Shown here piece by piece: positions 1 to 64,000 of a stretch of DNA of 64,000 nucleotides. Source of the DNA: an uncultured virus (IMG/VR IMGVR_UViG_3300035520_000158) (taxonomy: Duplodnaviria; Heunggongvirae; Uroviricota; Caudoviricetes; Crassvirales); the IMG/VR virus record IMGVR_UViG_3300035520_000158; one strand, given 5' to 3'. Positions within the stretch are counted from its first letter, which is position 1. Each line of letters opens with the position of its first letter. Made by a program: the position numbers and the translations under genes. The notes beneath the pieces were generated by a model. The model did no database searches. It was not told the DNA's origin and saw nothing but the letters and a program-made list of their open reading frames with translations.

Positions 1-783
1 TTCAAAAGAAGTAGGAGTATAACTTACAGTAAGATCTTCTGAAGATTCTTCAATATAAGCTTCTAATTCAAATTCATTACTACTAACATTAGTTAGCACT
101 TTACCTTTAATAGAAGTAGTTGTTGCAGCAATAGGATCATTATCTACTGAAATACTTACTTTACCTTCAGCATCTTGAGTAACAGGAATAGTAACTGAAT
201 TTCCACTAGCATTAGTAAGTATTAAATTACCACTTCTAGAAGTTGAAGAAGTATTTTCAGAAACCATATAGTCATATACCTTAGTAGAATCAGAAGTTTC
301 AGTTTCATTTAAACTAAGACTTAACCAAGAAGGCCTCTCTGTAACACTTACTTTTGATTTACTATATACTGTTAAAGTACCATCATCTGAATCACTACTA
401 AATGATAATTTTGTAGCTTTAGTAGTAATTGGATCAGATTCATCTTCAACTATAAAGTAGATTTTGTCATCTTCTTTTGTACTAAGAGCTGCATATTCAA
501 CTTCTGTAAGTATAACATAATTCTTATCAGCACTAATATTAGTTTCATTTGAAGCATCAGTTATCTTTACAGGTGTAAGATTCTTAGCATAACCTACTAG
601 TCTATAAGCACAATTCTTTGTTGAATCAGAATCTGAAGTAACGGCAACTATTTGTCCTGCATAAGCATAAAAGCCAGAACAATAACTGACTAAATCTGCG
701 TATGTATCAAAAATACTATCATTGTCAATTGGACCACTATAGTTTCTAGCATAAGGTCTATTTATCGCTGTAGTTGTAGCCAT
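1..783 (-). CDS. Fibre/structural protein with BACON-like domain (partial, runs off window start)
   Basis: ATG at 783, open frame to the window edge (MATTTAINRPYARNYSG...). Contains ERPSWLSLS...VSENTSSTSRSGNLILT...TIPVTQDA, a BACON-like pattern. Confidence 0.65.
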   Translation of the reverse strand, partial: MATTTAINRPYARNYSGPIDNDSIFDTYADLVSYCSGFYAYAGQIVAVTSDSDSTKNCAYRLVGYAKNLTPVKITDASNETNISADKNYVILTEVEYAALSTKEDDKIYFIVEDESDPITTKATKLSFSSDSDDGTLTVYSKSKVSVTERPSWLSLSLNETETSDSTKVYDYMVSENTSSTSRSGNLILTNASGNSVTIPVTQDAEGKVSISVDNDPIAATTTSIKGKVLTNVSSNEFELEAYIEESSEDLTVSYTPTSFE

Positions 784-793
784 AATTCAAGTA

Positions 794-2770
794 TTAATTT
801 GTTATTTTTATTGTAAACGTTTCATCACCTCTAATTGTAGGATGACCTTCGAAGTAATAAACAGTATATTCAACAACATCAGAAGAACCATCATCATGAG
901 GATCTGTAATGTTAATAGTTGCAGTAGACATTATATCTATTTCATCCTGCTTAGAAGTATTATTTATAAACTTAATACTCCAACTAGAAGGAATTGCAAC
1001 ACCAAAGAAATAATTACCTTCAGTTTCATATACAGTATCTTCAATATTAATTGATGTATCATCATTACTAGTTAATGAATTAGTAACTTTAGTCCATTGT
1101 TTAATACTAGATTCTGTAAGATTAATAGCTGAAGCAGCTACAGTATCGTTAGACTTAAAATAGCTATACTTAGTAGTAGGAGTTACAGTAGTATCTGTAG
1201 TAGTTTTAGGCTTTTGTGTAAGATTAGTACAAGCATTTATATAAGAATAATACCAATAATCAAAGCCAAATGTATCAGTTATATCTTTACCTGTAGTATT
1301 CTCAGACATTGTAGTTATAGTATATCTTCTAGTTATACTACCATCAGAATTTGTTGTAACATCTTCTTCATAGTAGTTAAACTTAGAAGTATCTATATTA
1401 AGATGTCTTTTTAAATCAGGATGAGAATAAGTAACCTCTACAGTATTTTGACTACCTTTAGTATAATCAAATTCTAGTTCACTAGCTGCAACTTTAATCC
1501 ACATATTTGTAGGTGTTGTAGTAGAACTTGAATTATCATCACCATTGTTATTATCACCACCTGTATTATCTTCAGTATCTCCATTGTCACCACTGTCACC
1601 GGTATCACTATTATCTCCGTTATCAGGGTCTGTAGGAGTTTCAACTTTACTAATATTATTAGTAAGAGTTAAATATTTTATAGTGCCATCTACTTCAAAA
1701 GGAATTACAGCAGTTACACCATAATTATCTATGGTATCATACAATATAGGACTTACTTTTAATACTGTAGAAACTGTACCATCAGGATTATTTGTAACAG
1801 ATTCAGTAACAAATGCAAAATCTGTACCATTATAAGTATATTTAAAATCACCTTTATGAGTAACAGTTACATAAGCTGCTTTATCTTCTGTAAATATAAT
1901 AGACTCAGGATCTAAATCTAATATCTCTGTAGTATCTTCACCATCTTCATCACTAACATCTTTAAATATTAATGATAAATCTTTAGAAACACTTCCAGCA
2001 GTATATGTTATAACAACTTTAATATCAGAACCTGTAATATTATCTTTGTTACTATAATACTTTATTCTAACCCAAGTAGTACCATCTAAATTAGTTCCTG
2101 TTTCATCTATTTCTGAAACATAATAGTCTGAATAATCACTACCTTCTTTAATTTTAGTAGTGTAACTTTCAGCACTCATAGTTACTATAACAGAAGCTTT
2201 GCTACTACCATCTTCAAATACTATTACACTAGGAGTAATATCTATAGATTCCTGTAATTCTTTAGCATTTTGAACTATTTGGAAAGTTTTTACTATAGTA
2301 TCATCACCATTAGTACCATAAAATCTTATAGTATAAGTATCATCTATATGAGCATCATTTGCAGGAATACTAACTGTTATTTCTTGAGTTTTGGAGTTTA
2401 CTTTATATTCTCCTGTAGAAGGAGAAATAGTAAGTAGGTTATTAGCAACTACTTTCCAAGTACAATCTTTATTAGCTGTAAGTTTAAATACTAGCTCCTG
2501 AACATCAGCTGATACTATTATAATATCATCATCATGCTCAACATTTGTAGTAACATTAAACTCAAACTCTTCATCAGTATTACTATCATCAGGAATATCA
2601 GGTTTCTGATTACCAGAGCAGCAATTATTTTCTAAATACTCTACTTTTCTTTCTAGAGTATAGAACTTTGAATATAACCTTCTTAATAGAGCATTAACAT
2701 CGGTTACTACTAATTCACCATGATGTATATTAGGTTCAATATAAGGAGGTTTACAACCACACATTTTCAT
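794..2770 (-). CDS. Acidic Thr/Asp-rich fibre protein with Ig/BACON-like repeats
   Basis: 658 aa. N-terminal coiled coil, repeated beta-rich units (TWKVVANNLLTISPSTG...IVQNA) and a D/N/G low-complexity linker. Lies in the structural block. Confidence 0.6.
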   Translation of the reverse strand: MKMCGCKPPYIEPNIHHGELVVTDVNALLRRLYSKFYTLERKVEYLENNCCSGNQKPDIPDDSNTDEEFEFNVTTNVEHDDDIIIVSADVQELVFKLTANKDCTWKVVANNLLTISPSTGEYKVNSKTQEITVSIPANDAHIDDTYTIRFYGTNGDDTIVKTFQIVQNAKELQESIDITPSVIVFEDGSSKASVIVTMSAESYTTKIKEGSDYSDYYVSEIDETGTNLDGTTWVRIKYYSNKDNITGSDIKVVITYTAGSVSKDLSLIFKDVSDEDGEDTTEILDLDPESIIFTEDKAAYVTVTHKGDFKYTYNGTDFAFVTESVTNNPDGTVSTVLKVSPILYDTIDNYGVTAVIPFEVDGTIKYLTLTNNISKVETPTDPDNGDNSDTGDSGDNGDTEDNTGGDNNNGDDNSSSTTTPTNMWIKVAASELEFDYTKGSQNTVEVTYSHPDLKRHLNIDTSKFNYYEEDVTTNSDGSITRRYTITTMSENTTGKDITDTFGFDYWYYSYINACTNLTQKPKTTTDTTVTPTTKYSYFKSNDTVAASAINLTESSIKQWTKVTNSLTSNDDTSINIEDTVYETEGNYFFGVAIPSSWSIKFINNTSKQDEIDIMSTATINITDPHDDGSSDVVEYTVYYFEGHPTIRGDETFTIKITN

Positions 2771-2961
2771 AAGTTACTTAGGAGTTTATGAAGTTCTGAA
2801 TAATCTTCTGTAGTTAGATATTCGTAGAACATTTCTGAAAATTCATTTACAAAACAATGTATAATTAGTTTATCAACTTCTGCATCTGGTCTATAACCTA
2901 TTTTACTTAAAGTATCAAAATAGCTTGATAATTTATCGTATAATATTTCGTCTGCATTCAT
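2767..2961 (-). CDS. Small structural protein (tail hub-like by synteny)
   Basis: Probable start MNADEIL at 2961. Position downstream of the ring and auxiliary capsid genes. Confidence 0.45.
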   Translation of the reverse strand: MNADEILYDKLSSYFDTLSKIGYRPDAEVDKLIIHCFVNEFSEMFYEYLTTEDYSELHKLLSNL

Positions 2962-3787
2962 GACAATGATGTTTTGAATGTGAATTTTCACATATAAAAT
3001 ACTTATTATAAAGCTTAATAGCTTGTGTATAATTACCAAACTCTAAGCATAACATAAGTGCTTTATATCTTAATATAAGATCTACAAATCTTCTAGGAGA
3101 AGTGCATTCACAATTAAGTTCTCTAATATAATTCATAGCCCTGCTATAAAGTAAGCCAGAATTAATAGTTACACCTAATGTATATTCAGAATCTTCTCCA
3201 CAAGGAGTATTTATTGCAGGATTACCTTTTGTTTTAACATAAACAAATAATAAATCATCTATATTACCTAAAAGCTCTTGCTCTGGTATTTCTATTTTAA
3301 ATCTCTTAGAATTTGTATGATGTATTACATTAAAAGTATCTTCTGCAACATCTACTAAATATATAGATTCTATAGGAGTACAGAAATAAATTGTAGCTTC
3401 TTTAAAGCTTATAATTTTACCATTAAATTCTACTTTTAAATCTTTTACTATAATAAATTTACCATCAAGAGAATAATCTTTAATAGTATAATTATTAGGA
3501 ATAAATTTATCAGCAAATATTTTAACAGTACAATCTTTAATAGTAGCTATGATGTAAGTACCTTCAAGGCTAGGTTTAATTATATTACCTATATCCAAAT
3601 GTCTTTCACCTTTTATCTCTTTACAATAAATAGGAGTGTTACTGGGGCCTGAAGGAGTATAGGTTTTTTGATTATCTATAATTATAGAATCTAAGTAAAC
3701 ATCTTCATAATATGGAATATCTAAAATATTAATATCCACAATTAAAGATCTTTTAGGAGTTATTTTTAGAGAATTAAAATGTACCAT
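2933..3787 (-). CDS. Structural protein (tail hub-like by synteny)
   Basis: 284-aa ORF with a Cys-rich C-terminus, in crAss-like structural gene order. Confidence 0.5.
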   Translation of the reverse strand: MVHFNSLKITPKRSLIVDINILDIPYYEDVYLDSIIIDNQKTYTPSGPSNTPIYCKEIKGERHLDIGNIIKPSLEGTYIIATIKDCTVKIFADKFIPNNYTIKDYSLDGKFIIVKDLKVEFNGKIISFKEATIYFCTPIESIYLVDVAEDTFNVIHHTNSKRFKIEIPEQELLGNIDDLLFVYVKTKGNPAINTPCGEDSEYTLGVTINSGLLYSRAMNYIRELNCECTSPRRFVDLILRYKALMLCLEFGNYTQAIKLYNKYFICENSHSKHHCHECRRNIIR

Positions 3788-3805
3788 ATTATAAAAGGGT
3801 ATTAA

Positions 3806-3835
3806 AAGAGGTAAGAATTTATATTCTTACCCCTT
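3806..3835 (-). terminator. Intrinsic terminator after the auxiliary capsid gene
   Basis: Inverted repeat aagaggtaagaat/attcttacccctt between genes. Confidence 0.55.
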
Positions 3836-3847
3836 ATATTTAAATGT

Positions 3848-4822
3848 TTACTGTACAGAAATAACATCTACACCAGCTTTCTTTAATGCTGCTACTATAG
3901 AGTTAGCAACACTTTCTGTTTCACAAGCTATTGTAAGTGTCTTTTCTGACTTCTGAATATTCTCATTAGAACCTACATAAGAATAATGAATATCTATCAT
4001 TGTATACTCTTTAGTAGGATCTACAAGATACTTAGTAGGAATAACATAAGGCCAACCTACAAGACCATATTGATCACCTCTTTCCTTCATATAGAAGTAC
4101 TCCATATCAGCAACCAATTTACCATTACCTACAGTTACTTCAGAATCAGCAGGCTCTACATGACCCCAAATAGGTTCACCACCTTCAAATGTAATAGTAG
4201 TAGGATAAACCTCAAAGAATACAGGCTCTGAAGCCTTAACACCGGGAACCCACTCTTGCTCTATCTCTGTTATTCTTACAGCAGTGTAATCATCAGTTAG
4301 TGCATCTAATTTAGTAGAAGCCTCTACATCAGTAGTACCTGCAGCAGATACAAGTGAAATTTTAACTAGCTTAGATACATCTCTGCAAAGATTTAATGCA
4401 AATGAATGAGCTAATACTTTATAGAAGTCAGAAGCTGTCATACCCTTGAAAGCTCTAACTGTACCATACTTAAAGTATTCATCTTCATCTGACATACCTG
4501 CAAATTGTCTAAACAGAATTCTTACTACATAATCCTGACCAGGTACAGGTTCACCGCCATTAACCTTGTCACATAGAGTAACATCTACTGCTTTAAGCTT
4601 TCTAGCTGATTTACTAGCAGGAATTAAAGCTGCAGTCTGAATAGAATCTAAAGCAATAAGATCACTTCTTAAAAGAGTGTCAGCACCCTTGTAAACTAAA
4701 TATACATGATTCTTAGAATCAGTACCAATAGCTAAAGTTTTTGCAACATCAGACTCTGTAACAGCATCTTTAAAAGTTTTTGCTACATACAGATGTCTTG
4801 CTTGATTAGTTGAAAATACCAT
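3848..4822 (-). CDS. Auxiliary capsid protein (crAss001 gp36-like)
   Basis: 324 aa, MVFSTNQARHLYVAK start. Fourth gene after the MCP, as in crAss-like phages. Confidence 0.65.
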   Translation of the reverse strand: MVFSTNQARHLYVAKTFKDAVTESDVAKTLAIGTDSKNHVYLVYKGADTLLRSDLIALDSIQTAALIPASKSARKLKAVDVTLCDKVNGGEPVPGQDYVVRILFRQFAGMSDEDEYFKYGTVRAFKGMTASDFYKVLAHSFALNLCRDVSKLVKISLVSAAGTTDVEASTKLDALTDDYTAVRITEIEQEWVPGVKASEPVFFEVYPTTITFEGGEPIWGHVEPADSEVTVGNGKLVADMEYFYMKERGDQYGLVGWPYVIPTKYLVDPTKEYTMIDIHYSYVGSNENIQKSEKTLTIACETESVANSIVAALKKAGVDVISVQ

Positions 4823-4839
4823 CTTTAATGAGTATTAAG

Positions 4840-5553
4840 TTAAACATTAGTATTCTGCACTTTTTGTTTCTTTCTGGTTGCAACAGCTAAAGTTACTGCT
4901 CTCTCCAGTATATCTCTGTGAACCGCAGAATTAAGTTCACATTCTGATTTTTCTCTATAACCTTCTATTGTAGTAAAGTCATCTAAGTCAGTTAATATAA
5001 TAGGCTTAGGCTTTCTGATATACTTTACTAAATAAGATTCTATATTGAATTTAGATACAAGCTCTACTATAAAACTAGAATAATCTAATCTAAGTACCCT
5101 TCTATGATTTGTACCTCTAAAAGGATTTTTTAAAGTTCTGTGTAATTCATCCAGAGTAGTAGGAATAATAGCTACATCATTACCATTATAACAACCTAAC
5201 TCTGAATCTTGTAAAGCAGCTGATTCATAAATTATAAACCATAAATCTTTATCTAATTCAAAGAATTGAGATTTATAGGTACCATTTACAGAACTTGTAT
5301 ATTTACCTTCTACAGGATCCTTAATCTTAGTGACTACTAAATTACTTAAATATCTTCTGATTTCTTCTGTACTTTCAAATGCATCAATTGATTTAGTACC
5401 TTTGTAAGAATCTATAACCAAATTATTTTGAGCTTCTGTTAAAAATACAGATTTCTCATACTCATTTAAATCAGATATAGTATCTAAATTATTCTCTATA
5501 GCAAAGCTATTATAGAGTACATCAAATTCATTTGAAAATTCTTCAGTAGTCAT
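4840..5553 (-). CDS. Tail ring/adaptor protein
   Basis: Paralog of the neighbouring gene (EFSNEFDVLYN...EYEKSVFLTEAQ...HRDILERAV). Synteny. Confidence 0.65.
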   Translation of the reverse strand: MTTEEFSNEFDVLYNSFAIENNLDTISDLNEYEKSVFLTEAQNNLVIDSYKGTKSIDAFESTEEIRRYLSNLVVTKIKDPVEGKYTSSVNGTYKSQFFELDKDLWFIIYESAALQDSELGCYNGNDVAIIPTTLDELHRTLKNPFRGTNHRRVLRLDYSSFIVELVSKFNIESYLVKYIRKPKPIILTDLDDFTTIEGYREKSECELNSAVHRDILERAVTLAVATRKKQKVQNTNV

Positions 5554-5555
5554 AA

Positions 5556-6287
5556 TTACTCAGATCTTTGTCCTAGTTCTACAATAGTCTTATCTTCGCC
5601 AGTATAAGCTACTTTAGCCAATTCTACTGCTCTTTGTAATATCTCTTGATGAAGTTCTTCAGGAAGTTCACTATTAGAATCATTACCTGTAGTATCTAAA
5701 GGCTTTACCTGACCTTCTATTGATACTCCTGTATTTTCTAAATCTACAGTAATAATAGGATAAGGTTTCTTCAAATACCTTACAACATAAGAGTTTATAA
5801 CAGATATATTAGATATTATTTCTACATACTTAGCAGTATCTGCTGAAGTACCAGACATTAATCTCCAAGCTTGATTCTTACAAGGATATTTATAAGGCTT
5901 AGACATTAATCTAACATATTCATCATAAGTAATAGGAATTACTTGGTATTGCTTACCTTGAGAATCTCTAATAACTTCATTTATAACAAGCCAAATATCA
6001 TTATTAAATTCAAATACTTTTGACCTATTATCAATTTGAGGATTAAGAGTTTTACTAACTAAATTAGCTACTCTTATAAGAGAGCTAAAATCAGCTTGTC
6101 TTTTAGCATTACCATCAAATCCTGTTTTATATTTATTACCTTCAGGAGTAAAATAGTTCTTTAGAATTTCATACTGAGCCTTTGTTAAGAATACTGATTT
6201 TTCATATTCAGTAAGACCAGGAGCTTGATTACTAGCTATATTGTTATAAAGAACATCAAATTGGTCAGAAAACTCAGTGGCATTCAT
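5556..6287 (-). CDS. Tail ring/adaptor protein
   Basis: EFSDQFDVLYN...EYEKSVFLTKAQ...HQEILQRAV. Tandem paralog. Confidence 0.65.
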   Translation of the reverse strand: MNATEFSDQFDVLYNNIASNQAPGLTEYEKSVFLTKAQYEILKNYFTPEGNKYKTGFDGNAKRQADFSSLIRVANLVSKTLNPQIDNRSKVFEFNNDIWLVINEVIRDSQGKQYQVIPITYDEYVRLMSKPYKYPCKNQAWRLMSGTSADTAKYVEIISNISVINSYVVRYLKKPYPIITVDLENTGVSIEGQVKPLDTTGNDSNSELPEELHQEILQRAVELAKVAYTGEDKTIVELGQRSE

Positions 6288-6296
6288 AATTATATA

Positions 6297-7319
6297 TTAT
6301 TGAAGTTTTTCTTGAACTAAAGCTTGAATGGAGAATAAAACATCTTGATGCTTAGGCTGATTCAAATACTTAGAAGCAATATTTAATGTAGGCTCTTCAC
6401 CATTTTCACATAAAGGTAAATTATTAGATGCTACATACAAATAATTACCTCTATTTGTAATTACACCTGTTTCAATACCTTTCTTAATAAGTATCTTAGT
6501 ATCAAGCATAGGATCTGTTACAGTAGCTAAGAATCTCTTACTATTAAGCTGTATAAGTTCATTAACCTTAGTCTGTAAAAAGTCCAGCTTAGAATTAGCT
6601 GCTGTAGGTCTATTAGTAAGAATTTCAATGATAGTTCTAAGTTTATAGACATCATTTTCAATTTTACCAAATTCCTTATAGCACTTCATAGTAGCTGTCA
6701 TATTACCCTTAGCTGTCTTTGTTTCCTCATCATCTGCTACAATAACAAATTGATAAGAGGCTTTAGGTCTATCCTCAAGTTCCTGTAATGAAGGTGCTAT
6801 AAAATTCTTATTTGCAAGAAGAATCTTATATCTAATATAATCTTCGGGATTTGACAAATCTAAGAAATTATCTTGCTTAGTAAGTCTTACAGTATTAATA
6901 CCATTATTATTACTATCATCCCAGAAATTATCTATCTTCTTATATATACTTAGAGCATTATACTCAAGACCCATAATCTCTTCAAGAAATGCTTTTTCAC
7001 TATCTGTGAGTACATTTACATACATACCAGATGATAACCTGGGTACACAGAATGTTCTTATAGAAGTTTCACCCATACCTCCTGCTAATACGTGTTTAGG
7101 ATTACCATTCCATAAACCAGCAGCTTTAGGTATAAATCTTACTATAACTCTTTCATTTCTAAGACAATTTACAGTACCTTCAGTATTTTTGTGAAATTCT
7201 CTAGGCTCTGTTTTTACTACTTTTTCTATTGTATCTTCCTTAGATTCTACCATAGGAATCTCATTAGAAAGATCAAAATTAGGAACTTCTACGTCCTTCT
7301 CCATTTTAGTTTTGCTCAT
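6297..7319 (-). CDS. Conserved crAss-like protein downstream of MCP
   Basis: 340-aa ORF immediately after the MCP terminator. Confidence 0.6.
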   Translation of the reverse strand: MSKTKMEKDVEVPNFDLSNEIPMVESKEDTIEKVVKTEPREFHKNTEGTVNCLRNERVIVRFIPKAAGLWNGNPKHVLAGGMGETSIRTFCVPRLSSGMYVNVLTDSEKAFLEEIMGLEYNALSIYKKIDNFWDDSNNNGINTVRLTKQDNFLDLSNPEDYIRYKILLANKNFIAPSLQELEDRPKASYQFVIVADDEETKTAKGNMTATMKCYKEFGKIENDVYKLRTIIEILTNRPTAANSKLDFLQTKVNELIQLNSKRFLATVTDPMLDTKILIKKGIETGVITNRGNYLYVASNNLPLCENGEEPTLNIASKYLNQPKHQDVLFSIQALVQEKLQ

Positions 7320-7346
7320 TACTTCTCCTTTTAAAAATTAAACTTC

Positions 7347-7383
7347 TATATGCCTATGATATAAAACCATAGGCATATAAAAG
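7347..7383 (-). terminator. Intrinsic terminator after MCP
   Basis: tatatgcctatg/cataggcatata inverted repeat. Confidence 0.65.
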
Positions 7384-7392
7384 TATTATAAA

Positions 7393-7541
7393 TTAACCAT
7401 TTAATACAGCAGGTATCAATGAGATTGTTCTTGTAGGATCAAGAATAAATACACCAAGAGTTGCCATCTTGTGAATTATTGCAGCATCCTCCTCAAAACT
7501 CATGTGAGGATTACCTAGCTGACCGGTAAAGGGATTTCTCA
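7393..7541 (-). CDS. Major capsid protein, exon 2
   Basis: After the intron's terminal G (7542), TG AGA AAT CCC restores WG-L-RNPFTGQ...PAVLNG*. Confidence 0.85.
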
Positions 7542-8353
7542 CATTATTGTTACTAATATATCGTTTCCATATATTATCTCTAACTTTCATTAGAGGTCAG
7601 ACTATATCTTCATTAACATTATAAATGTTAAGCAAGGCATTTCAGTTTCACTTGAAACTTACTCCATATAGGATAGTCGTTGAACCTTCAATTATAAATA
7701 GAATTATAATTGCTTGGCTGCTGGTTATCCAATCTTTCACATTGTTTCTTTTTACGAATTATGTTTTTTAAAGTAGTATATTTGATATTAAACAAATGTG
7801 CAAGTTGATTTACTGAATATAATGTTCTTAGTTTATCAATTTGAGAAACTTGAAAATCTGTAAGTATTGTATTTTTAGGTACATCTTTACAAATTTTTCT
7901 ATTTCCAAATTGAAATGAATGATAAACATTTTCTTTAGGTGTTACCCATTCAAGATTTTCAACTTTATTATTTGTTCTATTACCATCTATATGATTAACA
8001 GCTGCTTTATTATCAGGATTAGGTATAAAAGCTTTTGCAACTAATCTGTGTACAGGTTGTGATGTCCATGTTCCATCTAATTTTTGAACACTGCATCTGC
8101 AATAACCATCTCTATCTTTAGCAAATTCTGTTAATATTCTTTCTTTTCTAGTTTTATTAGAAGCTTTTAAAATTCTTCCAAATGAACTTACTTTAATACC
8201 CTTATATTCATCTAGGGTTTTCCATAATTCTTTAGTTTCCATAATTAAATGTTTGAAACTTAAAAAGCAGTGAAAGCTCTAAGGAACTTCCAGCAATTAA
8301 CCTTGTTTATTAAAGTGGGATCTGAGAATGTGTAAACGCTTATTAAGCGGCTA
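7542..8353 (-). mobile_element. Group I intron (812 nt) in the major capsid gene
   Basis: P AATTGCTGGAA, Q AACCAGCAGCCAAG, R GTTCAACGACTA, S AAGATATAGTCT. P1 GTGGGGTT/GATCCCAC with U.G at the splice site. P10 TTCTCA/TGAGAA. Terminal G. Confidence 0.92.
7688..8242 (-). CDS. Intron-encoded NUMOD4/HNH homing endonuclease
   Basis: [37 protein letters not shown] and a C-terminal HTH-like segment. Confidence 0.9.
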
Positions 8354-9710
8354 AACCCCACTGATATGATCTTAATTCACTTTGACCCTTAATAGCAGCC
8401 TTCTGAATATTAGGCTGATCCATAGAACCAATGTACATTATATCATATCTATAAGATTGTGCAGGACCACCATTGGGGTGCATTATCTTATTTCTTACAG
8501 GATCATCATACCAATCATCAACTTCAATTTTTACTCTTACACCATTAGGAGCTTTATACTCTACAAACTGGAAACCAGCACTTAGAGCATTAGAATGAAG
8601 CTCAGATTGAGTCTTTTGAATAACACCAATAGAACTATTATCAAGTACAAATTGTGTCCAACCTGATACTGTCTTTAATACCTCTTTATGGAATTGAATA
8701 GCACCTCTTTCACCTGTATGTAGAATGAAGTATCTATCATTTAAACCTAACTTAGAAGCACTTAAATCATAAAGTGCATCCTCAATAAGTTTAATAGAGA
8801 ATGTATTGTAATATCTGGTATTAGCATAAGACATCTGCTCAAGAATACCTGCACCTGTCTTAATTACATTGCCTGATTTACCAATATTTAGATACTCACC
8901 ATTAGCATTTCTATTGCTTCTACCAAACATTAGAGCATTATTCTTATACTCTGAGAATTGTACCTCAAGCTCATAGTCTACATAGTGCATCCACATATTC
9001 TGTACTGTATGCTTACCAGCAGCATCAACTACAGGAATACCACAAGCTAATTTCTTGCCAAGGTTACTACCAGGTTCCTTATGCTTAATACGAATAGTAG
9101 TCCACTCATTTCTCATAGCTACAGGACTAGAGAATCTAATGTCACCTACACCTCTAGAAAGTTCTCTTTCTACAGGAGCAAACTCTACTGAGAATCTCTC
9201 ACCTGCAAGTAATCTCTCAGGAGGAACACCTATTGTATTAGCAGCCATAAGCTCTACCTTATAAACTGCATTGGGACCCTCAAGAATAGCATCACCTAGT
9301 ATTCTAAACTGATAAAGCTCATTGAAATTACCAACAATAATTTCACCATCTGCAAACCAATCTTCACCAAATACCAGATAGAAAGGAGCAGTACCAGCAC
9401 CTACATTAGTTGTAGTTTCCGCAGTAACTACTACACCATTTTCATCTCTTGCCTCTAGCAAAGGAATATTTCTTCTTGAAGAACCAATTACATCCCAATA
9501 GAACTCACTATCATCCTCAAATTCCTTAGTAGGGAATTGATTCAAGAATGTATCTAGGGACTTACCTCTGTGGTAAGCTAAAAGCTGTACCATAAGATTA
9601 GTGGCTTTCTGAGGAGCTAATTGGAAAATACTACCAAGGTGTGAAGCCTTAGTTAAACCTTTCCAATGCTGAAAACCTACCATCTGAAACTTGCCTAATT
9701 TTCCAGCCAT
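8354..9710 (-). CDS. Major capsid protein, exon 1 (spliced product 501 aa)
   Basis: MAGKLGKFQMVGFQHWKGLTK start typical of crAss-like MCPs. The frame stops just inside the intron. Confidence 0.88.
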
Positions 9711-9753
9711 ATTATTTTATATTTTGGATTTGAACTAAATGTCTATTTAAAGT

Positions 9754-10947
9754 TTAAATATCTAGTCTTAAACCATTTCCAAAATAACTTTGATCATCAT
9801 CATTCTCATTAGTTACAAATCTTAGTGAACCATCTGAGTTTCTTGATGTATTATTAAGGGTTTGTTCTAGATTCTTTAAACCTTGTTTAACCTCCTTATT
9901 TACCTTAGATTTAATTAAAGTATTAATATCTTTAAATCCATTTGTAAGAGTAAATAGTAGGCTTACATTCTTCAAGAACTCTACCTTATTTTCAGCTTCA
10001 TATTTCTGTAAAGCTGTAAGATAATTTCCTTCAGAATCTTTATATACAGGCTGTGTAATAGCTTCAAATGCTTTCTTTCTAGTATTCTTATCTACTACTA
10101 CATCACCAAAGAATTTCTCACTATTAAGTATAGAATCCTTTAGTTTATTAGCCTGTTCTTGCTGCAATTTAAGAGCAGCTTCCTTCTCTTCTTTTGCTTC
10201 TTTAATAAGGTTATCATAGTTCTCTTTAAAGAACTCCTTATTACTATTTAAAGCCTCTTTAGCATCTTCAATATCTGAACTTGCATTAATAGATTTTTGA
10301 ACTTCTCTTGTAGCTCTTTCTTTGCTATAACCTCTATTAATAAAGTCTTGATAAATTAACTGCTTTCTAAGATTCTCTCCTTTTTCTGATTCATCTGAAA
10401 GCTGCTTATTGTCAATAGACTCTAAGTAAGATAATGCATTCTCATATTTCTTTATTTCAGAAATTTCTACATTATTATTTAGTGCTTCATCAATTCTTTT
10501 TTGTCTTTCATCAAGACCAGCTTTAATTTGTTGATCCACTAAATCTCTAAATGCAGCTGCATTATTTACTTTCTCATATTCAGAATCTTCAAGGTCTGGA
10601 AAGATACCCTCTTCTTTAAAGGCTTTAGCAATGGAAGAGAAGATATTAGGAGAAGTATTACCCTTATCGGAGAGGGTATCTTCCTTTTCCTCTTTTTTAT
10701 TTTTTCCACTACCTACGCTCTCTGGATCAGTAAATAGGTTATCTACATCAACCTCAGTAGTTTTATCATCTTTATTCTCTTTGTCTTCTTTATTTTCAGG
10801 AGTATCATTAGGTGAAGTATTAGACTTATTGTCATTATTTTTATCTTCACCATTATCATTATTGTCTACAACTCCATCATCTGAAAACATACTCTCAACT
10901 TCTTCTTCACTAAGAATATCGTTGAAACTTAAATCTTCCATTTCCAT
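9754..10947 (-). CDS. Probable scaffold/capsid assembly protein
   Basis: Acidic disordered N-terminus plus coiled coil, directly upstream of the MCP. Confidence 0.6.
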   Translation of the reverse strand: MEMEDLSFNDILSEEEVESMFSDDGVVDNNDNGEDKNNDNKSNTSPNDTPENKEDKENKDDKTTEVDVDNLFTDPESVGSGKNKKEEKEDTLSDKGNTSPNIFSSIAKAFKEEGIFPDLEDSEYEKVNNAAAFRDLVDQQIKAGLDERQKRIDEALNNNVEISEIKKYENALSYLESIDNKQLSDESEKGENLRKQLIYQDFINRGYSKERATREVQKSINASSDIEDAKEALNSNKEFFKENYDNLIKEAKEEKEAALKLQQEQANKLKDSILNSEKFFGDVVVDKNTRKKAFEAITQPVYKDSEGNYLTALQKYEAENKVEFLKNVSLLFTLTNGFKDINTLIKSKVNKEVKQGLKNLEQTLNNTSRNSDGSLRFVTNENDDDQSYFGNGLRLDI

Positions 10948-10980
10948 GTGTAAATTCTCCTATAATTTTTACATATATTA

Positions 10981-11012
10981 CAAAGTTATTTAACATTTAG
11001 TAGTCTTTCAAT
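10981..11012 (-). promoter_or_regulatory. Bacteroidetes-type promoter for the capsid operon
   Basis: -7 box TAACTTTG (10981-10988) with ATTG 20 nt upstream. Confidence 0.55.
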
Positions 11013-11066
11013 AACATAAATAAATTTGTAAATAACTATTAGTAAAAATTACTAATATAATAACAA

Positions 11067-11101
11067 TAAAGGGATAGAAATATCACTATTTCCACCCCTT
11101 C
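11067..11101 (-). terminator. Intrinsic terminator
   Basis: Imperfect hairpin aagggatagaaat/atttccacccctt after the four-gene cassette. Confidence 0.5.
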
Positions 11102-11114
11102 TAAATATAAAGTA

Positions 11115-11555
11115 TTACATGAAATAATGTTTTACTTTATTACTATGTTCACAATCTTCATCATTAAACCAATAAACAATAGCTGACTCTATTATCTTAT
11201 GATCTATATTATCTGAAAACCATGTTTTAAACAACTTAACGAAATTATGATACTGAGTATTTATAGCAATATAAATATCTTCACAAGTTACATCATCAGG
11301 TATATAGTCCTTATATTTTTCATGTATCTCTTTAGCCTTTGTCATAGAATATTTTTCACCTATATACTTATTATGATTTTCATAGTGATACATATTAGCT
11401 ACTATCTCTTTTGCTTTATCCTCAGATATATTACAGCATTGTACTTCAAAATATGATTTCTCTTTTACTTCTGTAGCTTCACAATATTCCTCTAAATCTT
11501 TATCAGTAATAATTCCTTTTCTTTTAAGAAGTTTCATTACTAATAGCTCATCCAT
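11115..11555 (-). CDS. Hypothetical protein
   Basis: 146-aa ORF, last gene of the cassette. Confidence 0.6.
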   Translation of the reverse strand: MDELLVMKLLKRKGIITDKDLEEYCEATEVKEKSYFEVQCCNISEDKAKEIVANMYHYENHNKYIGEKYSMTKAKEIHEKYKDYIPDDVTCEDIYIAINTQYHNFVKLFKTWFSDNIDHKIIESAIVYWFNDEDCEHSNKVKHYFM

Positions 11556-11567
11556 AACAATTTAAAT

Positions 11568-11936
11568 TTAAAGTAAGTAAGATTTCAATGATTCAAAATC
11601 AGATTCATCAAACATAATCTTTTTATTTATATAAGGTATTGAAAGTTTAATGTTTCCTCCACCTATTTCAATATCTCCAAATAAATCAGAAGAATATATA
11701 AATGGATCTGTTTTCATAACAGATTCTATCATCTCAGGTAAAATATTTTCAATATCTATATTACCTGTATTATCTGATAGTATTCCCAGTAAACTATTTA
11801 CCTTATAAAAATTGTTATCAACAATTCTACTAATAACAGGTTTTGTAAATCCTATTATAGGATTACTTTTTGCTAGAGTATCTAATTGTTTATGTATATA
11901 CTCCTTTAATTTTGAATTAATTAATGTAGCTTGCAT
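11568..11936 (-). CDS. Hypothetical protein
   Basis: 122-aa ORF, tightly coupled to its neighbours. Confidence 0.6.
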   Translation of the reverse strand: MQATLINSKLKEYIHKQLDTLAKSNPIIGFTKPVISRIVDNNFYKVNSLLGILSDNTGNIDIENILPEMIESVMKTDPFIYSSDLFGDIEIGGGNIKLSIPYINKKIMFDESDFESLKSYLL

Positions 11937-11937
11937 A

Positions 11938-12405
11938 TTAAATTCCTTTCTTTATAAATTCTTCATAAGTTACAGTAGGGTTATTTTTACTATATTCCTT
12001 AAACTTTTTAAATAATTCCATTTCCATATTAGTGTCATTAATTATCTTAGTTTTTAGCTTTCTTATTAGTTTTAATTGCTTCTCTAATAACTCTCTGCCT
12101 CTATCTGTGTTTTCTATTCTTGCTTTAACTAAATTCAAAATTTCAGCTTGAACCATAGTTTGTAATTCATTATAAGTTGAAGCATACTCTTCATCTTGTA
12201 ATAGTTTATTCTTTTGTTCATTACTTAAAGGAATAATTTCTGCATCTATATCATCCCATATTAATTTAGTTTGCTTATTTTGATTCTGTATCTGATTTAA
12301 TCTATTTCTATAGTTTTCCATCATTTGAATCTGAGCGTCTAAATTATCTATAGAATTCATCATAGGATCACTATTTCCTAAGATAACTTGGTTTACCGGG
12401 TACAT
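11938..12405 (-). CDS. Coiled-coil hypothetical protein
   Basis: 155-aa helical ORF. Confidence 0.6.
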   Translation of the reverse strand: MYPVNQVILGNSDPMMNSIDNLDAQIQMMENYRNRLNQIQNQNKQTKLIWDDIDAEIIPLSNEQKNKLLQDEEYASTYNELQTMVQAEILNLVKARIENTDRGRELLEKQLKLIRKLKTKIINDTNMEMELFKKFKEYSKNNPTVTYEEFIKKGI

Positions 12406-12415
12406 AGTTTTAAAT

Positions 12416-13195
12416 TTATCTTGTTACATATACACCATTGCAATTACAATTACATCCTAAAGGATTATAAGTAGTTCTTGCAGTAGCTGTTGTACCTGTA
12501 GTAATATTAGCTACAGATATAGGATAGAAGTTACCATTTAAATAACTTACAATTCTATTATCTGCACAATTTCTTCTTTCAGCTTCAAGAGCTATACCTG
12601 CTTGTGCATTCTGGTTTACACCACAAATCTGCATATCAAGAACTTTAGCTCTCCAAGGTTCTACAGCATCTGCAACAGCTTGCTTAGTTTCTAGCTGTGA
12701 AATTCTATTAGCTAAAGCATCAAAACCATCTCTTTGATTCTTATATAAAGCAAAACTTGTATCATTAAGCTTCATATTTAAACCATCAAAACCATCTCTT
12801 GTAGTTTTATATAGACCAAAATCACCATCTACTTGAGATTTCCAAACACTAAATAATTGACTATCTACTGTTTGTCTATCAGAGAATCTTTGTTCTTGTT
12901 GTGCTAATAATCCTTCATAGAAATTAGTAGTTGCATTCAAATAGTTACTACACCCTTGTTCCCAAGCTTGAAAAGCAGTAGGAGCATTAGTACCATCATT
13001 AGTAGTTCTTCCTGATGCTAAAATATTAACATTTTCAGGCATTGTTACACCAGAACTATTACCAAATAATCCTAAACTTCCTTTACCACTTAAAGCTAAT
13101 AAACCTAGTGCTGTACCTGCAATACCTAAACCAAGACCTGTACCAGCTACACCTTTAGAAGCATATTCCTTCTTTTCTTGTTCAATAACTTCCAT
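12416..13195 (-). CDS. Membrane-associated coiled-coil protein
   Basis: Likely start MEVIEQ at 13195. Gly-rich hydrophobic segment YASKGVAGTGLGLGIAGTALGLL and Cys-rich tail. Promoter TACTTTTG at 13241-13248. Confidence 0.6.
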   Translation of the reverse strand: MEVIEQEKKEYASKGVAGTGLGLGIAGTALGLLALSGKGSLGLFGNSSGVTMPENVNILASGRTTNDGTNAPTAFQAWEQGCSNYLNATTNFYEGLLAQQEQRFSDRQTVDSQLFSVWKSQVDGDFGLYKTTRDGFDGLNMKLNDTSFALYKNQRDGFDALANRISQLETKQAVADAVEPWRAKVLDMQICGVNQNAQAGIALEAERRNCADNRIVSYLNGNFYPISVANITTGTTATARTTYNPLGCNCNCNGVYVTR

Positions 13196-13305
13196 AAAAA
13201 TAAAATTTAGCAATTCATAAATATTTGTAAGCTTACAGCACAAAAGTATATAATTTAAATGTAATTACCTAACATTACTAAATATGCTCTTATAGGCATA
13301 TAAAA

Positions 13306-13341
13306 CAAAAGAGAGCTAGTAAAATGTTACTAACTCTCTTT
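13306..13341 (-). terminator. Intrinsic terminator after the lysis genes
   Basis: aaaagagagctagtaa/ttactaactctcttt with a U-run on the minus strand. Confidence 0.65.
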
Positions 13342-13345
13342 GGGA

Positions 13346-13807
13346 TTACTCAATAGTAATTGTAATATCTTCATTAAGATTTTTAGCTTTATATAATTCA
13401 GTCATTAAAGATTTAAAAGTATTAACACTTTCTGTAATTGTTCCTACTTTACTATCTTTACCTACTAATATACAACCTAAAGTATCTTTAGCAGTATTTC
13501 CAGGATGTATTAAAACACCTTCAAAGCCTTTTACATTAAGTAGTCTAGGGACTTTACCACCATAAGGTAATGCCCAAGATCTGCTACCAAATTTAGAACT
13601 TACAGTGTTTAAATCTATTTTATAAGTACCCTTCGGTATAGCTGTTTCCCCATATATTTTCTTGGAAGATATTTCACTAACAGACATTGCATCTAATAAC
13701 CCTCTATCTACATCTTCCAAAGTATTTGAGAATAATGTACCATTAATATAAAGATTACCTATAGTACAATTACTTCTCATCTGATTTCTCTTCAGTAGTA
13801 GTTTCAT
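13346..13807 (-). CDS. Putative endolysin (DUF5675-like)
   Basis: TIGNLYING...TLED...TAIPKGTY...GVLIHPGNTAKDTLGCILVG. Adjacent to holin- and spanin-like genes. Confidence 0.7.
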   Translation of the reverse strand: MKLLLKRNQMRSNCTIGNLYINGTLFSNTLEDVDRGLLDAMSVSEISSKKIYGETAIPKGTYKIDLNTVSSKFGSRSWALPYGGKVPRLLNVKGFEGVLIHPGNTAKDTLGCILVGKDSKVGTITESVNTFKSLMTELYKAKNLNEDITITIE

Positions 13808-14141
13808 TTTTAGTTGGTAGTTTAGAAAATAAATTTAAATCCCTTTGTCTATATTCACAAGCTAAATTGACACAAATAGAATTTAGCAAGTTGAACATCT
13901 GTGATCTTAGATCAGATACTTCTTTTTCAAGAGCATCATTTCTTTTAGTAAGTTCATTAAGTCTTTCCTTATTATCATCAGAAAGCTTCTTATAAAAATC
14001 TAAAGCGTCCTTCATATTAGCAATTACTTTGCTGTCCACTTCACTATTATATTTTTTCCTAGCAAATAACCATCCACCGGTACTTCCTACAATAGCTGAA
14101 ATTATACTAGCCAATCCCGTAATTAACACATCAAAATTCAT
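13770..14141 (-). CDS. Putative holin or inner-membrane spanin-like protein
   Basis: N-terminal TM helix followed by a coiled coil. Confidence 0.5.
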   Translation of the reverse strand: MNFDVLITGLASIISAIVGSTGGWLFARKKYNSEVDSKVIANMKDALDFYKKLSDDNKERLNELTKRNDALEKEVSDLRSQMFNLLNSICVNLACEYRQRDLNLFSKLPTKNETTTEEKSDEK

Positions 14142-14512
14142 TTCTTTACAAATTTATATATTATCAATATAACAAACAAAGCTCCTAAAACCATTAAGGT
14201 TTTTTGCCAATAGTATAATTTATTAATAGTAACTGTTTCTGTAACAGTATTTGTAACAACAACCGGAATACTATCTACTATGGTAATAGTATCCTTCTTC
14301 TGTGATTTAGCAGATTCACTTCTATATTTCTCTACATACACAGTATCACCTTTGTTATAAATTATGACACTATCTCTTACATATACAGTATCACTTTGTA
14401 TAGAGTTCCTGTATTCTGTTTTCACAGTTTCTACAGGAACTTCTATATACTTAGTGGTAGCTGCACAAGAGCTTAGTAACATAATCATTAATCCATAAAT
14501 TAAAGATTTCAT
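14138..14512 (-). CDS. Putative spanin lipoprotein
   Basis: Lipobox LLSSC, beta-rich DTV repeats and a C-terminal TM helix. Confidence 0.6.
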   Translation of the reverse strand: MKSLIYGLMIMLLSSCAATTKYIEVPVETVKTEYRNSIQSDTVYVRDSVIIYNKGDTVYVEKYRSESAKSQKKDTITIVDSIPVVVTNTVTETVTINKLYYWQKTLMVLGALFVILIIYKFVKK

Positions 14513-16914
14513 GATTTACTAACTTTTGATTTATTTATTTGTAATCTTTTGAGTTCAGCATCTGTTTTAGCTTTACTCTTATCAAATTCCAATCTTTGTT
14601 GATTAAGTTTATGAGTAGCATCAAATTCTCTTATCTTCTCTAATAAATTAGCTTTAGATTCTTCAGAATATTCAGGTTCTTCTATACCATCATTGAGTTT
14701 AGCAGAAGCATTTATTTGAGCTATAAGAATCTTAGCTTCATTATTAGTGGTATTCATATTTTCTTCGTGCTCCATCTTAGCTTGTTCCATTTCAGCATTT
14801 TGCTGTAGTTGCTGCTGTTCAGCTTCCATTTGCTGTTGCTGTTGTTGCTGAGATCTTTCCATAGCAGCTTGCTCTTCTTTTTCAACAAGTCTATATTTTT
14901 CAGATAAGCTTCTAGAACTATAAAGTTTCATTACAGTAGAGAAGGTAAGTAAATTATTTTGAATACCTGCTTGTGCCAATGAATCAAGTTTTTGATTAAG
15001 CTCATTAGCAGTATTACTATTATCTACTACAAGACCATAATCACATTCAGCAAATTCATCACCATCTATTGTCATTATTTTTTCAGAGGCATCTGATAAT
15101 ATATAAGTAAACTTTTTACTTTTACCTCTTAAAGCTATTTTAGCTGTTTCTAGAAAAACTTCTAAAGCTCTCTTTTTAACATCATCATGCCTTGTAAATA
15201 ACCATTTAGTAATATAAGAAGATTGTAATGTAGCTCTTTCTACACCACCTACAGTTTCTCTATTACTAATTTGACCTTCTCTTTGTTTAGTAATACCTAC
15301 ACATTCAGAAGCTTCAAGTTTAATAAATTCCAATAAGTTAATATATTGTTGAATATTATTACCCCAATCAGCATCTATAACACCTGATGTATTATTATTA
15401 AGACCTCCTACAAGTTTACCTGAAGCTGCACCACTACCTTCTTTAAAGCTATCTATTACTGCAATATTATTAGTTTTAGCATAATAGAACCATTTATCTA
15501 TATCCCATCCTTTAGGAACCTTAGCTAAGTCTAACTGAATTATTTTTCCCCAATTTTTAGCTAATAGTTTATTTAATCTATCATGAACAACATCATATAG
15601 ATAATTAAAAGGTTTTAGCATATCAACTAAAGAAAAAGGCTTATCTTCATTTATATTATAAATAGATCCTACTATACCAAAATGACATCTTGAAGGGTTA
15701 CTCATTCTGTTATATTGAATAACTCTAGGTCTCATATTTACATAAATATCAGAACCTATTTTAGTACCTTCCCATGCTTCATTTATATAAAAGGATGTAA
15801 CTTCTTCTTCTCCTAATGTAATATCAGGTATATAGTTTTCAGGATAAAATGTAAATATTTCTTCTCCTGTTTGTGGATCATAAGATTTAATCTTTTTTAT
15901 TTTTCTTTTAGACTTCCAATATACTCTAAGAACTCTTACATTACCATATAAATCATTAGGCATTCTATTATTATATAATCCATCTATAGTATTTAAAGGA
16001 TCTAAAAAGAAACCCTCTTGAGAAGTTAATTCATCTCCAGAAATATCCATATTGACAAATCCATATCTTTCATCAATATTACTTCTAGAATCTTTATTAG
16101 CTGCTCCTATATGATCAGGTAATTTTTCAAGATAATCAAAATCTTTAGGTTTTAGATATTCACCGTATACATCTATAACTTTACCAGGACTCCAGTAATC
16201 TTCTATAACTATTACATCAGCATCTTCAATTTTATTAGAATATCCTGATTTAAATACTCTTACTTTTAATGGATCCAATCTTTCAATTACAGGTTCACCT
16301 CCTATAATATCACATTGATATATTTCTTCACCACATATCATTCCATCCATGAATCCATCATTAAACAGAGCATTAAAGTTATACTCTCTATTATAATGAT
16401 TTATTAAAGCATTTGCTCTAATCTCTCTGTAATCTTGATACTCATAATTATAATAATATCCTATTCTTTCTAAAGCTTGTTGAGACTCTTCTTCAGATAA
16501 TTCCATATTACTTGCCCATTCCTGTGCTCTTTGTAGCATTTCTTCTTTCTTTAATGCTTCTATAGAAGATACTGCTTCAGGATTTGTTATAATTACTCTA
16601 TAATCAAATATTCTTTCAGATTCTTCACCTTTTAATATGTTAACTTTTGAATTAATAATAGGATAATGCTGAATTTTATCTGGAATATAATTAGCTTGAA
16701 TATTTTCAGGATTTAGAATAAGTTCTATATCTTTCATGTGTAATTTACCAGCAACTAAATCATAATTTATCTTCTTGTGAATTACACTTTTTCTTACTAA
16801 ACTATAATTGAATAAAGATTTAGAGTCAGCCCAATCCAAATGTTTCTTTCTCCATGATACAGTCTTTTTTGTAAAAGGTAACTGTTGAGGAGGAAATTGT
16901 ATAAACTCACTCAT
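14509..16914 (-). CDS. Portal protein
   Basis: 801 aa, directly after terminase. HYPIINSK, GITKQREGQISNRETVGGVER and a Q-rich coiled-coil tail. Confidence 0.85.
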   Translation of the reverse strand: MSEFIQFPPQQLPFTKKTVSWRKKHLDWADSKSLFNYSLVRKSVIHKKINYDLVAGKLHMKDIELILNPENIQANYIPDKIQHYPIINSKVNILKGEESERIFDYRVIITNPEAVSSIEALKKEEMLQRAQEWASNMELSEEESQQALERIGYYYNYEYQDYREIRANALINHYNREYNFNALFNDGFMDGMICGEEIYQCDIIGGEPVIERLDPLKVRVFKSGYSNKIEDADVIVIEDYWSPGKVIDVYGEYLKPKDFDYLEKLPDHIGAANKDSRSNIDERYGFVNMDISGDELTSQEGFFLDPLNTIDGLYNNRMPNDLYGNVRVLRVYWKSKRKIKKIKSYDPQTGEEIFTFYPENYIPDITLGEEEVTSFYINEAWEGTKIGSDIYVNMRPRVIQYNRMSNPSRCHFGIVGSIYNINEDKPFSLVDMLKPFNYLYDVVHDRLNKLLAKNWGKIIQLDLAKVPKGWDIDKWFYYAKTNNIAVIDSFKEGSGAASGKLVGGLNNNTSGVIDADWGNNIQQYINLLEFIKLEASECVGITKQREGQISNRETVGGVERATLQSSYITKWLFTRHDDVKKRALEVFLETAKIALRGKSKKFTYILSDASEKIMTIDGDEFAECDYGLVVDNSNTANELNQKLDSLAQAGIQNNLLTFSTVMKLYSSRSLSEKYRLVEKEEQAAMERSQQQQQQQMEAEQQQLQQNAEMEQAKMEHEENMNTTNNEAKILIAQINASAKLNDGIEEPEYSEESKANLLEKIREFDATHKLNQQRLEFDKSKAKTDAELKRLQINKSKVSKS

Positions 16915-16972
16915 TTTGTTATATTTTAATTATATACAAATATAATTGTAATATTTTGTATATACAACCGTA

Positions 16973-19900
16973 TTAATAATTTAATTGATTACTATAAATA
17001 TTTTTATTAAATCTGTTATCATAATTTCTGCTGAAGTAATCATCATTTCCAAGATAAGAATTATCTACTTTTTCCTGCTCTTCTTTATTTAAAGAATTAC
17101 CATACATAATAATTTTTTCCTCTCTTTTAAGCATTACCATACCTAATGCTCTAATTCTATCTACATTTAACTCAGGATTAAAAGCTATAAGCTCCTCTAT
17201 TAAAGCTCTATTTTTTAAGAAAGTTAATTGAGGGACTCTATGTTCTTCACCATTTTCTTCAACAGTTACTAATTTTAATAACCAATCTCTAATTAAGCTA
17301 TTAGCAAACATATTTATAGCCGCAGAAGCATTTACACCATAAGCACTTGAACCAAAGCTACTATACTTAATAAGATTCTTATCTCTTAAATATTCAGGAG
17401 CTTCTGATAAATATCTTAAAGATTGCATCTTCTTAAAATAAGCATAGCATCCTTTTTTATTGTTTTCATATAGGCATACAGCATTATAGAAGATACATAA
17501 TAATCTAAGTATTTCAAAATTATCATCTGCAAAAGGTTGTCTTCCTGTATATTCAGCTACTATTTTATCTGTATATAAATCAAATACTATAGTAGAAGAT
17601 AAAGATGTAGATTCAGCTTGATCATTATCTACAGGATCATGTCCTACAATATACCGGTTTTCAAATACTTCACCATTCTTATTTTTCTCTGGCATTTCAT
17701 AAATTTCAATAGCACCTACAGTAGAATTACTTACACCATATTGTCTAATAGGTGTATCATTAGAAGGTTTAAATTCTACTTCATTATTTTTATTCAATAC
17801 TAAATTACCAATATAAGTATCATCATAGAAATTAGGATTACTATCTATCTGTGCTAATCTTTCAGTAAGAGCTACAGTAGGGAAATAAGTTGTTTTAACT
17901 TGGATAATAGCTTCAGCAGGAGTAATAGGCATCTCTGCAATTACTCTTAATAAAGATTTTGGATCAGCTGAATATTTAGCTCTATATCTATTCATTAATA
18001 TTTGAATAAGAGCTTTTATAACATCTGATACTCCATCTTTATTATAACATCCTTTTCTATTTATATAAGAAGGAAAGAAGAAGCCAAATGTAGGTTTACC
18101 TTGATTAGGTTTATCATATACATTAACTACCTCTTGTATATTATAACCTTTAGGATTATATAATAAAGTTTTAGCTGATGTAAAATCAGACTCTTCTTGA
18201 GCAGCAGTACCTACAAGATATATTAAACCAAATGTATAATCACCTTCCTCTACACCATATCTAATAACATCATATATACTTAATAGATTAGGAAATGAAC
18301 CCATTTCTTCAATAAGTATATAACCACGTTTACCTCTTAATTTACCTTCATCATCTTTTGAAGATACTCCCATTACAGTATTTAAAGAACCTTTATCTCT
18401 TTGATACTCATCTTTATAGCCCATTTGCCAAAGCATTGTATTAGGAGAATTTCTAAGCATTAACCTGGGAAATGGTGTATATTCTCTACAATGATTTAAC
18501 ATAGGTGTAAACTTTGATAATGTACCATCCTTATCTGCTAAGAATTCTTTTTGATATGCAGTAAGAATAGTAGTAACTCTCTTTACAACTTCTTCATTTT
18601 CTCCTAATAATAAATTATGAGTCATCATTGAAGCTAAGCTAAATGACTTAGAACAATTATGAGTCTGAATAAAATCTCCTATCAAATATGAATTATCCTC
18701 AGCATCTACTGTTACACACTTACATCTTTGCTTTCCTACATATTCTATATTAACAATACATGATTTTTTATATCTTGAAATCTTTTTAACTTCTTCAATA
18801 TTAACTAAATTCTTTTTTCTTTGTAAGTTAAACAATTCTTCCCCACCATATATTTGAATAGAATATACATCTAGACATTGCTTATAACCTTCTTTAGAAA
18901 CATATCCTGCTTTTTGTTTAGTATAAAAACAGTTATACCCTAAGCTTCTAGCTATTTCTATTACATCATTTTTAAGATGCTCTGATGTAGTACTTAATGT
19001 AGGAACTTTACCATGTATATGACCATCTGCATCTAATAATCCTTTAAGAACATTTAATCTAATATCTCTATTATTATATTTATATAAATCTGGAATAAAT
19101 TTATCTTCTGACTTTTTCATCCATAATCCACATTCATATAAATACTCAATATTTGTTTTTATAGCATAAGTATAATCATCATTAGATACTTTATAAATCT
19201 CATAAGGAATATACTTTTTATAAGTTTCTATATCTTCTTTAGATGATGAAAATATAACTTGATTTTTATATTCAGGAGTTCTAAAACATCCATCTCCTAA
19301 TAAAAAGCCTAAAGTATAAGAATCAATAGGTATTAGTTTAGAATTAAATGACACTCCATCATTTTTAGGTATAAAGTAAACATACTCTACTCCACTAGGT
19401 ACTCTATAATAGGGCTGTCTAAATAACTTATATTTATCTTTTAAATATAAAGTATTTACAAGCATTTGTTTATTACTATTTTTTCTTACTATATTCCATA
19501 GATGATCATCTGAAGCATATACTTCTCTACCATCCCTTAAAGTAATTTTATAAATGTCTGCTATAGCATCAAAAGGTATATCAATAACTTTTGTAATGTT
19601 ATTATGAGTACCATATAAAGAATCTCCTACTTTTATATCTCCCCATTCTTTTATACCATTTGGTGTATATACTTTTTGATAATAGGGATGCGCACCTCTT
19701 CTGGCTAATTCTATAGCATGATGACCATTATTTCTAGCTTGCTCTAAGTAATGAAATCTCCAATAAATACCTTCCCAAAATTCAGGTAAATCTGATACAC
19801 GTACAGCTTTTTTAGAACCTTCTTGAATTATATTCAACATAATAGGACTATAATTCAAATAGAAGTACATATATCCTGTAACCCATTCACCATCAGATTC

Positions 19901-20251
19901 TCTTACATAGCCTTCTCTACATCTTCTAATTTCTTCATCCCAGAATTTTCTATATTCACTATTAGGATTTGAATTAGGTCTTAAAAATGTATAGCAACCA
20001 TTCTTTTGAAAAAATAATCCTGTTTTTCTAAAATAATCCATATCAGTAAGAATATGTGGATTAGTTATATCCACAATAATTCTCCCTTTTGAATCCCTAG
20101 GTAAATCTTTTGCATAGGGTCTATTAGGAGAAACTAGCCTTTTGACAAACTCTACACTATTAAGAATTTCTAATAGTTGTTCTTGTACTTCTTCTGGAAG
20201 GAGCTTTAAAAGAGCATCATTCAGAGGTGTCTGAAATTTGTTGAACTCCAT
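16973..20251 (-). CDS. terL: Terminase large subunit with intein (746 aa after splicing)
   Basis: Walker A ARRG|CSKS split by the intein, Walker B ILIEEMG, nuclease motif IVGHDPVD. Confidence 0.9.
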   Translation of the reverse strand: MEFNKFQTPLNDALLKLLPEEVQEQLLEILNSVEFVKRLVSPNRPYAKDLPRDSKGRIIVDITNPHILTDMDYFRKTGLFFQKNGCYTFLRPNSNPNSEYRKFWDEEIRRCREGYVRESDGEWVTGYMYFYLNYSPIMLNIIQEGSKKAVRVSDLPEFWEGIYWRFHYLEQARNNGHHAIELARRGAHPYYQKVYTPNGIKEWGDIKVGDSLYGTHNNITKVIDIPFDAIADIYKITLRDGREVYASDDHLWNIVRKNSNKQMLVNTLYLKDKYKLFRQPYYRVPSGVEYVYFIPKNDGVSFNSKLIPIDSYTLGFLLGDGCFRTPEYKNQVIFSSSKEDIETYKKYIPYEIYKVSNDDYTYAIKTNIEYLYECGLWMKKSEDKFIPDLYKYNNRDIRLNVLKGLLDADGHIHGKVPTLSTTSEHLKNDVIEIARSLGYNCFYTKQKAGYVSKEGYKQCLDVYSIQIYGGEELFNLQRKKNLVNIEEVKKISRYKKSCIVNIEYVGKQRCKCVTVDAEDNSYLIGDFIQTHNCSKSFSLASMMTHNLLLGENEEVVKRVTTILTAYQKEFLADKDGTLSKFTPMLNHCREYTPFPRLMLRNSPNTMLWQMGYKDEYQRDKGSLNTVMGVSSKDDEGKLRGKRGYILIEEMGSFPNLLSIYDVIRYGVEEGDYTFGLIYLVGTAAQEESDFTSAKTLLYNPKGYNIQEVVNVYDKPNQGKPTFGFFFPSYINRKGCYNKDGVSDVIKALIQILMNRYRAKYSADPKSLLRVIAEMPITPAEAIIQVKTTYFPTVALTERLAQIDSNPNFYDDTYIGNLVLNKNNEVEFKPSNDTPIRQYGVSNSTVGAIEIYEMPEKNKNGEVFENRYIVGHDPVDNDQAESTSLSSTIVFDLYTDKIVAEYTGRQPFADDNFEILRLLCIFYNAVCLYENNKKGCYAYFKKMQSLRYLSEAPEYLRDKNLIKYSSFGSSAYGVNASAAINMFANSLIRDWLLKLVTVEENGEEHRVPQLTFLKNRALIEELIAFNPELNVDRIRALGMVMLKREEKIIMYGNSLNKEEQEKVDNSYLGNDDYFSRNYDNRFNKNIYSNQLNY
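18656..19693 (-). mobile_element. Intein (346 aa) with LAGLIDADG endonuclease
   Basis: Starts AHPYYQKVYTP, ends IQTHN followed by Cys+1. LGFLLGDG and LKGLLDADG motifs. Confidence 0.9.
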
Positions 20252-20498
20252 TATTATTTAATTTTTCTATTAGACTTGTTATAAATAATATATCACTTTT
20301 TAAATGTGCACTATCATTATTTCTATCCATATTTGAAAATTCAAAAAACAGCTTAGATTTATGATCTGTTATCAAATGAATTTTATAATGATAATTGCAA
20401 TAAGCTTTAATAGTTCTATGAACTTCTGAATATGTTCTAAGAACTAAATGAATTTTATAAGCTTTACTTATACCTTTAACTACATCTGTAAGTTCCAT
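20217..20498 (-). CDS. Hypothetical protein
   Basis: 93-aa ORF overlapping the terL start. Confidence 0.55.
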   Translation of the reverse strand: MELTDVVKGISKAYKIHLVLRTYSEVHRTIKAYCNYHYKIHLITDHKSKLFFEFSNMDRNNDSAHLKSDILFITSLIEKLNNNGVQQISDTSE

Positions 20499-20500
20499 AA

Positions 20501-21043
20501 TTATACATCTTCATACATTGATTTTTCTTGTGTACCTCTTATTTTATCATTTTGCATAATTTCACTAGTAATAGCTCTTTCAGCTTCTTCCAAATCCTTT
20601 ACTAATGCAGGGATTTGCTTAATAGTAGATGTAATAACATTAAGAGTATATATAGGTTTACCTTTATCATCTGTAGCATTTAAATCTATATCTCTTAATT
20701 GTTTTCTTAATTTATCTACTGCTGATCTAGTATCCTCTAGTAATAATGCTGATGTAGGAGTAAAGCTCTTATAGAATTTCATAGCAGCTTCTACTAGAGC
20801 ATCAGGTTTCCAATTAGGTTCCATACCTTCTCCTTCTATAATAGATTTCATTCTAGAATCTTCATCAGTAAGATACTGATAATCACTTCTAGGATCACAA
20901 AAGAAATAAACAAAACCAAGCTCTATTAAAGCCCTATCTTTATTTCTTGATTTATCTCTTTGCCATATATCTTTAAAAGGCTTTAATACTAAAGCCTCTT
21001 CTGATATAGTGATTTTATAACCTTCATATTTAAATAGTTTCAT
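20501..21043 (-). CDS. Conserved protein near terL (possible small terminase)
   Basis: 180-aa helical protein; function inferred from position only. Confidence 0.45.
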   Translation of the reverse strand: MKLFKYEGYKITISEEALVLKPFKDIWQRDKSRNKDRALIELGFVYFFCDPRSDYQYLTDEDSRMKSIIEGEGMEPNWKPDALVEAAMKFYKSFTPTSALLLEDTRSAVDKLRKQLRDIDLNATDDKGKPIYTLNVITSTIKQIPALVKDLEEAERAITSEIMQNDKIRGTQEKSMYEDV

Positions 21044-21360
21044 TGCTTAAATAATTTAGAATGTAATATTTTATATAAACATCTAGCTAGCCATTCTATT
21101 AATGGTTCATCATTATTAGAATTTAAATATTGTCCTGTATTCATTATAGCATGAAATAATTCATGATATAATGTAAGTTCCATTTCATTTTTAGGCTGAG
21201 GATTACCATTTACATTTCTAGCTACCAGTATCAGTTTTTTAGCTGAATCACAAGTACCAAATAAATGTCCTCCTTCATTATCTGGATCTTCTATAGTATC
21301 TACTATTTTAATAGTATAAGTAGTACCATAAAATTCTATCTTTGTATCTTTAAGTTCCAT
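21040..21360 (-). CDS. Small HEXXH metallopeptidase-like protein
   Basis: TLYHELFHA with a downstream Glu (DEPLIE). Confidence 0.65.
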   Translation of the reverse strand: MELKDTKIEFYGTTYTIKIVDTIEDPDNEGGHLFGTCDSAKKLILVARNVNGNPQPKNEMELTLYHELFHAIMNTGQYLNSNNDEPLIEWLARCLYKILHSKLFKQ

Positions 21361-21372
21361 AATACTATTATT

Positions 21373-21409
21373 AAAAAAGCCTAGCCTAAAATTAATTAGA
21401 CTAGGCTTA
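21373..21409 (-). terminator. Intrinsic terminator
   Basis: aagcctagcctaa/ttagactaggctt plus a U6 run on the minus strand. Confidence 0.7.
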
Positions 21410-21413
21410 TGTT

Positions 21414-21827
21414 TTACACGATAATATCAGTTTTAGGTAGTATTAGATTTGAAGGCTTCTCTTCTATTTCCTCACCCTCAAATACATACAGAATATCCCT
21501 ATCCTGTAGTAGCAAATAATCTACATCATTCATTGTCACAATATCAAATTTATATTGAACTGTGGGTGCATCCTTAATTGTATTATTTTCAAATTTACCC
21601 TCATTGTGTTGCATCACTGCAAATCTCTTAGGATTTATCATTACCTTATCTCCAACTTTAACAGCTGTAACATTAGGTCCAATAGCAACTACTGTTTGAT
21701 ATTCTTTTAATGCACCCTTTTGATTCTTTGTATTTATTACACCATTAATTACCTCATCTTCATTATATCTATTCATTGTAGTAATGATAGAAGTAAATAC
21801 CGGCATTATATTAGTTATCTTTAGCAT
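21414..21827 (-). CDS. GroES-like co-chaperonin
   Basis: QTVVAIGPNVTAVKVGDKV...YLLLQDRDIL match the GroES pattern. Confidence 0.65.
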   Translation of the reverse strand: MLKITNIMPVFTSIITTMNRYNEDEVINGVINTKNQKGALKEYQTVVAIGPNVTAVKVGDKVMINPKRFAVMQHNEGKFENNTIKDAPTVQYKFDIVTMNDVDYLLLQDRDILYVFEGEEIEEKPSNLILPKTDIIV

Positions 21828-22066
21828 ATTCTCTTATGTATTTGTTTTAACTTATCATTATCTAAATAAAGTTTTCCTATAAATGGTATATTAAAACTTA
21901 TATTATAATCCTCCTTTTCAAAATTACTTTTTATAGGAATGTTTTCAATAGTATCTTTAACAAATTTCCAATATGAATTATAGGTTTCTTTTACTAGAGG
22001 TTCAGGTAAGTTTAATTCTTTAGCTACCTTCTTTATTATTTGCTTGTATACCATCTTTATAATCAA
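21821..22066 (-). CDS. IHF/HU-like DNA-binding protein
   Basis: IIKKVAKELNL...FNIPFIGKL. Confidence 0.6.
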   Translation of the reverse strand: MIIKMVYKQIIKKVAKELNLPEPLVKETYNSYWKFVKDTIENIPIKSNFEKEDYNISFNIPFIGKLYLDNDKLKQIHKRIC

Positions 22067-22442
22067 AGTTATTAAATAGTAACAGTAGCTGGAAATTTTT
22101 TTCGTCTTCTCTAATATTAGGAATAAATCTAGGATTTATCCTACCATCCACTATAATTTGTCTTTTTCTAAGCTTAGATAAAAGTACAGTAAAGTAAGAT
22201 AAAGTAATATTACATTCTTGCATTACTTTCTTTCTTGTAACTTCTTCCAAAGTTACTCTATCCAAAATATCTGGATCTTTAATTACTTTACTTAGCTCGT
22301 GTCTATGTTTTAGAAAACAAGCTACTATGTCAATTTCTCTATCAGTTAATTTATGAAAAGGCTTTAAGAACATGACCCAATACTTAAAGAAAGCATCACT
22401 GGTTTTTGAAGGTATTCTTAAAACATTATTAGCCATTTGCAT
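22020..22442 (-). CDS. Putative winged-HTH protein
   Basis: LTDREIDIV...ITLSYFTVLLSKLRKRQII. Confidence 0.45.
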   Translation of the reverse strand: MQMANNVLRIPSKTSDAFFKYWVMFLKPFHKLTDREIDIVACFLKHRHELSKVIKDPDILDRVTLEEVTRKKVMQECNITLSYFTVLLSKLRKRQIIVDGRINPRFIPNIREDEKNFQLLLLFNNFDYKDGIQANNKEGS

Positions 22443-22460
22443 AATATAACTGATTTAAAT

Positions 22461-22742
22461 TTAACTAGGCTTTGATTCTTTAGGCTGTTCCTTAATAGTC
22501 ATCATATCTACAATAGCATTTACTGTAGCCTGAAGGAACTCATTAGGAAACTTATTAGAGTAATCAAGAACCTTAAATAGATAATCTAGTCTCTTAAAAT
22601 AAGTAGAATTACTAATTTCTACAAGCTTATTTCTAAGCTGTGCATTCTGCTCACTAAGTTGATGTGCTGCAACATTAAGCTGCTCATAAGTAAGAGGCTG
22701 CGGCTTAGCCTGCTCCTGATTCTTATTCTCCTTCTCTTCCAT
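22461..22742 (-). CDS. Hypothetical coiled-coil protein
   Basis: 93-aa ORF. Confidence 0.6.
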   Translation of the reverse strand: MEEKENKNQEQAKPQPLTYEQLNVAAHQLSEQNAQLRNKLVEISNSTYFKRLDYLFKVLDYSNKFPNEFLQATVNAIVDMMTIKEQPKESKPS

Positions 22743-22760
22743 AATTTTAAGTTTTAAGAT

Positions 22761-22985
22761 TTAATTTTTATTTATATAGTAATGACCATACTTTGCTTTA
22801 TATAGTTCTTCCCACTCCTTAATGTTGCATTGACCTATTTCAGCAGATCCACAGTCATCACAATATTCTGAATTTCTTATATCTTCTATCTCTCTAATTC
22901 TTAAAGATAAACATTTCTTGCAATAAAATACAGGCTCTTCATTATACTGTTCATGCAGAAAATTTGATATTCCGTAATTGTTCAT
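22761..22985 (-). CDS. Small Zn-ribbon protein
   Basis: YCKKC...YCDDC. Start uncertain. Confidence 0.6.
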   Translation of the reverse strand: MNNYGISNFLHEQYNEEPVFYCKKCLSLRIREIEDIRNSEYCDDCGSAEIGQCNIKEWEELYKAKYGHYYINKN

Positions 22986-23232
22986 AAATCTTCTTTTTAG
23001 AAATGTTTTCACTTCTACCTCTAGTATCCTTTCTATTATTAAAAGGTCTACTAGGAGCCATGTAACCTGTAGAAGTAATATGACCTCTCCTAAAGGCTCT
23101 TCCTACAGATTTAAATCTACATACTGCCCAGAAATATTTTAGGTTAAGTGTTCTTCTATCACTTAGATATTCTCTAAAATCATTTTCAGGCATTACAGGA
23201 ACTTCCTTAACATTAACTCTATTCTCTTCCAT
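22951..23232 (-). CDS. Basic hypothetical protein
   Basis: 93-aa ORF. Confidence 0.55.
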   Translation of the reverse strand: MEENRVNVKEVPVMPENDFREYLSDRRTLNLKYFWAVCRFKSVGRAFRRGHITSTGYMAPSRPFNNRKDTRGRSENISKKKIYEQLRNIKFSA

Positions 23233-23243
23233 TGCTATAAGTT

Positions 23244-23399
23244 TTAATTGTTGTCTTTATAATAAATAAGAATAAAATTCTCTCCTCTATTTATTAAAGT
23301 TACAATATCATCTTTTTGTATCCCTTTTTCATTAGACCAATTAACTATATCTCTAATAGTATTGGCTACTAATGTGGTCATAACTCTTCTGCTTTCCAT
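23244..23399 (-). CDS. Small hypothetical protein (51 aa, not in ORF track)
   Basis: MESRRVMTTLVANTIRDIV...YYKDNN*, fills the gap in the operon. Confidence 0.5.
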   Translation of the reverse strand: MESRRVMTTLVANTIRDIVNWSNEKGIQKDDIVTLINRGENFILIYYKDNN

Positions 23400-23415
23400 A
23401 TTATTATGTTTAATA

Positions 23416-23506
23416 GGTTTCTAAAATGGACTCGAACCATTGCCCAATTTAACATTATAACAACATATAATGTAATTAGCTCTACCAACTGAGACTTATT
23501 AGAAAC
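23416..23506 (-). ncRNA. tRNA-like RNA with an extended, non-canonical anticodon arm
   Basis: Acceptor GTTTCTAA/TTAGAAAC, D arm CTCAGTTGGTAGAG, T arm AATGG-TTCGAGT-CCATT. The anticodon loop is replaced by a further hairpin. Confidence 0.6.
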
Positions 23507-23677
23507 TCAAAAAATTGAGGATTTGATCTTGGTACCTCAACATCCTAAGTAATCACTTAACTTAGACCCCTGTTCACAGCCTACTGTTATTTTATGTACA
23601 CTATTATCAACAGTATTCCTTTAAACTTAACAGGTGTTACTCTCTACATCAGGAATTTGTTTATCAGTAACTTGAGG

Positions 23678-23763
23678 TACTCCAAGTGGGACTCGAACCC
23701 ACACAACCCTTTAAGGTCAAAGGATTTTAAGTCCTTCGTGTATACCAATTTCACCATTGGAGC
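23678..23763 (-). tRNA. tRNA-Leu(TAA)
   Basis: AAGGA-CTTAAAA-TCCTT, long variable arm, TTCGAGT T-loop. Confidence 0.9.
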
Positions 23764-23774
23764 ATTACCCTAAA

Positions 23775-24236
23775 TTAATAGGGTCTTATATCACATAATG
23801 AGAATAAGTATTTGTACTTATTAATATTATGAATAAAAGTTTCACATTCAGATTTAATACCTGAAAACATAGGATCTTCAGCTAATGTACTATAAAACTC
23901 TATAGTATTGACTCTTACACATTCTATAAAGTCTATAGCATTAAGTGCATCACAAGCAATTCCTGATATAGCATTAGGCTGCATTTGTCCTAATATTCCC
24001 ATATATTCTTCAGCTAAACTATCTTGATAATCACTAAGTATTTTCAAGAAAGCATCCAAATACTCATGAATATTCTTCTTAGGAGCTGCCCAATGAAGAT
24101 TCTTACATTTAGTTTTCCAACCTTCAATTTTATTGATAAAACCTATGTAAAATTCTTCTTTTCTATATGCTGGAGTAGTGTCTACAACAGTTTCTTTTAA
24201 ACTGTTTTTAGATACAAAAAAAGGTTCATCAAACAT
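23775..24236 (-). CDS. Ferritin/Dps-like four-helix protein
   Basis: KNLHWAA...IHEYLD...DSLAEEYMG. Confidence 0.6.
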   Translation of the reverse strand: MFDEPFFVSKNSLKETVVDTTPAYRKEEFYIGFINKIEGWKTKCKNLHWAAPKKNIHEYLDAFLKILSDYQDSLAEEYMGILGQMQPNAISGIACDALNAIDFIECVRVNTIEFYSTLAEDPMFSGIKSECETFIHNINKYKYLFSLCDIRPY

Positions 24237-24243
24237 ATTATAG

Positions 24244-24816
24244 TTATTTTACAAAGTCCATAAATATTATTTTATCAGAATCTATATTATTATAAATAGT
24301 TTCTTTATTATGAAGTTTAGCATATAACCAAGGAAACCAGCTTAACCATAAATTACCTTTAGAATTATTAGATGAATACTCATCTTTTTTATCTATGTCA
24401 AATTTAAAGTTATATAACTTTGCCCAATCATATTTTCTAATTCCTCCAAAGAATTGTATGTTTTTACAAACCTCTTGAATATCACTACAAAGTTTTATAA
24501 AAGCAGTTTCTTTTAAAGGAAACTTTTCTAAATCTTTTTTACTATTCTCTAATATAATTCTTACATAGCATTTTTCATTATGTGCATTTAAATCTAAGAA
24601 TACTTTGTAAGGACACATATTATACTTCATTAGTCCATGACAAAAATAAGGGTTTAAAAAATTATCAAAACCTATTCTTAAATCAAATACTCTTATACCC
24701 AAATCCCATTGCTCCTGTAGAGTAAGAGATTGACATTTTGCTATAAAATTAAATGGCTTCATGTACCAATGATAAGGTTCCAAGTAAGTCATTGTATTAT
24801 GAGAAGCTATTTCCAT
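24244..24816 (-). CDS. PI-PLC X-domain-like phosphodiesterase
   Basis: IASHNT, CQSLTLQEQWDLGIRVFDLRI, FCHG. Confidence 0.7.
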   Translation of the reverse strand: MEIASHNTMTYLEPYHWYMKPFNFIAKCQSLTLQEQWDLGIRVFDLRIGFDNFLNPYFCHGLMKYNMCPYKVFLDLNAHNEKCYVRIILENSKKDLEKFPLKETAFIKLCSDIQEVCKNIQFFGGIRKYDWAKLYNFKFDIDKKDEYSSNNSKGNLWLSWFPWLYAKLHNKETIYNNIDSDKIIFMDFVK

Positions 24817-24838
24817 AATATAGTAATCTTTATATTAT

Positions 24839-24913
24839 GTACCCTATAAGAGATTCGAACTCTTAAAACCTAGATCCTAAGTCTAGTGTGTCTACCTTTC
24901 CACCAATAGGGTA
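24839..24913 (-). tRNA. tRNA-Leu(TAG), short variable loop
   Basis: CTAGA-CTTAGGA-TCTAG; T arm AAGAG-TTCGAAT-CTCTT. Confidence 0.75.
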
Positions 24914-24931
24914 TTTATAATTTTAAAATAG

Positions 24932-24990
24932 CGGAGATAACAGGATTCGAACCTGTAAAGCTGTTGTTTTCCCTATTAAACTATACCTCC
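24932..24990 (-). ncRNA. Anticodon-less tRNA-like RNA (59 nt)
   Basis: Acceptor GGAGGTA/TATCTCC, D arm, T arm ACAGG-TTCGAAT-CCTGT. No anticodon arm. Confidence 0.65.
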
Positions 24991-25135
24991 TAAATGTTGT
25001 TGTTCTCTTAGCCAACATTCTAAAAACTAATATCAGATACGCTGATACTTACTGATCACCTTATACCTAGGAAAAAGTGTATATAAGCAAGGAGTTACGT
25101 TGTAAACTTTATCTAGAAAAGCTTAACATCCAATG

Positions 25136-25207
25136 AGCCAAACAAGGGATTTGAACCCTCAACCTTCTCCTTACAGGGGAGTTGCTCTACCATTGAGCTA
25201 ATCTGGC
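25136..25207 (-). tRNA. tRNA-Thr(TGT)
   Basis: CTCC-CCTGTAA-GGAG (C at position 33); acceptor GCCAGAT/GTTTGGC. Confidence 0.75.
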
Positions 25208-25397
25208 AAAATGAGGAACCCTTCCAGCTTTGTTCCTCTGGGGATCTTCTCGTAATCCTTTATCATTATTATATAATAATATGCCTACTATTATATAATT
25301 CAAAAGGTGTTTTCATTACTCTATAGGCATGATCCAATTACAACCTGTGTAAGCCTAACTGGATTATAATAATAACGGATGCCTCCTCTTATAATAG

Positions 25398-25471
25398 TGG
25401 AACCTGTGGGTATCGAACCTCACATCTTAGGATTTTCAGTCCTCCGCATAGACCATCTTTGCTAAGGTTCC
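25398..25471 (-). tRNA. tRNA-Phe(GAA)
   Basis: AGGA-CTGAAAA-TCCT. Confidence 0.85.
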
Positions 25472-25495
25472 TTATTTATAATATAATTTAATAAG

Positions 25496-25583
25496 CGGAA
25501 GAAGCAAGGCTCGAACTTGCAATACACTATTTAATGTATGGTTGTTTAGCAAACAACTGGTTTCACCATTCACCCATTCTTCC
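25496..25583 (-). tRNA. tRNA-Ser(GCT)
   Basis: GTTGT-TTGCTAA-ACAAC, long variable arm, G discriminator. Confidence 0.88.
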
Positions 25584-25596
25584 AAATATAATTTAG

Positions 25597-25670
25597 TGGA
25601 GCTAATGGGAATTGAACCCATGACCTTCTGCTTGCAAAGCAGATATTCTAGCCAACTGAACTATAACCCC
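25597..25670 (-). tRNA. tRNA-Ala(TGC)
   Basis: TCTGC-TTTGCAA-GCAGA; G3.U70 pair present. Confidence 0.9.
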
Positions 25671-25785
25671 TATTCTGAAACCTATTAGCTATATTATTAT
25701 TATGCATCATAATAATATAACCTTAAAGTATTCTTGCATTTAAATGGATTTCAGCGGTCATTTAAAATATACTTTAATTAATTTG

Positions 25786-25858
25786 TTGCGTGGAAAGGAC
25801 TCGAACCTTTAACCTCTAGGTTATGAGCCTAGTTAGCTACCTTTGCTAGCACCACGCT
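25786..25858 (-). tRNA. tRNA-Met(CAT), initiator-like
   Basis: CTAGG-CTCATAA-CCTAG; 1:72 mismatch. Confidence 0.8.
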
Positions 25859-25865
25859 ATATTAG

Positions 25866-25939
25866 CTCCCCAAATAGGACTTGAACCTATAACCTCATGA
25901 TTAACAGTCACGTGCTCTAACCAATTGAGCTATTGAGGA
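25866..25939 (-). tRNA. tRNA-Asn(GTT)
   Basis: CGTGA-CTGTTAA-TCATG. Confidence 0.9.
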
Positions 25940-25944
25940 ATATG

Positions 25945-26018
25945 TAGTCACAATGAGACTTGAACTCATGACCTTTACTTTATAAGAGTACTGCTCTAAC
26001 CTACTGAGCTATGTGACT
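25945..26018 (-). tRNA. tRNA-Ile(TAT)
   Basis: TACT-CTTATAA-AGTA; acceptor AGTCACA/TGTGACT. Confidence 0.82.
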
Positions 26019-26098
26019 AAAAAGTATGTTTTCTTTTACTTCTAAACATACTAAAAAAGAAACTCTATAACCAATTCTAAAAAATATGAAAACAGCAG

Positions 26099-26172
26099 TA
26101 CCTCCATTGGGATTCAAACCCAAGACCCAAGGATTAGAAATCCTTTGCTCTATTCAACTGAGCTATAGAGGC
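26099..26172 (-). tRNA. tRNA-Arg(TCT)
   Basis: AAGGA-TTTCTAA-TCCTT. Confidence 0.88.
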
Positions 26173-26181
26173 ATATATTAG

Positions 26182-26253
26182 TTACCTTATTAGGAGTCGA
26201 ACCTAAGCTTAAAGATCCAAAATCTTTTGTGCTAACCTCTACACCATAAGGCA
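26182..26253 (-). tRNA. tRNA-Gln(TTG)
   Basis: AAAGA-TTTTGGA-TCTTT. Confidence 0.85.
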
Positions 26254-26331
26254 ATCTACAACTATTATCTATTAAATAATATTTCAAAGACCATATTAAA
26301 GATGCTCTAGTAGAGAACAAAGCATATTTAG

Positions 26332-26402
26332 TACCCCTTAACGGTAATGCTCCGTTTTCCCCAAATTAAAAGTTTGGTGCTTCACTTTAAAGCTTAAAGG
26401 GC
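26332..26402 (-). tRNA. tRNA-Lys(TTT) with non-canonical T-loop
   Basis: CCAAA-CTTTTAA-TTTGG; T arm AACGG-AGCATTA-CCGTT. Confidence 0.7.
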
Positions 26403-26421
26403 ATCCTTATTTAAAACACTG

Positions 26422-26453
26422 CAAACATACAACATTATTTTCAAAAATCCAAA
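26422..26453 (-). promoter_or_regulatory. Bacteroidetes sigma-type promoter driving the tRNA cluster
   Basis: TTTG-N20-TATGTTTG, 20 nt upstream of tRNA-Lys. Confidence 0.75.
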
Positions 26454-26514
26454 TATTTTTGCAAATATTTTTCAAAAATCTTTATTATTATTTTATTAGT
26501 ACATTTTTATCATG

Positions 26515-27036
26515 TTATAAATGCAGTTTAAAATTGTCATAACTATTTAAAACATAGTTACCTTTAGGTGTAATTGTTAATTCAGGTAATACTATTCCAC
26601 CTCTATAAGTCATTGTAGCTTGAGGATCTTGATCATTATCTACTACTCCAAACATTGTATAATTAGGATCTTCAAACCCTTTATTAGTAAAATCAAATTG
26701 ATTTAAACTTCTAAATGTTCCTCTACTTGGATGAGTAGGATGACTTTCTAATTTTACTCTGTCATCCATGTGTCCTCTTTCATCTACATTATTAAAACCA
26801 TTTTGTTTAATCCACCATGTAGGTTTAATAAAGTTATATCCATGATTAGGAGGTCCTAAATATTCTTCATTTTTAGTATTATTATATATAGCATTAACTA
26901 AATTACCAGCATTAAAATTACCCCCTTCAGCATACTTATTATATTGTTCCTTTATAGTTTTCAAGCTTGATATTCCATTAGCTAAACTTAATTTCATTAT
27001 ATCAGCTTTTTCTTGCATAGTTAAATCTTTCCACAT
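26515..27036 (-). CDS. Hypothetical protein
   Basis: 173 aa. Helical N-terminal segment ending YNKYAEGG, then GHMDDRVKLESHPTHP. Confidence 0.65.
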   Translation of the reverse strand: MWKDLTMQEKADIMKLSLANGISSLKTIKEQYNKYAEGGNFNAGNLVNAIYNNTKNEEYLGPPNHGYNFIKPTWWIKQNGFNNVDERGHMDDRVKLESHPTHPSRGTFRSLNQFDFTNKGFEDPNYTMFGVVDNDQDPQATMTYRGGIVLPELTITPKGNYVLNSYDNFKLHL

Positions 27037-27040
27037 ATAA

Positions 27041-27300
27041 GTACATAGTTTAGTCCCTGGAGTTTTTACACTCCTTACTTTTTAACTATAAATTTTTGAA
27101 GTACACGTTCTTGGTTATACCCCTAAAGCATGATTCCCTTTGCCTTTTCTCATCTACAATGCTCATGCAATACTTCATATATTATAGCCATTTTTGCAAT
27201 ATCGGCGATAACCTATATCCTACTAGGGATATTACTAAGCCAACTTCTGTCCCATTATTATGATTACCTCGTGGGAGTTATATAGATGTAGATTCTATAT
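27041..27300 (-). ncRNA. Candidate highly structured RNA/leader
   Basis: About nine complementary segment pairs, including two putative pseudoknots, directly downstream of a consensus promoter. Confidence 0.45.
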
Positions 27301-27307
27301 TGCGGTG

Positions 27308-27339
27308 CAAATATAATACATAAAATTAACAAAAGCAAA
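27308..27339 (-). promoter_or_regulatory. Bacteroidetes sigma-type promoter at the start of the left arm
   Basis: TTTG-N20-TATATTTG. Confidence 0.75.
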
Positions 27340-27566
27340 TTTATAAATGAAAATGTTTTAGTAGCTTATCTAAAATCACTAAGAAATTTCTTGATCTAAA
27401 TTTTTTTTTGAAATTTTTTTTGATTCTAATTTTTTATATTTTATTTTTTTTGATTTTGGAATTTTAGTTATAAATGGGGGGGATAATATATACATCACCA
27501 CCACTATACCTTGAGATTTGGGGTACTACCCCCGTTATATGTTCCACCCTTAAAATCAACTTCAAT

Positions 27567-27821
27567 ATGAAAAAGTTAGTTGCCATTCTCGTGTTCATCA
27601 TCCTGTGTTTAATTGCTGCAAATCTCAATTTATGGAAAGAATACCATAAATTAGAAACAGCAAATAACTACATGACATCAGCTATCACAGATGTTATAGA
27701 GTATGATGAAACATTCTACCTAAATGTGATGGTAGAAACAGATTACTGGTGTGACTTCAATGATTTCACCTATGATACATACGGTGTATCAGTAGAGGAA
27801 TATCTTGGAATTGAAGACTAA
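27567..27821 (+). CDS. Small membrane-anchored early protein
   Basis: Likely start MKKLVAILVF at 27567. Paralog of 30373..30657. Confidence 0.6.
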   Translation: MKKLVAILVFIILCLIAANLNLWKEYHKLETANNYMTSAITDVIEYDETFYLNVMVETDYWCDFNDFTYDTYGVSVEEYLGIED

Positions 27822-27858
27822 TAATACCCACAGCTAACAACTGTGGGTATTATCTTTT
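27821..27858 (+). terminator. Hairpin terminator
   Basis: ataatacccacag-ctaacaa-ctgtgggtattat followed by ctttt. Confidence 0.7.
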
Positions 27859-27925
27859 GATGATATTCTAATATTTAAATAACCCCCATTATCATTTGAT
27901 ATTAACAATTTAAAACCATTATATT

Positions 27926-28252
27926 ATGCGTATACAATTATCTCTTACAGGAATGTGTGACACTGTGCTCTATAGAGTTAAGTCATTCTACATTTGTGAG
28001 TGTGAATTATCTATCACATTTAAAAGTAATCATGAATATACCATAAATGGTATTAGTAATGTTTTAAGTGAAGTAGGTATCACTATTGGTAACTTCATCT
28101 TCAAAGGGTTATATTCAGATGATTATACTGAAGATAATCTTGGAATATTGGTTCCTCTAAAGGAAGTTCCTGAAAATGGTGAAACAACAGTTCTATGTAT
28201 GATTCCTGAATGTATCAGGGAGCAGCTCAATGTAGTTGCTATTGACGACTAA
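27926..28252 (+). CDS. Early hypothetical protein
   Basis: 108-aa ORF between a motif copy and a hairpin. Confidence 0.6.
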   Translation: MRIQLSLTGMCDTVLYRVKSFYICECELSITFKSNHEYTINGISNVLSEVGITIGNFIFKGLYSDDYTEDNLGILVPLKEVPENGETTVLCMIPECIREQLNVVAIDD

Positions 28253-28256
28253 CACA

Positions 28257-28290
28257 AAATATACTAAGGAGTAATCCTTAGTATATTTTT
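28257..28290 (+). terminator. Hairpin terminator
   Basis: aaaatatactaagga-gtaa-tccttagtatatttt. Confidence 0.7.
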
Positions 28291-28347
28291 ATTCTAATAT
28301 ATAAATTACTACACTTAAATTTTGATACAATTTAATACTAACATATT

Positions 28348-28566
28348 ATGGATACTCAATTATTTAAAATTGCCTACACTGTTAATCAAGTATGTGATAA
28401 AAATCATAATGAAATCTTATATGAATTAGGTTTCATTGATATTATCACAAGTATTCTTGAAGCATTCTTAGAGTGTGATAACATTCCAGAAGTTTATAAA
28501 ACAACTTATGAGGACTTACTCATACAGTTAGAAATACTTCTAGAATATGAGAACACTCTCAAATAA
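28348..28566 (+). CDS. Early acidic hypothetical protein
   Basis: 72-aa ORF followed by a hairpin at 28566-28600. Confidence 0.55.
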   Translation: MDTQLFKIAYTVNQVCDKNHNEILYELGFIDIITSILEAFLECDNIPEVYKTTYEDLLIQLEILLEYENTLK

Positions 28567-28654
28567 TATAATATACCAAAGATTACTCTTTGGTATATTA
28601 TTTAATGGTATCCTAATATCTACATCACCGTTACATATCTGGGCAATAATCACA

Positions 28655-28700
28655 AATACCTAATTGAGAATACCTAATTACAAATACCTAATTGGGTATT
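28655..28700 (+). repeat. Three direct repeats of AATACCTAATT at 14-bp period
   Basis: Copies at 28655, 28669 and 28683; the last extends into a near-palindrome. Confidence 0.8.
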
Positions 28701-28917
28701 CTAATATATACATCTCTCCTCCTAAACCTTGAGGAGAAGTGATAATAGTATCACAAATTGCAACTCATTTGTTGCACTACTAATATATACAACACTCCTC
28801 CTAAACTTTGATAGAAAGGTTTTATAGGGTTCACAGTCCTATGAAATTAATGTTATTGCTGTGGGTTAAGCATAAACCATAAATGCTGAAGAGGTTGAAA
28901 GCACCAAATTTACAATT

Positions 28918-29208
28918 ATGATTACCGCTAATTGGAGTCTCATTGAGTTCAAAAATTTGTTTGGTAAATTTTATGTGCATCCGTTTACCTCAAAGTCAAC
29001 TGGCGAGGTATTCCTTGCACCAGTGTGTAAGCATCCTACAACGGGTGCTATCACACTGCTGTCCTATTCCAAGAAATTGGGACAGCTTACTCGTGAGCAG
29101 TTAAATGCTCGCCATTCTGAGTTGCAAGTAATTCAGAATGATGAAGGCGCATACATTGTATGCAGCAAGAATGAGCTGCTTGCAGACTCAGAGGCTTGTG
29201 ATTTCTAA
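28918..29208 (+). CDS. Early hypothetical protein
   Basis: 96 aa, visibly GC-richer than its neighbours. Strong terminator at 29222-29260. Confidence 0.7.
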   Translation: MITANWSLIEFKNLFGKFYVHPFTSKSTGEVFLAPVCKHPTTGAITLLSYSKKLGQLTREQLNARHSELQVIQNDEGAYIVCSKNELLADSEACDF

Positions 29209-29387
29209 TCACAATCCTCACAGAACTTTGGGATGCTTAATGCATCCTAAAGTTCTTTTTATATAATGTGTGGAGTAGAAATACTACACACATTATATAA
29301 AATCTTTTTATAAATTGAATTAGTTAAACTAGTCTTTTATAAATAGCTATTTTTACTGACAACAAACAACAACTAAAAACAAAAACA

Positions 29388-29870
29388 ATGTACAAAACCA
29401 TTTTAATTACGCCTCACTACATTACTGAAAATGTAATTAGTTTAGTGGCTCCTAAAAACATCATTGTAGTAAAACAACTGCAAAATAGTCAATATTCAAT
29501 CTCTATAAAAGGGTTTGATGATGAGGAATTTAGCTGCATTGCTAAAAACCTTCAAGATTATGGACACATCAGTTATTATAATGATAAGGAATTTGTCATT
29601 ACTGATTCTAACATCATTATAACTGTTGAAGAAGAAGTTGTTTCTAAAGCAATTACTCTTGAAAGAGTAACAGTAATTAGAAAACATCTGGAACGTTGTT
29701 CTACAAGATATTCCATTAGGAAGGTAATACCTTCCAATTACATTATGGATTCTACAGACTATGTAGATACATACTACAAACCTAAAGATGTAGATGTAGT
29801 TCCAGAAGTCAAAACAGATTTTGATTGGGATGCTTATGAAGCAGCTCAAAAATCTGAGAGCAACAACTAA
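29388..29870 (+). CDS. Hypothetical protein
   Basis: 160-aa ORF followed by a hairpin at 29876-29901. Confidence 0.6.
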   Translation: MYKTILITPHYITENVISLVAPKNIIVVKQLQNSQYSISIKGFDDEEFSCIAKNLQDYGHISYYNDKEFVITDSNIIITVEEEVVSKAITLERVTVIRKHLERCSTRYSIRKVIPSNYIMDSTDYVDTYYKPKDVDVVPEVKTDFDWDAYEAAQKSESNN

Positions 29871-29927
29871 CAATAATTGGGAGAGCTAACAACTCTCCCA
29901 ATATTCAACAATAACAATTAATAAGTT

Positions 29928-32900
29928 ATGATAATGAAAACATTTGAATTAGTCATTGATGAAGTGATAACACCTTGTACAAATTATATAATTTCAACAG
30001 ATATTTATAACAGACATCAAGCTATGAGTCTTGAACATATTCAAAAAGTAATAGATGATATTTGTGGTAAGGTTTATGATACAGAGTTTATTAAATGCAT
30101 TATTGAACAATGCGAGCAACAAACTATATATCAAAATGTAAATGCATTACACACTATTATCTACAAATTGAATTTAGAAAAGAAATGCTTCAACATTACT
30201 TTTGGCAAAAAGTCTAAGCAATTAGTCTGGAAGGAAATTAAATAATGTACACTGTTATCTACAAGAAAAAAGCTGGTTACTATAATCAGTCTTTTTCTAC
30301 TTCCCATATATATAAAACTAAACTATTAAATATGTTATACAACATAATATTTACATATAAAGCAAAATAATTATGAAAGCAAAACTTATACTTACGTTTT
30401 TATTAGTATTTATTACATTATTTACTATTAAAGTAATGGTAGATTCTAATGATAGAAAAGATACACAAATTGCAGCACTAAAAGCTTGCCTCAATCTTTG
30501 TATTAATGATAACGAAGTTTACTTCTATAATGTACTATGTGAAACAGAGGAATGGGAAACTCTTCAAGCTGTATGTCCCATATATAAGAATGATACAACA
30601 ACAGTGAAAACTGTTGCTATTGATCCTTTAACAGGTGAATGGAATGAGTGCGAATAAGCAATATATTATAACCTATCAGAAAAAGGCTGGCTATTGTAGT
30701 CAGTCTTTTTCTACTAATTGTGTAGATCCAATTAAACTAATGCAAATGATGTATTGGTATTACACAATAGTTATAACATATAACAACAAGGTTATATTTT
30801 CATATAAAGCAGATTAAAATTATGGAAACAAACAACTACAATACTGCAGTTAAACTTATTCAAGAGTTTAACAAAATGCCTATTGATTACAAAAACAGTA
30901 ATGGCAGAGTGTATCCTACATTCTTTACAACTACTGAACTCTTGCTTAGAGTAGCTAACAAATTATCTGATGATAATAGCTTAAATAAGAATATGAGAGA
31001 TTTAGTAGCTGAAAAATCTTGTCTTACAGAATTAGGTTTTTCTAAGATGTGTACATTCTTCAATAAACAAACTGAAGAAGCAGTGATAGTATTAGGACTC
31101 TAAATAATAAATTAAATTTAAAACTATGAAAGAGAAAATTATTAAAGCATTTAAATTGTACCCTTCTGACATTATTATTATTGTAACAATTGTCATTGTA
31201 TTTATCTTTGGAAGCATTTACGGTAAAAAGATTTCAGATAATAATTATAAAGAGGAATGTATTGAATATGAAGAAAGATGTGTAATCCTTGGTTCTTATA
31301 TTGAAGTTCTTGAAGACATCATTGACCAGCAAGATATTGATTTATCAAATGATGAAGAATACATTGAATACAAGAATCTTGTAGATAGTATTTGTGCATT
31401 CTAGGACTAAATTACCTAATAAAGTGATACACTAAACTATACATTTAGTGTGTCACTTGCCTTAATTATTACAATAACCAAATTATTAACTACCTAAAAA
31501 CAATTAACATGAAAACTTATCACAAAGAAAATTGTGATTGCCTTATTAGAAAGGTGATTACAGACAAATACAATAGAACTGTTGTATTAGCAGGACAACA
31601 CGCTTTTGAATGGTCTATTACAATTATTGCATTTTCAGTTTCTTATACTACAATGTATAAAAATGGTGAAGAAGCTAGAAAAGCATTTTCTAAATTTAAA
31701 AAGAAAAGATAACCAAGTCTTTAGTTAGGTTAAGGTAAAAAACTATTTATAAACAATATTTATAAATTAGGGTTCGATTCCCTAAAAGGCTACTAGTAAA
31801 GATGATATTTGTGTGTGTTTTTGTTATTATAATTGTTTTTGGTTATCGAGTTTCAAATTTTCCTATGGTTTGCACTAATATGCAAATACAGGTATTAGGT
31901 TCGTGAGAATATAATACCTTTTACTTTAAAATACTAACAATTAAAATAAAAATATACTACAATGAATAAAATCTTTGATATTGTTGTAACAATAATTATG
32001 TTCCTCAATGCTATCTTAGCTGTAATTCTTATTACTCTAAAGGAGCAGGGATATACTGAGGAAAATCTTTATTTGTTAAGAGGTAGTTATACCAAATATG
32101 CTATTTGTGGATTTTTATTTATGTGCATCGTAATTTACGAAGTATATAAGTTTGCAAAGAAATCTGAAAATTAAAATAATTAGACATGAAAAATAATAGT
32201 GCCAATTATTTCCCTGAATCTACTCCAATACCTTTTGCTACAAATAGTAAAAAGTATTTGAGTGGTCAAGTAGGAAATAAGAATAACAAAGCTGCAGTTA
32301 ATACAGTAGAAACTAAAGAAAATAACTCAAAACATTACTACTAATGGTAAATGCTAAGAAAGAATTACAGATATATCTTAATACTATGCGATTAAATATT
32401 ATTGGAGCTAATGTTACATTAGCTGATAATAGTGTAGATTTAAGATTTGAAGATGAAGATTCATTTCTAGATAAACTAGATTTTGAATATGATAATAATT
32501 CTAAAGAACCTTATATTAGAGGTATAGTCTTTTGTGTAGATAATAATGGTGATCCAGTATGGCTTACAAGAGTATCTTATGGACCATTGATGATGTGGGA
32601 AAACAATAGTTTACCGGCATTTTATCTTAGTACATCAGATACAGATGAAAATAAAATTAGGGATAGGAGAATTGCAGAATTGAAGTATATTAGAGCTAAA
32701 TATGGTGACAGAACTCTTATTAAAGGTTATTGAACATAGTGTAGAATTTGAGATAACAACAATTAATAATACTGAAGAAATGAGTTTGGATTTATATTTT
32801 CTTGAGCACAAAAATGATGAAGAAGAGATTTACTCTGCTAACATTACTCATAATTGTGCTAAACACGCTAAAGCTGCAGGTATTTATGAATGCCTGTGGA

Positions 32901-33426
32901 GAGTAAAAGAATATACTAAAGCTAAGGAATTAATTGAACCTTTAACAGAAGGATTACAAAAGCTTATTAATGACCCTATGTATTATAGGCAATTTGATAA
33001 TCCTAATGGATGGGGTAAATATGACCATTTCTTAGTTTTTGTAATTAATGTACTTAATGCTTGTAGACTACATCCTGAAAGTTATGTAATTGCAAGTGTA
33101 TAATAACAATTACGCTTATGAGTATGGTAAAAGAAATTTTAGCAGATTATGCTAGAACTATTAACAAAATGTCTATCTTACAAGATAGAATTAAACAACT
33201 AGAGTTACTATTTATTAAAGAAATGCCTTTTAAAGTAGGAGATATGGTAACTTTTAATACTGATGTTGATCCTGTTACTACTCCTGTAGAAATTGGTAAA
33301 ATAGAATTATTATCTAGTACAGGTATGCTCTTTATCACTTATTTAGAAGATAAAGAATCTAAATCTAGGATTATATATCCTGAACAAATTCAGATAGCAT
33401 CTGATTATAAGAATGAAGAAGTTTAA
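29928..33426 (+). other. Block of small early hypothetical genes (29928, 30245, 30373, 30644, 30822, 31126, 31509, 31962, 32344, 32780, 33118)
   Basis: Co-oriented short ORFs, several with N-terminal TM helices. No recognisable domains. Confidence 0.55.
31716..31792 (+). ncRNA. tRNA-like RNA without a canonical anticodon arm
   Basis: Acceptor AGTCTTT/AAAGGCT, D-like arm AGTT..AACT, 9-bp arm ATTTATAAA-CAATA-TTTATAAAT, T arm TAGGG-TTCGATT-CCCTA. Confidence 0.55.
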
Positions 33427-33521
33427 ATTTACAAGTATCATTGTTATAAGAACACTAATAGTTGCTTTATCAATAGTAGCTATTAGTGTTTTTATAGCAC
33501 TATTAACACTATGTTTATATT

Positions 33522-33767
33522 ATGGATAATAAAGATTCTAATGTTATTTGGATTGCTAGAGATAAAGATAATTCTTTATTTATATATAGTGGCAAACCTA
33601 AAAAAGACTTAAAGGATAATAGATTTATTGCAGATGTATCTAATGAAACTATAAAGACATATACATCTAAAGGTACATTCTATAATAATATAGCAAAATT
33701 ACCAGATACTATGTATCCAGAAGTAACATGGGAGAACTCTCCTATAGAACTTACAATAAACTTATAA
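33522..33767 (+). CDS. WIARDK-family small protein, copy 1
   Basis: VIWIARDKD...YPEVTWENSP. Confidence 0.65.
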   Translation: MDNKDSNVIWIARDKDNSLFIYSGKPKKDLKDNRFIADVSNETIKTYTSKGTFYNNIAKLPDTMYPEVTWENSPIELTINL

Positions 33768-33799
33768 TAATTAAAATTATAGTAATAAATATTTTTAAG

Positions 33800-34228
33800 A
33801 TGTTCTATATAATAGAAATTGACTATTCTATGAATGGTTATTATAAAAGAGCTATCCTTTTAGATTCATTAGAAGATAAGGAGATAGCACAAGAAAAACT
33901 CAAATCATATAAAGAATACACTGGACCTCACTTCACAATTCTATTAGAATTAAATGAAAACCATAATACCAAAATTAGTACAATGTTATTTGGGAAATAT
34001 AAAGGAATGCATATATCTTTAATTCCTACTAATTATCTTATATGGTTATATGTAGAAAATATTCTTACTAATGATAGTATAAAAGCAGTATTATTAGATA
34101 GAGCTAAATCTACAAAAAAGGAAATAGATTTGCATAATCAAATAGTGAGAAAACTAGCACAAGAAAAAGAGGCTAGAGAGAAACAAGAAATAGAGTATTA
34201 TAAAACTCATAGATTTGAGTTAATGTAA
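33800..34228 (+). CDS. Protein with DUF3820-like motif
   Basis: MLFGKYKGMHISLIPTNYLIW. Likely start at 33800. Confidence 0.55.
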   Translation: MFYIIEIDYSMNGYYKRAILLDSLEDKEIAQEKLKSYKEYTGPHFTILLELNENHNTKISTMLFGKYKGMHISLIPTNYLIWLYVENILTNDSIKAVLLDRAKSTKKEIDLHNQIVRKLAQEKEAREKQEIEYYKTHRFELM

Positions 34229-34260
34229 ATTTATAGATAAGTAAATAACAACTATAGAAG

Positions 34261-34473
34261 ATGAAAGTAATATGGATAGCTAGAGACAAAGATAGAAGAC
34301 TTTATGTATATGCAAGTAAACCTCTTAGAAAAGATACTATATTTAGTAGTGATCCAACCTCTGATGTATACTTTGATGATAATGTTTCTGAAAAACATAT
34401 TCCAGATGACTTCTATCCAGATTTAACTTGGGAAAACTCTCCTATAAAATTAATATTAAATTTACCAAAATGA
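34261..34473 (+). CDS. WIARDK-family small protein, copy 2
   Basis: MKVIWIARDKD...YPDLTWENSP. Confidence 0.65.
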   Translation: MKVIWIARDKDRRLYVYASKPLRKDTIFSSDPTSDVYFDDNVSEKHIPDDFYPDLTWENSPIKLILNLPK

Positions 34474-34709
34474 AAGTAATATGGATTGCAAGAGATAAAA
34501 ATGGGGAATTATTCATTTATACTGCTAAACCTGTTAGAAGAGCTGAAAAGTTTAAGTATAAAGATTATTATCAGGATACATTTGATGCTATAAATGAATA
34601 TGAAGATCCAGGTTATCCTTGGACAAAATTACCTAAGAATTTTTATCCTGAAGTAACTTGGAAAAATTCACCAAAAAAACTTATAATTGATAATAAAGAT
34701 GAGAACTAA
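34470..34709 (+). CDS. WIARDK-family small protein, copy 3
   Basis: MKVIWIARDKN...YPEVTWKNSP. Confidence 0.65.
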   Translation: MKVIWIARDKNGELFIYTAKPVRRAEKFKYKDYYQDTFDAINEYEDPGYPWTKLPKNFYPEVTWKNSPKKLIIDNKDEN

Positions 34710-34983
34710 AGAAGAAATATTGACAGAGTTTAAAGCTTTACAACATCAAGTTTGGGAAGCAGATGCTAAAATGAAAAAGCTTTCTGATGAATATTGTGAA
34801 GCTTGTAATATTAAAGTTGGTGATACTGTAGCCACTGATGATATTATAGGTATTAAATGGGATTACATAGTAGTACATAAAGTATCTATGTGTAGTGATG
34901 GTAATCTACTTATTCAAGGTAGACATATTTCTACACCTGTAACTACTGTTGTAGCTCCTAATGGTTTTAAAAAATTAAAATGA
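34687..34983 (+). CDS. Hypothetical protein
   Basis: Coiled coil followed by an SH3-like KVGD segment; resembles 33118..33426. Confidence 0.55.
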   Translation: MIIKMRTKEEILTEFKALQHQVWEADAKMKKLSDEYCEACNIKVGDTVATDDIIGIKWDYIVVHKVSMCSDGNLLIQGRHISTPVTTVVAPNGFKKLK

Positions 34984-34993
34984 TAAAACTAAT

Positions 34994-35545
34994 ATGAAAT
35001 ATTATAAAATCTTATTTGCAGATCTTGATGGTACACTTATTAAAACAATGAGTGAAGATACTTTTCCTCATGGTATTTGGGATATGGAATTTAGATATGA
35101 TGTTATTAATGCTATTAGAGTATTAGCACCAAAAGCGTTATTTATTGTATCTAATCAAGGAGGTATTGAAAAAGGATTAGTTGATAGAGTCGATTTTGAA
35201 ATAAAATTCAAATATATTCTTGCCTCTATTAATGAATATACAAAAGTATTTATAGTAGATGGTCTTTATACTCCTGCAAATGATGAAGATAATCCTTATA
35301 GAAAGCCAAATACTGGACTGTTATCTACAATTCTTAATAGATATAAGTATAAACTATTTGTGGATAATATAATAAATGATATAGATAAAGATAAATCTGA
35401 ATATCTAATGATTGGTGATGCTTCTGGCAAAGAAGGACAATTCTCAGATAGCGATAAAAAGACTGCTGAAAATTTCGGCATTGACTATATGGATGTAGAT
35501 GAATTTGTTCTTAATGTCATTGCAGGTGTTGAAAAAGGAAAATAA
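34994..35545 (+). CDS. HAD-family phosphatase (polynucleotide 3'-phosphatase-like)
   Basis: DLDGT, SNQGG, RKPNTG, IGDASG, SDSD motifs. Confidence 0.85.
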   Translation: MKYYKILFADLDGTLIKTMSEDTFPHGIWDMEFRYDVINAIRVLAPKALFIVSNQGGIEKGLVDRVDFEIKFKYILASINEYTKVFIVDGLYTPANDEDNPYRKPNTGLLSTILNRYKYKLFVDNIINDIDKDKSEYLMIGDASGKEGQFSDSDKKTAENFGIDYMDVDEFVLNVIAGVEKGK

Positions 35546-35682
35546 AGGTAATAAATAAAATATTACATACAATGAATGTACTTAGAATATTATTACTATT
35601 ACTTATTGTAATAGTAATAATGTGTTATAGAAAAGATGATAACGAAGAAAACTATTAAAACAATTAAAATAACTAAGACAAC

Positions 35683-38309
35683 ATGAATATTAGAGAATAC
35701 ATTGAGTATGTTACTTTAGAAGAGGGTCAACTACTCAAAAAACTAGAATACAATGATGAACTATCAAGGTATTATGATGAAACTACTGATATTGTTATTG
35801 CTGACAATATTATAGAATCTCCAAAGGATATGGATATTATTCCTGCTCCTACTCTCAATGAAGCTAAAGATTGGCTTCTGTATAAGCATAATATTTATTG
35901 TAATGTCCATCCTTTTAGACTTAGATCTTCAAACGAAGTAATGTGGACTTTTGAAATATTTAATGTAGATGATGCAAAACCTGTATTTCTGTATAATAGC
36001 AGTAATTATGGCTATAATACATATCATAAAGCATTACATATTGCTATTGAAAATGCATTACAATATTTATTAGATTCATCTCCACAATAAATTAATAATG
36101 TTATACTAAAATTGTAATTAAATTACAATATGAAAGAGTTAATTAAAAAGTTAGTAAAAAGAGTAATAACTTTTCTAGTTAAAGCTAAATATGTGTTTAA
36201 GTATTTGTATGAAAATATTACAGATACTATGGAAATATATATTAGAGAAGCTGGAATAGTTTCTTATGACAATGCTATAGCTTTAAAAAATGTAGGGTTT
36301 TCTATTAAAACTTACTATTTCTATAGACCTAAGAAAGAGAAAGAATATCTACCTGAACATTATTATGGTGCTTATTATAAAGCTAACTATAATAAGTTTG
36401 GATGTAGAATCTCGGCTCCTACATATTTTGAAGTAATAAGCTTCTTTAGTAAGCACAATATCTCAATTGAGATTATTCAAGCTTATAATAATATTCATGC
36501 AGGATATAGCTATGCTTATAAAGTACAATTTATAGATAAAATCTTACAACAATCTACAGATTTAATCTTTAATGATGGCTATAATTCTTATGAAGAAGCT
36601 TTTGAAAAATGTATTGCAGGAGCTATAAATATGTACAAAAACCATTACCAATAATTGATTATGGATAATCTTACACTGTTTCAATTATACTGGATAAATA
36701 GAATGGATAATTTACATATTACTTGTATAATTCTTATTCCTTTCTGTATAACTATTTATTATCTTTCATTTTTATATCAAGAAATGAGAGATAAAGAAGA
36801 CAACACAGATTTAAGAATTTTAAGAATTATTATGGTAATAGTATTTGTACTTTCAATTTTATTTAAGATATTTGCACCAACCTCAAAAGAATTGGAAATA
36901 TTATGGATAAGTTAAATTAAAGCCTTAAACATAATAGATATAAGTAATATGAAAGATTTAAAAGGTCAAACAAGAGTTACTCTTCATGAAGCAGAACTTT
37001 TGAAACAATTTGGATATAGTAAACAATTTAATGCTTATTATAATTTTGAGAAAAAACTTACTATTTTATCTGATAATATAGAGTTAATGGATTTAAGAGA
37101 AGATGAGTATCCTGCTCCAAAATTAGATGATGTAATTGAATGGTTACTATTTACTTTCAATATTCATTGTGATATAGCATTAGATCTTACACTTGATATG
37201 TATACTTGTGAAGTATATAATATTAAGGATTATTCATATCTTGATAAAGAAGATGAAGAAGAAGATCCTGAAGTATTTAATACTTATAATAAAGCAGTTC
37301 ATAATGCAATATCAGAAGCATTTAAATTGTTAAAAACTAATTAATTATGGCAACATTAGTAGAAAATTCTAAGAATTTCAAAGTATTAAAGATGTCATAT
37401 TCAGAATGCAGGTCACTTAATTGGGGCATTTCTAATGGTATTATATGTGCATCCTGTAATGGTATTATTAATAAAGATGAAATTCATTATGTTTGTGTAC
37501 TTCATGATACTTTATGTAAATCATGTTATAAAGAATGGTTAAAAGGAGCTAAAAATTATCCTGAAGATAGAGAATACGAAGATAAAATCTATGATAATGT
37601 TACAGAAGAACTAGAAAAACTTTATTATATTTAACCAATAAATAAACTAACAATAAACTAACAATGAGTGAAATTAAAATCTCAGTTACTATTGCAATCA
37701 ATGGTGCTGTACCAATGAAAAAAGAAGACTATGTTAAAACTGTAAAAAAGGAAATTGTAGTACATGGTGTCAAGAAAATTATTAATAAGAAAGTTGATAA
37801 TTATGACAACATGGAGGCATCTTCATTTACACTATTTGACAAAGTAGCTAAGAAAGTAGAAAATTATACTGTATATGTAAGAAAGTATCAAAAAGCTCAT
37901 CAGGTAATTAATCTACCTCCAGAAGCTTATAGATTCATGACTTCATCAGAATGTCCTACATGGGAAAAGAAAAAGGATTGGATGAGAATGAGTAAACATA
38001 ATAAGCTTATGAGTCATCTTAAAGAGCTTGCAGAGTCTTTTAATGGTACTCTTGAAGCATACACAGTATTTGATGATTAATCAATATTAGATATTGATAT
38101 AATAACAAATGATAGCTGTTCTAATACTACTGATTATCGTAATCGTTGTTTTATATCTCTACTATGAACCTACAATAGACTTTACTTTTATTAATGAAAA
38201 TGATAAAAATTCAAAAATAAAAGTAACTCTCTATTATACAGTTTGTAGTAGAGATAAATACGATTCACCGGTTTTTGAAAGACACTCTAAACTACTATTT
38301 ACATTTTAA
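35683..38309 (+). other. Small hypothetical genes (35683, 36130, 36655, 36949, 37347, 37664, 38109)
   Basis: Co-oriented ORFs. 35683, 36130 and 36949 are paralogs; 37347 has CxxC...CxxC. Confidence 0.55.
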
Positions 38310-38339
38310 ACTTGATTAAAATTACAAAAATCTACAAAA

Positions 38340-39548
38340 ATGACTAGAGAAGAAATAGCTGCACTCGCTATAAAAGAAATTGATAATTGCAAATGTCTTA
38401 TTACAGAACTAACTACAGGATTCGGAAAAACAAAATTAGCTATTGATTTAACTAATCATATTTGTGATAAAGTATTTAAAAATGATAAATGCCAAACTGC
38501 AATTCTCATATTAGTAGCTAAAAGAGTACACAAGAAAACTTGGTTAGATGAAATTAATAAATGGGGAGGTATTAAATCAGACCTTATTACTATAGATTGC
38601 TATGAATCTCTTAGAAAACATGAAAATAAATTCTATGATATAGTAATAGCTGATGAAGCTCACCATTTAAATAGTGATGTAAGAAGAAGTATTCTTAACA
38701 CTATAGGATTTGATCATTTATTATGTCTTAGTGCTACAATGCCTTCAGATTTAAAATGGTATCTTAAAGGTGCATATAGAACTAAACTTATTAGATGTTC
38801 ACTACAGGAAGCTATCAATGATGATGTACTTCCTTCTCCAAGAATTATTACAATACCTTTAAATCTTGATTCTAAACACATTACAGAAACTATTGTAAAA
38901 AATTCTAAAGGTACAATGACAATAACTGTTCCTTATAGTAAAAGATGGAATTATCTTAGAGATAAACATAATAGAATTAAGATTATATGTACTGAAAAAG
39001 AATTTTATGAAGATTTAGAATCTCAAATAGCTTATTGGAAAAGAAAAACTATGTCTACTAATAATCAAATTTTTAGAAATAAATGGATGAGATTATGCAC
39101 AGATAGACTTAAATGGTTAAGCACTAAGAAGAATGAATTTCTTAAAAGTTTACTTGAAAAATTACAAAATGAAAGAGTTGTAACTTTCTGCAGTTCTATT
39201 GAACAAACTAATGAATTGTCTAATTATGGAGTAAATAGTAAAAATACTAGTTCTCTTAATTATGTTGATGACTTCAATGAAGGTAAAATTAATCATATTA
39301 CATCATGTAATATCCTTAATGAAGGTGTCAATTTAGTTAATTGTAGAATTGGTATTTATGCTAATCTTAATGCTTCAGAAATTATTACAAGACAAAGAAT
39401 GGGTAGACTTCTTAGACATACTGATCCTATAGTTATTATTCCTTATTATAAAGGAACAAGAGAAGAAGAATTATTGGATAAGATGCTTGGAGAATATGAT
39501 AAAACTTTAATAACCAAACTAAATAGTATTGAAGAATTAGCATTATGA
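38340..39548 (+). CDS. SF2 DEAH helicase
   Basis: TTGFGKT, DEAH, SAT, QRMGRLLR. Confidence 0.9.
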   Translation: MTREEIAALAIKEIDNCKCLITELTTGFGKTKLAIDLTNHICDKVFKNDKCQTAILILVAKRVHKKTWLDEINKWGGIKSDLITIDCYESLRKHENKFYDIVIADEAHHLNSDVRRSILNTIGFDHLLCLSATMPSDLKWYLKGAYRTKLIRCSLQEAINDDVLPSPRIITIPLNLDSKHITETIVKNSKGTMTITVPYSKRWNYLRDKHNRIKIICTEKEFYEDLESQIAYWKRKTMSTNNQIFRNKWMRLCTDRLKWLSTKKNEFLKSLLEKLQNERVVTFCSSIEQTNELSNYGVNSKNTSSLNYVDDFNEGKINHITSCNILNEGVNLVNCRIGIYANLNASEIITRQRMGRLLRHTDPIVIIPYYKGTREEELLDKMLGEYDKTLITKLNSIEELAL

Positions 39549-40147
39549 AAATAACATTTGATACTAAAGTATTGGATAAGTATAATTTAAGTGTAGGAGA
39601 ATATCTTCTCCTACTCTTAAATACTACTTGTGAAGATGTTACAGGAGCAATTAAATCTATAGAAGAAAAGAATTTAGCACATAAAAGTGTATATGATTCT
39701 AATAGATTAATTTTAAGTGATCAGGTAAAAGAGCTAGTAAGAGATATTCAAACTGAATCAGATACTACTGTAATAGATAAAGATAAATGGTTTGAAGATG
39801 TAGCTATAGCTATAAGAGAAATATTTCCTAAAGGTAGAAAATCTGGTACTACTTATATGTGGAGAGATACTACAGCAGTAATTGCTAAGAAGCTTAAAAC
39901 TCTTGTTGTAAAATATAACTTTACCTTTACTAAAGAGCAAGCTATTAAAGCAACTACTACTTATGTAGAATCTTTCCATAATGATTTTAAGTATATGCAA
40001 TTATTGAAATACTTTATTCTAAAAAGTGTAGTAAATGCAAATGGTGATACTGAAATCAGATCAGAATTTATGTCTTTAATAGAAAATGAAGATGACACAG
40101 AAGTAATAGATAATACTGATGATGATTTACTAACTGAATTAAGATAA
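39545..40147 (+). CDS. Putative replication initiator/helicase loader
   Basis: 200 aa, coupled to the DnaB-like gene; function inferred from position only. Confidence 0.4.
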   Translation: MKITFDTKVLDKYNLSVGEYLLLLLNTTCEDVTGAIKSIEEKNLAHKSVYDSNRLILSDQVKELVRDIQTESDTTVIDKDKWFEDVAIAIREIFPKGRKSGTTYMWRDTTAVIAKKLKTLVVKYNFTFTKEQAIKATTTYVESFHNDFKYMQLLKYFILKSVVNANGDTEIRSEFMSLIENEDDTEVIDNTDDDLLTELR

Positions 40148-41349
40148 TGAATAATTCTCCTACATTAAGAGAAAAGGTTATGACTAAATTAAAGAAAAGG
40201 AGACAAAGAATAATTGATGGCAGAGTTAATTGTATTCCATCTCCTTTTCAAAGATTTAGTAATGATTACATAGGATTAGAGCAAGAAACTTATATTTGTG
40301 TAACTTCATTCACTAAAGGAGGTAAATCACAATTAGTTTCATTTCTAATGATATATAGTACACTCTTATATGCTTATAAGAATCCTGATAAAGAAATTGA
40401 TATTACCTTTATTTACTTTCCTTTAGAAGAAACTCCTGATAGAATTATGGAGAGATTTATGTCTTATCTATTATTTAATATAAGTAATGGAAGAATAAGA
40501 ATTGATCCTAAGACTTTAAGAAGTACAACTTCAGCAGTAGATGAAACAGTATTAAATACACTTGAATCAGAAGAATATACTAAGATACTTAAATTCTTTG
40601 AAGAGCATATTATCTTTTCATCAGAATCAAATCCTACAGGAATACTTAAATTCTGTACTAAGTATGCAGAAGAAAATGGTGAAACATTTTATAAAACATA
40701 TACAGTTAAAGATGAGTTTGGTAATCCTGTAGAAAGAAAGGTATTTGATCACTATGTTCTCACTAATCCTAATAAATATATTGTACCTGTAATTGATACT
40801 ATTAATATTATAGATACAGAAAGAGGAATGTCTTTGAAACAATCTATGGATAAAATGTCAGAATATTGTGCAAAGATAATGAGAAACAGGTATCACATGA
40901 CACCTATTGTTATTCAACAGCAAGCCTTTGAATCTGAGGGTAATGATGCTTTAAAATTAGGTAAAATTAGACCTTCTGTAGCTGGTCTTGGAGATAGTAA
41001 ATATGTTAGTAGAGATGCTAATATAGTATTAGGTTTATTTAGTCCTGCAAGATTTGGACTTAAAGACTACTTAGGCTATAATATTGATATTCTAAAAGAC
41101 CATGTTAGATTCTTAGAAGTATGTGTAAACAGAGATGGTGCTATGGGTGGTATCATTGCTCTTTATTTTGATGGTGCTTGTTGTTACTTTAGAGAATTAC
41201 CTATTGCTAAAAAGAAGAATGCAAGAGGAACTCTAGAGGAAACACCTGAAATTAAAAGAGTATATGAATATATACAGCATGAAGAGGCTGCTAATACAAC
41301 TTTCTTTGCTTATTCAATAAAAAAGATAAAAGAAATTTTGCATTTGTAA
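40147..41349 (+). CDS. dnaB: DnaB-like replicative helicase
   Basis: Variant Walker A FTKGGKS, LEE, IQQQ, SRDANIVLGL, NRDG. Confidence 0.75.
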   Translation: MNNSPTLREKVMTKLKKRRQRIIDGRVNCIPSPFQRFSNDYIGLEQETYICVTSFTKGGKSQLVSFLMIYSTLLYAYKNPDKEIDITFIYFPLEETPDRIMERFMSYLLFNISNGRIRIDPKTLRSTTSAVDETVLNTLESEEYTKILKFFEEHIIFSSESNPTGILKFCTKYAEENGETFYKTYTVKDEFGNPVERKVFDHYVLTNPNKYIVPVIDTINIIDTERGMSLKQSMDKMSEYCAKIMRNRYHMTPIVIQQQAFESEGNDALKLGKIRPSVAGLGDSKYVSRDANIVLGLFSPARFGLKDYLGYNIDILKDHVRFLEVCVNRDGAMGGIIALYFDGACCYFRELPIAKKKNARGTLEETPEIKRVYEYIQHEEAANTTFFAYSIKKIKEILHL

Positions 41350-41367
41350 GATTAATTCTTATATTTG
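41337..41367 (+). promoter_or_regulatory. Bacteroidetes sigma-type promoter
   Basis: TTTG-N19-TATATTTG upstream of the AAA ATPase. Confidence 0.7.
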
Positions 41368-41395
41368 CACTTAACCACTTAAATTATTTAGTTAT

Positions 41396-42073
41396 ATGGC
41401 AAACGCTGTAATTATTTTGGGAAAAAGTGGAACTGGAAAATCCACTAGTATTAAAACTCTAGATCCAAAAGAAACAGTAATTATTAATGTATTAGGAAAG
41501 AGGCTTCCATTTAAAGGAAGTTCTTCTGTTTATAATGCAGAAAATAAGAATCTGTTTCAAGTTGATGATTTTGAGAAGGTTCAAGCACTTTTACAGAATA
41601 TTGATAAAAGTGCTTCTCATGTAAAGAACATTGTCATTGATGATGCTATTTACATTATGCGTAAAGAGTATTTTAGGAGAGCTAAAGAACCTGGATATGG
41701 TAAATATACTGAACTTGCACAGCATTTTCAGAATATTATTCAAACTATTGAAAGAATGAAGCCTGAAACTAATGTATTCTTATTGCTTCATAGTGAAGAT
41801 GTTACATCAGATAATTCTACTGTAGGATTTAAAGTAAGCACTGTAGGATCTTTGTTGGATAAGCAATATAATCCTGTAGAAGTAGTTCCTACTGTTCTTT
41901 ATTCAGCAGTTAAATTTGATGATAAAGGTAAGCCTACTTATGGATTCTATACTCATAAGGTAATGGAAGGTTCTGTAGAAATTCCTGCTAAATCTCCTGA
42001 TGAAATGTTTACAGAAGACTTTATTCCTAATGATTTAGGAGCTATAGTTAAAGTTATGAATGAATATTTCTAA
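41396..42073 (+). CDS. AAA ATPase (Sak4/AAA_24-like recombinase)
   Basis: GKSGTGKS, IVIDD, AKSP. Confidence 0.8.
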   Translation: MANAVIILGKSGTGKSTSIKTLDPKETVIINVLGKRLPFKGSSSVYNAENKNLFQVDDFEKVQALLQNIDKSASHVKNIVIDDAIYIMRKEYFRRAKEPGYGKYTELAQHFQNIIQTIERMKPETNVFLLLHSEDVTSDNSTVGFKVSTVGSLLDKQYNPVEVVPTVLYSAVKFDDKGKPTYGFYTHKVMEGSVEIPAKSPDEMFTEDFIPNDLGAIVKVMNEYF

Positions 42074-42318
42074 TGCTAACTAGAGAAGAAGTTATAAAAT
42101 TATCAGCACCTCATGTTTCTAATCAGCTTAAAATGGTTAGAGAATATGCTTTAGAAAAAGGTAAAAGTATAAGAGATGTAGACAATCTTGAGATATTCTT
42201 AATGAAAAATTTATGGTATTTACAAGAATTTTTCTGCATAGCTAGAAAATACTATTTTACAAAATATAGTATTATTATCATGTATAATGCTGATAAAAAG
42301 CCAATTAAACTAATTTAA
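42073..42318 (+). CDS. Hypothetical protein
   Basis: 81-aa coupled ORF. Confidence 0.55.
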   Translation: MLTREEVIKLSAPHVSNQLKMVREYALEKGKSIRDVDNLEIFLMKNLWYLQEFFCIARKYYFTKYSIIIMYNADKKPIKLI

Positions 42319-42374
42319 AATTAAAATGTTACATATAGTAACAATAAACATTAACAATTTAAATTCTAAAAATT

Positions 42375-42875
42375 ATGGAAACTAAGAAATTTTCAAAGTG
42401 GGAACTGACAGTTATTAAGAACACTGCTAAGAATGTAAGTCCTATTGTAGCTAAGAAGGTTAAAATTCGTGAGAAGCTTGAAGAACTCGCTAAGGAGTAT
42501 AATAATCTTCAGGAGCTTCAAAATAGATTTGAAGAAAATGTAAAATCTATTACAGGTGGATTTACTACAGAGGATCTTGTAGAAAGAGTAGTAGAAACTA
42601 CTAATTCTGTAGATAAGAATGGTAATCCTATTAAGGTTACTAAGTATGCATTCAAGTATCCTGAAACTATTATTCCTACAACTCCTGCTCCTACAACTCC
42701 TATTGGAGAAAGTGGTGTAGCTCAGCAATACCCCTCTGCTCCTGTAGAAGATGAAGCAAATATAGAAAATGAAGCATTTACTGAACAAACAGAATATGTA
42801 GAAGATGAAAGTGAGCAACTTCCTGATGATGAAGCTGCTGATACAGGTATTGATGCTTCAGAATTCAATTTGTAA
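42375..42875 (+). CDS. Hypothetical protein with acidic tail
   Basis: 166 aa; coiled coil and acidic C-terminus. Confidence 0.65.
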   Translation: METKKFSKWELTVIKNTAKNVSPIVAKKVKIREKLEELAKEYNNLQELQNRFEENVKSITGGFTTEDLVERVVETTNSVDKNGNPIKVTKYAFKYPETIIPTTPAPTTPIGESGVAQQYPSAPVEDEANIENEAFTEQTEYVEDESEQLPDDEAADTGIDASEFNL

Positions 42876-42942
42876 TTAAAAGCATACAACTCTAAAATTA
42901 CTACAAAATAACTTAATAAATTAACTTTAAAAATTTACTATT

Positions 42943-43863
42943 ATGGCTTTTGCATCAGGTAAAAAATCAACAGAAGGTGCTTCATTTAAGCATTATATTG
43001 GTGTAGGTTCTTGTTTTGTTCTTGCACTTAATCCTAATAAAGCAGAACTTTCTTCTCTTTATGGTACTGAGATTACTAATGACCCTAGTTATCTTAGTGA
43101 AGTAGAAATCAATGGTAATAAGATTCCTAGTGTAAGATTGGATTTTATCTTGAAAACAGATGTAAATTCACCATTTAATAATGGTATTGAATTTACTTCT
43201 AAGGCAACATTCTTCTTGCGTAAGGAACCTCGTTATAATAAGGATGCTACTAAGTGTCAGGTAATTGATAAATATGGTAGAACAGCATGGGTAACTATAG
43301 AACAGGCTAAAAATCATGAGATTCCTGTTTATTCTAATGGTCCTGCTAAAATCTGCCCAGATTATCGTGTAGCCTATGTAGGTGAAGAGGATTTGGTAAA
43401 TTTCCTCATAGCTTATTTGGGGATTCCTGGTACTACTAAGCGTCAAGCTGATGGTAATTATATTGAGAAAACTGCAGAGGAACTTGTAGAATGTGAAGCA
43501 GGTTTGGAGAAAATTAAAGAGTATTTTAAGGGAGATTTTTCAGAACTTCGTAATATTATTGCTCTTCAGCCTGAAAACAAGGTAAAGGTAATGTTTGGTG
43601 TTAAGAATAATGATGGTAAGCAGATTCAAACTGTTTATACTAATATGTTCTTAAAGAGTGCAGCTCCTGAAGCAGCTCTTGCAAGATTAGCAACAGATTT
43701 GGAAAATCGTAAAGCTAATGGTGCATATCCTAATTGTGAATTTGCAGCTTGTAAGATTAAGGAGTATTCTGTTGAAGCTACAGATTTAGCAGAAGTAAAG
43801 AATGATACTTCAGATCTTCCTTTCCAAGAAGGTAATGGAGCATCAAATGAAAGCTGGTTCTAA
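42943..43863 (+). CDS. Probable single-stranded DNA-binding protein
   Basis: Acidic tail SDLPF...ESWF; located between the ATPase and primase. Confidence 0.6.
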   Translation: MAFASGKKSTEGASFKHYIGVGSCFVLALNPNKAELSSLYGTEITNDPSYLSEVEINGNKIPSVRLDFILKTDVNSPFNNGIEFTSKATFFLRKEPRYNKDATKCQVIDKYGRTAWVTIEQAKNHEIPVYSNGPAKICPDYRVAYVGEEDLVNFLIAYLGIPGTTKRQADGNYIEKTAEELVECEAGLEKIKEYFKGDFSELRNIIALQPENKVKVMFGVKNNDGKQIQTVYTNMFLKSAAPEAALARLATDLENRKANGAYPNCEFAACKIKEYSVEATDLAEVKNDTSDLPFQEGNGASNESWF

Positions 43864-43894
43864 TACTTTGTGATAAACCTTTAAATCTTTTATT

Positions 43895-44908
43895 ATGGCA
43901 TTCAGTAAGGGACAAATTACTGTAAGCCTTGAAGATATTCTACATTATATTACAGAAGGAGAGATTGCTGCTTATTATTTAGGTATTAATGCTGTACCTT
44001 GTGTAATAAATAGTCCATTAAGAGAAGATAGACACCCTTCATTGGGTGTCTATTCTCCTGATGGTAAGAAAATACACTATACAGATTTTGCAACTAACGA
44101 AAGTGGTAGTATATTTGATTTGTTGAGCAAAATGTGGAATCTATCTTTTAATGATGTTTTAGTAAGGATTTATAAAGAATGTCTTTATACTAAAAGCAAC
44201 ATTAAAATACATAAAAATGTAGATAGATTAAATATTAGTGTAGGTAAAAGTTCTTCAGACTTACAGTGTAAAGTAAGAGAATGGAGAAACTATGATGTAG
44301 ATTATTGGGAACAATATGGTATCTCAATAAAGTGGCTTAAATATGCAGAAGTTTACCCTATATCACATAAAATTATCATTAAAAACAAATGTAAATATGT
44401 ATTGAATGCTGATAAACTGGCTTATGCTTATGTAGAGCATAAAGAAGGAAAGATAACTTTAAAGATTTATCAACCCTACAATAAGAATGGATACAAATGG
44501 TCTAATAAACATGATAAATCTGTTATTAGTTTATGGACTAAAGTACCTGCTACAGGTATTAATATTTGTATCTGTTCTTCCTTAAAAGATGCTTTATGTC
44601 TTTGGGCAAATACAGGGATTCCTTCAATAGCTATACAAGGTGAAGCTTATAAAATGAGTAATACAGCCATTAATGAATTAAAAAGAAGGTTCAAATATAT
44701 CTTTATTTTATTAGATAATGATGAACCAGGAATCAGAGACGCAGAACAGTTATCAAAGGAAACAGGCTTCATTAATGTTGTATTACCTCAATTTGAAGGT
44801 GGAAAGGATATATCAGATTATTACAAAGTATTGAATAACAAAGAATTATTTAAAGAAACTATTATTGCTCTATTTAGAGCACAAGTAATTAACCATTCTA
44901 AAAATTAA
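43895..44908 (+). CDS. dnaG: DNA primase (Toprim)
   Basis: SPLREDRHPS, DFA, SLKDAL, LDNDEPG, KDISDY. Confidence 0.85.
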   Translation: MAFSKGQITVSLEDILHYITEGEIAAYYLGINAVPCVINSPLREDRHPSLGVYSPDGKKIHYTDFATNESGSIFDLLSKMWNLSFNDVLVRIYKECLYTKSNIKIHKNVDRLNISVGKSSSDLQCKVREWRNYDVDYWEQYGISIKWLKYAEVYPISHKIIIKNKCKYVLNADKLAYAYVEHKEGKITLKIYQPYNKNGYKWSNKHDKSVISLWTKVPATGINICICSSLKDALCLWANTGIPSIAIQGEAYKMSNTAINELKRRFKYIFILLDNDEPGIRDAEQLSKETGFINVVLPQFEGGKDISDYYKVLNNKELFKETIIALFRAQVINHSKN

Positions 44909-44914
44909 AACATT

Positions 44915-45550
44915 ATGGAAACTAGAACTATTTTGATCGTAGATTCAGCTGCTAACAAGAAAGTAGAAATTAACACTGCAGCAACTACATTTGGTGAATT
45001 GAAGTCTGCCGCTATTGCAGCAGGTATCAACATTTCCAATAAGGATTGGTTGGAAGGAATTACAAAATCATCTCCTCGTAGTGATGATGCTCTTCTTCCT
45101 ACTAATGTAAATTATCATGGAACAATTACCAATAATTTGGTATATATGCTAACTAATACTAACAAACAAATTAGATCTGGAGCTATGAATCGTGCAGAAA
45201 TTATCCAGTTTATTAAGGGTCATTCCCTTGAAGGTGTAGTTAAATCAACTTATGGTAAGAACTACACAAATTGTAGTACAATGGATTTGCAGAAAATTGT
45301 AGACAAGGAACTCAAGAAGGCTCCTGCTACAAAGCCTGTAGATTCTCACAAGGTATCAGAACCTATAAATGAAGGTTCAAGTGCTCAGACTCAGGGTAAT
45401 TCTAATACATCTGTAGATGTAAAGGAGCTTACTCTTGCAATTATTACCTTCTTTAAGAGCCTTCCTGCTTCTATTAAGAAGGAAGTGGAGAATAGTCTTA
45501 AAGAGGTAAAGTTCAGTGATAGTGATATTAATACGCTATTCAGAAAGTGA
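44915..45550 (+). CDS. Putative ubiquitin-like (beta-grasp) precursor with C-terminal extension
   Basis: aa 1-89 show a beta-beta-alpha...beta pattern (TILIVDS, KVEINT, ATTFGELK, DDALLP, LVYMLT) ending KQIRSG. Adjacent to E2, JAB and E1 genes. Confidence 0.6.
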   Translation: METRTILIVDSAANKKVEINTAATTFGELKSAAIAAGINISNKDWLEGITKSSPRSDDALLPTNVNYHGTITNNLVYMLTNTNKQIRSGAMNRAEIIQFIKGHSLEGVVKSTYGKNYTNCSTMDLQKIVDKELKKAPATKPVDSHKVSEPINEGSSAQTQGNSNTSVDVKELTLAIITFFKSLPASIKKEVENSLKEVKFSDSDINTLFRK

Positions 45551-45580
45551 TTAACTAATTAAGTAATTGGTGGTAAAAGG

Positions 45581-45630
45581 TAATGGGTGATATACATTTT
45601 ATAGTGTATGTCACCCATTATTTTTATTTT
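45581..45630 (+). terminator. Strong hairpin between the Ubl and E2 genes
   Basis: taatgggtgatataca/tgtatgtcacccatta followed by a T-run. Confidence 0.75.
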
Positions 45631-45662
45631 ACTATTAATGCTAAATAATCTATTGTCATTTA

Positions 45663-46790
45663 ATGGTTTTTCAAATGGCTGATACAAATTCTGAAACTGC
45701 TAAAACTACTACATCTACTACAACTACTGCACCTGTTACTATAAATGATATATATAATACATTCATAGATTATTATGGTGAAAATAGAGTAGATTTAGTA
45801 CAATCTGCAGATGAAGTACTATGGTTTTATAATACTTATGCTATAAGTATGTATACCAAGTATATTATCTTAGTTCACTGGCCTAATGTAAAGATTACAA
45901 ATGAACATGATAAAAGTATAGAAATTAAAGACTTCTTCTGTTTAATTCAAATAAATAAAGAATTTAAATTACAAGAAGATATAAGATTTAATAAATCTAC
46001 TTATAGTGAAGACCAATGGAGATCTCAGTATATTCATAGTCATGTTCAAAGTTTAAACTATCCTGCTTTTAATAGGTTTAAACCTTGTTGTTTAGGTTCT
46101 GGACCTATTAAAACTACTAGTTATAGATTAAAGAATGAAAAATTTGATGAATTTACATGGAGGTCTTTTGTTTGGGAACTAGATAAATATGTTCATGTAG
46201 AATCTCTTGTAGGTGTTCCTTATATGTATCTTGAAAGAGTAGGTACCGGAGAAGGGTATTCAAGAAGTGCTGAAATTACTGCTAATTTTTGGGATATAGC
46301 AATGCTTCATCCTTATAAATCAGCTAAATATGTTGAAAACTTCTTTACTCATTTAGCATCTTCAGGTATATTTAAATTTCATTATATAGATGGACAATAC
46401 AGGTTAGCGGAAGATCCTATTAAGTTAGCTATAAACATTACTAATGTTTATATTAAATGGGCTAATGAAGATACTGATTATCCTTCATCAACCCATAGAG
46501 AATTTATGAAATATAATATTTCAGACTATTATTTAATAGGTAATAAATTATATACACCTGGTAATAGTTCAACAGTGATTAGTTCTTTATCATATATAGG
46601 AAGAGATATGTTTAAGTTTAAAGGTAATATGATTAAACTTAAACTTGATACTACATTAGTAGACCATCCTACAATGTTTAAGGTACTAAGACTTGATATT
46701 ATAGGTCATATATTATATAAAGTAGAAAGATTTGTAAATGTATGTTATGGAAGCAATGTTACCATTGATAAAAAGCTCGCAATCATTTGA
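45663..46790 (+). CDS. Prokaryotic E2-like protein
   Basis: YIHSHV...KPCCLGSGP, comparable to the E2 HxH/HPN...CLG active-site signature. Confidence 0.6.
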   Translation: MVFQMADTNSETAKTTTSTTTTAPVTINDIYNTFIDYYGENRVDLVQSADEVLWFYNTYAISMYTKYIILVHWPNVKITNEHDKSIEIKDFFCLIQINKEFKLQEDIRFNKSTYSEDQWRSQYIHSHVQSLNYPAFNRFKPCCLGSGPIKTTSYRLKNEKFDEFTWRSFVWELDKYVHVESLVGVPYMYLERVGTGEGYSRSAEITANFWDIAMLHPYKSAKYVENFFTHLASSGIFKFHYIDGQYRLAEDPIKLAINITNVYIKWANEDTDYPSSTHREFMKYNISDYYLIGNKLYTPGNSSTVISSLSYIGRDMFKFKGNMIKLKLDTTLVDHPTMFKVLRLDIIGHILYKVERFVNVCYGSNVTIDKKLAII

Positions 46791-47904
46791 ACTTATTGTT
46801 ACAAAAGAGCTTGAAAATAAAATTAGATTCTTGTGTGAAAAGTTGCCTACTAAAGAATATTCAGGTACTTTATTTTATAAGACTTATGGCTCTTTTGAGA
46901 ATAAAAGTCTTATAGTTGAAGCTGTAGATTTCTATCTTCAAGATATTGGTGTATCAACATTTACCCAATTTAAGAATGATGTAAATCTAGCAGGATATAT
47001 GGTAGACCATGATTTAATGGATTGTTTTACAGGTTTAATGCATTCTCATAATAAAATGGCTACATTCTTTAGTGGTACAGATATTAACACATTACAATCT
47101 GAAGGAAATGATGCTAATCATTTTGTATCTTTAATTGTAAATAATGAAGGTAAATATACTGCAGCAATTACAAGAAAAATTACAAATATAGCTGAAGGAG
47201 ATTATCAAACAGAATATAGAACATTTGGAGATAATCTTATTAGCTCTAAAGGAGAACATTATAAAACTACCAATTCTGCTATTGAATACTCTGATTTAAC
47301 AATTAGAGTATATGAAGCATCAGGAGAACCTGAAACAGAATTGGAGGAAAGATTTGATGAACTTCTTAAAGATGCTAATTCTTTCCTTAATGCTAGTAGA
47401 AAATCTGAATTTGAAACAAAAGATGGAAAGAAAAGTAATTATACGGGAATCTCACAATATAACCCATTTGTGGGGGATTGGTCATTGTTTGAGGATATTC
47501 CTGAAATACCTGATAATAACTTTATTAATGATAATGGCTCTAATATTCGAATTAGTTCTAATATCATAAATTCTCATGTAGCTCAGATTATTACAGGTAA
47601 CTTATTTGCAAATTACAAGAGAGATCTTGATCTAAAATCTTGGATTAAGAATATGGAGGTAGTTTATGATAGGAGATTCAAAAATAACTTTGATGCATTT
47701 AAGACATTTGCAGATAGTTTTATTGAATTTCTTAATTTTGAATTACCTGAAATTGTATATCATGGAGTTGTTGTAGACTTTGTAGAAAGAGATTGTGCAT
47801 GGGCAGAACAACTTAGTTACACTCTCGAAAATATGTGTAAATATAAAAGAAATAAGTATTTGGATTATTACATTGAATCATTAAAAGTATGGACCCTAGT
47901 GTAA
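46738..47904 (+). CDS. JAB/JAMM metalloprotease
   Basis: EYSG...HSHNKMATFFSGTD matches E...HxH-x7-S-x2-D. Confidence 0.85.
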   Translation: MYVMEAMLPLIKSSQSFELIVTKELENKIRFLCEKLPTKEYSGTLFYKTYGSFENKSLIVEAVDFYLQDIGVSTFTQFKNDVNLAGYMVDHDLMDCFTGLMHSHNKMATFFSGTDINTLQSEGNDANHFVSLIVNNEGKYTAAITRKITNIAEGDYQTEYRTFGDNLISSKGEHYKTTNSAIEYSDLTIRVYEASGEPETELEERFDELLKDANSFLNASRKSEFETKDGKKSNYTGISQYNPFVGDWSLFEDIPEIPDNNFINDNGSNIRISSNIINSHVAQIITGNLFANYKRDLDLKSWIKNMEVVYDRRFKNNFDAFKTFADSFIEFLNFELPEIVYHGVVVDFVERDCAWAEQLSYTLENMCKYKRNKYLDYYIESLKVWTLV

Positions 47905-49055
47905 ATATTGATGTAAATCAAATTCTGGCAGAATATGGTTTAAGTGGTGTAGAAGATGCTACTCCTACTTCTCAGCAATCTAATGAAAATGAAGCATCTA
48001 ATACATCTGCTAATTCTAGCTCTAATTTAAATGATAATAATGGAGAAACAGAAGAAGATGAAAATAATATTGAAGATGTAGAATATGAAGATGTTAGTGA
48101 AGAAACTTCAAATGCTGCTACTAATACTACTACTGATACTACTACTTCTAATTCTTCTACTACTTCTACTACTCCAAATATTAGTCATCCAGAAGATTTA
48201 GTAAATCAAACTCCAAGTAGACCTTATACTCATGTTACCTCTGCTCAAGTAGATGAGCTATTAGAAACATTGCAAGGTAACATTGATGTAAATAGGGATG
48301 CTGTACCTGCAAAACAAAAGCCTAATATTATAGAGGAAAATACTGAAATAATAAATGAAAATTTAGCTAGATTCAGTAGTGCAGAATGGTTTGAAGAAAT
48401 TCAAAAGCAATCTATTACTCTTGCAGGTTTAGGAGGTATTGGAAGTTGGGTAGCACTTATTCTTTCAAGATTAAATCCTCAAAGTATTTATATGTTTGAT
48501 GATGATAAAGTAGAAGAAGTTAATATGGCAGGTCAATTTTATAGTAGCTATGATGTTAGAAAATATAAAGTTGATGCTGTATGTAATTCTATTATAGAGT
48601 ATAGTAAGTATTACAATGCCCATGCTAATAGAGTTAAATATGATTATTCTTCTCTTACAACAAACATTATGATTTGTGGATTTGACAATATGAGTGCTAG
48701 AAAAGTATTCTTTGGTAGATGGAAAAATCATATTGAAGAACCTAAAGTTAAAAGATCTGAATGTTTGTTTATTGATGGTAGATTAACAGCTGATGAATTA
48801 CAAGTATTTGCAATAAAAGGTGATGATACTTATAATATTAATAGATATTATTCTGAATATCTGTTTGATGATTCTCAAGCAGAAGAAACAGTTTGTAGTT
48901 TTAAACAAACTACTTATTGTGCTACAATGATAGCTAGCATTATTGTAAATATTTTCACTAACTTTATTGCAAGTTTAAAGAGTCCATTACTTTATGATGT
49001 ACCATTTAAGACTTATTATGGTACTAATTTAATGTTCTTTAAAACTGAAAGTTAA
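47889..49055 (+). CDS. E1/ThiF-family activating enzyme with disordered N-terminus
   Basis: RFS, GLGGIGS, DDDKVEEVNMAGQ, KVD, GFDNMSAR, DGRL; candidate catalytic Cys in ETVCSFKQ. Confidence 0.88.
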   Translation: MDPSVNIDVNQILAEYGLSGVEDATPTSQQSNENEASNTSANSSSNLNDNNGETEEDENNIEDVEYEDVSEETSNAATNTTTDTTTSNSSTTSTTPNISHPEDLVNQTPSRPYTHVTSAQVDELLETLQGNIDVNRDAVPAKQKPNIIEENTEIINENLARFSSAEWFEEIQKQSITLAGLGGIGSWVALILSRLNPQSIYMFDDDKVEEVNMAGQFYSSYDVRKYKVDAVCNSIIEYSKYYNAHANRVKYDYSSLTTNIMICGFDNMSARKVFFGRWKNHIEEPKVKRSECLFIDGRLTADELQVFAIKGDDTYNINRYYSEYLFDDSQAEETVCSFKQTTYCATMIASIIVNIFTNFIASLKSPLLYDVPFKTYYGTNLMFFKTES

Positions 49056-49056
49056 T

Positions 49057-49767
49057 ATGGCTTTTATTTACAAATCATTTTTAAGTAAAGTATTTGAGCC
49101 TTATGCCACTTTATATGTAGGATTTAATAATTTAGGCCCTTATAAGTATCGTGAATTTTCTAGAGCTAGTTTTAAAATATCCACGGACTATAATGCTAAT
49201 AATTTAGTTCCTGTATTTGCTTATCAGGTAGTAAAAAATATAATAGAAAAGAAAGCTGGACCAGATATAGCTTTCTTTCCTGTTGTAGAAAATACTATAG
49301 GATGTATAGAAGCTAAGAGTACAAGCACTATATTAAATCTTATGGCTGCAAATACTGATGCAAGGTTTTCAAAAGTAAAGCTTAAAGACCATTACTATTA
49401 TGTTAATAGAGGAGTTTTATTAAATGAAAACTTTAATATAATGTTGATATTTGGTTATGGAATGGGTGGTAAAACAAGAGTAGATAATAATTTTAAGTTA
49501 TATACTTATATAAACTCAGACATCTTTGATAGCACAGACCCTATGACCAAATATATAGCTTCTACTTTTATTAAGAAAATAGCTACAGAAACTTTTAAAG
49601 TAAGAAATTTGGATAATCGTATTCATGATACTTGTATTATTATTAAGAAGCTTAAAGATATGATTTGGTTTCCTAAAGACACTGCACATTGTCCTTATGA
49701 CCAAGCTGCTGTAGATAAGTTACTTAAAGATAATGCAAAAGTGGTATTTCAGAATTCTTATGATTAA
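49057..49767 (+). CDS. Hypothetical protein coupled to E1
   Basis: Starts 1 nt after the E1 stop; 236 aa. Confidence 0.65.
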   Translation: MAFIYKSFLSKVFEPYATLYVGFNNLGPYKYREFSRASFKISTDYNANNLVPVFAYQVVKNIIEKKAGPDIAFFPVVENTIGCIEAKSTSTILNLMAANTDARFSKVKLKDHYYYVNRGVLLNENFNIMLIFGYGMGGKTRVDNNFKLYTYINSDIFDSTDPMTKYIASTFIKKIATETFKVRNLDNRIHDTCIIIKKLKDMIWFPKDTAHCPYDQAAVDKLLKDNAKVVFQNSYD

Positions 49768-49868
49768 GTTAAATATCTTTAAATATTAAATAGAAATGAT
49801 GCTATGGTCTTTTTATTTAGTATATTTGCAACAACTAATTAAGTCTAACAATCTAATACATTATTTGT

Positions 49869-50579
49869 ATGGAAAAGAAAATTAAAATTATTACAAAGTT
49901 CTTTACCAAAGATGGTATAGAAATTAAACCCAACACTTTTTGTCACATTGAAAATAAGGATTTTACGCTTATTGGTAAAGTTTCCTTTGAACAACTTAAA
50001 GCTTATGCAGATATGGGCTTTATAGTAATGAAAGTTTACAAGCATGATGTAAAAACAGGAAGTGATACTGATATTGACAAAAATGTTAAGGATAATCAGG
50101 TTCCCAGTGAAGAAGGAAAGAATGTAGAAACTAAAAATAATCCTAATGATCTCTCTAAAGATCAAATTGAATTATCTAAGATTATTCGCAAGGCATTTAT
50201 TAGTAAAGAAGACCATGTAGCTTATAGTCTTATTATAGATTCTATTGCAATTAAGCATCATATTAAAGGTGAAAAGGTACATCATATTCTTGAAAGACTT
50301 TATGATATTAGTCCTATAGCAGTATTTAATGTCCTGTTTAATGAAGCTGCATTTATGCTGGATATTAATTATCCTGACCACATTAAAGATGCTAAGGTAC
50401 TTTATTCATTCTCTCCTGCAAGAAAGTTTATTTATCCTGTACACGTAGACAATAAGCTTTATTATAAGAATGTTGCTCTATTTAGAAGTATAGCAGATGT
50501 TAAGCTAGCTTTATATGCTCTTAGAGATATTGTAAAGGAGGTCTTTGGATTCAAGCCTACACTAAGTGATGGAGAATAA
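49869..50579 (+). CDS. Hypothetical protein
   Basis: 236-aa ORF. Confidence 0.6.
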   Translation: MEKKIKIITKFFTKDGIEIKPNTFCHIENKDFTLIGKVSFEQLKAYADMGFIVMKVYKHDVKTGSDTDIDKNVKDNQVPSEEGKNVETKNNPNDLSKDQIELSKIIRKAFISKEDHVAYSLIIDSIAIKHHIKGEKVHHILERLYDISPIAVFNVLFNEAAFMLDINYPDHIKDAKVLYSFSPARKFIYPVHVDNKLYYKNVALFRSIADVKLALYALRDIVKEVFGFKPTLSDGE

Positions 50580-51024
50580 AAAGATTCTTGGTGCAAGAAT
50601 AACTATCTATAAGGATATAAAGTTTAAAAGCTCCTTAGAGTGTTCTTGTTATAAGAAGCTTGAAGAATCAGGATTAGTATTTTCCCATGAGAGTGATAGA
50701 TTCACTCTCTGGGAAGGTACTAAATTAAATAAGTTAAAACTATATGCTCCTGATAAAAGAGGTGCCGGTAAATATGGAAGAGACCTCAATTTGCAAACAA
50801 GAGCATTAATAGGGATGACTTATACTCCTGACTTTAAAGTAGTTAAAGGTAACAACATTATTTATATAGATTCTAAAGGAAAAGAGAATGATACTTATGG
50901 TATTAAAAGAAAAATGTTCTTAAAGCTTTTAGATAATAAGAATGATGGAAATAACTATTTTTTCTTTGAGCCTCATAATGTAAGACAAATGTTACAAACT
51001 ATTAATATTATTAAAACATTATAA
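50566..51024 (+). CDS. PD-(D/E)XK endonuclease (resolvase-like)
   Basis: FKSSLE...YTPDF...IDSKG. Confidence 0.7.
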   Translation: MMENKKILGARITIYKDIKFKSSLECSCYKKLEESGLVFSHESDRFTLWEGTKLNKLKLYAPDKRGAGKYGRDLNLQTRALIGMTYTPDFKVVKGNNIIYIDSKGKENDTYGIKRKMFLKLLDNKNDGNNYFFFEPHNVRQMLQTINIIKTL

Positions 51025-51029
51025 GCATT

Positions 51030-51332
51030 ATGAATAAAAGACTACAAAAAATCAAAGATTTAATTAAAGAGATGCCAAAATGTGACATTAAACTTTGTGA
51101 GGAGTTCTTAGAAAAAAGAAAGTTTGAAGAACTAAGGAGTCTTGTTGTATCAGATATATCTAAAGTAAGTAAAGAATCAAGAGAGCATAAACCTAAAGAG
51201 AATAGACACTATGATAACATTAATCTTGATGCTCTAATAGAGCTGGAGAATAATATAAAGATGTATCTGGATATGCTAGAGCCTTATGAGCCTGAAGATA
51301 ATTATTTAGACCAAGAAACTTATAACTTATAA
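51030..51332 (+). CDS. Hypothetical protein
   Basis: 100-aa ORF. Confidence 0.55.
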   Translation: MNKRLQKIKDLIKEMPKCDIKLCEEFLEKRKFEELRSLVVSDISKVSKESREHKPKENRHYDNINLDALIELENNIKMYLDMLEPYEPEDNYLDQETYNL

Positions 51333-51350
51333 TTTTAACCAATTCTAAAA

Positions 51351-52394
51351 ATGAAAAAGCTAAGTGAGTATAGTTGGAATATTAGTGAAGAGGATTATAG
51401 AAAAGATCCTGCTTTAAGTTATTCCACTTTAGCAAAATTTGAAAGAGAGGGTTTTAATGGTTTACCTCATTTATTTGATAAACTGGAAACACCTTCTCTT
51501 ACATTTGGTTCTGCTGTTGATACTCTAATTACTGATTCAGAAGCTGCCTTCAATGAAAGATTTATTGTATGTGATTTGCCTCCTGTTCCTGACACTATTA
51601 TTAAAATCGTTAAAGATATTTTTAATGTTTATGGAGGTAGTATTTCATCCCTTGATGATGTTAAAGATGAAGTAATATACAATGTACTTAATAAGTATCA
51701 ATATCAATTAAATTGGAGACCTGAAACAAGAGTCAAAGTAGTTAGGGAAAAAGGTAGTAGATATTATGAACTTTTAAGTATTTCTGATGGTAAAACTATT
51801 TTAGATTCAGATACTTATACTAAAGTAGTTGCAGCTGTTAGAACACTTAGAGAAAGTAATGCTACTAAGAAATACTTTGCAGATAATAATCCATTTGATG
51901 ATAGTATTGAAAGATTTTATCAATTAAAATGGAAAGCTAGTTTAAGAGATGATATTGAATATAGGTGTATGATGGATTTAGCCATTGTTAATCATAAGAA
52001 TAAAACCATTAGACCTATTGATTTAAAGACTTCTGGACATAATGAATGGGATTTCCAACATAGTTTTATTCAGTGGAATTATCAAATACAGGCTAGATTG
52101 TATTATAGATTACTTGAAGCTTGTCTAGATGATACTGAATATGAAGGTTATGATATTCTTAACTATAAGTTTATAGTAATAAATGGGAATAATCTTAGAC
52201 CTCTTGTATGGGAATTTCCTGATACTATGGCAGAAGGTACTCTTAAATATGGTAAAAATAGAGATATTATCTGTAGAGATCCTTTTGATATAGGATATGA
52301 ACTTAATACTTATTTAAAAGGTAAATATACAGTACCTTATAATATTAAGGAAACAGAGCCTAATGATTTAAGAAAATTCTTAAACGAGTTATAA
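51351..52394 (+). CDS. PD-(D/E)XK exonuclease (RecE/exo VIII-like)
   Basis: LSYSTL, FGSAVD, MD...IDLKT, YQIQARLY. Confidence 0.8.
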   Translation: MKKLSEYSWNISEEDYRKDPALSYSTLAKFEREGFNGLPHLFDKLETPSLTFGSAVDTLITDSEAAFNERFIVCDLPPVPDTIIKIVKDIFNVYGGSISSLDDVKDEVIYNVLNKYQYQLNWRPETRVKVVREKGSRYYELLSISDGKTILDSDTYTKVVAAVRTLRESNATKKYFADNNPFDDSIERFYQLKWKASLRDDIEYRCMMDLAIVNHKNKTIRPIDLKTSGHNEWDFQHSFIQWNYQIQARLYYRLLEACLDDTEYEGYDILNYKFIVINGNNLRPLVWEFPDTMAEGTLKYGKNRDIICRDPFDIGYELNTYLKGKYTVPYNIKETEPNDLRKFLNEL

Positions 52395-52395
52395 T

Positions 52396-53302
52396 ATGAA
52401 TGTAATTAAACGTGATGGCACACTAGAGGAGTATGATAGTAGAAAAGTTATAAGAGCTTTGAGAGAAGCTTTTAGAGCTTGTAATATAGAATATCCTCTT
52501 ACTAATATTATTAAGCTAGCTGAAAGTATTAGAAAATCTGAAAAAGAATCAATGACAGTAGAAGAAATTCAAGATGCTGTAGTTAAATTCTTGATAGATA
52601 ATAAATGCTATGAAGTAACAAAGGCTTACATAATATATAAAGAACAGCATAAAGAAGACAGAGAAGATTTAGAAAGAATCCAATATATGCAAAAATATAG
52701 AGATTCTAATACTAATGCAGCTCAATCTTCAGAAACAGATGCTAATGCTAATGTAGCAATTAAAAATGTAGTAAATCTTGCAGGAGAAGTTTATAAAGTT
52801 AAAAATAGGCGTCTACAAAGATTGCAAATGAAGATGAAATTAAAGGAGTTGTATCCTGATAGTAATCTTCATAAACAATATATAAAAGATTTAGAGCATC
52901 ATATTATTTATACACATGATGAATCTTCAACTCCTGTACCAGAAAATTATTGTGAAGCTGTTTCTATGTATCCTTTAGTTGATAAAGGAGTAGGAGAAAT
53001 GGATGGTGTAACTCCTAAACCTCCTAAGTGGTTAAATTCCTTCTGTGGTCAATTTAATAATTTGGTATTCCTACTTTCTGCTCAATGTAAAGGTGCAGTA
53101 GCATTTGGAGAGTTCTTCAATTATTTTGAACATTATTGTGTTATAGAATTTGGAGAAAACTTTGTTGAAAAAGCTGATTTATTAGCATCCTCAGAATATG
53201 TTTTACATAAACAAACTATTGGTGATAAAATTGATGAAGCATTTCAAAGTATTGTATATTATGTAAATCAGCCTGCTGGAAATAGGAGCTATCAAAGTCC
53301 GT
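52396..53302 (+). CDS. nrdD: Anaerobic ribonucleotide reductase, exon 1 (ATP cone)
   Basis: VIKRDG ATP cone, IYTHD, NYC, RSYQSP. Confidence 0.9.
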
Positions 53303-53549
53303 TAATTAAATAAGTAGGCGGACTATAAACCCATTGAATTGCTGGAACCCTAAGTCGAAAGATATGGCAATCAGCAGCTAAGTCTTCTATAAGAAGAAAA
53401 GTTCATCGACTATCCTAAATGGAGTACACTCAAGTGGGTGGAAGCGGTGGGTATCTTTATAAGATAATGATATAGTCAAAACTATATGGAAACATATAGA
53501 AGTTCATAAGAGAACTGTACAGAATTAACGACTCTGTATGAATATAATG
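53303..53549 (+). mobile_element. ORF-less group I intron (247 nt) in nrdD
   Basis: P1 AGTCCGT/GCGGACT with U.G. P AATTGCTGGAA, Q AATCAGCAGC, R GTTCATCGACTA, S ATGATATAGTC. Terminal G. Splicing gives YQSP-F-TNISYYD in frame. Confidence 0.93.
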
Positions 53550-54853
53550 TTACAAATATTTCGTATTACGATTCTTATTATTGGGAAGCATTATTTAAGG
53601 ATTTCTATTTTCCTGATGGTACTCAACCTAAATGGGAAAGAGTATCATGGTTACAAAAGAGATTCATGAAATGGTTTAATAAAGAAAGAAGATCTGCAAT
53701 GCTTACTTTCTTTGTTGAAACAATGGCATTACTTACTGATAAAGAAGGTCATGCACTAGATGCTGAATATAGAGATTTTACAGCAGAAATGGAAGCTGAA
53801 GGGCATTCATTCTTTGTATATCTTTCTAGTAATCCTAATGGACTTGCTTCTTGTTGTAGACTTAGATCTACTATTGAAGAAAATGTATTTAGCTTTACTA
53901 ATGGTCTTACAGGAGTAATGACAGGTTCTTGCAATGTAATTACACTTAATCTTAATAGAATTATTCAAGATTGGTATAAAAATGTTTTATGTGGAGTATA
54001 TTATGATGGTGTAGAAAAGTACCTTTCTGATGGCAGAGCAGATATACTAGAATCTGAATATGAACAATTAATTTTAGCATTTAAAGAATACTTATGTGAT
54101 ATTCTTGAAAGAGTATATTGCTATCAGGTTGCTTATAAGTCTATTCTTTATGAATGGGAAAAAGCTGGAATGTTTACTAGTAGTAATGCCGGTTATATTC
54201 ACATGAATAAATTATATAGCACTATAGGTATAAATGGTATTAACGAAGCTGCAAGATTCTTAGGACTTGAAGTTAATTATAATGAAAAGTATAAGAATTT
54301 CTGTAGATTAGTTACTAGCACTATTAAGGAGCAAAATAGATTACATTCTACTAAGCAATTTAAATTTAATTGTGAATTTGTACCTGCTGAAGGATTATCA
54401 AGCAAGAATTATAACTGGGACAAAAATGAAAATTACTGGGTACCCGGTGATACTAAGATTTATAACAGTTATTTCTACAATGCTTGGGATAAAGGCACTT
54501 CAGTAATTGAGAAGCTTAAACTTCATGGTAGAGAATTTACAGAAACATTAGATGGTGGTGTAGGATGCCATATTAATCTTGAAGAGCATCTTAGTAAAGA
54601 ACAATATCTTAAAATACTGGATCTTGCAGGTGAATTAGGAACATCTTATTACACATTTAATATTCCTAATAGTGAATGTACTAATAAAGATTGTCATTAC
54701 ATTGTAAAATATCCTATGAATAATTGTCCTAAGTGTGGTAGTCACATGAAAATATGGACAAGAGTAGTAGGTTTCCTAAGACCTATTGAAGGTTATGATG
54801 AAGGTAGAGCTTGGGATGCTGCTAATAGATATTATGCAACAGATATTAACTAA
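53550..54853 (+). CDS. nrdD: Anaerobic ribonucleotide reductase, exon 2 (spliced 736 aa)
   Basis: SCCRL, PAEG, CPKCGS, glycyl-radical motif TRVVGFL. Confidence 0.9.
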
Positions 54854-54867
54854 TTAAATTTAATAAA

Positions 54868-55131
54868 ATGAATACAGTATTACAAAAGTCAGCAGAGTTA
54901 ATGATCTCTGAGAATTATAAGGATAGATTTATAGCAGAATTTATGCAAATTGATAACCGATTAAAAGGTTTAAAAGCTATGCTAGAGAAGTGGAATAAAG
55001 GTGAACTTAATTTTACTCCTACTTGTCCTATTGAAACTTATAGTTTTCAATTGAGAGCTATGCAGAATTATAGAGATATTCTTATAATTAGAGCTAAAAT
55101 GGAGGATATTGAATTACCTTTCTATGATTAA
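54868..55131 (+). CDS. Conserved phage hypothetical protein
   Basis: YKDRFIAEF...QLRAMQNYRDILIIRA. Confidence 0.65.
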   Translation: MNTVLQKSAELMISENYKDRFIAEFMQIDNRLKGLKAMLEKWNKGELNFTPTCPIETYSFQLRAMQNYRDILIIRAKMEDIELPFYD

Positions 55132-55133
55132 AT

Positions 55134-55607
55134 ATGCTCAAATATGTAGATGCTAAAGTAGTATTTCAAGAAATACCTGATGAAATAACATTAGCTATCT
55201 CTATTAGTAATTGTCAAATTAAATGTAAAGGATGTCATAGTGCTTATTTAGCTAAAGATAAAGGTACAAAATTAACGTTTAAAGAATTAAATAGATTATT
55301 AATAGAGAATAAAGGTATTACTTGTGTATGCTTTATGGGTGAAGGCAAGGATAGACATAGTTTACTAAGACTATTAATGTTTGTAAACATGATGTTTCCT
55401 TCATTGAAAACAGCATATTATACAGGCTATGAAACTTGCCCTACAAATATCTTATGCTTTTTAGATTATGTCAAAGTAGGCCCTTATATTGAAGAAAAAG
55501 GTCCTATTACTAAAGAAACTACTAACCAAAGACTTTACAAAGTAGAGAAGGGTGAAATAGTTCAAGATATAACTAAAAGATTTTGGAAAACAAATTTAAA
55601 GGAATAA
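55134..55607 (+). CDS. nrdG: Anaerobic RNR activase (radical SAM)
   Basis: CxxxCxxC (CQIKCKGC), TNQRLY. Confidence 0.9.
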   Translation: MLKYVDAKVVFQEIPDEITLAISISNCQIKCKGCHSAYLAKDKGTKLTFKELNRLLIENKGITCVCFMGEGKDRHSLLRLLMFVNMMFPSLKTAYYTGYETCPTNILCFLDYVKVGPYIEEKGPITKETTNQRLYKVEKGEIVQDITKRFWKTNLKE

Positions 55608-55609
55608 TT

Positions 55610-56143
55610 ATGAAGACTACAATTAAAGTAAAAGTATTGACTCCAGGCTGTATGCCTACAATTACAGAAAAAGGAGATTGGATTGATTTAAGAGCATCAA
55701 AGACTATGCTTATTGATGCTCCTCAATATCAGCCTGAGAAAACTGAAAACTATGATAATGCAGGTAGTATTACTACTAGAAATGTTACTATGAACACTGT
55801 TTATATACCTCTTGGAGTAGCTATTAAACTTCCTGATGGTTATGAGGCTATTGTAGCATCAAGAAGTGGTACACCTAGAAAACTAAATATGTTTATTCCT
55901 AATGGTATTGGAATCATTGATAACTGTTATAATGGTAACAGTGATGAATGGCAATACATTGGATCTGCTATGAAGAAAACTCATATTGAAAAAGGTGATA
56001 GAATTTGTCAATTTAGAATCCAGCTTAGTCAAAAAGCCACTCTATGGCAAAAGATTAAGTGGCTATTTAGTTCAGGTGTAAAACTTGTAGAAGTAGATAA
56101 TCTTAATGAAAGTAACAGAGGAATGAATGTTACAGGTATTTAA
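55610..56143 (+). CDS. dut: dUTPase
   Basis: WIDLR, SRSG, GIIDNCYNG, GDRICQ. Likely start at 55610. Confidence 0.85.
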   Translation: MKTTIKVKVLTPGCMPTITEKGDWIDLRASKTMLIDAPQYQPEKTENYDNAGSITTRNVTMNTVYIPLGVAIKLPDGYEAIVASRSGTPRKLNMFIPNGIGIIDNCYNGNSDEWQYIGSAMKKTHIEKGDRICQFRIQLSQKATLWQKIKWLFSSGVKLVEVDNLNESNRGMNVTGI

Positions 56144-56154
56144 TTTGTAAAATT

Positions 56155-56652
56155 ATGAATGGTATTATTATTTTAACTTTAGTCTTTGCTGCTTGTGTAT
56201 GTGCACTTGCCGGGCTAATTATTGAGAGAAAAAACAGAGAAGATAGAATTACAATATCCTTCAAAGAAGCAATGAATCTCGTAGAATTACCAATCATAAC
56301 TTTTACAAATAATAATGTTAAACTTAATTTTATTCTGGATACCGGTAGTAATATTTCTCATATTAACTCTACAGTGTTAGATAAACTTGATTATAAAGTA
56401 GGTAAAACTAAGTATAATACAACAGGTTTTACAGGAGATTCTCAAAAGTCTACTACTTGTGTAATGAATCTTTATCATAATGGTATAGAGTTTAAAAATA
56501 CATTTGCTGTATCAAATCTTGATGCTGCATTTGGAGCTGTTAAACAACAATCAGGTGTAACAGTTCATGGTATATTGGGAAGTATATTCTTCGCTAAATA
56601 TAAATATATTCTTGATTTCGATAAACTAAAAGCATATCCTAAGAATTTTTAA
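56155..56652 (+). CDS. Membrane-anchored retropepsin-like aspartyl protease
   Basis: N-terminal TM helix, FILDTGS, HGILG. Confidence 0.8.
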   Translation: MNGIIILTLVFAACVCALAGLIIERKNREDRITISFKEAMNLVELPIITFTNNNVKLNFILDTGSNISHINSTVLDKLDYKVGKTKYNTTGFTGDSQKSTTCVMNLYHNGIEFKNTFAVSNLDAAFGAVKQQSGVTVHGILGSIFFAKYKYILDFDKLKAYPKNF

Positions 56653-56699
56653 TTGAATTTTTAATAGAATTTATAATTAATTTTTAATCTTGAATCATT

Positions 56700-57035
56700 A
56701 TGGAAGATATTATAAAACTTAGTTCCAGACATGGGGCTACATCTTACCTTAGAAGACTAAAGCCAATAGATAATGAAGATAAAGAAAACAGCAGTGAAAA
56801 CGAAAATAAACTAAATTCAGATACAAAACCTAAAGAAGTTAAAGAATCTAAGACTTATGCACTAAAGTCAGATGCTTCTTATATAAGAGTAGGTAATACT
56901 GATGAAGGAAAAGTATTTATTGATCCTTATGGTGGACCTATGATTATAGTTGGAGAAGCTCTAAAAGGTACTGAGTTTATAGTAAAATCCATAGATTTTA
57001 TTCAAGATTATGGATATGTAATTACATTTGAGTAA
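56700..57035 (+). CDS. Hypothetical protein
   Basis: 111 aa, FIDPYGGPMI. Confidence 0.6.
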   Translation: MEDIIKLSSRHGATSYLRRLKPIDNEDKENSSENENKLNSDTKPKEVKESKTYALKSDASYIRVGNTDEGKVFIDPYGGPMIIVGEALKGTEFIVKSIDFIQDYGYVITFE

Positions 57036-59095
57036 TGATATATTTAGTAACATTACAACAAGAATTATTTGATCCTACATACAAAATAATAGGGGTAGAT
57101 GAAAGTCTATCCCTATTATCAAAATGCTCCAGATTACAATATGATTCAGAATCTGATGGAAAGGATACAAGATTAAATCATATTCTCTGTATTCAATTTG
57201 GAAATGATGAACAAGATTTCCAAATGGTAATTGATTGTACAACTATTAATATACAACTCTACAAGAGCATCCTTGAAAATGTGCCACTTATAGGTCAAAA
57301 TATTAAATTTGATTTAGGTCTATTATTTTCAGTAGGAATTATACCAAGAAGAGTTTATGATACAATGATTGTAGAACAATTATTGTATTTAGGCTATCCA
57401 CCTAAAGGTAAATATGGAGGTATAGGATATAGTTTACAAGATATTGCTGATAGAAGATTAGGAATTTATATTGATAAAACTACAAGAGGAGAAATTATTT
57501 GGAGAGGCTTAGACCCTAAAGTAGTAATGTATGCTGCTAATGATGTTAAGTACCTTGAAAAAATAATGGATTCTCAATTAGAAGATTGCCGAAATAAACA
57601 TTGTCTAGTAGGAGCAAGAATAGAATGTGGTGTAGTACCTGCAATGGCATACCTTGAATGGTGTGGAATTAAATTAAATGTACCTAGATGGCAAGCTAAA
57701 ATGAAGCGAGATCAAGAAGATTTAGCTAAAAGAAAGCAAGCTATTGATACCTTTGTTATTAAGACTCCTATACTACATCAATTTACTAAAGTTGATTTAC
57801 AAGGAGATTTATTTTCAGGATATAATTCTGAACCTCAATGTACTGTTAATTGGGATTCTTCTAAACAGGTAATTAAAATTGCTAAGTTATTAGGATTTGA
57901 TACTAATGTAGAAGATAAAGATACAGGAGAAGATAAAGATACTGTGCTTGAGAAATATCTTAGTAAACAAAAAGGTATTAATGATGAATTTTTGAAACTT
58001 TATTTTGAGTATAAAGAATCATCAAAAGTAGTTAGTACCTATGGTCAAGGTCACATTGATTTAATTAACCCTATTACAGGTAGAATACATACTACATTTA
58101 AGCAATTAGGAGCAAAATCAGGTAGAATGTCATCAGGAGGTGGTGAAAATACAGATTTAGCTAAATATAAAGGTATTTCTAAAATAAAATATGTAAATTT
58201 GCAGCAGTTACCACATGATGAAGAAACAAGAGCTTGCTTTATATCAGAACCTAATAATAACTTTGTATCATGTGATTATTCAGCAGAAGAAAGTAGATTA
58301 GGTGCTGATGTTTATAATGATACTGAAATGAGAAAAGAGTTCACAGAAAGATCTGGAGATACTCATGCAATGTTTGCATGGGCAGTATTTAGAAAAGAAT
58401 GTGAATCTTGTGGATGCACTTCAGTATCAGAAGTAAAAAAGAAAGCTCCTCAATGGAGAAATAAAGTGAAATCAGTAGAATTTGCTTATTTATTTGGGGC
58501 AGCAGCTCCAACTATAGCATCTTCTGCTGGATGTTCTAAAGAACAAGCTCAAAAATATATTGATGACCTGGATAAATTCTTTGCAGGAAGAACTTCTTTT
58601 ACTAAAAAAGGTAGTAAATTTGTAAGAGAACATGGATATGTAGTAATATCTCCTATTACAGGTCATAAATTATATTGGTGGGATTGGGAAAAATGGAAAG
58701 AAAGACAAGCATCATTTAATAGTGAATTTTGGGATGACTACAAATTAAACCATAAAGGAAAGAAAAATGATCCAATAGCAGAAATGGTAAGAAAGCATTT
58801 TCAAGCTGCAAGTAAATATGATAGATATGCTCTTAATGCCCCTACACAGGGTCAGGGAGCTATTATTATGAAAACTGCAATGACAAAACTATTTAATTGG
58901 ATTATAGATAACGGATACTTTGATAAAGTAAAACTATGTGTTGTAGTACATGATGAAATTAACTGTGAATATCCTAAAGAATTAGAAGATTTTCCTAATA
59001 TATTATCTACTATTATGAAGGATTCAGCAGCTATATTTTGTAAGTCATTAGAGATTCCAGCTTGTCCTGAAGTAAGTGATCATTGGGTACATTAA
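57035..59095 (+). CDS. polA: Family A DNA polymerase with 3'-5' exonuclease
   Basis: YDSE, NIKFD, YAAND, SGRMSS, NLQQLP, DYSAEESR, NAPTQG, VHDE. Confidence 0.92.
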   Translation: MIYLVTLQQELFDPTYKIIGVDESLSLLSKCSRLQYDSESDGKDTRLNHILCIQFGNDEQDFQMVIDCTTINIQLYKSILENVPLIGQNIKFDLGLLFSVGIIPRRVYDTMIVEQLLYLGYPPKGKYGGIGYSLQDIADRRLGIYIDKTTRGEIIWRGLDPKVVMYAANDVKYLEKIMDSQLEDCRNKHCLVGARIECGVVPAMAYLEWCGIKLNVPRWQAKMKRDQEDLAKRKQAIDTFVIKTPILHQFTKVDLQGDLFSGYNSEPQCTVNWDSSKQVIKIAKLLGFDTNVEDKDTGEDKDTVLEKYLSKQKGINDEFLKLYFEYKESSKVVSTYGQGHIDLINPITGRIHTTFKQLGAKSGRMSSGGGENTDLAKYKGISKIKYVNLQQLPHDEETRACFISEPNNNFVSCDYSAEESRLGADVYNDTEMRKEFTERSGDTHAMFAWAVFRKECESCGCTSVSEVKKKAPQWRNKVKSVEFAYLFGAAAPTIASSAGCSKEQAQKYIDDLDKFFAGRTSFTKKGSKFVREHGYVVISPITGHKLYWWDWEKWKERQASFNSEFWDDYKLNHKGKKNDPIAEMVRKHFQAASKYDRYALNAPTQGQGAIIMKTAMTKLFNWIIDNGYFDKVKLCVVVHDEINCEYPKELEDFPNILSTIMKDSAAIFCKSLEIPACPEVSDHWVH

Positions 59096-59122
59096 ACATT
59101 AAGAATCAAATTTAAATATTAA

Positions 59123-59296
59123 ATGAAAAAGATAGACAAATATAAAAATAATCATGCTATAAGGTCTATTAGATACATAGCATATAAAATAAATGGTTAT
59201 AATAAGGCAATTATATTAGCTATTATTTTACTTTGGGTGCTTATGATTATTCAAATTGCAGCAGAAATGCTGTATATTACTAACAATTTAAATTAA
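59123..59296 (+). CDS. Small membrane protein (57 aa, not in track)
   Basis: Basic N-terminus and TM segment AIILAIILLWVLMII. Confidence 0.5.
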   Translation: MKKIDKYKNNHAIRSIRYIAYKINGYNKAIILAIILLWVLMIIQIAAEMLYITNNLN

Positions 59297-59301
59297 ATAT
59301 T

Positions 59302-59457
59302 ATGCCAGCTAAAGTTATCAGATGTAACTGTGAATCACAGTTTCAAGATGTTGCCTATGGTAAAGGTAACAGATTAGCAAATGAGTATGCTAAAGGTTAT
59401 CGTTGTACAGTGTGTGGAAGAGAAGTTAAATCTGAAGATGCTAAATCAAATGGATAA
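59302..59457 (+). CDS. Small Zn-binding protein (51 aa, not in track)
   Basis: MPAKVIRCNCES...YRCTVCG. Confidence 0.6.
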   Translation: MPAKVIRCNCESQFQDVAYGKGNRLANEYAKGYRCTVCGREVKSEDAKSNG

Positions 59458-59704
59458 AGTTAATCACCCTTCACATTATACTTGGCTCAAAGATTTATGT
59501 GGTGTAGAGGTAATTGATATTACCAGACACATGGATTTTGATTTAGGTAATGCTATTAAGTATATTCTCAGAAATGGTCATAAAGAAGAAATTGGCTACA
59601 CTATGAGAAATAAAGCTATTGAAGATCTTGAAAAAGCTGTATGGTATATTCAAGATGAAATTAAAACATTAAAAGCTAAAGACAATGGCACTGGACAAGC
59701 ATAA
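59450..59704 (+). CDS. DUF3310-like protein
   Basis: VNHPSHY...GNAIKYILR...EDLEKAVWY. Likely start at 59450. Confidence 0.8.
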   Translation: MDKVNHPSHYTWLKDLCGVEVIDITRHMDFDLGNAIKYILRNGHKEEIGYTMRNKAIEDLEKAVWYIQDEIKTLKAKDNGTGQA

Positions 59705-59861
59705 GTTATCTGCTACTAGAAAACTTGCTAAGTATATTTGGAGCTATTTATTTGAACAGGAGTGTGGAGAATTAACTCTCTTCACTCCTGAAGAAAAGAA
59801 AAAGCTTGAAGATGCTTATCAGATGATAGGAGATATATGTAAACGTAATAACTTAAAGTAA
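59685..59861 (+). CDS. Small hypothetical protein (58 aa, not in track)
   Basis: MALDKHKLSATRKLAK..., fills the gap. Confidence 0.5.
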   Translation: MALDKHKLSATRKLAKYIWSYLFEQECGELTLFTPEEKKKLEDAYQMIGDICKRNNLK

Positions 59862-59883
59862 TTAACTTTAATACTTAATAGTT

Positions 59884-60222
59884 ATGGAAAATATACCTAT
59901 TGGAGCAGAAGATGATATAAAAGCTCCTTGGAATGAACATACTGAAATTATTACAGTTCCTGTAACAGTATCTATTACTTTAAGTAAGCAGTTTGAAGTT
60001 AATATTGAAGTTGATCAAAGTAGAATTAAAGAAGATAAATCAGTTGATATATCTGATTTAGAGTTAAAGAATGCTGTTAATCAACAAGTGATACTACCTG
60101 ATGTTGCTTATTTACACCTACAGGATCCTAGAGTGACTAATTCCTATTTTAAATATTCAGAATTAAAACAGGATTTAGCAGGATGGGTAAGAGATGATTT
60201 TGAAGTAATAGAAGAAGAATAA
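59884..60222 (+). CDS. Hypothetical protein
   Basis: PIGAEDDIKAPWNE. Confidence 0.6.
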   Translation: MENIPIGAEDDIKAPWNEHTEIITVPVTVSITLSKQFEVNIEVDQSRIKEDKSVDISDLELKNAVNQQVILPDVAYLHLQDPRVTNSYFKYSELKQDLAGWVRDDFEVIEEE

Positions 60223-60227
60223 ATACA

Positions 60228-60503
60228 ATGAAAGTAATAAAATTTTATAGTGAATCTTGTGGTCCTTGCAAAGTCCTTGAAAGTAATCTCAATGCTTTAA
60301 ATATTGAACACGAAAATTTTAATATTGAAGATGAGAATACAGAAGAACTTTTAGCAAAGTATAATGTAAAAGGTATTCCTACATTAATAATTCTAACTGA
60401 TAAAGAAGAAGTTATTAAAAGGCACGTAGGATTATTAAATATTAATGATTTAAAGAAATTATATGAAGATTGTAGAGAGATCTGTAACACTTTTGAAGTG
60501 TAA
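60228..60503 (+). CDS. Thioredoxin
   Basis: CGPC, VKGIPTL. Confidence 0.88.
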   Translation: MKVIKFYSESCGPCKVLESNLNALNIEHENFNIEDENTEELLAKYNVKGIPTLIILTDKEEVIKRHVGLLNINDLKKLYEDCREICNTFEV

Positions 60504-61332
60504 AAATTACAAGGATATTAATAGTATCTTAAAATTTATTGAAATGTGTGGTAGAACAGCATATAAATCTGTAGATAAGATGACTGATGATTCTTATAAA
60601 AGATTTACAGATATGCTTAATTCTAATGGACATAGGTCAGTGTTTGAGCATGGTACTATATATCTATATATTTCAAGTGATAATACTCCTGAAGCTTCTA
60701 AAATAGCTAAGAAATATAAGAATAATCATTATTCTGTAGTATATTATACTTGTAAGGATAATGTAGATGCTTATTATATTACTACTAATTATAGAGTAAT
60801 TGTAGAAAATCACTTTGAAGATGATTTAAAGTATCTATGTGAACCTACTAGTTTTCATGAAAAGAGATATACTTTCAGAATTATTACCGGTATAGATATT
60901 TCAAGAGAAGGTAATAGGCATAGAGTAAATTCTATTACAGAAGAATCTACAAGATATTGTAATTATAGTAAGGATAAATTTGATAATCAGATTAGTATTA
61001 TAGAAAATTCTGATATTTCAAAAGAAGATATTGACAAATATCTTGAAAGTTATAATGCAGAAGAGCTAGAATCATTAAATGATCCTATAGCAGTATTTAT
61101 ATGTGCTAATCAGATTGCAGAATTATGTTATCTTAAACTTATAGAATTAGGATGGAAACCTCAGCAAGCTAGAAGAGTATTACCTTTGGATACTAAGACA
61201 GAAGTAATATATACAGCTACAAAGCATGAATGGTTACATTTTATAAGTCTAAGAAGTGCTAATGATGCTCATCCTGATATTAAATATATATCTGATAAAA
61301 TTAAGGAATATATTGAGAATGATGAAAATTAA
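60463..61332 (+). CDS. thyX: Flavin-dependent thymidylate synthase
   Basis: GHRSVFEH, RHR-x7-STRY, ARRVLP, LRSANDAHP. Confidence 0.92.
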   Translation: MKIVERSVTLLKCKNYKDINSILKFIEMCGRTAYKSVDKMTDDSYKRFTDMLNSNGHRSVFEHGTIYLYISSDNTPEASKIAKKYKNNHYSVVYYTCKDNVDAYYITTNYRVIVENHFEDDLKYLCEPTSFHEKRYTFRIITGIDISREGNRHRVNSITEESTRYCNYSKDKFDNQISIIENSDISKEDIDKYLESYNAEELESLNDPIAVFICANQIAELCYLKLIELGWKPQQARRVLPLDTKTEVIYTATKHEWLHFISLRSANDAHPDIKYISDKIKEYIENDEN

Positions 61333-61353
61333 ATAATTAGAATTTACACATTT

Positions 61354-61400
61354 AGTAAAGGAGAGCTACTTATTATGTAGTCCTCCTTTACTTTTTTTCT
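61354..61400 (+). terminator. Intrinsic terminator after thyX
   Basis: agtaaaggag...ctcctttact followed by a long T-run. Confidence 0.8.
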
Positions 61401-61407
61401 TTTTTTA

Positions 61408-61439
61408 TTTGTTTTTAAAATATTTATTTTATATATTTG
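61408..61439 (+). promoter_or_regulatory. Bacteroidetes sigma-type promoter
   Basis: TTTG-N20-TATATTTG. Confidence 0.7.
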
Positions 61440-61468
61440 TATTAGATAAACAATTTAATACTAATAAT

Positions 61469-64000
61469 ATGAGTTGTGTTAATAGAAGTTGTAAAGAATT
61501 TAAAGAATTAATGAGAGCTACTAAACTTAGCTCAGAAGCTTTAAATTACTATGTACACCTATGGCAAAATACTATAGGTAAAGAAGGAGAATTTCCTGAT
61601 GCAGGATGGGTAAAAGGTCAAGCTAGAGGAAGTGCCACTATAGTTGCTGGTCCTGCACAAATGGAATTGTGGGAAAAGAAGTATAAGAATCCTTTATTAT
61701 TTAATACCAGAAAGGAAGCTACTGCTGCTTATAAAGAAGCTGCAAAGATTTTTGATAAAAAGTCTTTGTATATTACATTTATGAATGATGGTAGATTTAG
61801 ATTATCTGTAATTAGACCTATAGATGTAACTAAATCACAAGTAGAAAAAGAAGATAGCTCTCCTTCAAGAGGATTAATGTATGAGAAATCTCAAGATAGA
61901 AATTATAATCTAAATAGAGTAAAGGAACATTATAGTGTAGCATTTAGTTCTAGAGCTAATTTAGAAACTTATAATCATTATGTAAATGAAATTCTTTCTC
62001 ATGTAAAAGAGGTTGAATTTAAAAATGATAATGAATCTGATAAAGATGCCTTAGCTAGAATAAATGAAATCATTAATGATGTAAAAAATAGCAAAAATGG
62101 TTTCATTATAGATAAGATGTATCCTGTAAAATTAAAAGATACTAATGCTTATAAAATTTATATTAAGTTTAAATCTTTTGAAGATATAGTTAATGCTAAA
62201 TTAAAATTACTTGAGAATCTTAGTGATGATGCTTTAGCCTCAGAAGCATTAAGATTGGAACAGGAGTCCATGCTTAATGATGAATACTATATAAATCCTA
62301 AAAAAGTAGAAGCACTTAAACAACAGGTTAGAAAAAATTCTTTCGTTTATGATTTTGAGATAAACGAAGCTTTTGAATTTTTACAAAACCTAGAAAATAA
62401 TCCAGATTTAAATCAATATGTAGAGCAGTGTATTAAATGGTTAAAAAATGATACTATAAAATTACCAAGAGATAATGAAAAAGTATTAGAAGCTTTTCAA
62501 GAAGCAAGAAGACTTCATATTGATACTCAAAAATTTAAATCTCCTATTGATCTTCTTATATATAAAGCAAATTTAGAAAAAGTAGATGAAGGTGATACTA
62601 TAAATATGTCTGAAAGACCTATTTTTTCATTAAATAGAACTGTAGATACAATGGAAGGAACTATAGAAATTTACGATGTTCCTGACAATGAAGAAGGGCA
62701 ACAAGCAGTTATGCAGGTGTTAGCAGATGCTACTCCTAAAGATTCTTCAGGTAAACCTGTAATGAATAGTCCTTGGTGTCTTGCTGTATATAATTATGAT
62801 GTAAAAACAAAAAAGGCTACACCTACAAATAGTGCTCTTAATACTTATTGGCCTCGTTATAATAAAGGTAAACGTCAAATTGCTATTTTAAATGGTAAAC
62901 CTATAGCTTTTAATAGCACTAATAAGGAAGATGGAAGAGATGAATGGTGGGATTTTTCAGATCATTCACATGAAAATGTTAATGAATGTACATTACAAAA
63001 ATTTAAAAATATTACTAGTGGTAAATCAAGAAATCCGAAAACAACAATAGCATTAGGAGATACTGTATATACTTATTCTAGAAATGGTGTACATAGCGTA
63101 AGTAGAACAATAATAAATGAGATAAAGAATTTTCATACATTTATTAGTGAATCTACACATTGGACAGGAAATTATATAAGAAAAACAATATCACTTTTAC
63201 AAAAAGGTACATCAACTTTTGATAGAATAGAATTTAGCAGTATAAGAAATAATGAAGGTGTTGATATATCAATGCATAATAATGATAATTCAAAAGATTT
63301 TATACTTAAAATACCATATCTTGAAAATCTTGATTATAATGATATAGGATTTACCATAGAAATTAAAAATGATCAGCAAATTAGAAAATTAGATTATCAA
63401 GTTAATGATGATGGTAGCATAACAGTATATTCATATAAAGATTCTGGAAACAAAAAAACAGGCTCAAATACTTATGAACCAGTTAGCCAAAAACTACATA
63501 CTGTTAATAGAACTATTAAAAACTTTAATATTAATTCTTTAGATGTATTAAAGAAAATACTATATTTAAAAGAATTATATTCTCATAATCAAGTGCGTTC
63601 AATTGTAGACCAGCTTGCTCCAGTTGTAGATATAATTAAAGATTTAGTTAATGAGATCTATAATGATTCAGAATTAAATATAACTGAAGAGAACACTGAA
63701 ATTGATGAAGAACTGGCTTCTAAATATAAGGAAAAACTAAATAAAACAATAGCTTCAGGCACTCCTTTATTAGTAAATGCTGTAACAGATGCTGTAGAAA
63801 CTGCTCAGTTAAATAATGCTTTAAATAATGCTGTTGAGAATTTAAATTTACCTTATAATCTAAATAATGAAGCTACTAATGAAGATGAAGTAGTAAATAA
63901 TGAAACTTCTGAGCATCCTACTAATGTAGAAAATTCTATAGAAAATAACAATACTGAAGTATTGGAAATGACTCAGGAAGAATTATCTGCTTTAGGTCAA
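61469..64000 (+). CDS. Very large protein, N-terminal part (about 840 aa in window, partial)
   Basis: ATG at 61469 (MSCVNRSCKEFKELM...). Frame appears open to the window end; spot-checked only. Confidence 0.7.
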   Translation, partial: MSCVNRSCKEFKELMRATKLSSEALNYYVHLWQNTIGKEGEFPDAGWVKGQARGSATIVAGPAQMELWEKKYKNPLLFNTRKEATAAYKEAAKIFDKKSLYITFMNDGRFRLSVIRPIDVTKSQVEKEDSSPSRGLMYEKSQDRNYNLNRVKEHYSVAFSSRANLETYNHYVNEILSHVKEVEFKNDNESDKDALARINEIINDVKNSKNGFIIDKMYPVKLKDTNAYKIYIKFKSFEDIVNAKLKLLENLSDDALASEALRLEQESMLNDEYYINPKKVEALKQQVRKNSFVYDFEINEAFEFLQNLENNPDLNQYVEQCIKWLKNDTIKLPRDNEKVLEAFQEARRLHIDTQKFKSPIDLLIYKANLEKVDEGDTINMSERPIFSLNRTVDTMEGTIEIYDVPDNEEGQQAVMQVLADATPKDSSGKPVMNSPWCLAVYNYDVKTKKATPTNSALNTYWPRYNKGKRQIAILNGKPIAFNSTNKEDGRDEWWDFSDHSHENVNECTLQKFKNITSGKSRNPKTTIALGDTVYTYSRNGVHSVSRTIINEIKNFHTFISESTHWTGNYIRKTISLLQKGTSTFDRIEFSSIRNNEGVDISMHNNDNSKDFILKIPYLENLDYNDIGFTIEIKNDQQIRKLDYQVNDDGSITVYSYKDSGNKKTGSNTYEPVSQKLHTVNRTIKNFNINSLDVLKKILYLKELYSHNQVRSIVDQLAPVVDIIKDLVNEIYNDSELNITEENTEIDEELASKYKEKLNKTIASGTPLLVNAVTDAVETAQLNNALNNAVENLNLPYNLNNEATNEDEVVNNETSEHPTNVENSIENNNTEVLEMTQEELSALGQ

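Follow-up and report, generated by a model that had tools for sequence, protein, structure and literature searches.

The window analysed here, a stretch of 64,000 nucleotides from an uncultured virus of the Crassvirales (IMG/VR record IMGVR_UViG_3300035520_000158), carries on its plus strand, between the primase and uracil-DNA glycosylase genes, a cassette of ORFs encoding in this order a ubiquitin-like (Ubl) protein, an E2-like protein, a JAB metalloprotease and a ThiF-type E1 (Table 1). The first ORF (44915..45550) specifies 211 aa. The preliminary description had placed the end of a putative Ubl domain at KQIRSG, and translation of the ORF bears this out: the codon of Gly89 (GGA, 45179-45181) comes after TNKQIRS and just before GCT ATG (Ala90, Met91), beyond which the protein continues through NRAEIIQFIKG and YGKNYTNCSTMDL. 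The full-length product was also correctly described as lacking a C-terminal glycine, since the chain ends in INTLFRK. In the AlphaFold2 (AF2) model, for which 119 aligned sequences served as input, residues 1-80 form a block with pLDDT of 90-95 and a beta-beta-alpha-beta...beta layout, residues 85-88 fall below 50, and helices follow at 93-102, 106-113 and 122-135, then a disordered stretch (136-165, pLDDT ~32) and three more helices across 169-209. Of the layout earlier envisaged downstream of the glycine, the helical module and the linker are retained, while the single terminal helix gives way to three short ones at 169-209. Error-free contigs over this gene occur in two metatranscriptome libraries from two studies, although such libraries can contain DNA; one contig of 768 bases (X2) corresponds to 44806 to 45573 and spans the Gly89 codon with no gap or change, contigs of this kind cannot reveal transcription, transcript ends or levels and are no evidence that the gene is expressed or that transcription stops at the hairpin.

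Table 1. Features of the Ubl gene and its downstream neighbours, in positions of the window
Feature	Position	Strand	Basis
Ubiquitin-like beta-grasp core, residues 1-81	44915..45157	+	AF2, Foldseek, VIA-align
Flexible tail TNKQIRSG, residues 82-89, ending with invariant Gly89	45158..45181	+	pLDDT, conservation
Proposed cut site	between 45181 and 45182	+	Gly89/Ala90 boundary
C-terminal passenger module, residues 90-211, and stop codon	45182..45550	+	AF2; separate gene elsewhere
Passenger: three-helix domain	45191-45319	+	AF2
Passenger: disordered linker	45320-45409	+	AF2
Passenger: C-terminal helices	45419-45541	+	AF2
Passenger: conserved end motif FSDSDINTLF	45512-45541	+	sequence comparison
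Candidate terminator-like hairpin, 20-pair stem and T run, between Ubl-fusion gene and enzyme genes	45577..45624	+	
E2-like protein, 375 aa, crAss001 gp78 homologue	45663..46790	+	weak fold match, invariant residues
JAB/JAMM metalloprotease, 388 aa, crAss001 gp77 homologue	46738..47904	+	complete JAMM motif
JAB motif codons	Glu40 46855-46857, His102-Ser-His104 47041-47049, Ser112 47071-47073, Asp115 47080-47082	+	
ThiF-type E1, 388 aa, crAss001 gp76 homologue	47889..49055	+	Pfam ThiF
Conserved downstream ORF, 236 aa, crAss001 gp75 position	49057..49767	+	synteny

The enzymes encoded next to the Ubl gene

Between positions 43800 and 49900, five terminator-like sites were detected against 1.5 expected, three of the five being registers of the one hairpin listed in Table 1. 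The arrangement of the genes that follow recurs in related viruses. Of 17 viral loci compared, 16 have an E2-like ORF behind the Ubl gene and one ends too early to show it; the JAB ORF is contiguous in 11 loci and interrupted in another 4, and 2 loci do not extend that far. Flavobacterium phages also carry the cassette. The E1 has a variable, low-complexity N-terminus and one ThiF-type adenylation domain at about residues 158-375; with 51.5 bits at 1e-13 the protein exceeds the Pfam ThiF cut-off of 28.1, a single ThiF stretch covering residues 160-354, and among PDB sequences it matches PaaA (4e-6), UBA5 (2.9e-5) and MccB (6e-4). Invariant in all eight sequences are R161, G180, G182, G183, D204, D206, N212, Q216, K227, D266 and C336, including the nucleotide-binding glycine loop and Asp signature (G180, G182, G183, D204, D206, K227 and D266), and this retention, together with the Pfam match, supports a role of the protein in adenylating the Ubl. 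The JAB protein displays the motif Glu...His-x-His-x7-Ser-x2-Asp, with E40, H102, H104, S112 and D115 invariant in 7/7 sequences. Its match to Pfam Prok-JAB (E 0.0019, 18.5 bits) lies below the cut-off of 25, and the PADLOC JAB model matches at E 2.4e-4.

The 375-aa protein belongs to a family of 1540 clusters at 50% identity. An invariant Cys (or Ser) after a His-containing turn, the mark sought for an E2-like enzyme, is present in 94/94 aligned sequences as His125-Ser126-His127 (46035-46043) and Cys143 (46089-46091). The AF2 model (mean pLDDT 85.6) proceeds through a helix, four strands, the His-Ser-His turn, the Cys and further helices, an order of elements that fits the UBC fold. Wide Z values from VIA-align were 5.8 for the Tsg101 UEV, 5.4 for Ubc9, 5.3 for both Ubc8 and RWD, 4.8 for one chain of entry 9eav (Bub BubCD-BubB-BubA) and 4.4 for Cap2. 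By title, E2, UEV or RWD domains make up at least 22 of the 50 matches listed, at Z of only 4.4-5.9. Foldseek returned UbcH5c and Rad6 at E 0.24-0.43 and a probability of at most 0.14, while Pfam, PADLOC, NCBIfam and PDB profiles gave no E2 family match and the ESM Atlas no usable match. Taken together, the structural comparisons point weakly, but in one direction only, to an E2-like fold. The conserved 236-aa ORF, which starts one base past the E1 stop codon and has counterparts of 218-260 aa at the same position in related loci, matched no family in Pfam, PHROGs, PADLOC or NCBIfam and perhaps belongs to the cassette as well.

A beta-grasp domain with an invariant glycine and a variable passenger

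Residues 1-80 have a beta-grasp fold, as judged from their AF2 confidence (pLDDT >90) and from structure matches. The top Foldseek matches in the PDB were ubiquitin variants, UBX, SUMO1 and NEDD8 (probability 1.00, target TM 0.6-0.7), with E values that start at a modest 1.9e-3, and all 50 matches listed by VIA-align were beta-grasp domains at Z 7.1-8.0, a range that is middling by the tool's own scale. In these superpositions residue 86-87 of the model aligns to ubiquitin 76, SUMO1 97 and ISG15 157, and the tail extends 2-3 residues beyond the point aligned with ubiquitin Gly76. Searches of PDB sequences with the Ubl family (phmmer and profile) found nothing significant and matched no solved ubiquitin; for the whole fusion, Pfam, PHROGs, NCBIfam and PADLOC gave no usable match, the sole rows being PBECR1 (E 0.01, below cut-off), phrog_15560 (unknown function, 4.2e-4) and ApbC (0.068).

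The flexible tail ends at the invariant glycine. In an alignment of 140 relatives, 37-100% identical to the query, of the kind that the preliminary description had proposed as a check for an invariant SG, Gly89 is kept in all 140 and Ser88 in 138, and Arg or Lys stands at P3, two places before the glycine, in 138. Alignment gaps begin right after Gly89, and the P1' residue is Ala in 75, Met in 30, Val in 13 and Ile in 8 of 139 relatives, with eight other residues in the remainder and Pro in none. The pattern is far beyond chance. The number of residues after the glycine is 0 in one sequence (P0138), 1 in two, 12-15 in 17, 103-130 in 53 and 131-151 in 66; a single sequence has 32 (P0068), and its end, unlike that of the family, looks like an assembly artefact. 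The long fused form is therefore found in 119/140 relatives and an exact end at the glycine in one, and the short forms keep the glycine and add 0-15 unrelated residues. That Gly89 is invariant while everything downstream varies supports, at the level of sequence comparison, its role as the functional end of the Ubl. The protein of Flavobacterium phage FpV4, of very distant relatedness (19% identity in the Foldseek match of its near relative Fpv3), retains both VKSG and the same helical module. Longer fused forms (371-2000 aa) were absent among 1940 candidates, which by the tool's own rating is weak evidence, and viral_contigs, queried with a short form, yielded long forms only. Forms of 89-90 aa in the set of relatives are P0125, P0131 and P0138.

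The two parts also occur as separate genes. In three metagenome contigs (L021, L022 and L023) a 104-aa Ubl ORF ends with RIRSG plus 15 residues and two stop codons, and 12 bases later, in the same frame, lies a C-module ORF of 129-130 aa that begins at the Met next to the glycine. In phage cr106_1, the Ubl gene encodes 92 aa ending in KSGKF, and an HNH endonuclease gene separates it from a C-module gene of 130 aa. The start of the separate C-module gene in all four falls exactly where the fusion would be cut, and split Ubl forms carry 2-15 residues after the glycine, so that trimming would still be required. As no fewer than four independent records carry the halves in separate genes, the link between them appears to be dispensable, and these sequences support the C-terminal module as a second functional polypeptide. 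On the other hand, the fusion is common and persists in FpV4, which argues that the link has some value of its own, and the uncut form could also be active.

The passenger is recognizable within the family by a core motif, G-K-N-Y-T, in 113/119 long forms and by [ILVM]xx[ML]F within the last 22 residues in 100/119. Database comparisons placed it in no known family. Six examples compared with Pfam gave scattered sub-threshold rows only (PBECR1, DUF438, ATP-cone, SWIB), PDB sequences searched by phmmer and profile nothing significant, and the ESM Atlas unnamed phage clusters only; neither AF2 nor Pfam indicated any E2 features. A likeness to SAP/HeH domains was an impression only and was set aside, as even the cr106_1 module, the most helix-extended-helix-like by eye, had no Pfam match. 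In the cr126_1 relative, a ribosomal bL12 C-terminal domain lies within the passenger.

Proposed maturation at Gly89 and its alternatives

Residues 1-200 of JAB and 1-100 of the Ubl protein were modelled as a complex, with three controls. The pair scored 0.78 against 0.01 for the best of the three controls; the mark applied to this score is passed by 116/157 solved complexes and 2/215 mismatched pairs and is a rough guide here, own alignments having been used. The runs share at least 93% of contacts with partner pLDDT of at least 85, and the modelled interface brings JAB residues 40, 42-43, 102, 104, 112 and 115 together with Ubl residues 83-90. Since the model may remember solved JAMM-ubiquitin and BilC-BilA complexes, it demonstrates likeness rather than binding. 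In conjunction with the intact motif, it supports JAB as the protease acting at the Gly89 site.

We consider it probable that the 211-aa product is a pre-protein, cut by JAB between Gly89 and Ala90 into a mature Ubl for the E1 and a free helical protein. As the Ubl makes up only the N-terminal portion of a longer product, the neighbouring protease most probably must cut after the glycine. Residues 1-89 would constitute a ubiquitin-like modifier, its reactive Gly89 end masked by the sequence that follows; the JAB/JAMM protein would bind the beta-grasp domain, thread the Ile-Arg-Ser-Gly tail into its zinc site and cut the Gly89-Ala90 peptide bond. The products would be a mature Ubl ending in an exposed glycine and a helical protein of 122 residues acting alone. 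The ThiF-type E1 would then adenylate the mature Ubl, which would probably pass to the E2-like protein, with its invariant Cys143 beside His-Ser-His, and from there onto putative target proteins. The essentials of this scheme, a JAB cut between Ser-Gly and Ala that exposes the glycine for the E1 and releases a second polypeptide, had been anticipated from the DNA alone, and they gain support from the invariant glycine, the split genes, the JAMM and ThiF motifs and the modelled docking.

Other explanations of the same features have to be weighed. The cut at Gly89 may take place but yield a carrier, with ThiS/MoaD-like thiocarboxylate or MccB/PaaA-like C-terminal chemistry, in which case the 375-aa protein would have a role other than that of an E2. 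JAB proteases trim sulfur-carrier precursors in some bacterial pathways, the best named model matches of the E1 are to ThiF (NCBIfam PRK08644, 1.4e-16, far below cut-off), its matches among solved structures are PaaA, UBA5 and MccB, and the weak fold match of the E2-like protein is accompanied by no E2 family in sequence searches. We nevertheless regard a carrier as distinctly unlikely, given that the eight neighbouring proteins scanned included no rhodanese, cysteine desulfurase or other sulfur-transfer enzyme, that the 375-aa family throughout keeps its His-Ser-His and Cys arranged and spaced as in an E2 active site, and that the gene order is that of the BilABCD operons considered below. 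Moreover, ThiS and MoaD end in Gly-Gly, whereas the phage tail ends in Ser-Gly; such carrier systems work without an E2, and the E2-like gene present in the cassette is weakly assigned.

It is also conceivable, if quite improbable, that nothing is cut: the beta-grasp could be a permanent N-terminal domain of Rad23 or UBX-like type, with Ser-Gly as a hinge or docking site and JAB and the E1 acting elsewhere. The prevalence of the fused form and its retention in FpV4 would suit such a domain, and the never-conjugated DIX, FERM and UBX domains score as high as ubiquitin in VIA-align. A hinge, however, needs no invariant glycine with Arg/Lys and Ser ahead of it in 138/140 relatives, nor would it account readily for the split genes and the short forms; no other cassette ORF ends in glycine, and the complex model places residues 83-90 of the Ubl in the JAB active site. 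Two polypeptides could, finally, arise without proteolysis if the C-module were translated from an internal start at Met91 (ATG, 45185-45187), with the full-length chain as a by-product. Met does stand right after the glycine or one residue further in many relatives, occupying P1' in 30 of 139, and the separate C-module genes of L021-L023 begin there. Yet the stretch after the glycine opens with ADR (27) or AKL (21), both lacking Met, in 48 of the first 120 relatives, the split forms with their 2-15 extra residues would need trimming in any case, and an internal start would produce no Ubl with a free Gly89, so that we give this explanation very little credence.

Returning to maturation by JAB, a broader and speculative extension is that crAss-like phages run a complete Ubl cascade of their own in genome replication, the freed passenger serving as a replisome or DNA adaptor that either recruits the cascade to its target or is itself that target. 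As an adaptor, the passenger would combine a small helix-extended-helix-like domain with the C-terminal [IL]xx[ML]F peptide, which may resemble sliding-clamp-binding and PIP-box motifs. We think this extension unlikely. If true, tag and adaptor would be made in a fixed ratio as one chain, the tag would be inert until the later-transcribed JAB appears, and the arrangement would be a viral counterpart of both ubiquitin-ribosomal-protein fusions and PCNA ubiquitination.

Relation to known systems and implications

Eukaryotes encode ubiquitin in fusion genes, joined to the ribosomal proteins eL40 and eS31 or to itself as polyubiquitin, and a deubiquitinase cuts behind the terminal glycine, which frees another functional protein; the residue that follows is variable. 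Cutting as proposed here would be parallel to these genes, in which the modifier is likewise the N-terminal part of the fusion. The phage Ubl differs in having no sequence relationship to ubiquitin (no sequence or profile match to a solved ubiquitin), its putative protease is a JAMM enzyme from a neighbouring gene, and its passenger is not a ribosomal protein. The PRTRC (ParB-related, ThiF-related) cassette unites a Ubl, an E2-like protein, a JAB and a ThiF-type E1 on mobile elements. The phage E1 matches the PRTRC ThiF model (NCBIfam TIGR03736) at 4.4e-9, with 36 bits far below the cut-off of 144.75, the other four proteins scanned matched no PRTRC model, and the phage cassette differs in having no ParB gene.

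Closer precedents for the cut come from bacterial operons. As set out in the preprint by Chambers et al. (PMC10557695), the Type I/II anti-phage operons termed Bil ("bacterial ISG15-like") encode a Ubl (BilA), an E2 (BilB), a JAB (BilC) and an E1 (BilD), and BilC cuts BilA between Gly97 and Ala98 and also cuts a BilA-GFP fusion. The phage cassette has the same Ubl-E2-JAB-E1 order (genes starting at 44915, 45663, 46738 and 47889), its Ubl is likewise made with residues past a highly conserved glycine, and the Gly-Ala bond cut in BilA is the bond proposed to be cut here. The differences are equally apparent. Bil is bacterial and defensive, whereas the phage genes belong to the replication module of a crAss-like phage of virulent type; BilA homologues described in that account carry at most 9 residues after the glycine, against 103-151 in the phage long forms, which make up a folded and, as proposed, separately functional module; BilD is multidomain, with a CYS domain besides its inactive and active adenylation domains, in contrast to the one ThiF-type domain of the phage E1; and the motif order is C..E.H....H in BilB but H-S-H...C...E in the E2-like protein. 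PADLOC Bil models matched neither the phage Ubl nor the E2-like protein, and the BilD model matched the E1 at 5.9e-5 over 100 residues only, so that the multidomain E1 and the sequence likeness expected of a BilABCD operon are both lacking.

A functional passenger is known from Type I Bub operons, for which the preprint by Ye et al. (PMC11601596) reports that the JAB domain of BubCD cuts the BubAB pre-protein right after the invariant G229, and suggests that JAB may serve mainly or solely in pre-protein cleavage. Here too the Ubl is the N-terminal part of a fusion and the operon supplies its own JAB. The Bub passenger, however, is an E2, while in the phage the E2-like protein has a gene of its own and a helical module takes the passenger position; JAB and E1 form a single fusion in Bub but have separate, overlapping genes in the phage; and the Bub E1 and E2, as described there, have no catalytic cysteines, the E2 using Ser with His, whereas the phage E2-like protein holds an invariant Ser between two His residues as well as the invariant Cys. 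As none of the eight neighbours scanned with Pfam proved to be a DUF6527/BubE-type protein, and in view of the passenger and the separate JAB and E1 ORFs, the cassette falls outside Type I Bub. With BilC/BilA and BubCD/BubAB as precedents, cleavage at Gly89 would represent a phage-encoded version of an established mechanism.

Bacterial Ubl conjugation has so far been studied in the context of host anti-phage defence (Bil, type II CBASS) or of operons of unknown role (Bub), whereas the whole set described here, tag, E2-like protein, JAB protease and E1, belongs to a phage. CrAss-like phages are a widespread gut phage lineage, among the most abundant human gut viruses, and a literature search with limited coverage of subscription papers found no paper on a Ubl cassette in them. 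Were the pre-protein cut as proposed, proteolysis would give these phages control over the arming of the tag, and a second protein would be made alongside it in the same quantity. Because crAss001, which encodes the corresponding proteins as gp79 to gp76, grows in culture, the idea is directly testable. In addition, with Arg or Lys two residues before the glycine, tryptic digestion is expected to mark modified lysines with a residual Ser-Gly (+144.05 Da), a handle for finding targets by mass spectrometry.

The conserved glycine and the Ubl fold

The 211-residue fusion of a ubiquitin-like (Ubl) domain to a C-terminal module, here called the passenger, carries its putative maturation site at Gly89 (codon GGA), with Thr-Asn-Lys-Gln-Ile-Arg-Ser on the N-terminal side and Ala-Met-Asn-Arg-Ala-Glu-Ile-Ile on the C-terminal side. 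The protein ends in Leu-Phe-Arg-Lys, and is therefore without a C-terminal glycine; the preliminary description had placed the ORF, the glycine codon, its flanks and the protein end correctly. In 140 relatives (the best 120 of 166 found, plus 20 shorter ones from a separate search) the glycine is kept without exception and Ser precedes it in 138, the others having Asn (P0042) or Leu (P0138). Arg or Lys lies two places N-terminal of the glycine in 138 of the 140. The residue that follows is Ala in 75, Met in 30, Val in 13 and Ile in 8, more rarely Tyr or Gly (3 each), Asn (2) or Ser, Thr, Phe, Lys or Asp (1 each), and in none of the 139 that have one is it Pro. Across a 119-row alignment, the mean top-residue frequency is 0.71 for residues 1-81 and 0.78 for 82-89, followed by 0.57 (90-135), 0.33 (136-165) and 0.42 (166-211), with gaps beginning immediately past the glycine (34% of rows at position 90). 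Extensions of 103-130 residues occur in 53 sequences and of 131-151 in 66; 17 have 12-15 residues, in a tail unrelated to the long forms, two have one, P0138 (ending Ser-Leu-Gly) has none, and P0068 has 32, its end resembling an assembly artefact. A fixed reactive end joined to a freely varying extension, as seen in these alignments, is what characterises a modifier precursor.

In an AlphaFold2 model built from 119 aligned relatives, residues 1-80 are predicted with block pLDDT of 90-95, as strands at 4-10, 15-21, 43-47, 65-67, 70-72 and 75-81 and a helix at 26-35, and residues 85-88 fall below 50. Foldseek returned no PDB match to the Ubl model with E <= 1e-3; its top rows (ubiquitin variants, the UBXD7 UBX domain, SUMO1 and NEDD8) have a probability of 1.00 and target TM of 0.6-0.7, their E values starting at 1.9e-3. 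Sequence and profile searches linked the family to no solved structure. By VIA-align, all 50 matches listed are beta-grasp proteins (DIX, kindlin F0/F1, UBX, ubiquitin, SUMO, ISG15, FAT10), with Z of 7.1-8.0, rated middling by the tool. Among predicted viral structures, giant-virus ubiquitin-family proteins rank best after crAss-type homologues. The modelled N-terminal part is thus described as a ubiquitin-like domain with a flexible tail. In the VIA-align alignments the last model residue, 86-87, is paired with ubiquitin 76, SUMO1 97 and ISG15 157, so that Gly89 is predicted to lie two to three residues beyond the reactive-glycine position of known modifiers, on the disordered tail.

Gene neighbourhood, enzymes and docking

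The Ubl fusion matched 45 phage records by tblastn (29 named as Bacteroides phages, 12 as "uncultured phage cr..." and 4 others), including crAss001, whose homologue gp79 ("hypothetical protein") is flanked by DNA primase gp80 on one side and by gp78, gp77 ("metalloprotease domain") and gp76 ("ThiF") on the other. The window, from a crAss-like phage, has the same layout, the four ORFs from the E2-like to the 236-aa each overlapping or abutting the next. Of 17 viral loci, 16 have an E2-like ORF after the Ubl gene, the remaining contig stopping too early; an intact JAB ORF is present in 11 and an interrupted one in 4, while 2 do not extend that far. The 112 bases between the Ubl-fusion and E2-like genes contain a hairpin, 27 bases past the Ubl-fusion stop codon; because of this hairpin and the mutual overlap of the three enzyme genes, the Ubl-fusion gene may be transcribed in excess of them. 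An RNA-library contig with its end at 45573 is by itself no proof.

Features of the cassette in the window and in related loci
Feature	Coordinates	Strand	Record
Primase	43895-44908		window
Ubl fusion	44915-45550	+	window
Gly89 codon	45179-45181		window
Passenger end motif	45512-45541		window
Hairpin, 20 pairs and T run	45577-45624	+	window
375-aa ORF (E2-like)	45663-46790	+	window
JAB-type ORF	46738-47904	+	window
ThiF-type ORF (E1)	47889-49055	+	window
Low-complexity start of E1	47889-48350		window
236-aa ORF	49057-49767	+	window
Group I intron in JAB gene	8148-8367	+	L008
ORF with LAGLIDADG-type motifs	8325-9215	-	L008
Split fusion of cr106_1	1863-3066		L036
HNH endonuclease gene of cr106_1	2143-2658		L036
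Locus of the cr126_1 passenger	3501-4427		L037
Locus with doubled helical domain	5672-6328		L019
FpV4-type cassette: gp53 Ubl fusion, gp52 E2-like, gp51, gp50 "thiamine biosynthesis protein"	3269-8371		L035

The JAB protein scores 18.5 bits against Pfam Prok-JAB, below the cut-off of 25, and its full JAMM motif (Glu40, His102, His104, Ser112, Asp115) is invariant in all seven aligned homologues. In the four interrupted loci (L008, L002, L014, L020) the break falls inside the His-Ser-His active-site motif; in L008 a group I intron (Rfam RF00028, E 2.3e-17, scoring 69.8 bits where the gathering score is 50) is inserted, together with a minus-strand ORF. In the window the JAB gene is unbroken. 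The E1 passes the Pfam ThiF cut-off (51.5 against 28.1 bits), has PaaA, UBA5 and MccB as its nearest solved sequences, and keeps its glycine loop, two Asp, Lys227, Asp266 and Cys336 in 8 of 8. Its first ~150 residues are rich in Asn, Ser, Thr and Glu and vary in length and sequence among the eight relatives.

The 375-aa protein belongs to a large family (1540 clusters with E <= 0.001) and has no family or PDB match by sequence in Pfam, PADLOC, NCBIfam or PDB profile searches. Its model (mean pLDDT 85.6) starts with a helix and four strands, followed by invariant His125-Ser126-His127, invariant Cys143 16 residues on, and two helices. Scores in an exhaustive structural search were low (Z <= 5.9), but at least 22 of the 50 matches listed are E2, UEV or RWD by title, among them Tsg101 UEV (5.8), Ubc9 (5.4), Ubc8 (5.3), one chain from Bub entry 9eav (BubCD-BubB-BubA; 4.8) and Cap2 (4.4). 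The top Foldseek rows, UbcH5c and Rad6, are weak (E 0.24-0.43).

JAB 1-200 and Ubl 1-100, with alignments of 7 and 79 rows, were modelled as a complex in ESMFold2; the pair scored 0.78 and the best of three controls 0.01. Of the solved complexes 116 of 157 attain the mark, as do 2 of 215 mismatched pairs, counts that apply only approximately since custom alignments were used. Three runs share at least 93% of contacts, with partner pLDDT of at least 85. The confident interface comprises JAB residues 40, 42-43, 102, 104, 112 and 115, the catalytic residues, and Ubl residues 83-90, the tail through Gly89 and Ala90, with a conserved patch at 44-53. Because JAMM-ubiquitin and BilC-BilA complexes are already solved, this pass may come from the memory of the model, and indicates likeness rather than binding.

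Separate genes for Ubl and passenger

In three metagenome contigs (L021-L023), a 104-aa Ubl ORF runs to Arg-Ile-Arg-Ser-Gly plus 15 residues and two stop codons. The whole C-terminal module follows 12 bases on, in the same frame, as a 129-130-aa ORF, starting Met-Asp-Arg-Lys-Glu-Ala-Tyr and ending Phe-Ser-Ser-Ala-Asp-Ile-Asp-Lys-Met-Phe-Arg-Lys, with the E2-like gene after it. In cr106_1 the HNH endonuclease gene lies exactly between a 92-aa Ubl ORF, ending Lys-Ser-Gly-Lys-Phe, and a 130-aa ORF with the architecture and end motif of the module; a mobile gene appears to have split this fusion at the glycine. These separate genes argue that the passenger works as an independent protein for which the covalent link is dispensable. 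The split Ubls retain a few residues after the glycine, and therefore would still need trimming.

Sequence and comparison establish the fold, the invariance of the glycine, a C-terminal part that varies or stands as its own gene, undamaged catalytic motifs and the order of the genes. Beyond this, we infer a scheme in which Ubl and passenger would be made as one pre-protein, the JAB would grip the beta-grasp and cut between Gly89 and Ala90, with release of the 122-residue passenger in equal amount, and the E1 would adenylate the glycine so freed; the Ubl would then be handed to the E2-like protein and from there to targets. Eukaryotic ubiquitin fusion genes are an analogue of this mechanism. 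Cleavage after Gly89 by the phage JAB is probable, and true protein conjugation by the Ubl is likely to a somewhat lesser degree. The main rival, a Ubl that acts as a carrier without conjugation, seems improbable, and a domain protein that stays permanently uncut, a poor fit to the split genes, is more improbable still.

The passenger ends in a conserved motif, Phe-Ser-x-x-Asp/Glu-Ile/Leu-x-x-Met/Leu-Phe, which may resemble clamp-binding peptides; [ILVM]xx[ML]F occurs within the last 22 residues of 100 of the 119 long forms, and the separate passenger genes carry the motif too. In the cr126_1 passenger, helical domain and end motif are separated by the C-terminal domain of ribosomal protein bL12 (Pfam PF00542, E 5.1e-12, 46.4 bits with the cut-off at 25.9), an odd echo of eukaryotic ubiquitin-ribosomal-protein fusions, and in L019 the small helical domain is doubled in tandem.

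Bacterial precedents and the distant FpV4 relative

Cleavage of such pre-proteins has direct experimental precedents in bacteria. In Type II Bil the JAB enzyme BilC has been found to cleave BilA at the Gly97-Ala98 bond, and BilA homologues have up to nine residues past the glycine (PMC10557695); in Type I Bub the JAB domain of BubCD cuts the Ubl-E2 fusion BubAB directly after invariant Gly229 (PMC11601596). The gene order Ubl-E2-JAB-E1 is common to BilABCD and the phage cassette; however, the phage E1 is single-domain, unlike that of Bil, and none of the Bil models matches the phage Ubl or E2-like protein. In Bub the passenger is the E2 and the JAB domain lies in BubCD, whereas the phage passenger is not an E2, JAB and E1 are separate genes, and no DUF6527 protein, unlike in Bub, was found among eight phage neighbours scanned. 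In the proposed scheme the cassette would thus work like Bil and Bub while being a member of neither.

A literature search of limited coverage returned no paper on this cassette in crAss-like phages. The present analysis contributes three ways in which the fusion is naturally divided at the glycine, a docking model centred on catalytic residues, an E2-like interpretation for the 375-aa family, a Ser-Gly remnant by which targets might be found, and the relative in Flavobacterium phage FpV4. The latter, gp53, is the extreme of divergence, keeping Val-Lys-Ser-Gly and, after it, the helical module, followed by a long acidic tail, with the end motif reduced to Lys-Met-Phe-Gly, and lies upstream of E2-like, JAB and ThiF homologues. 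In FpV4-type Flavobacterium phages the cassette again adjoins primase and uracil-DNA glycosylase genes.
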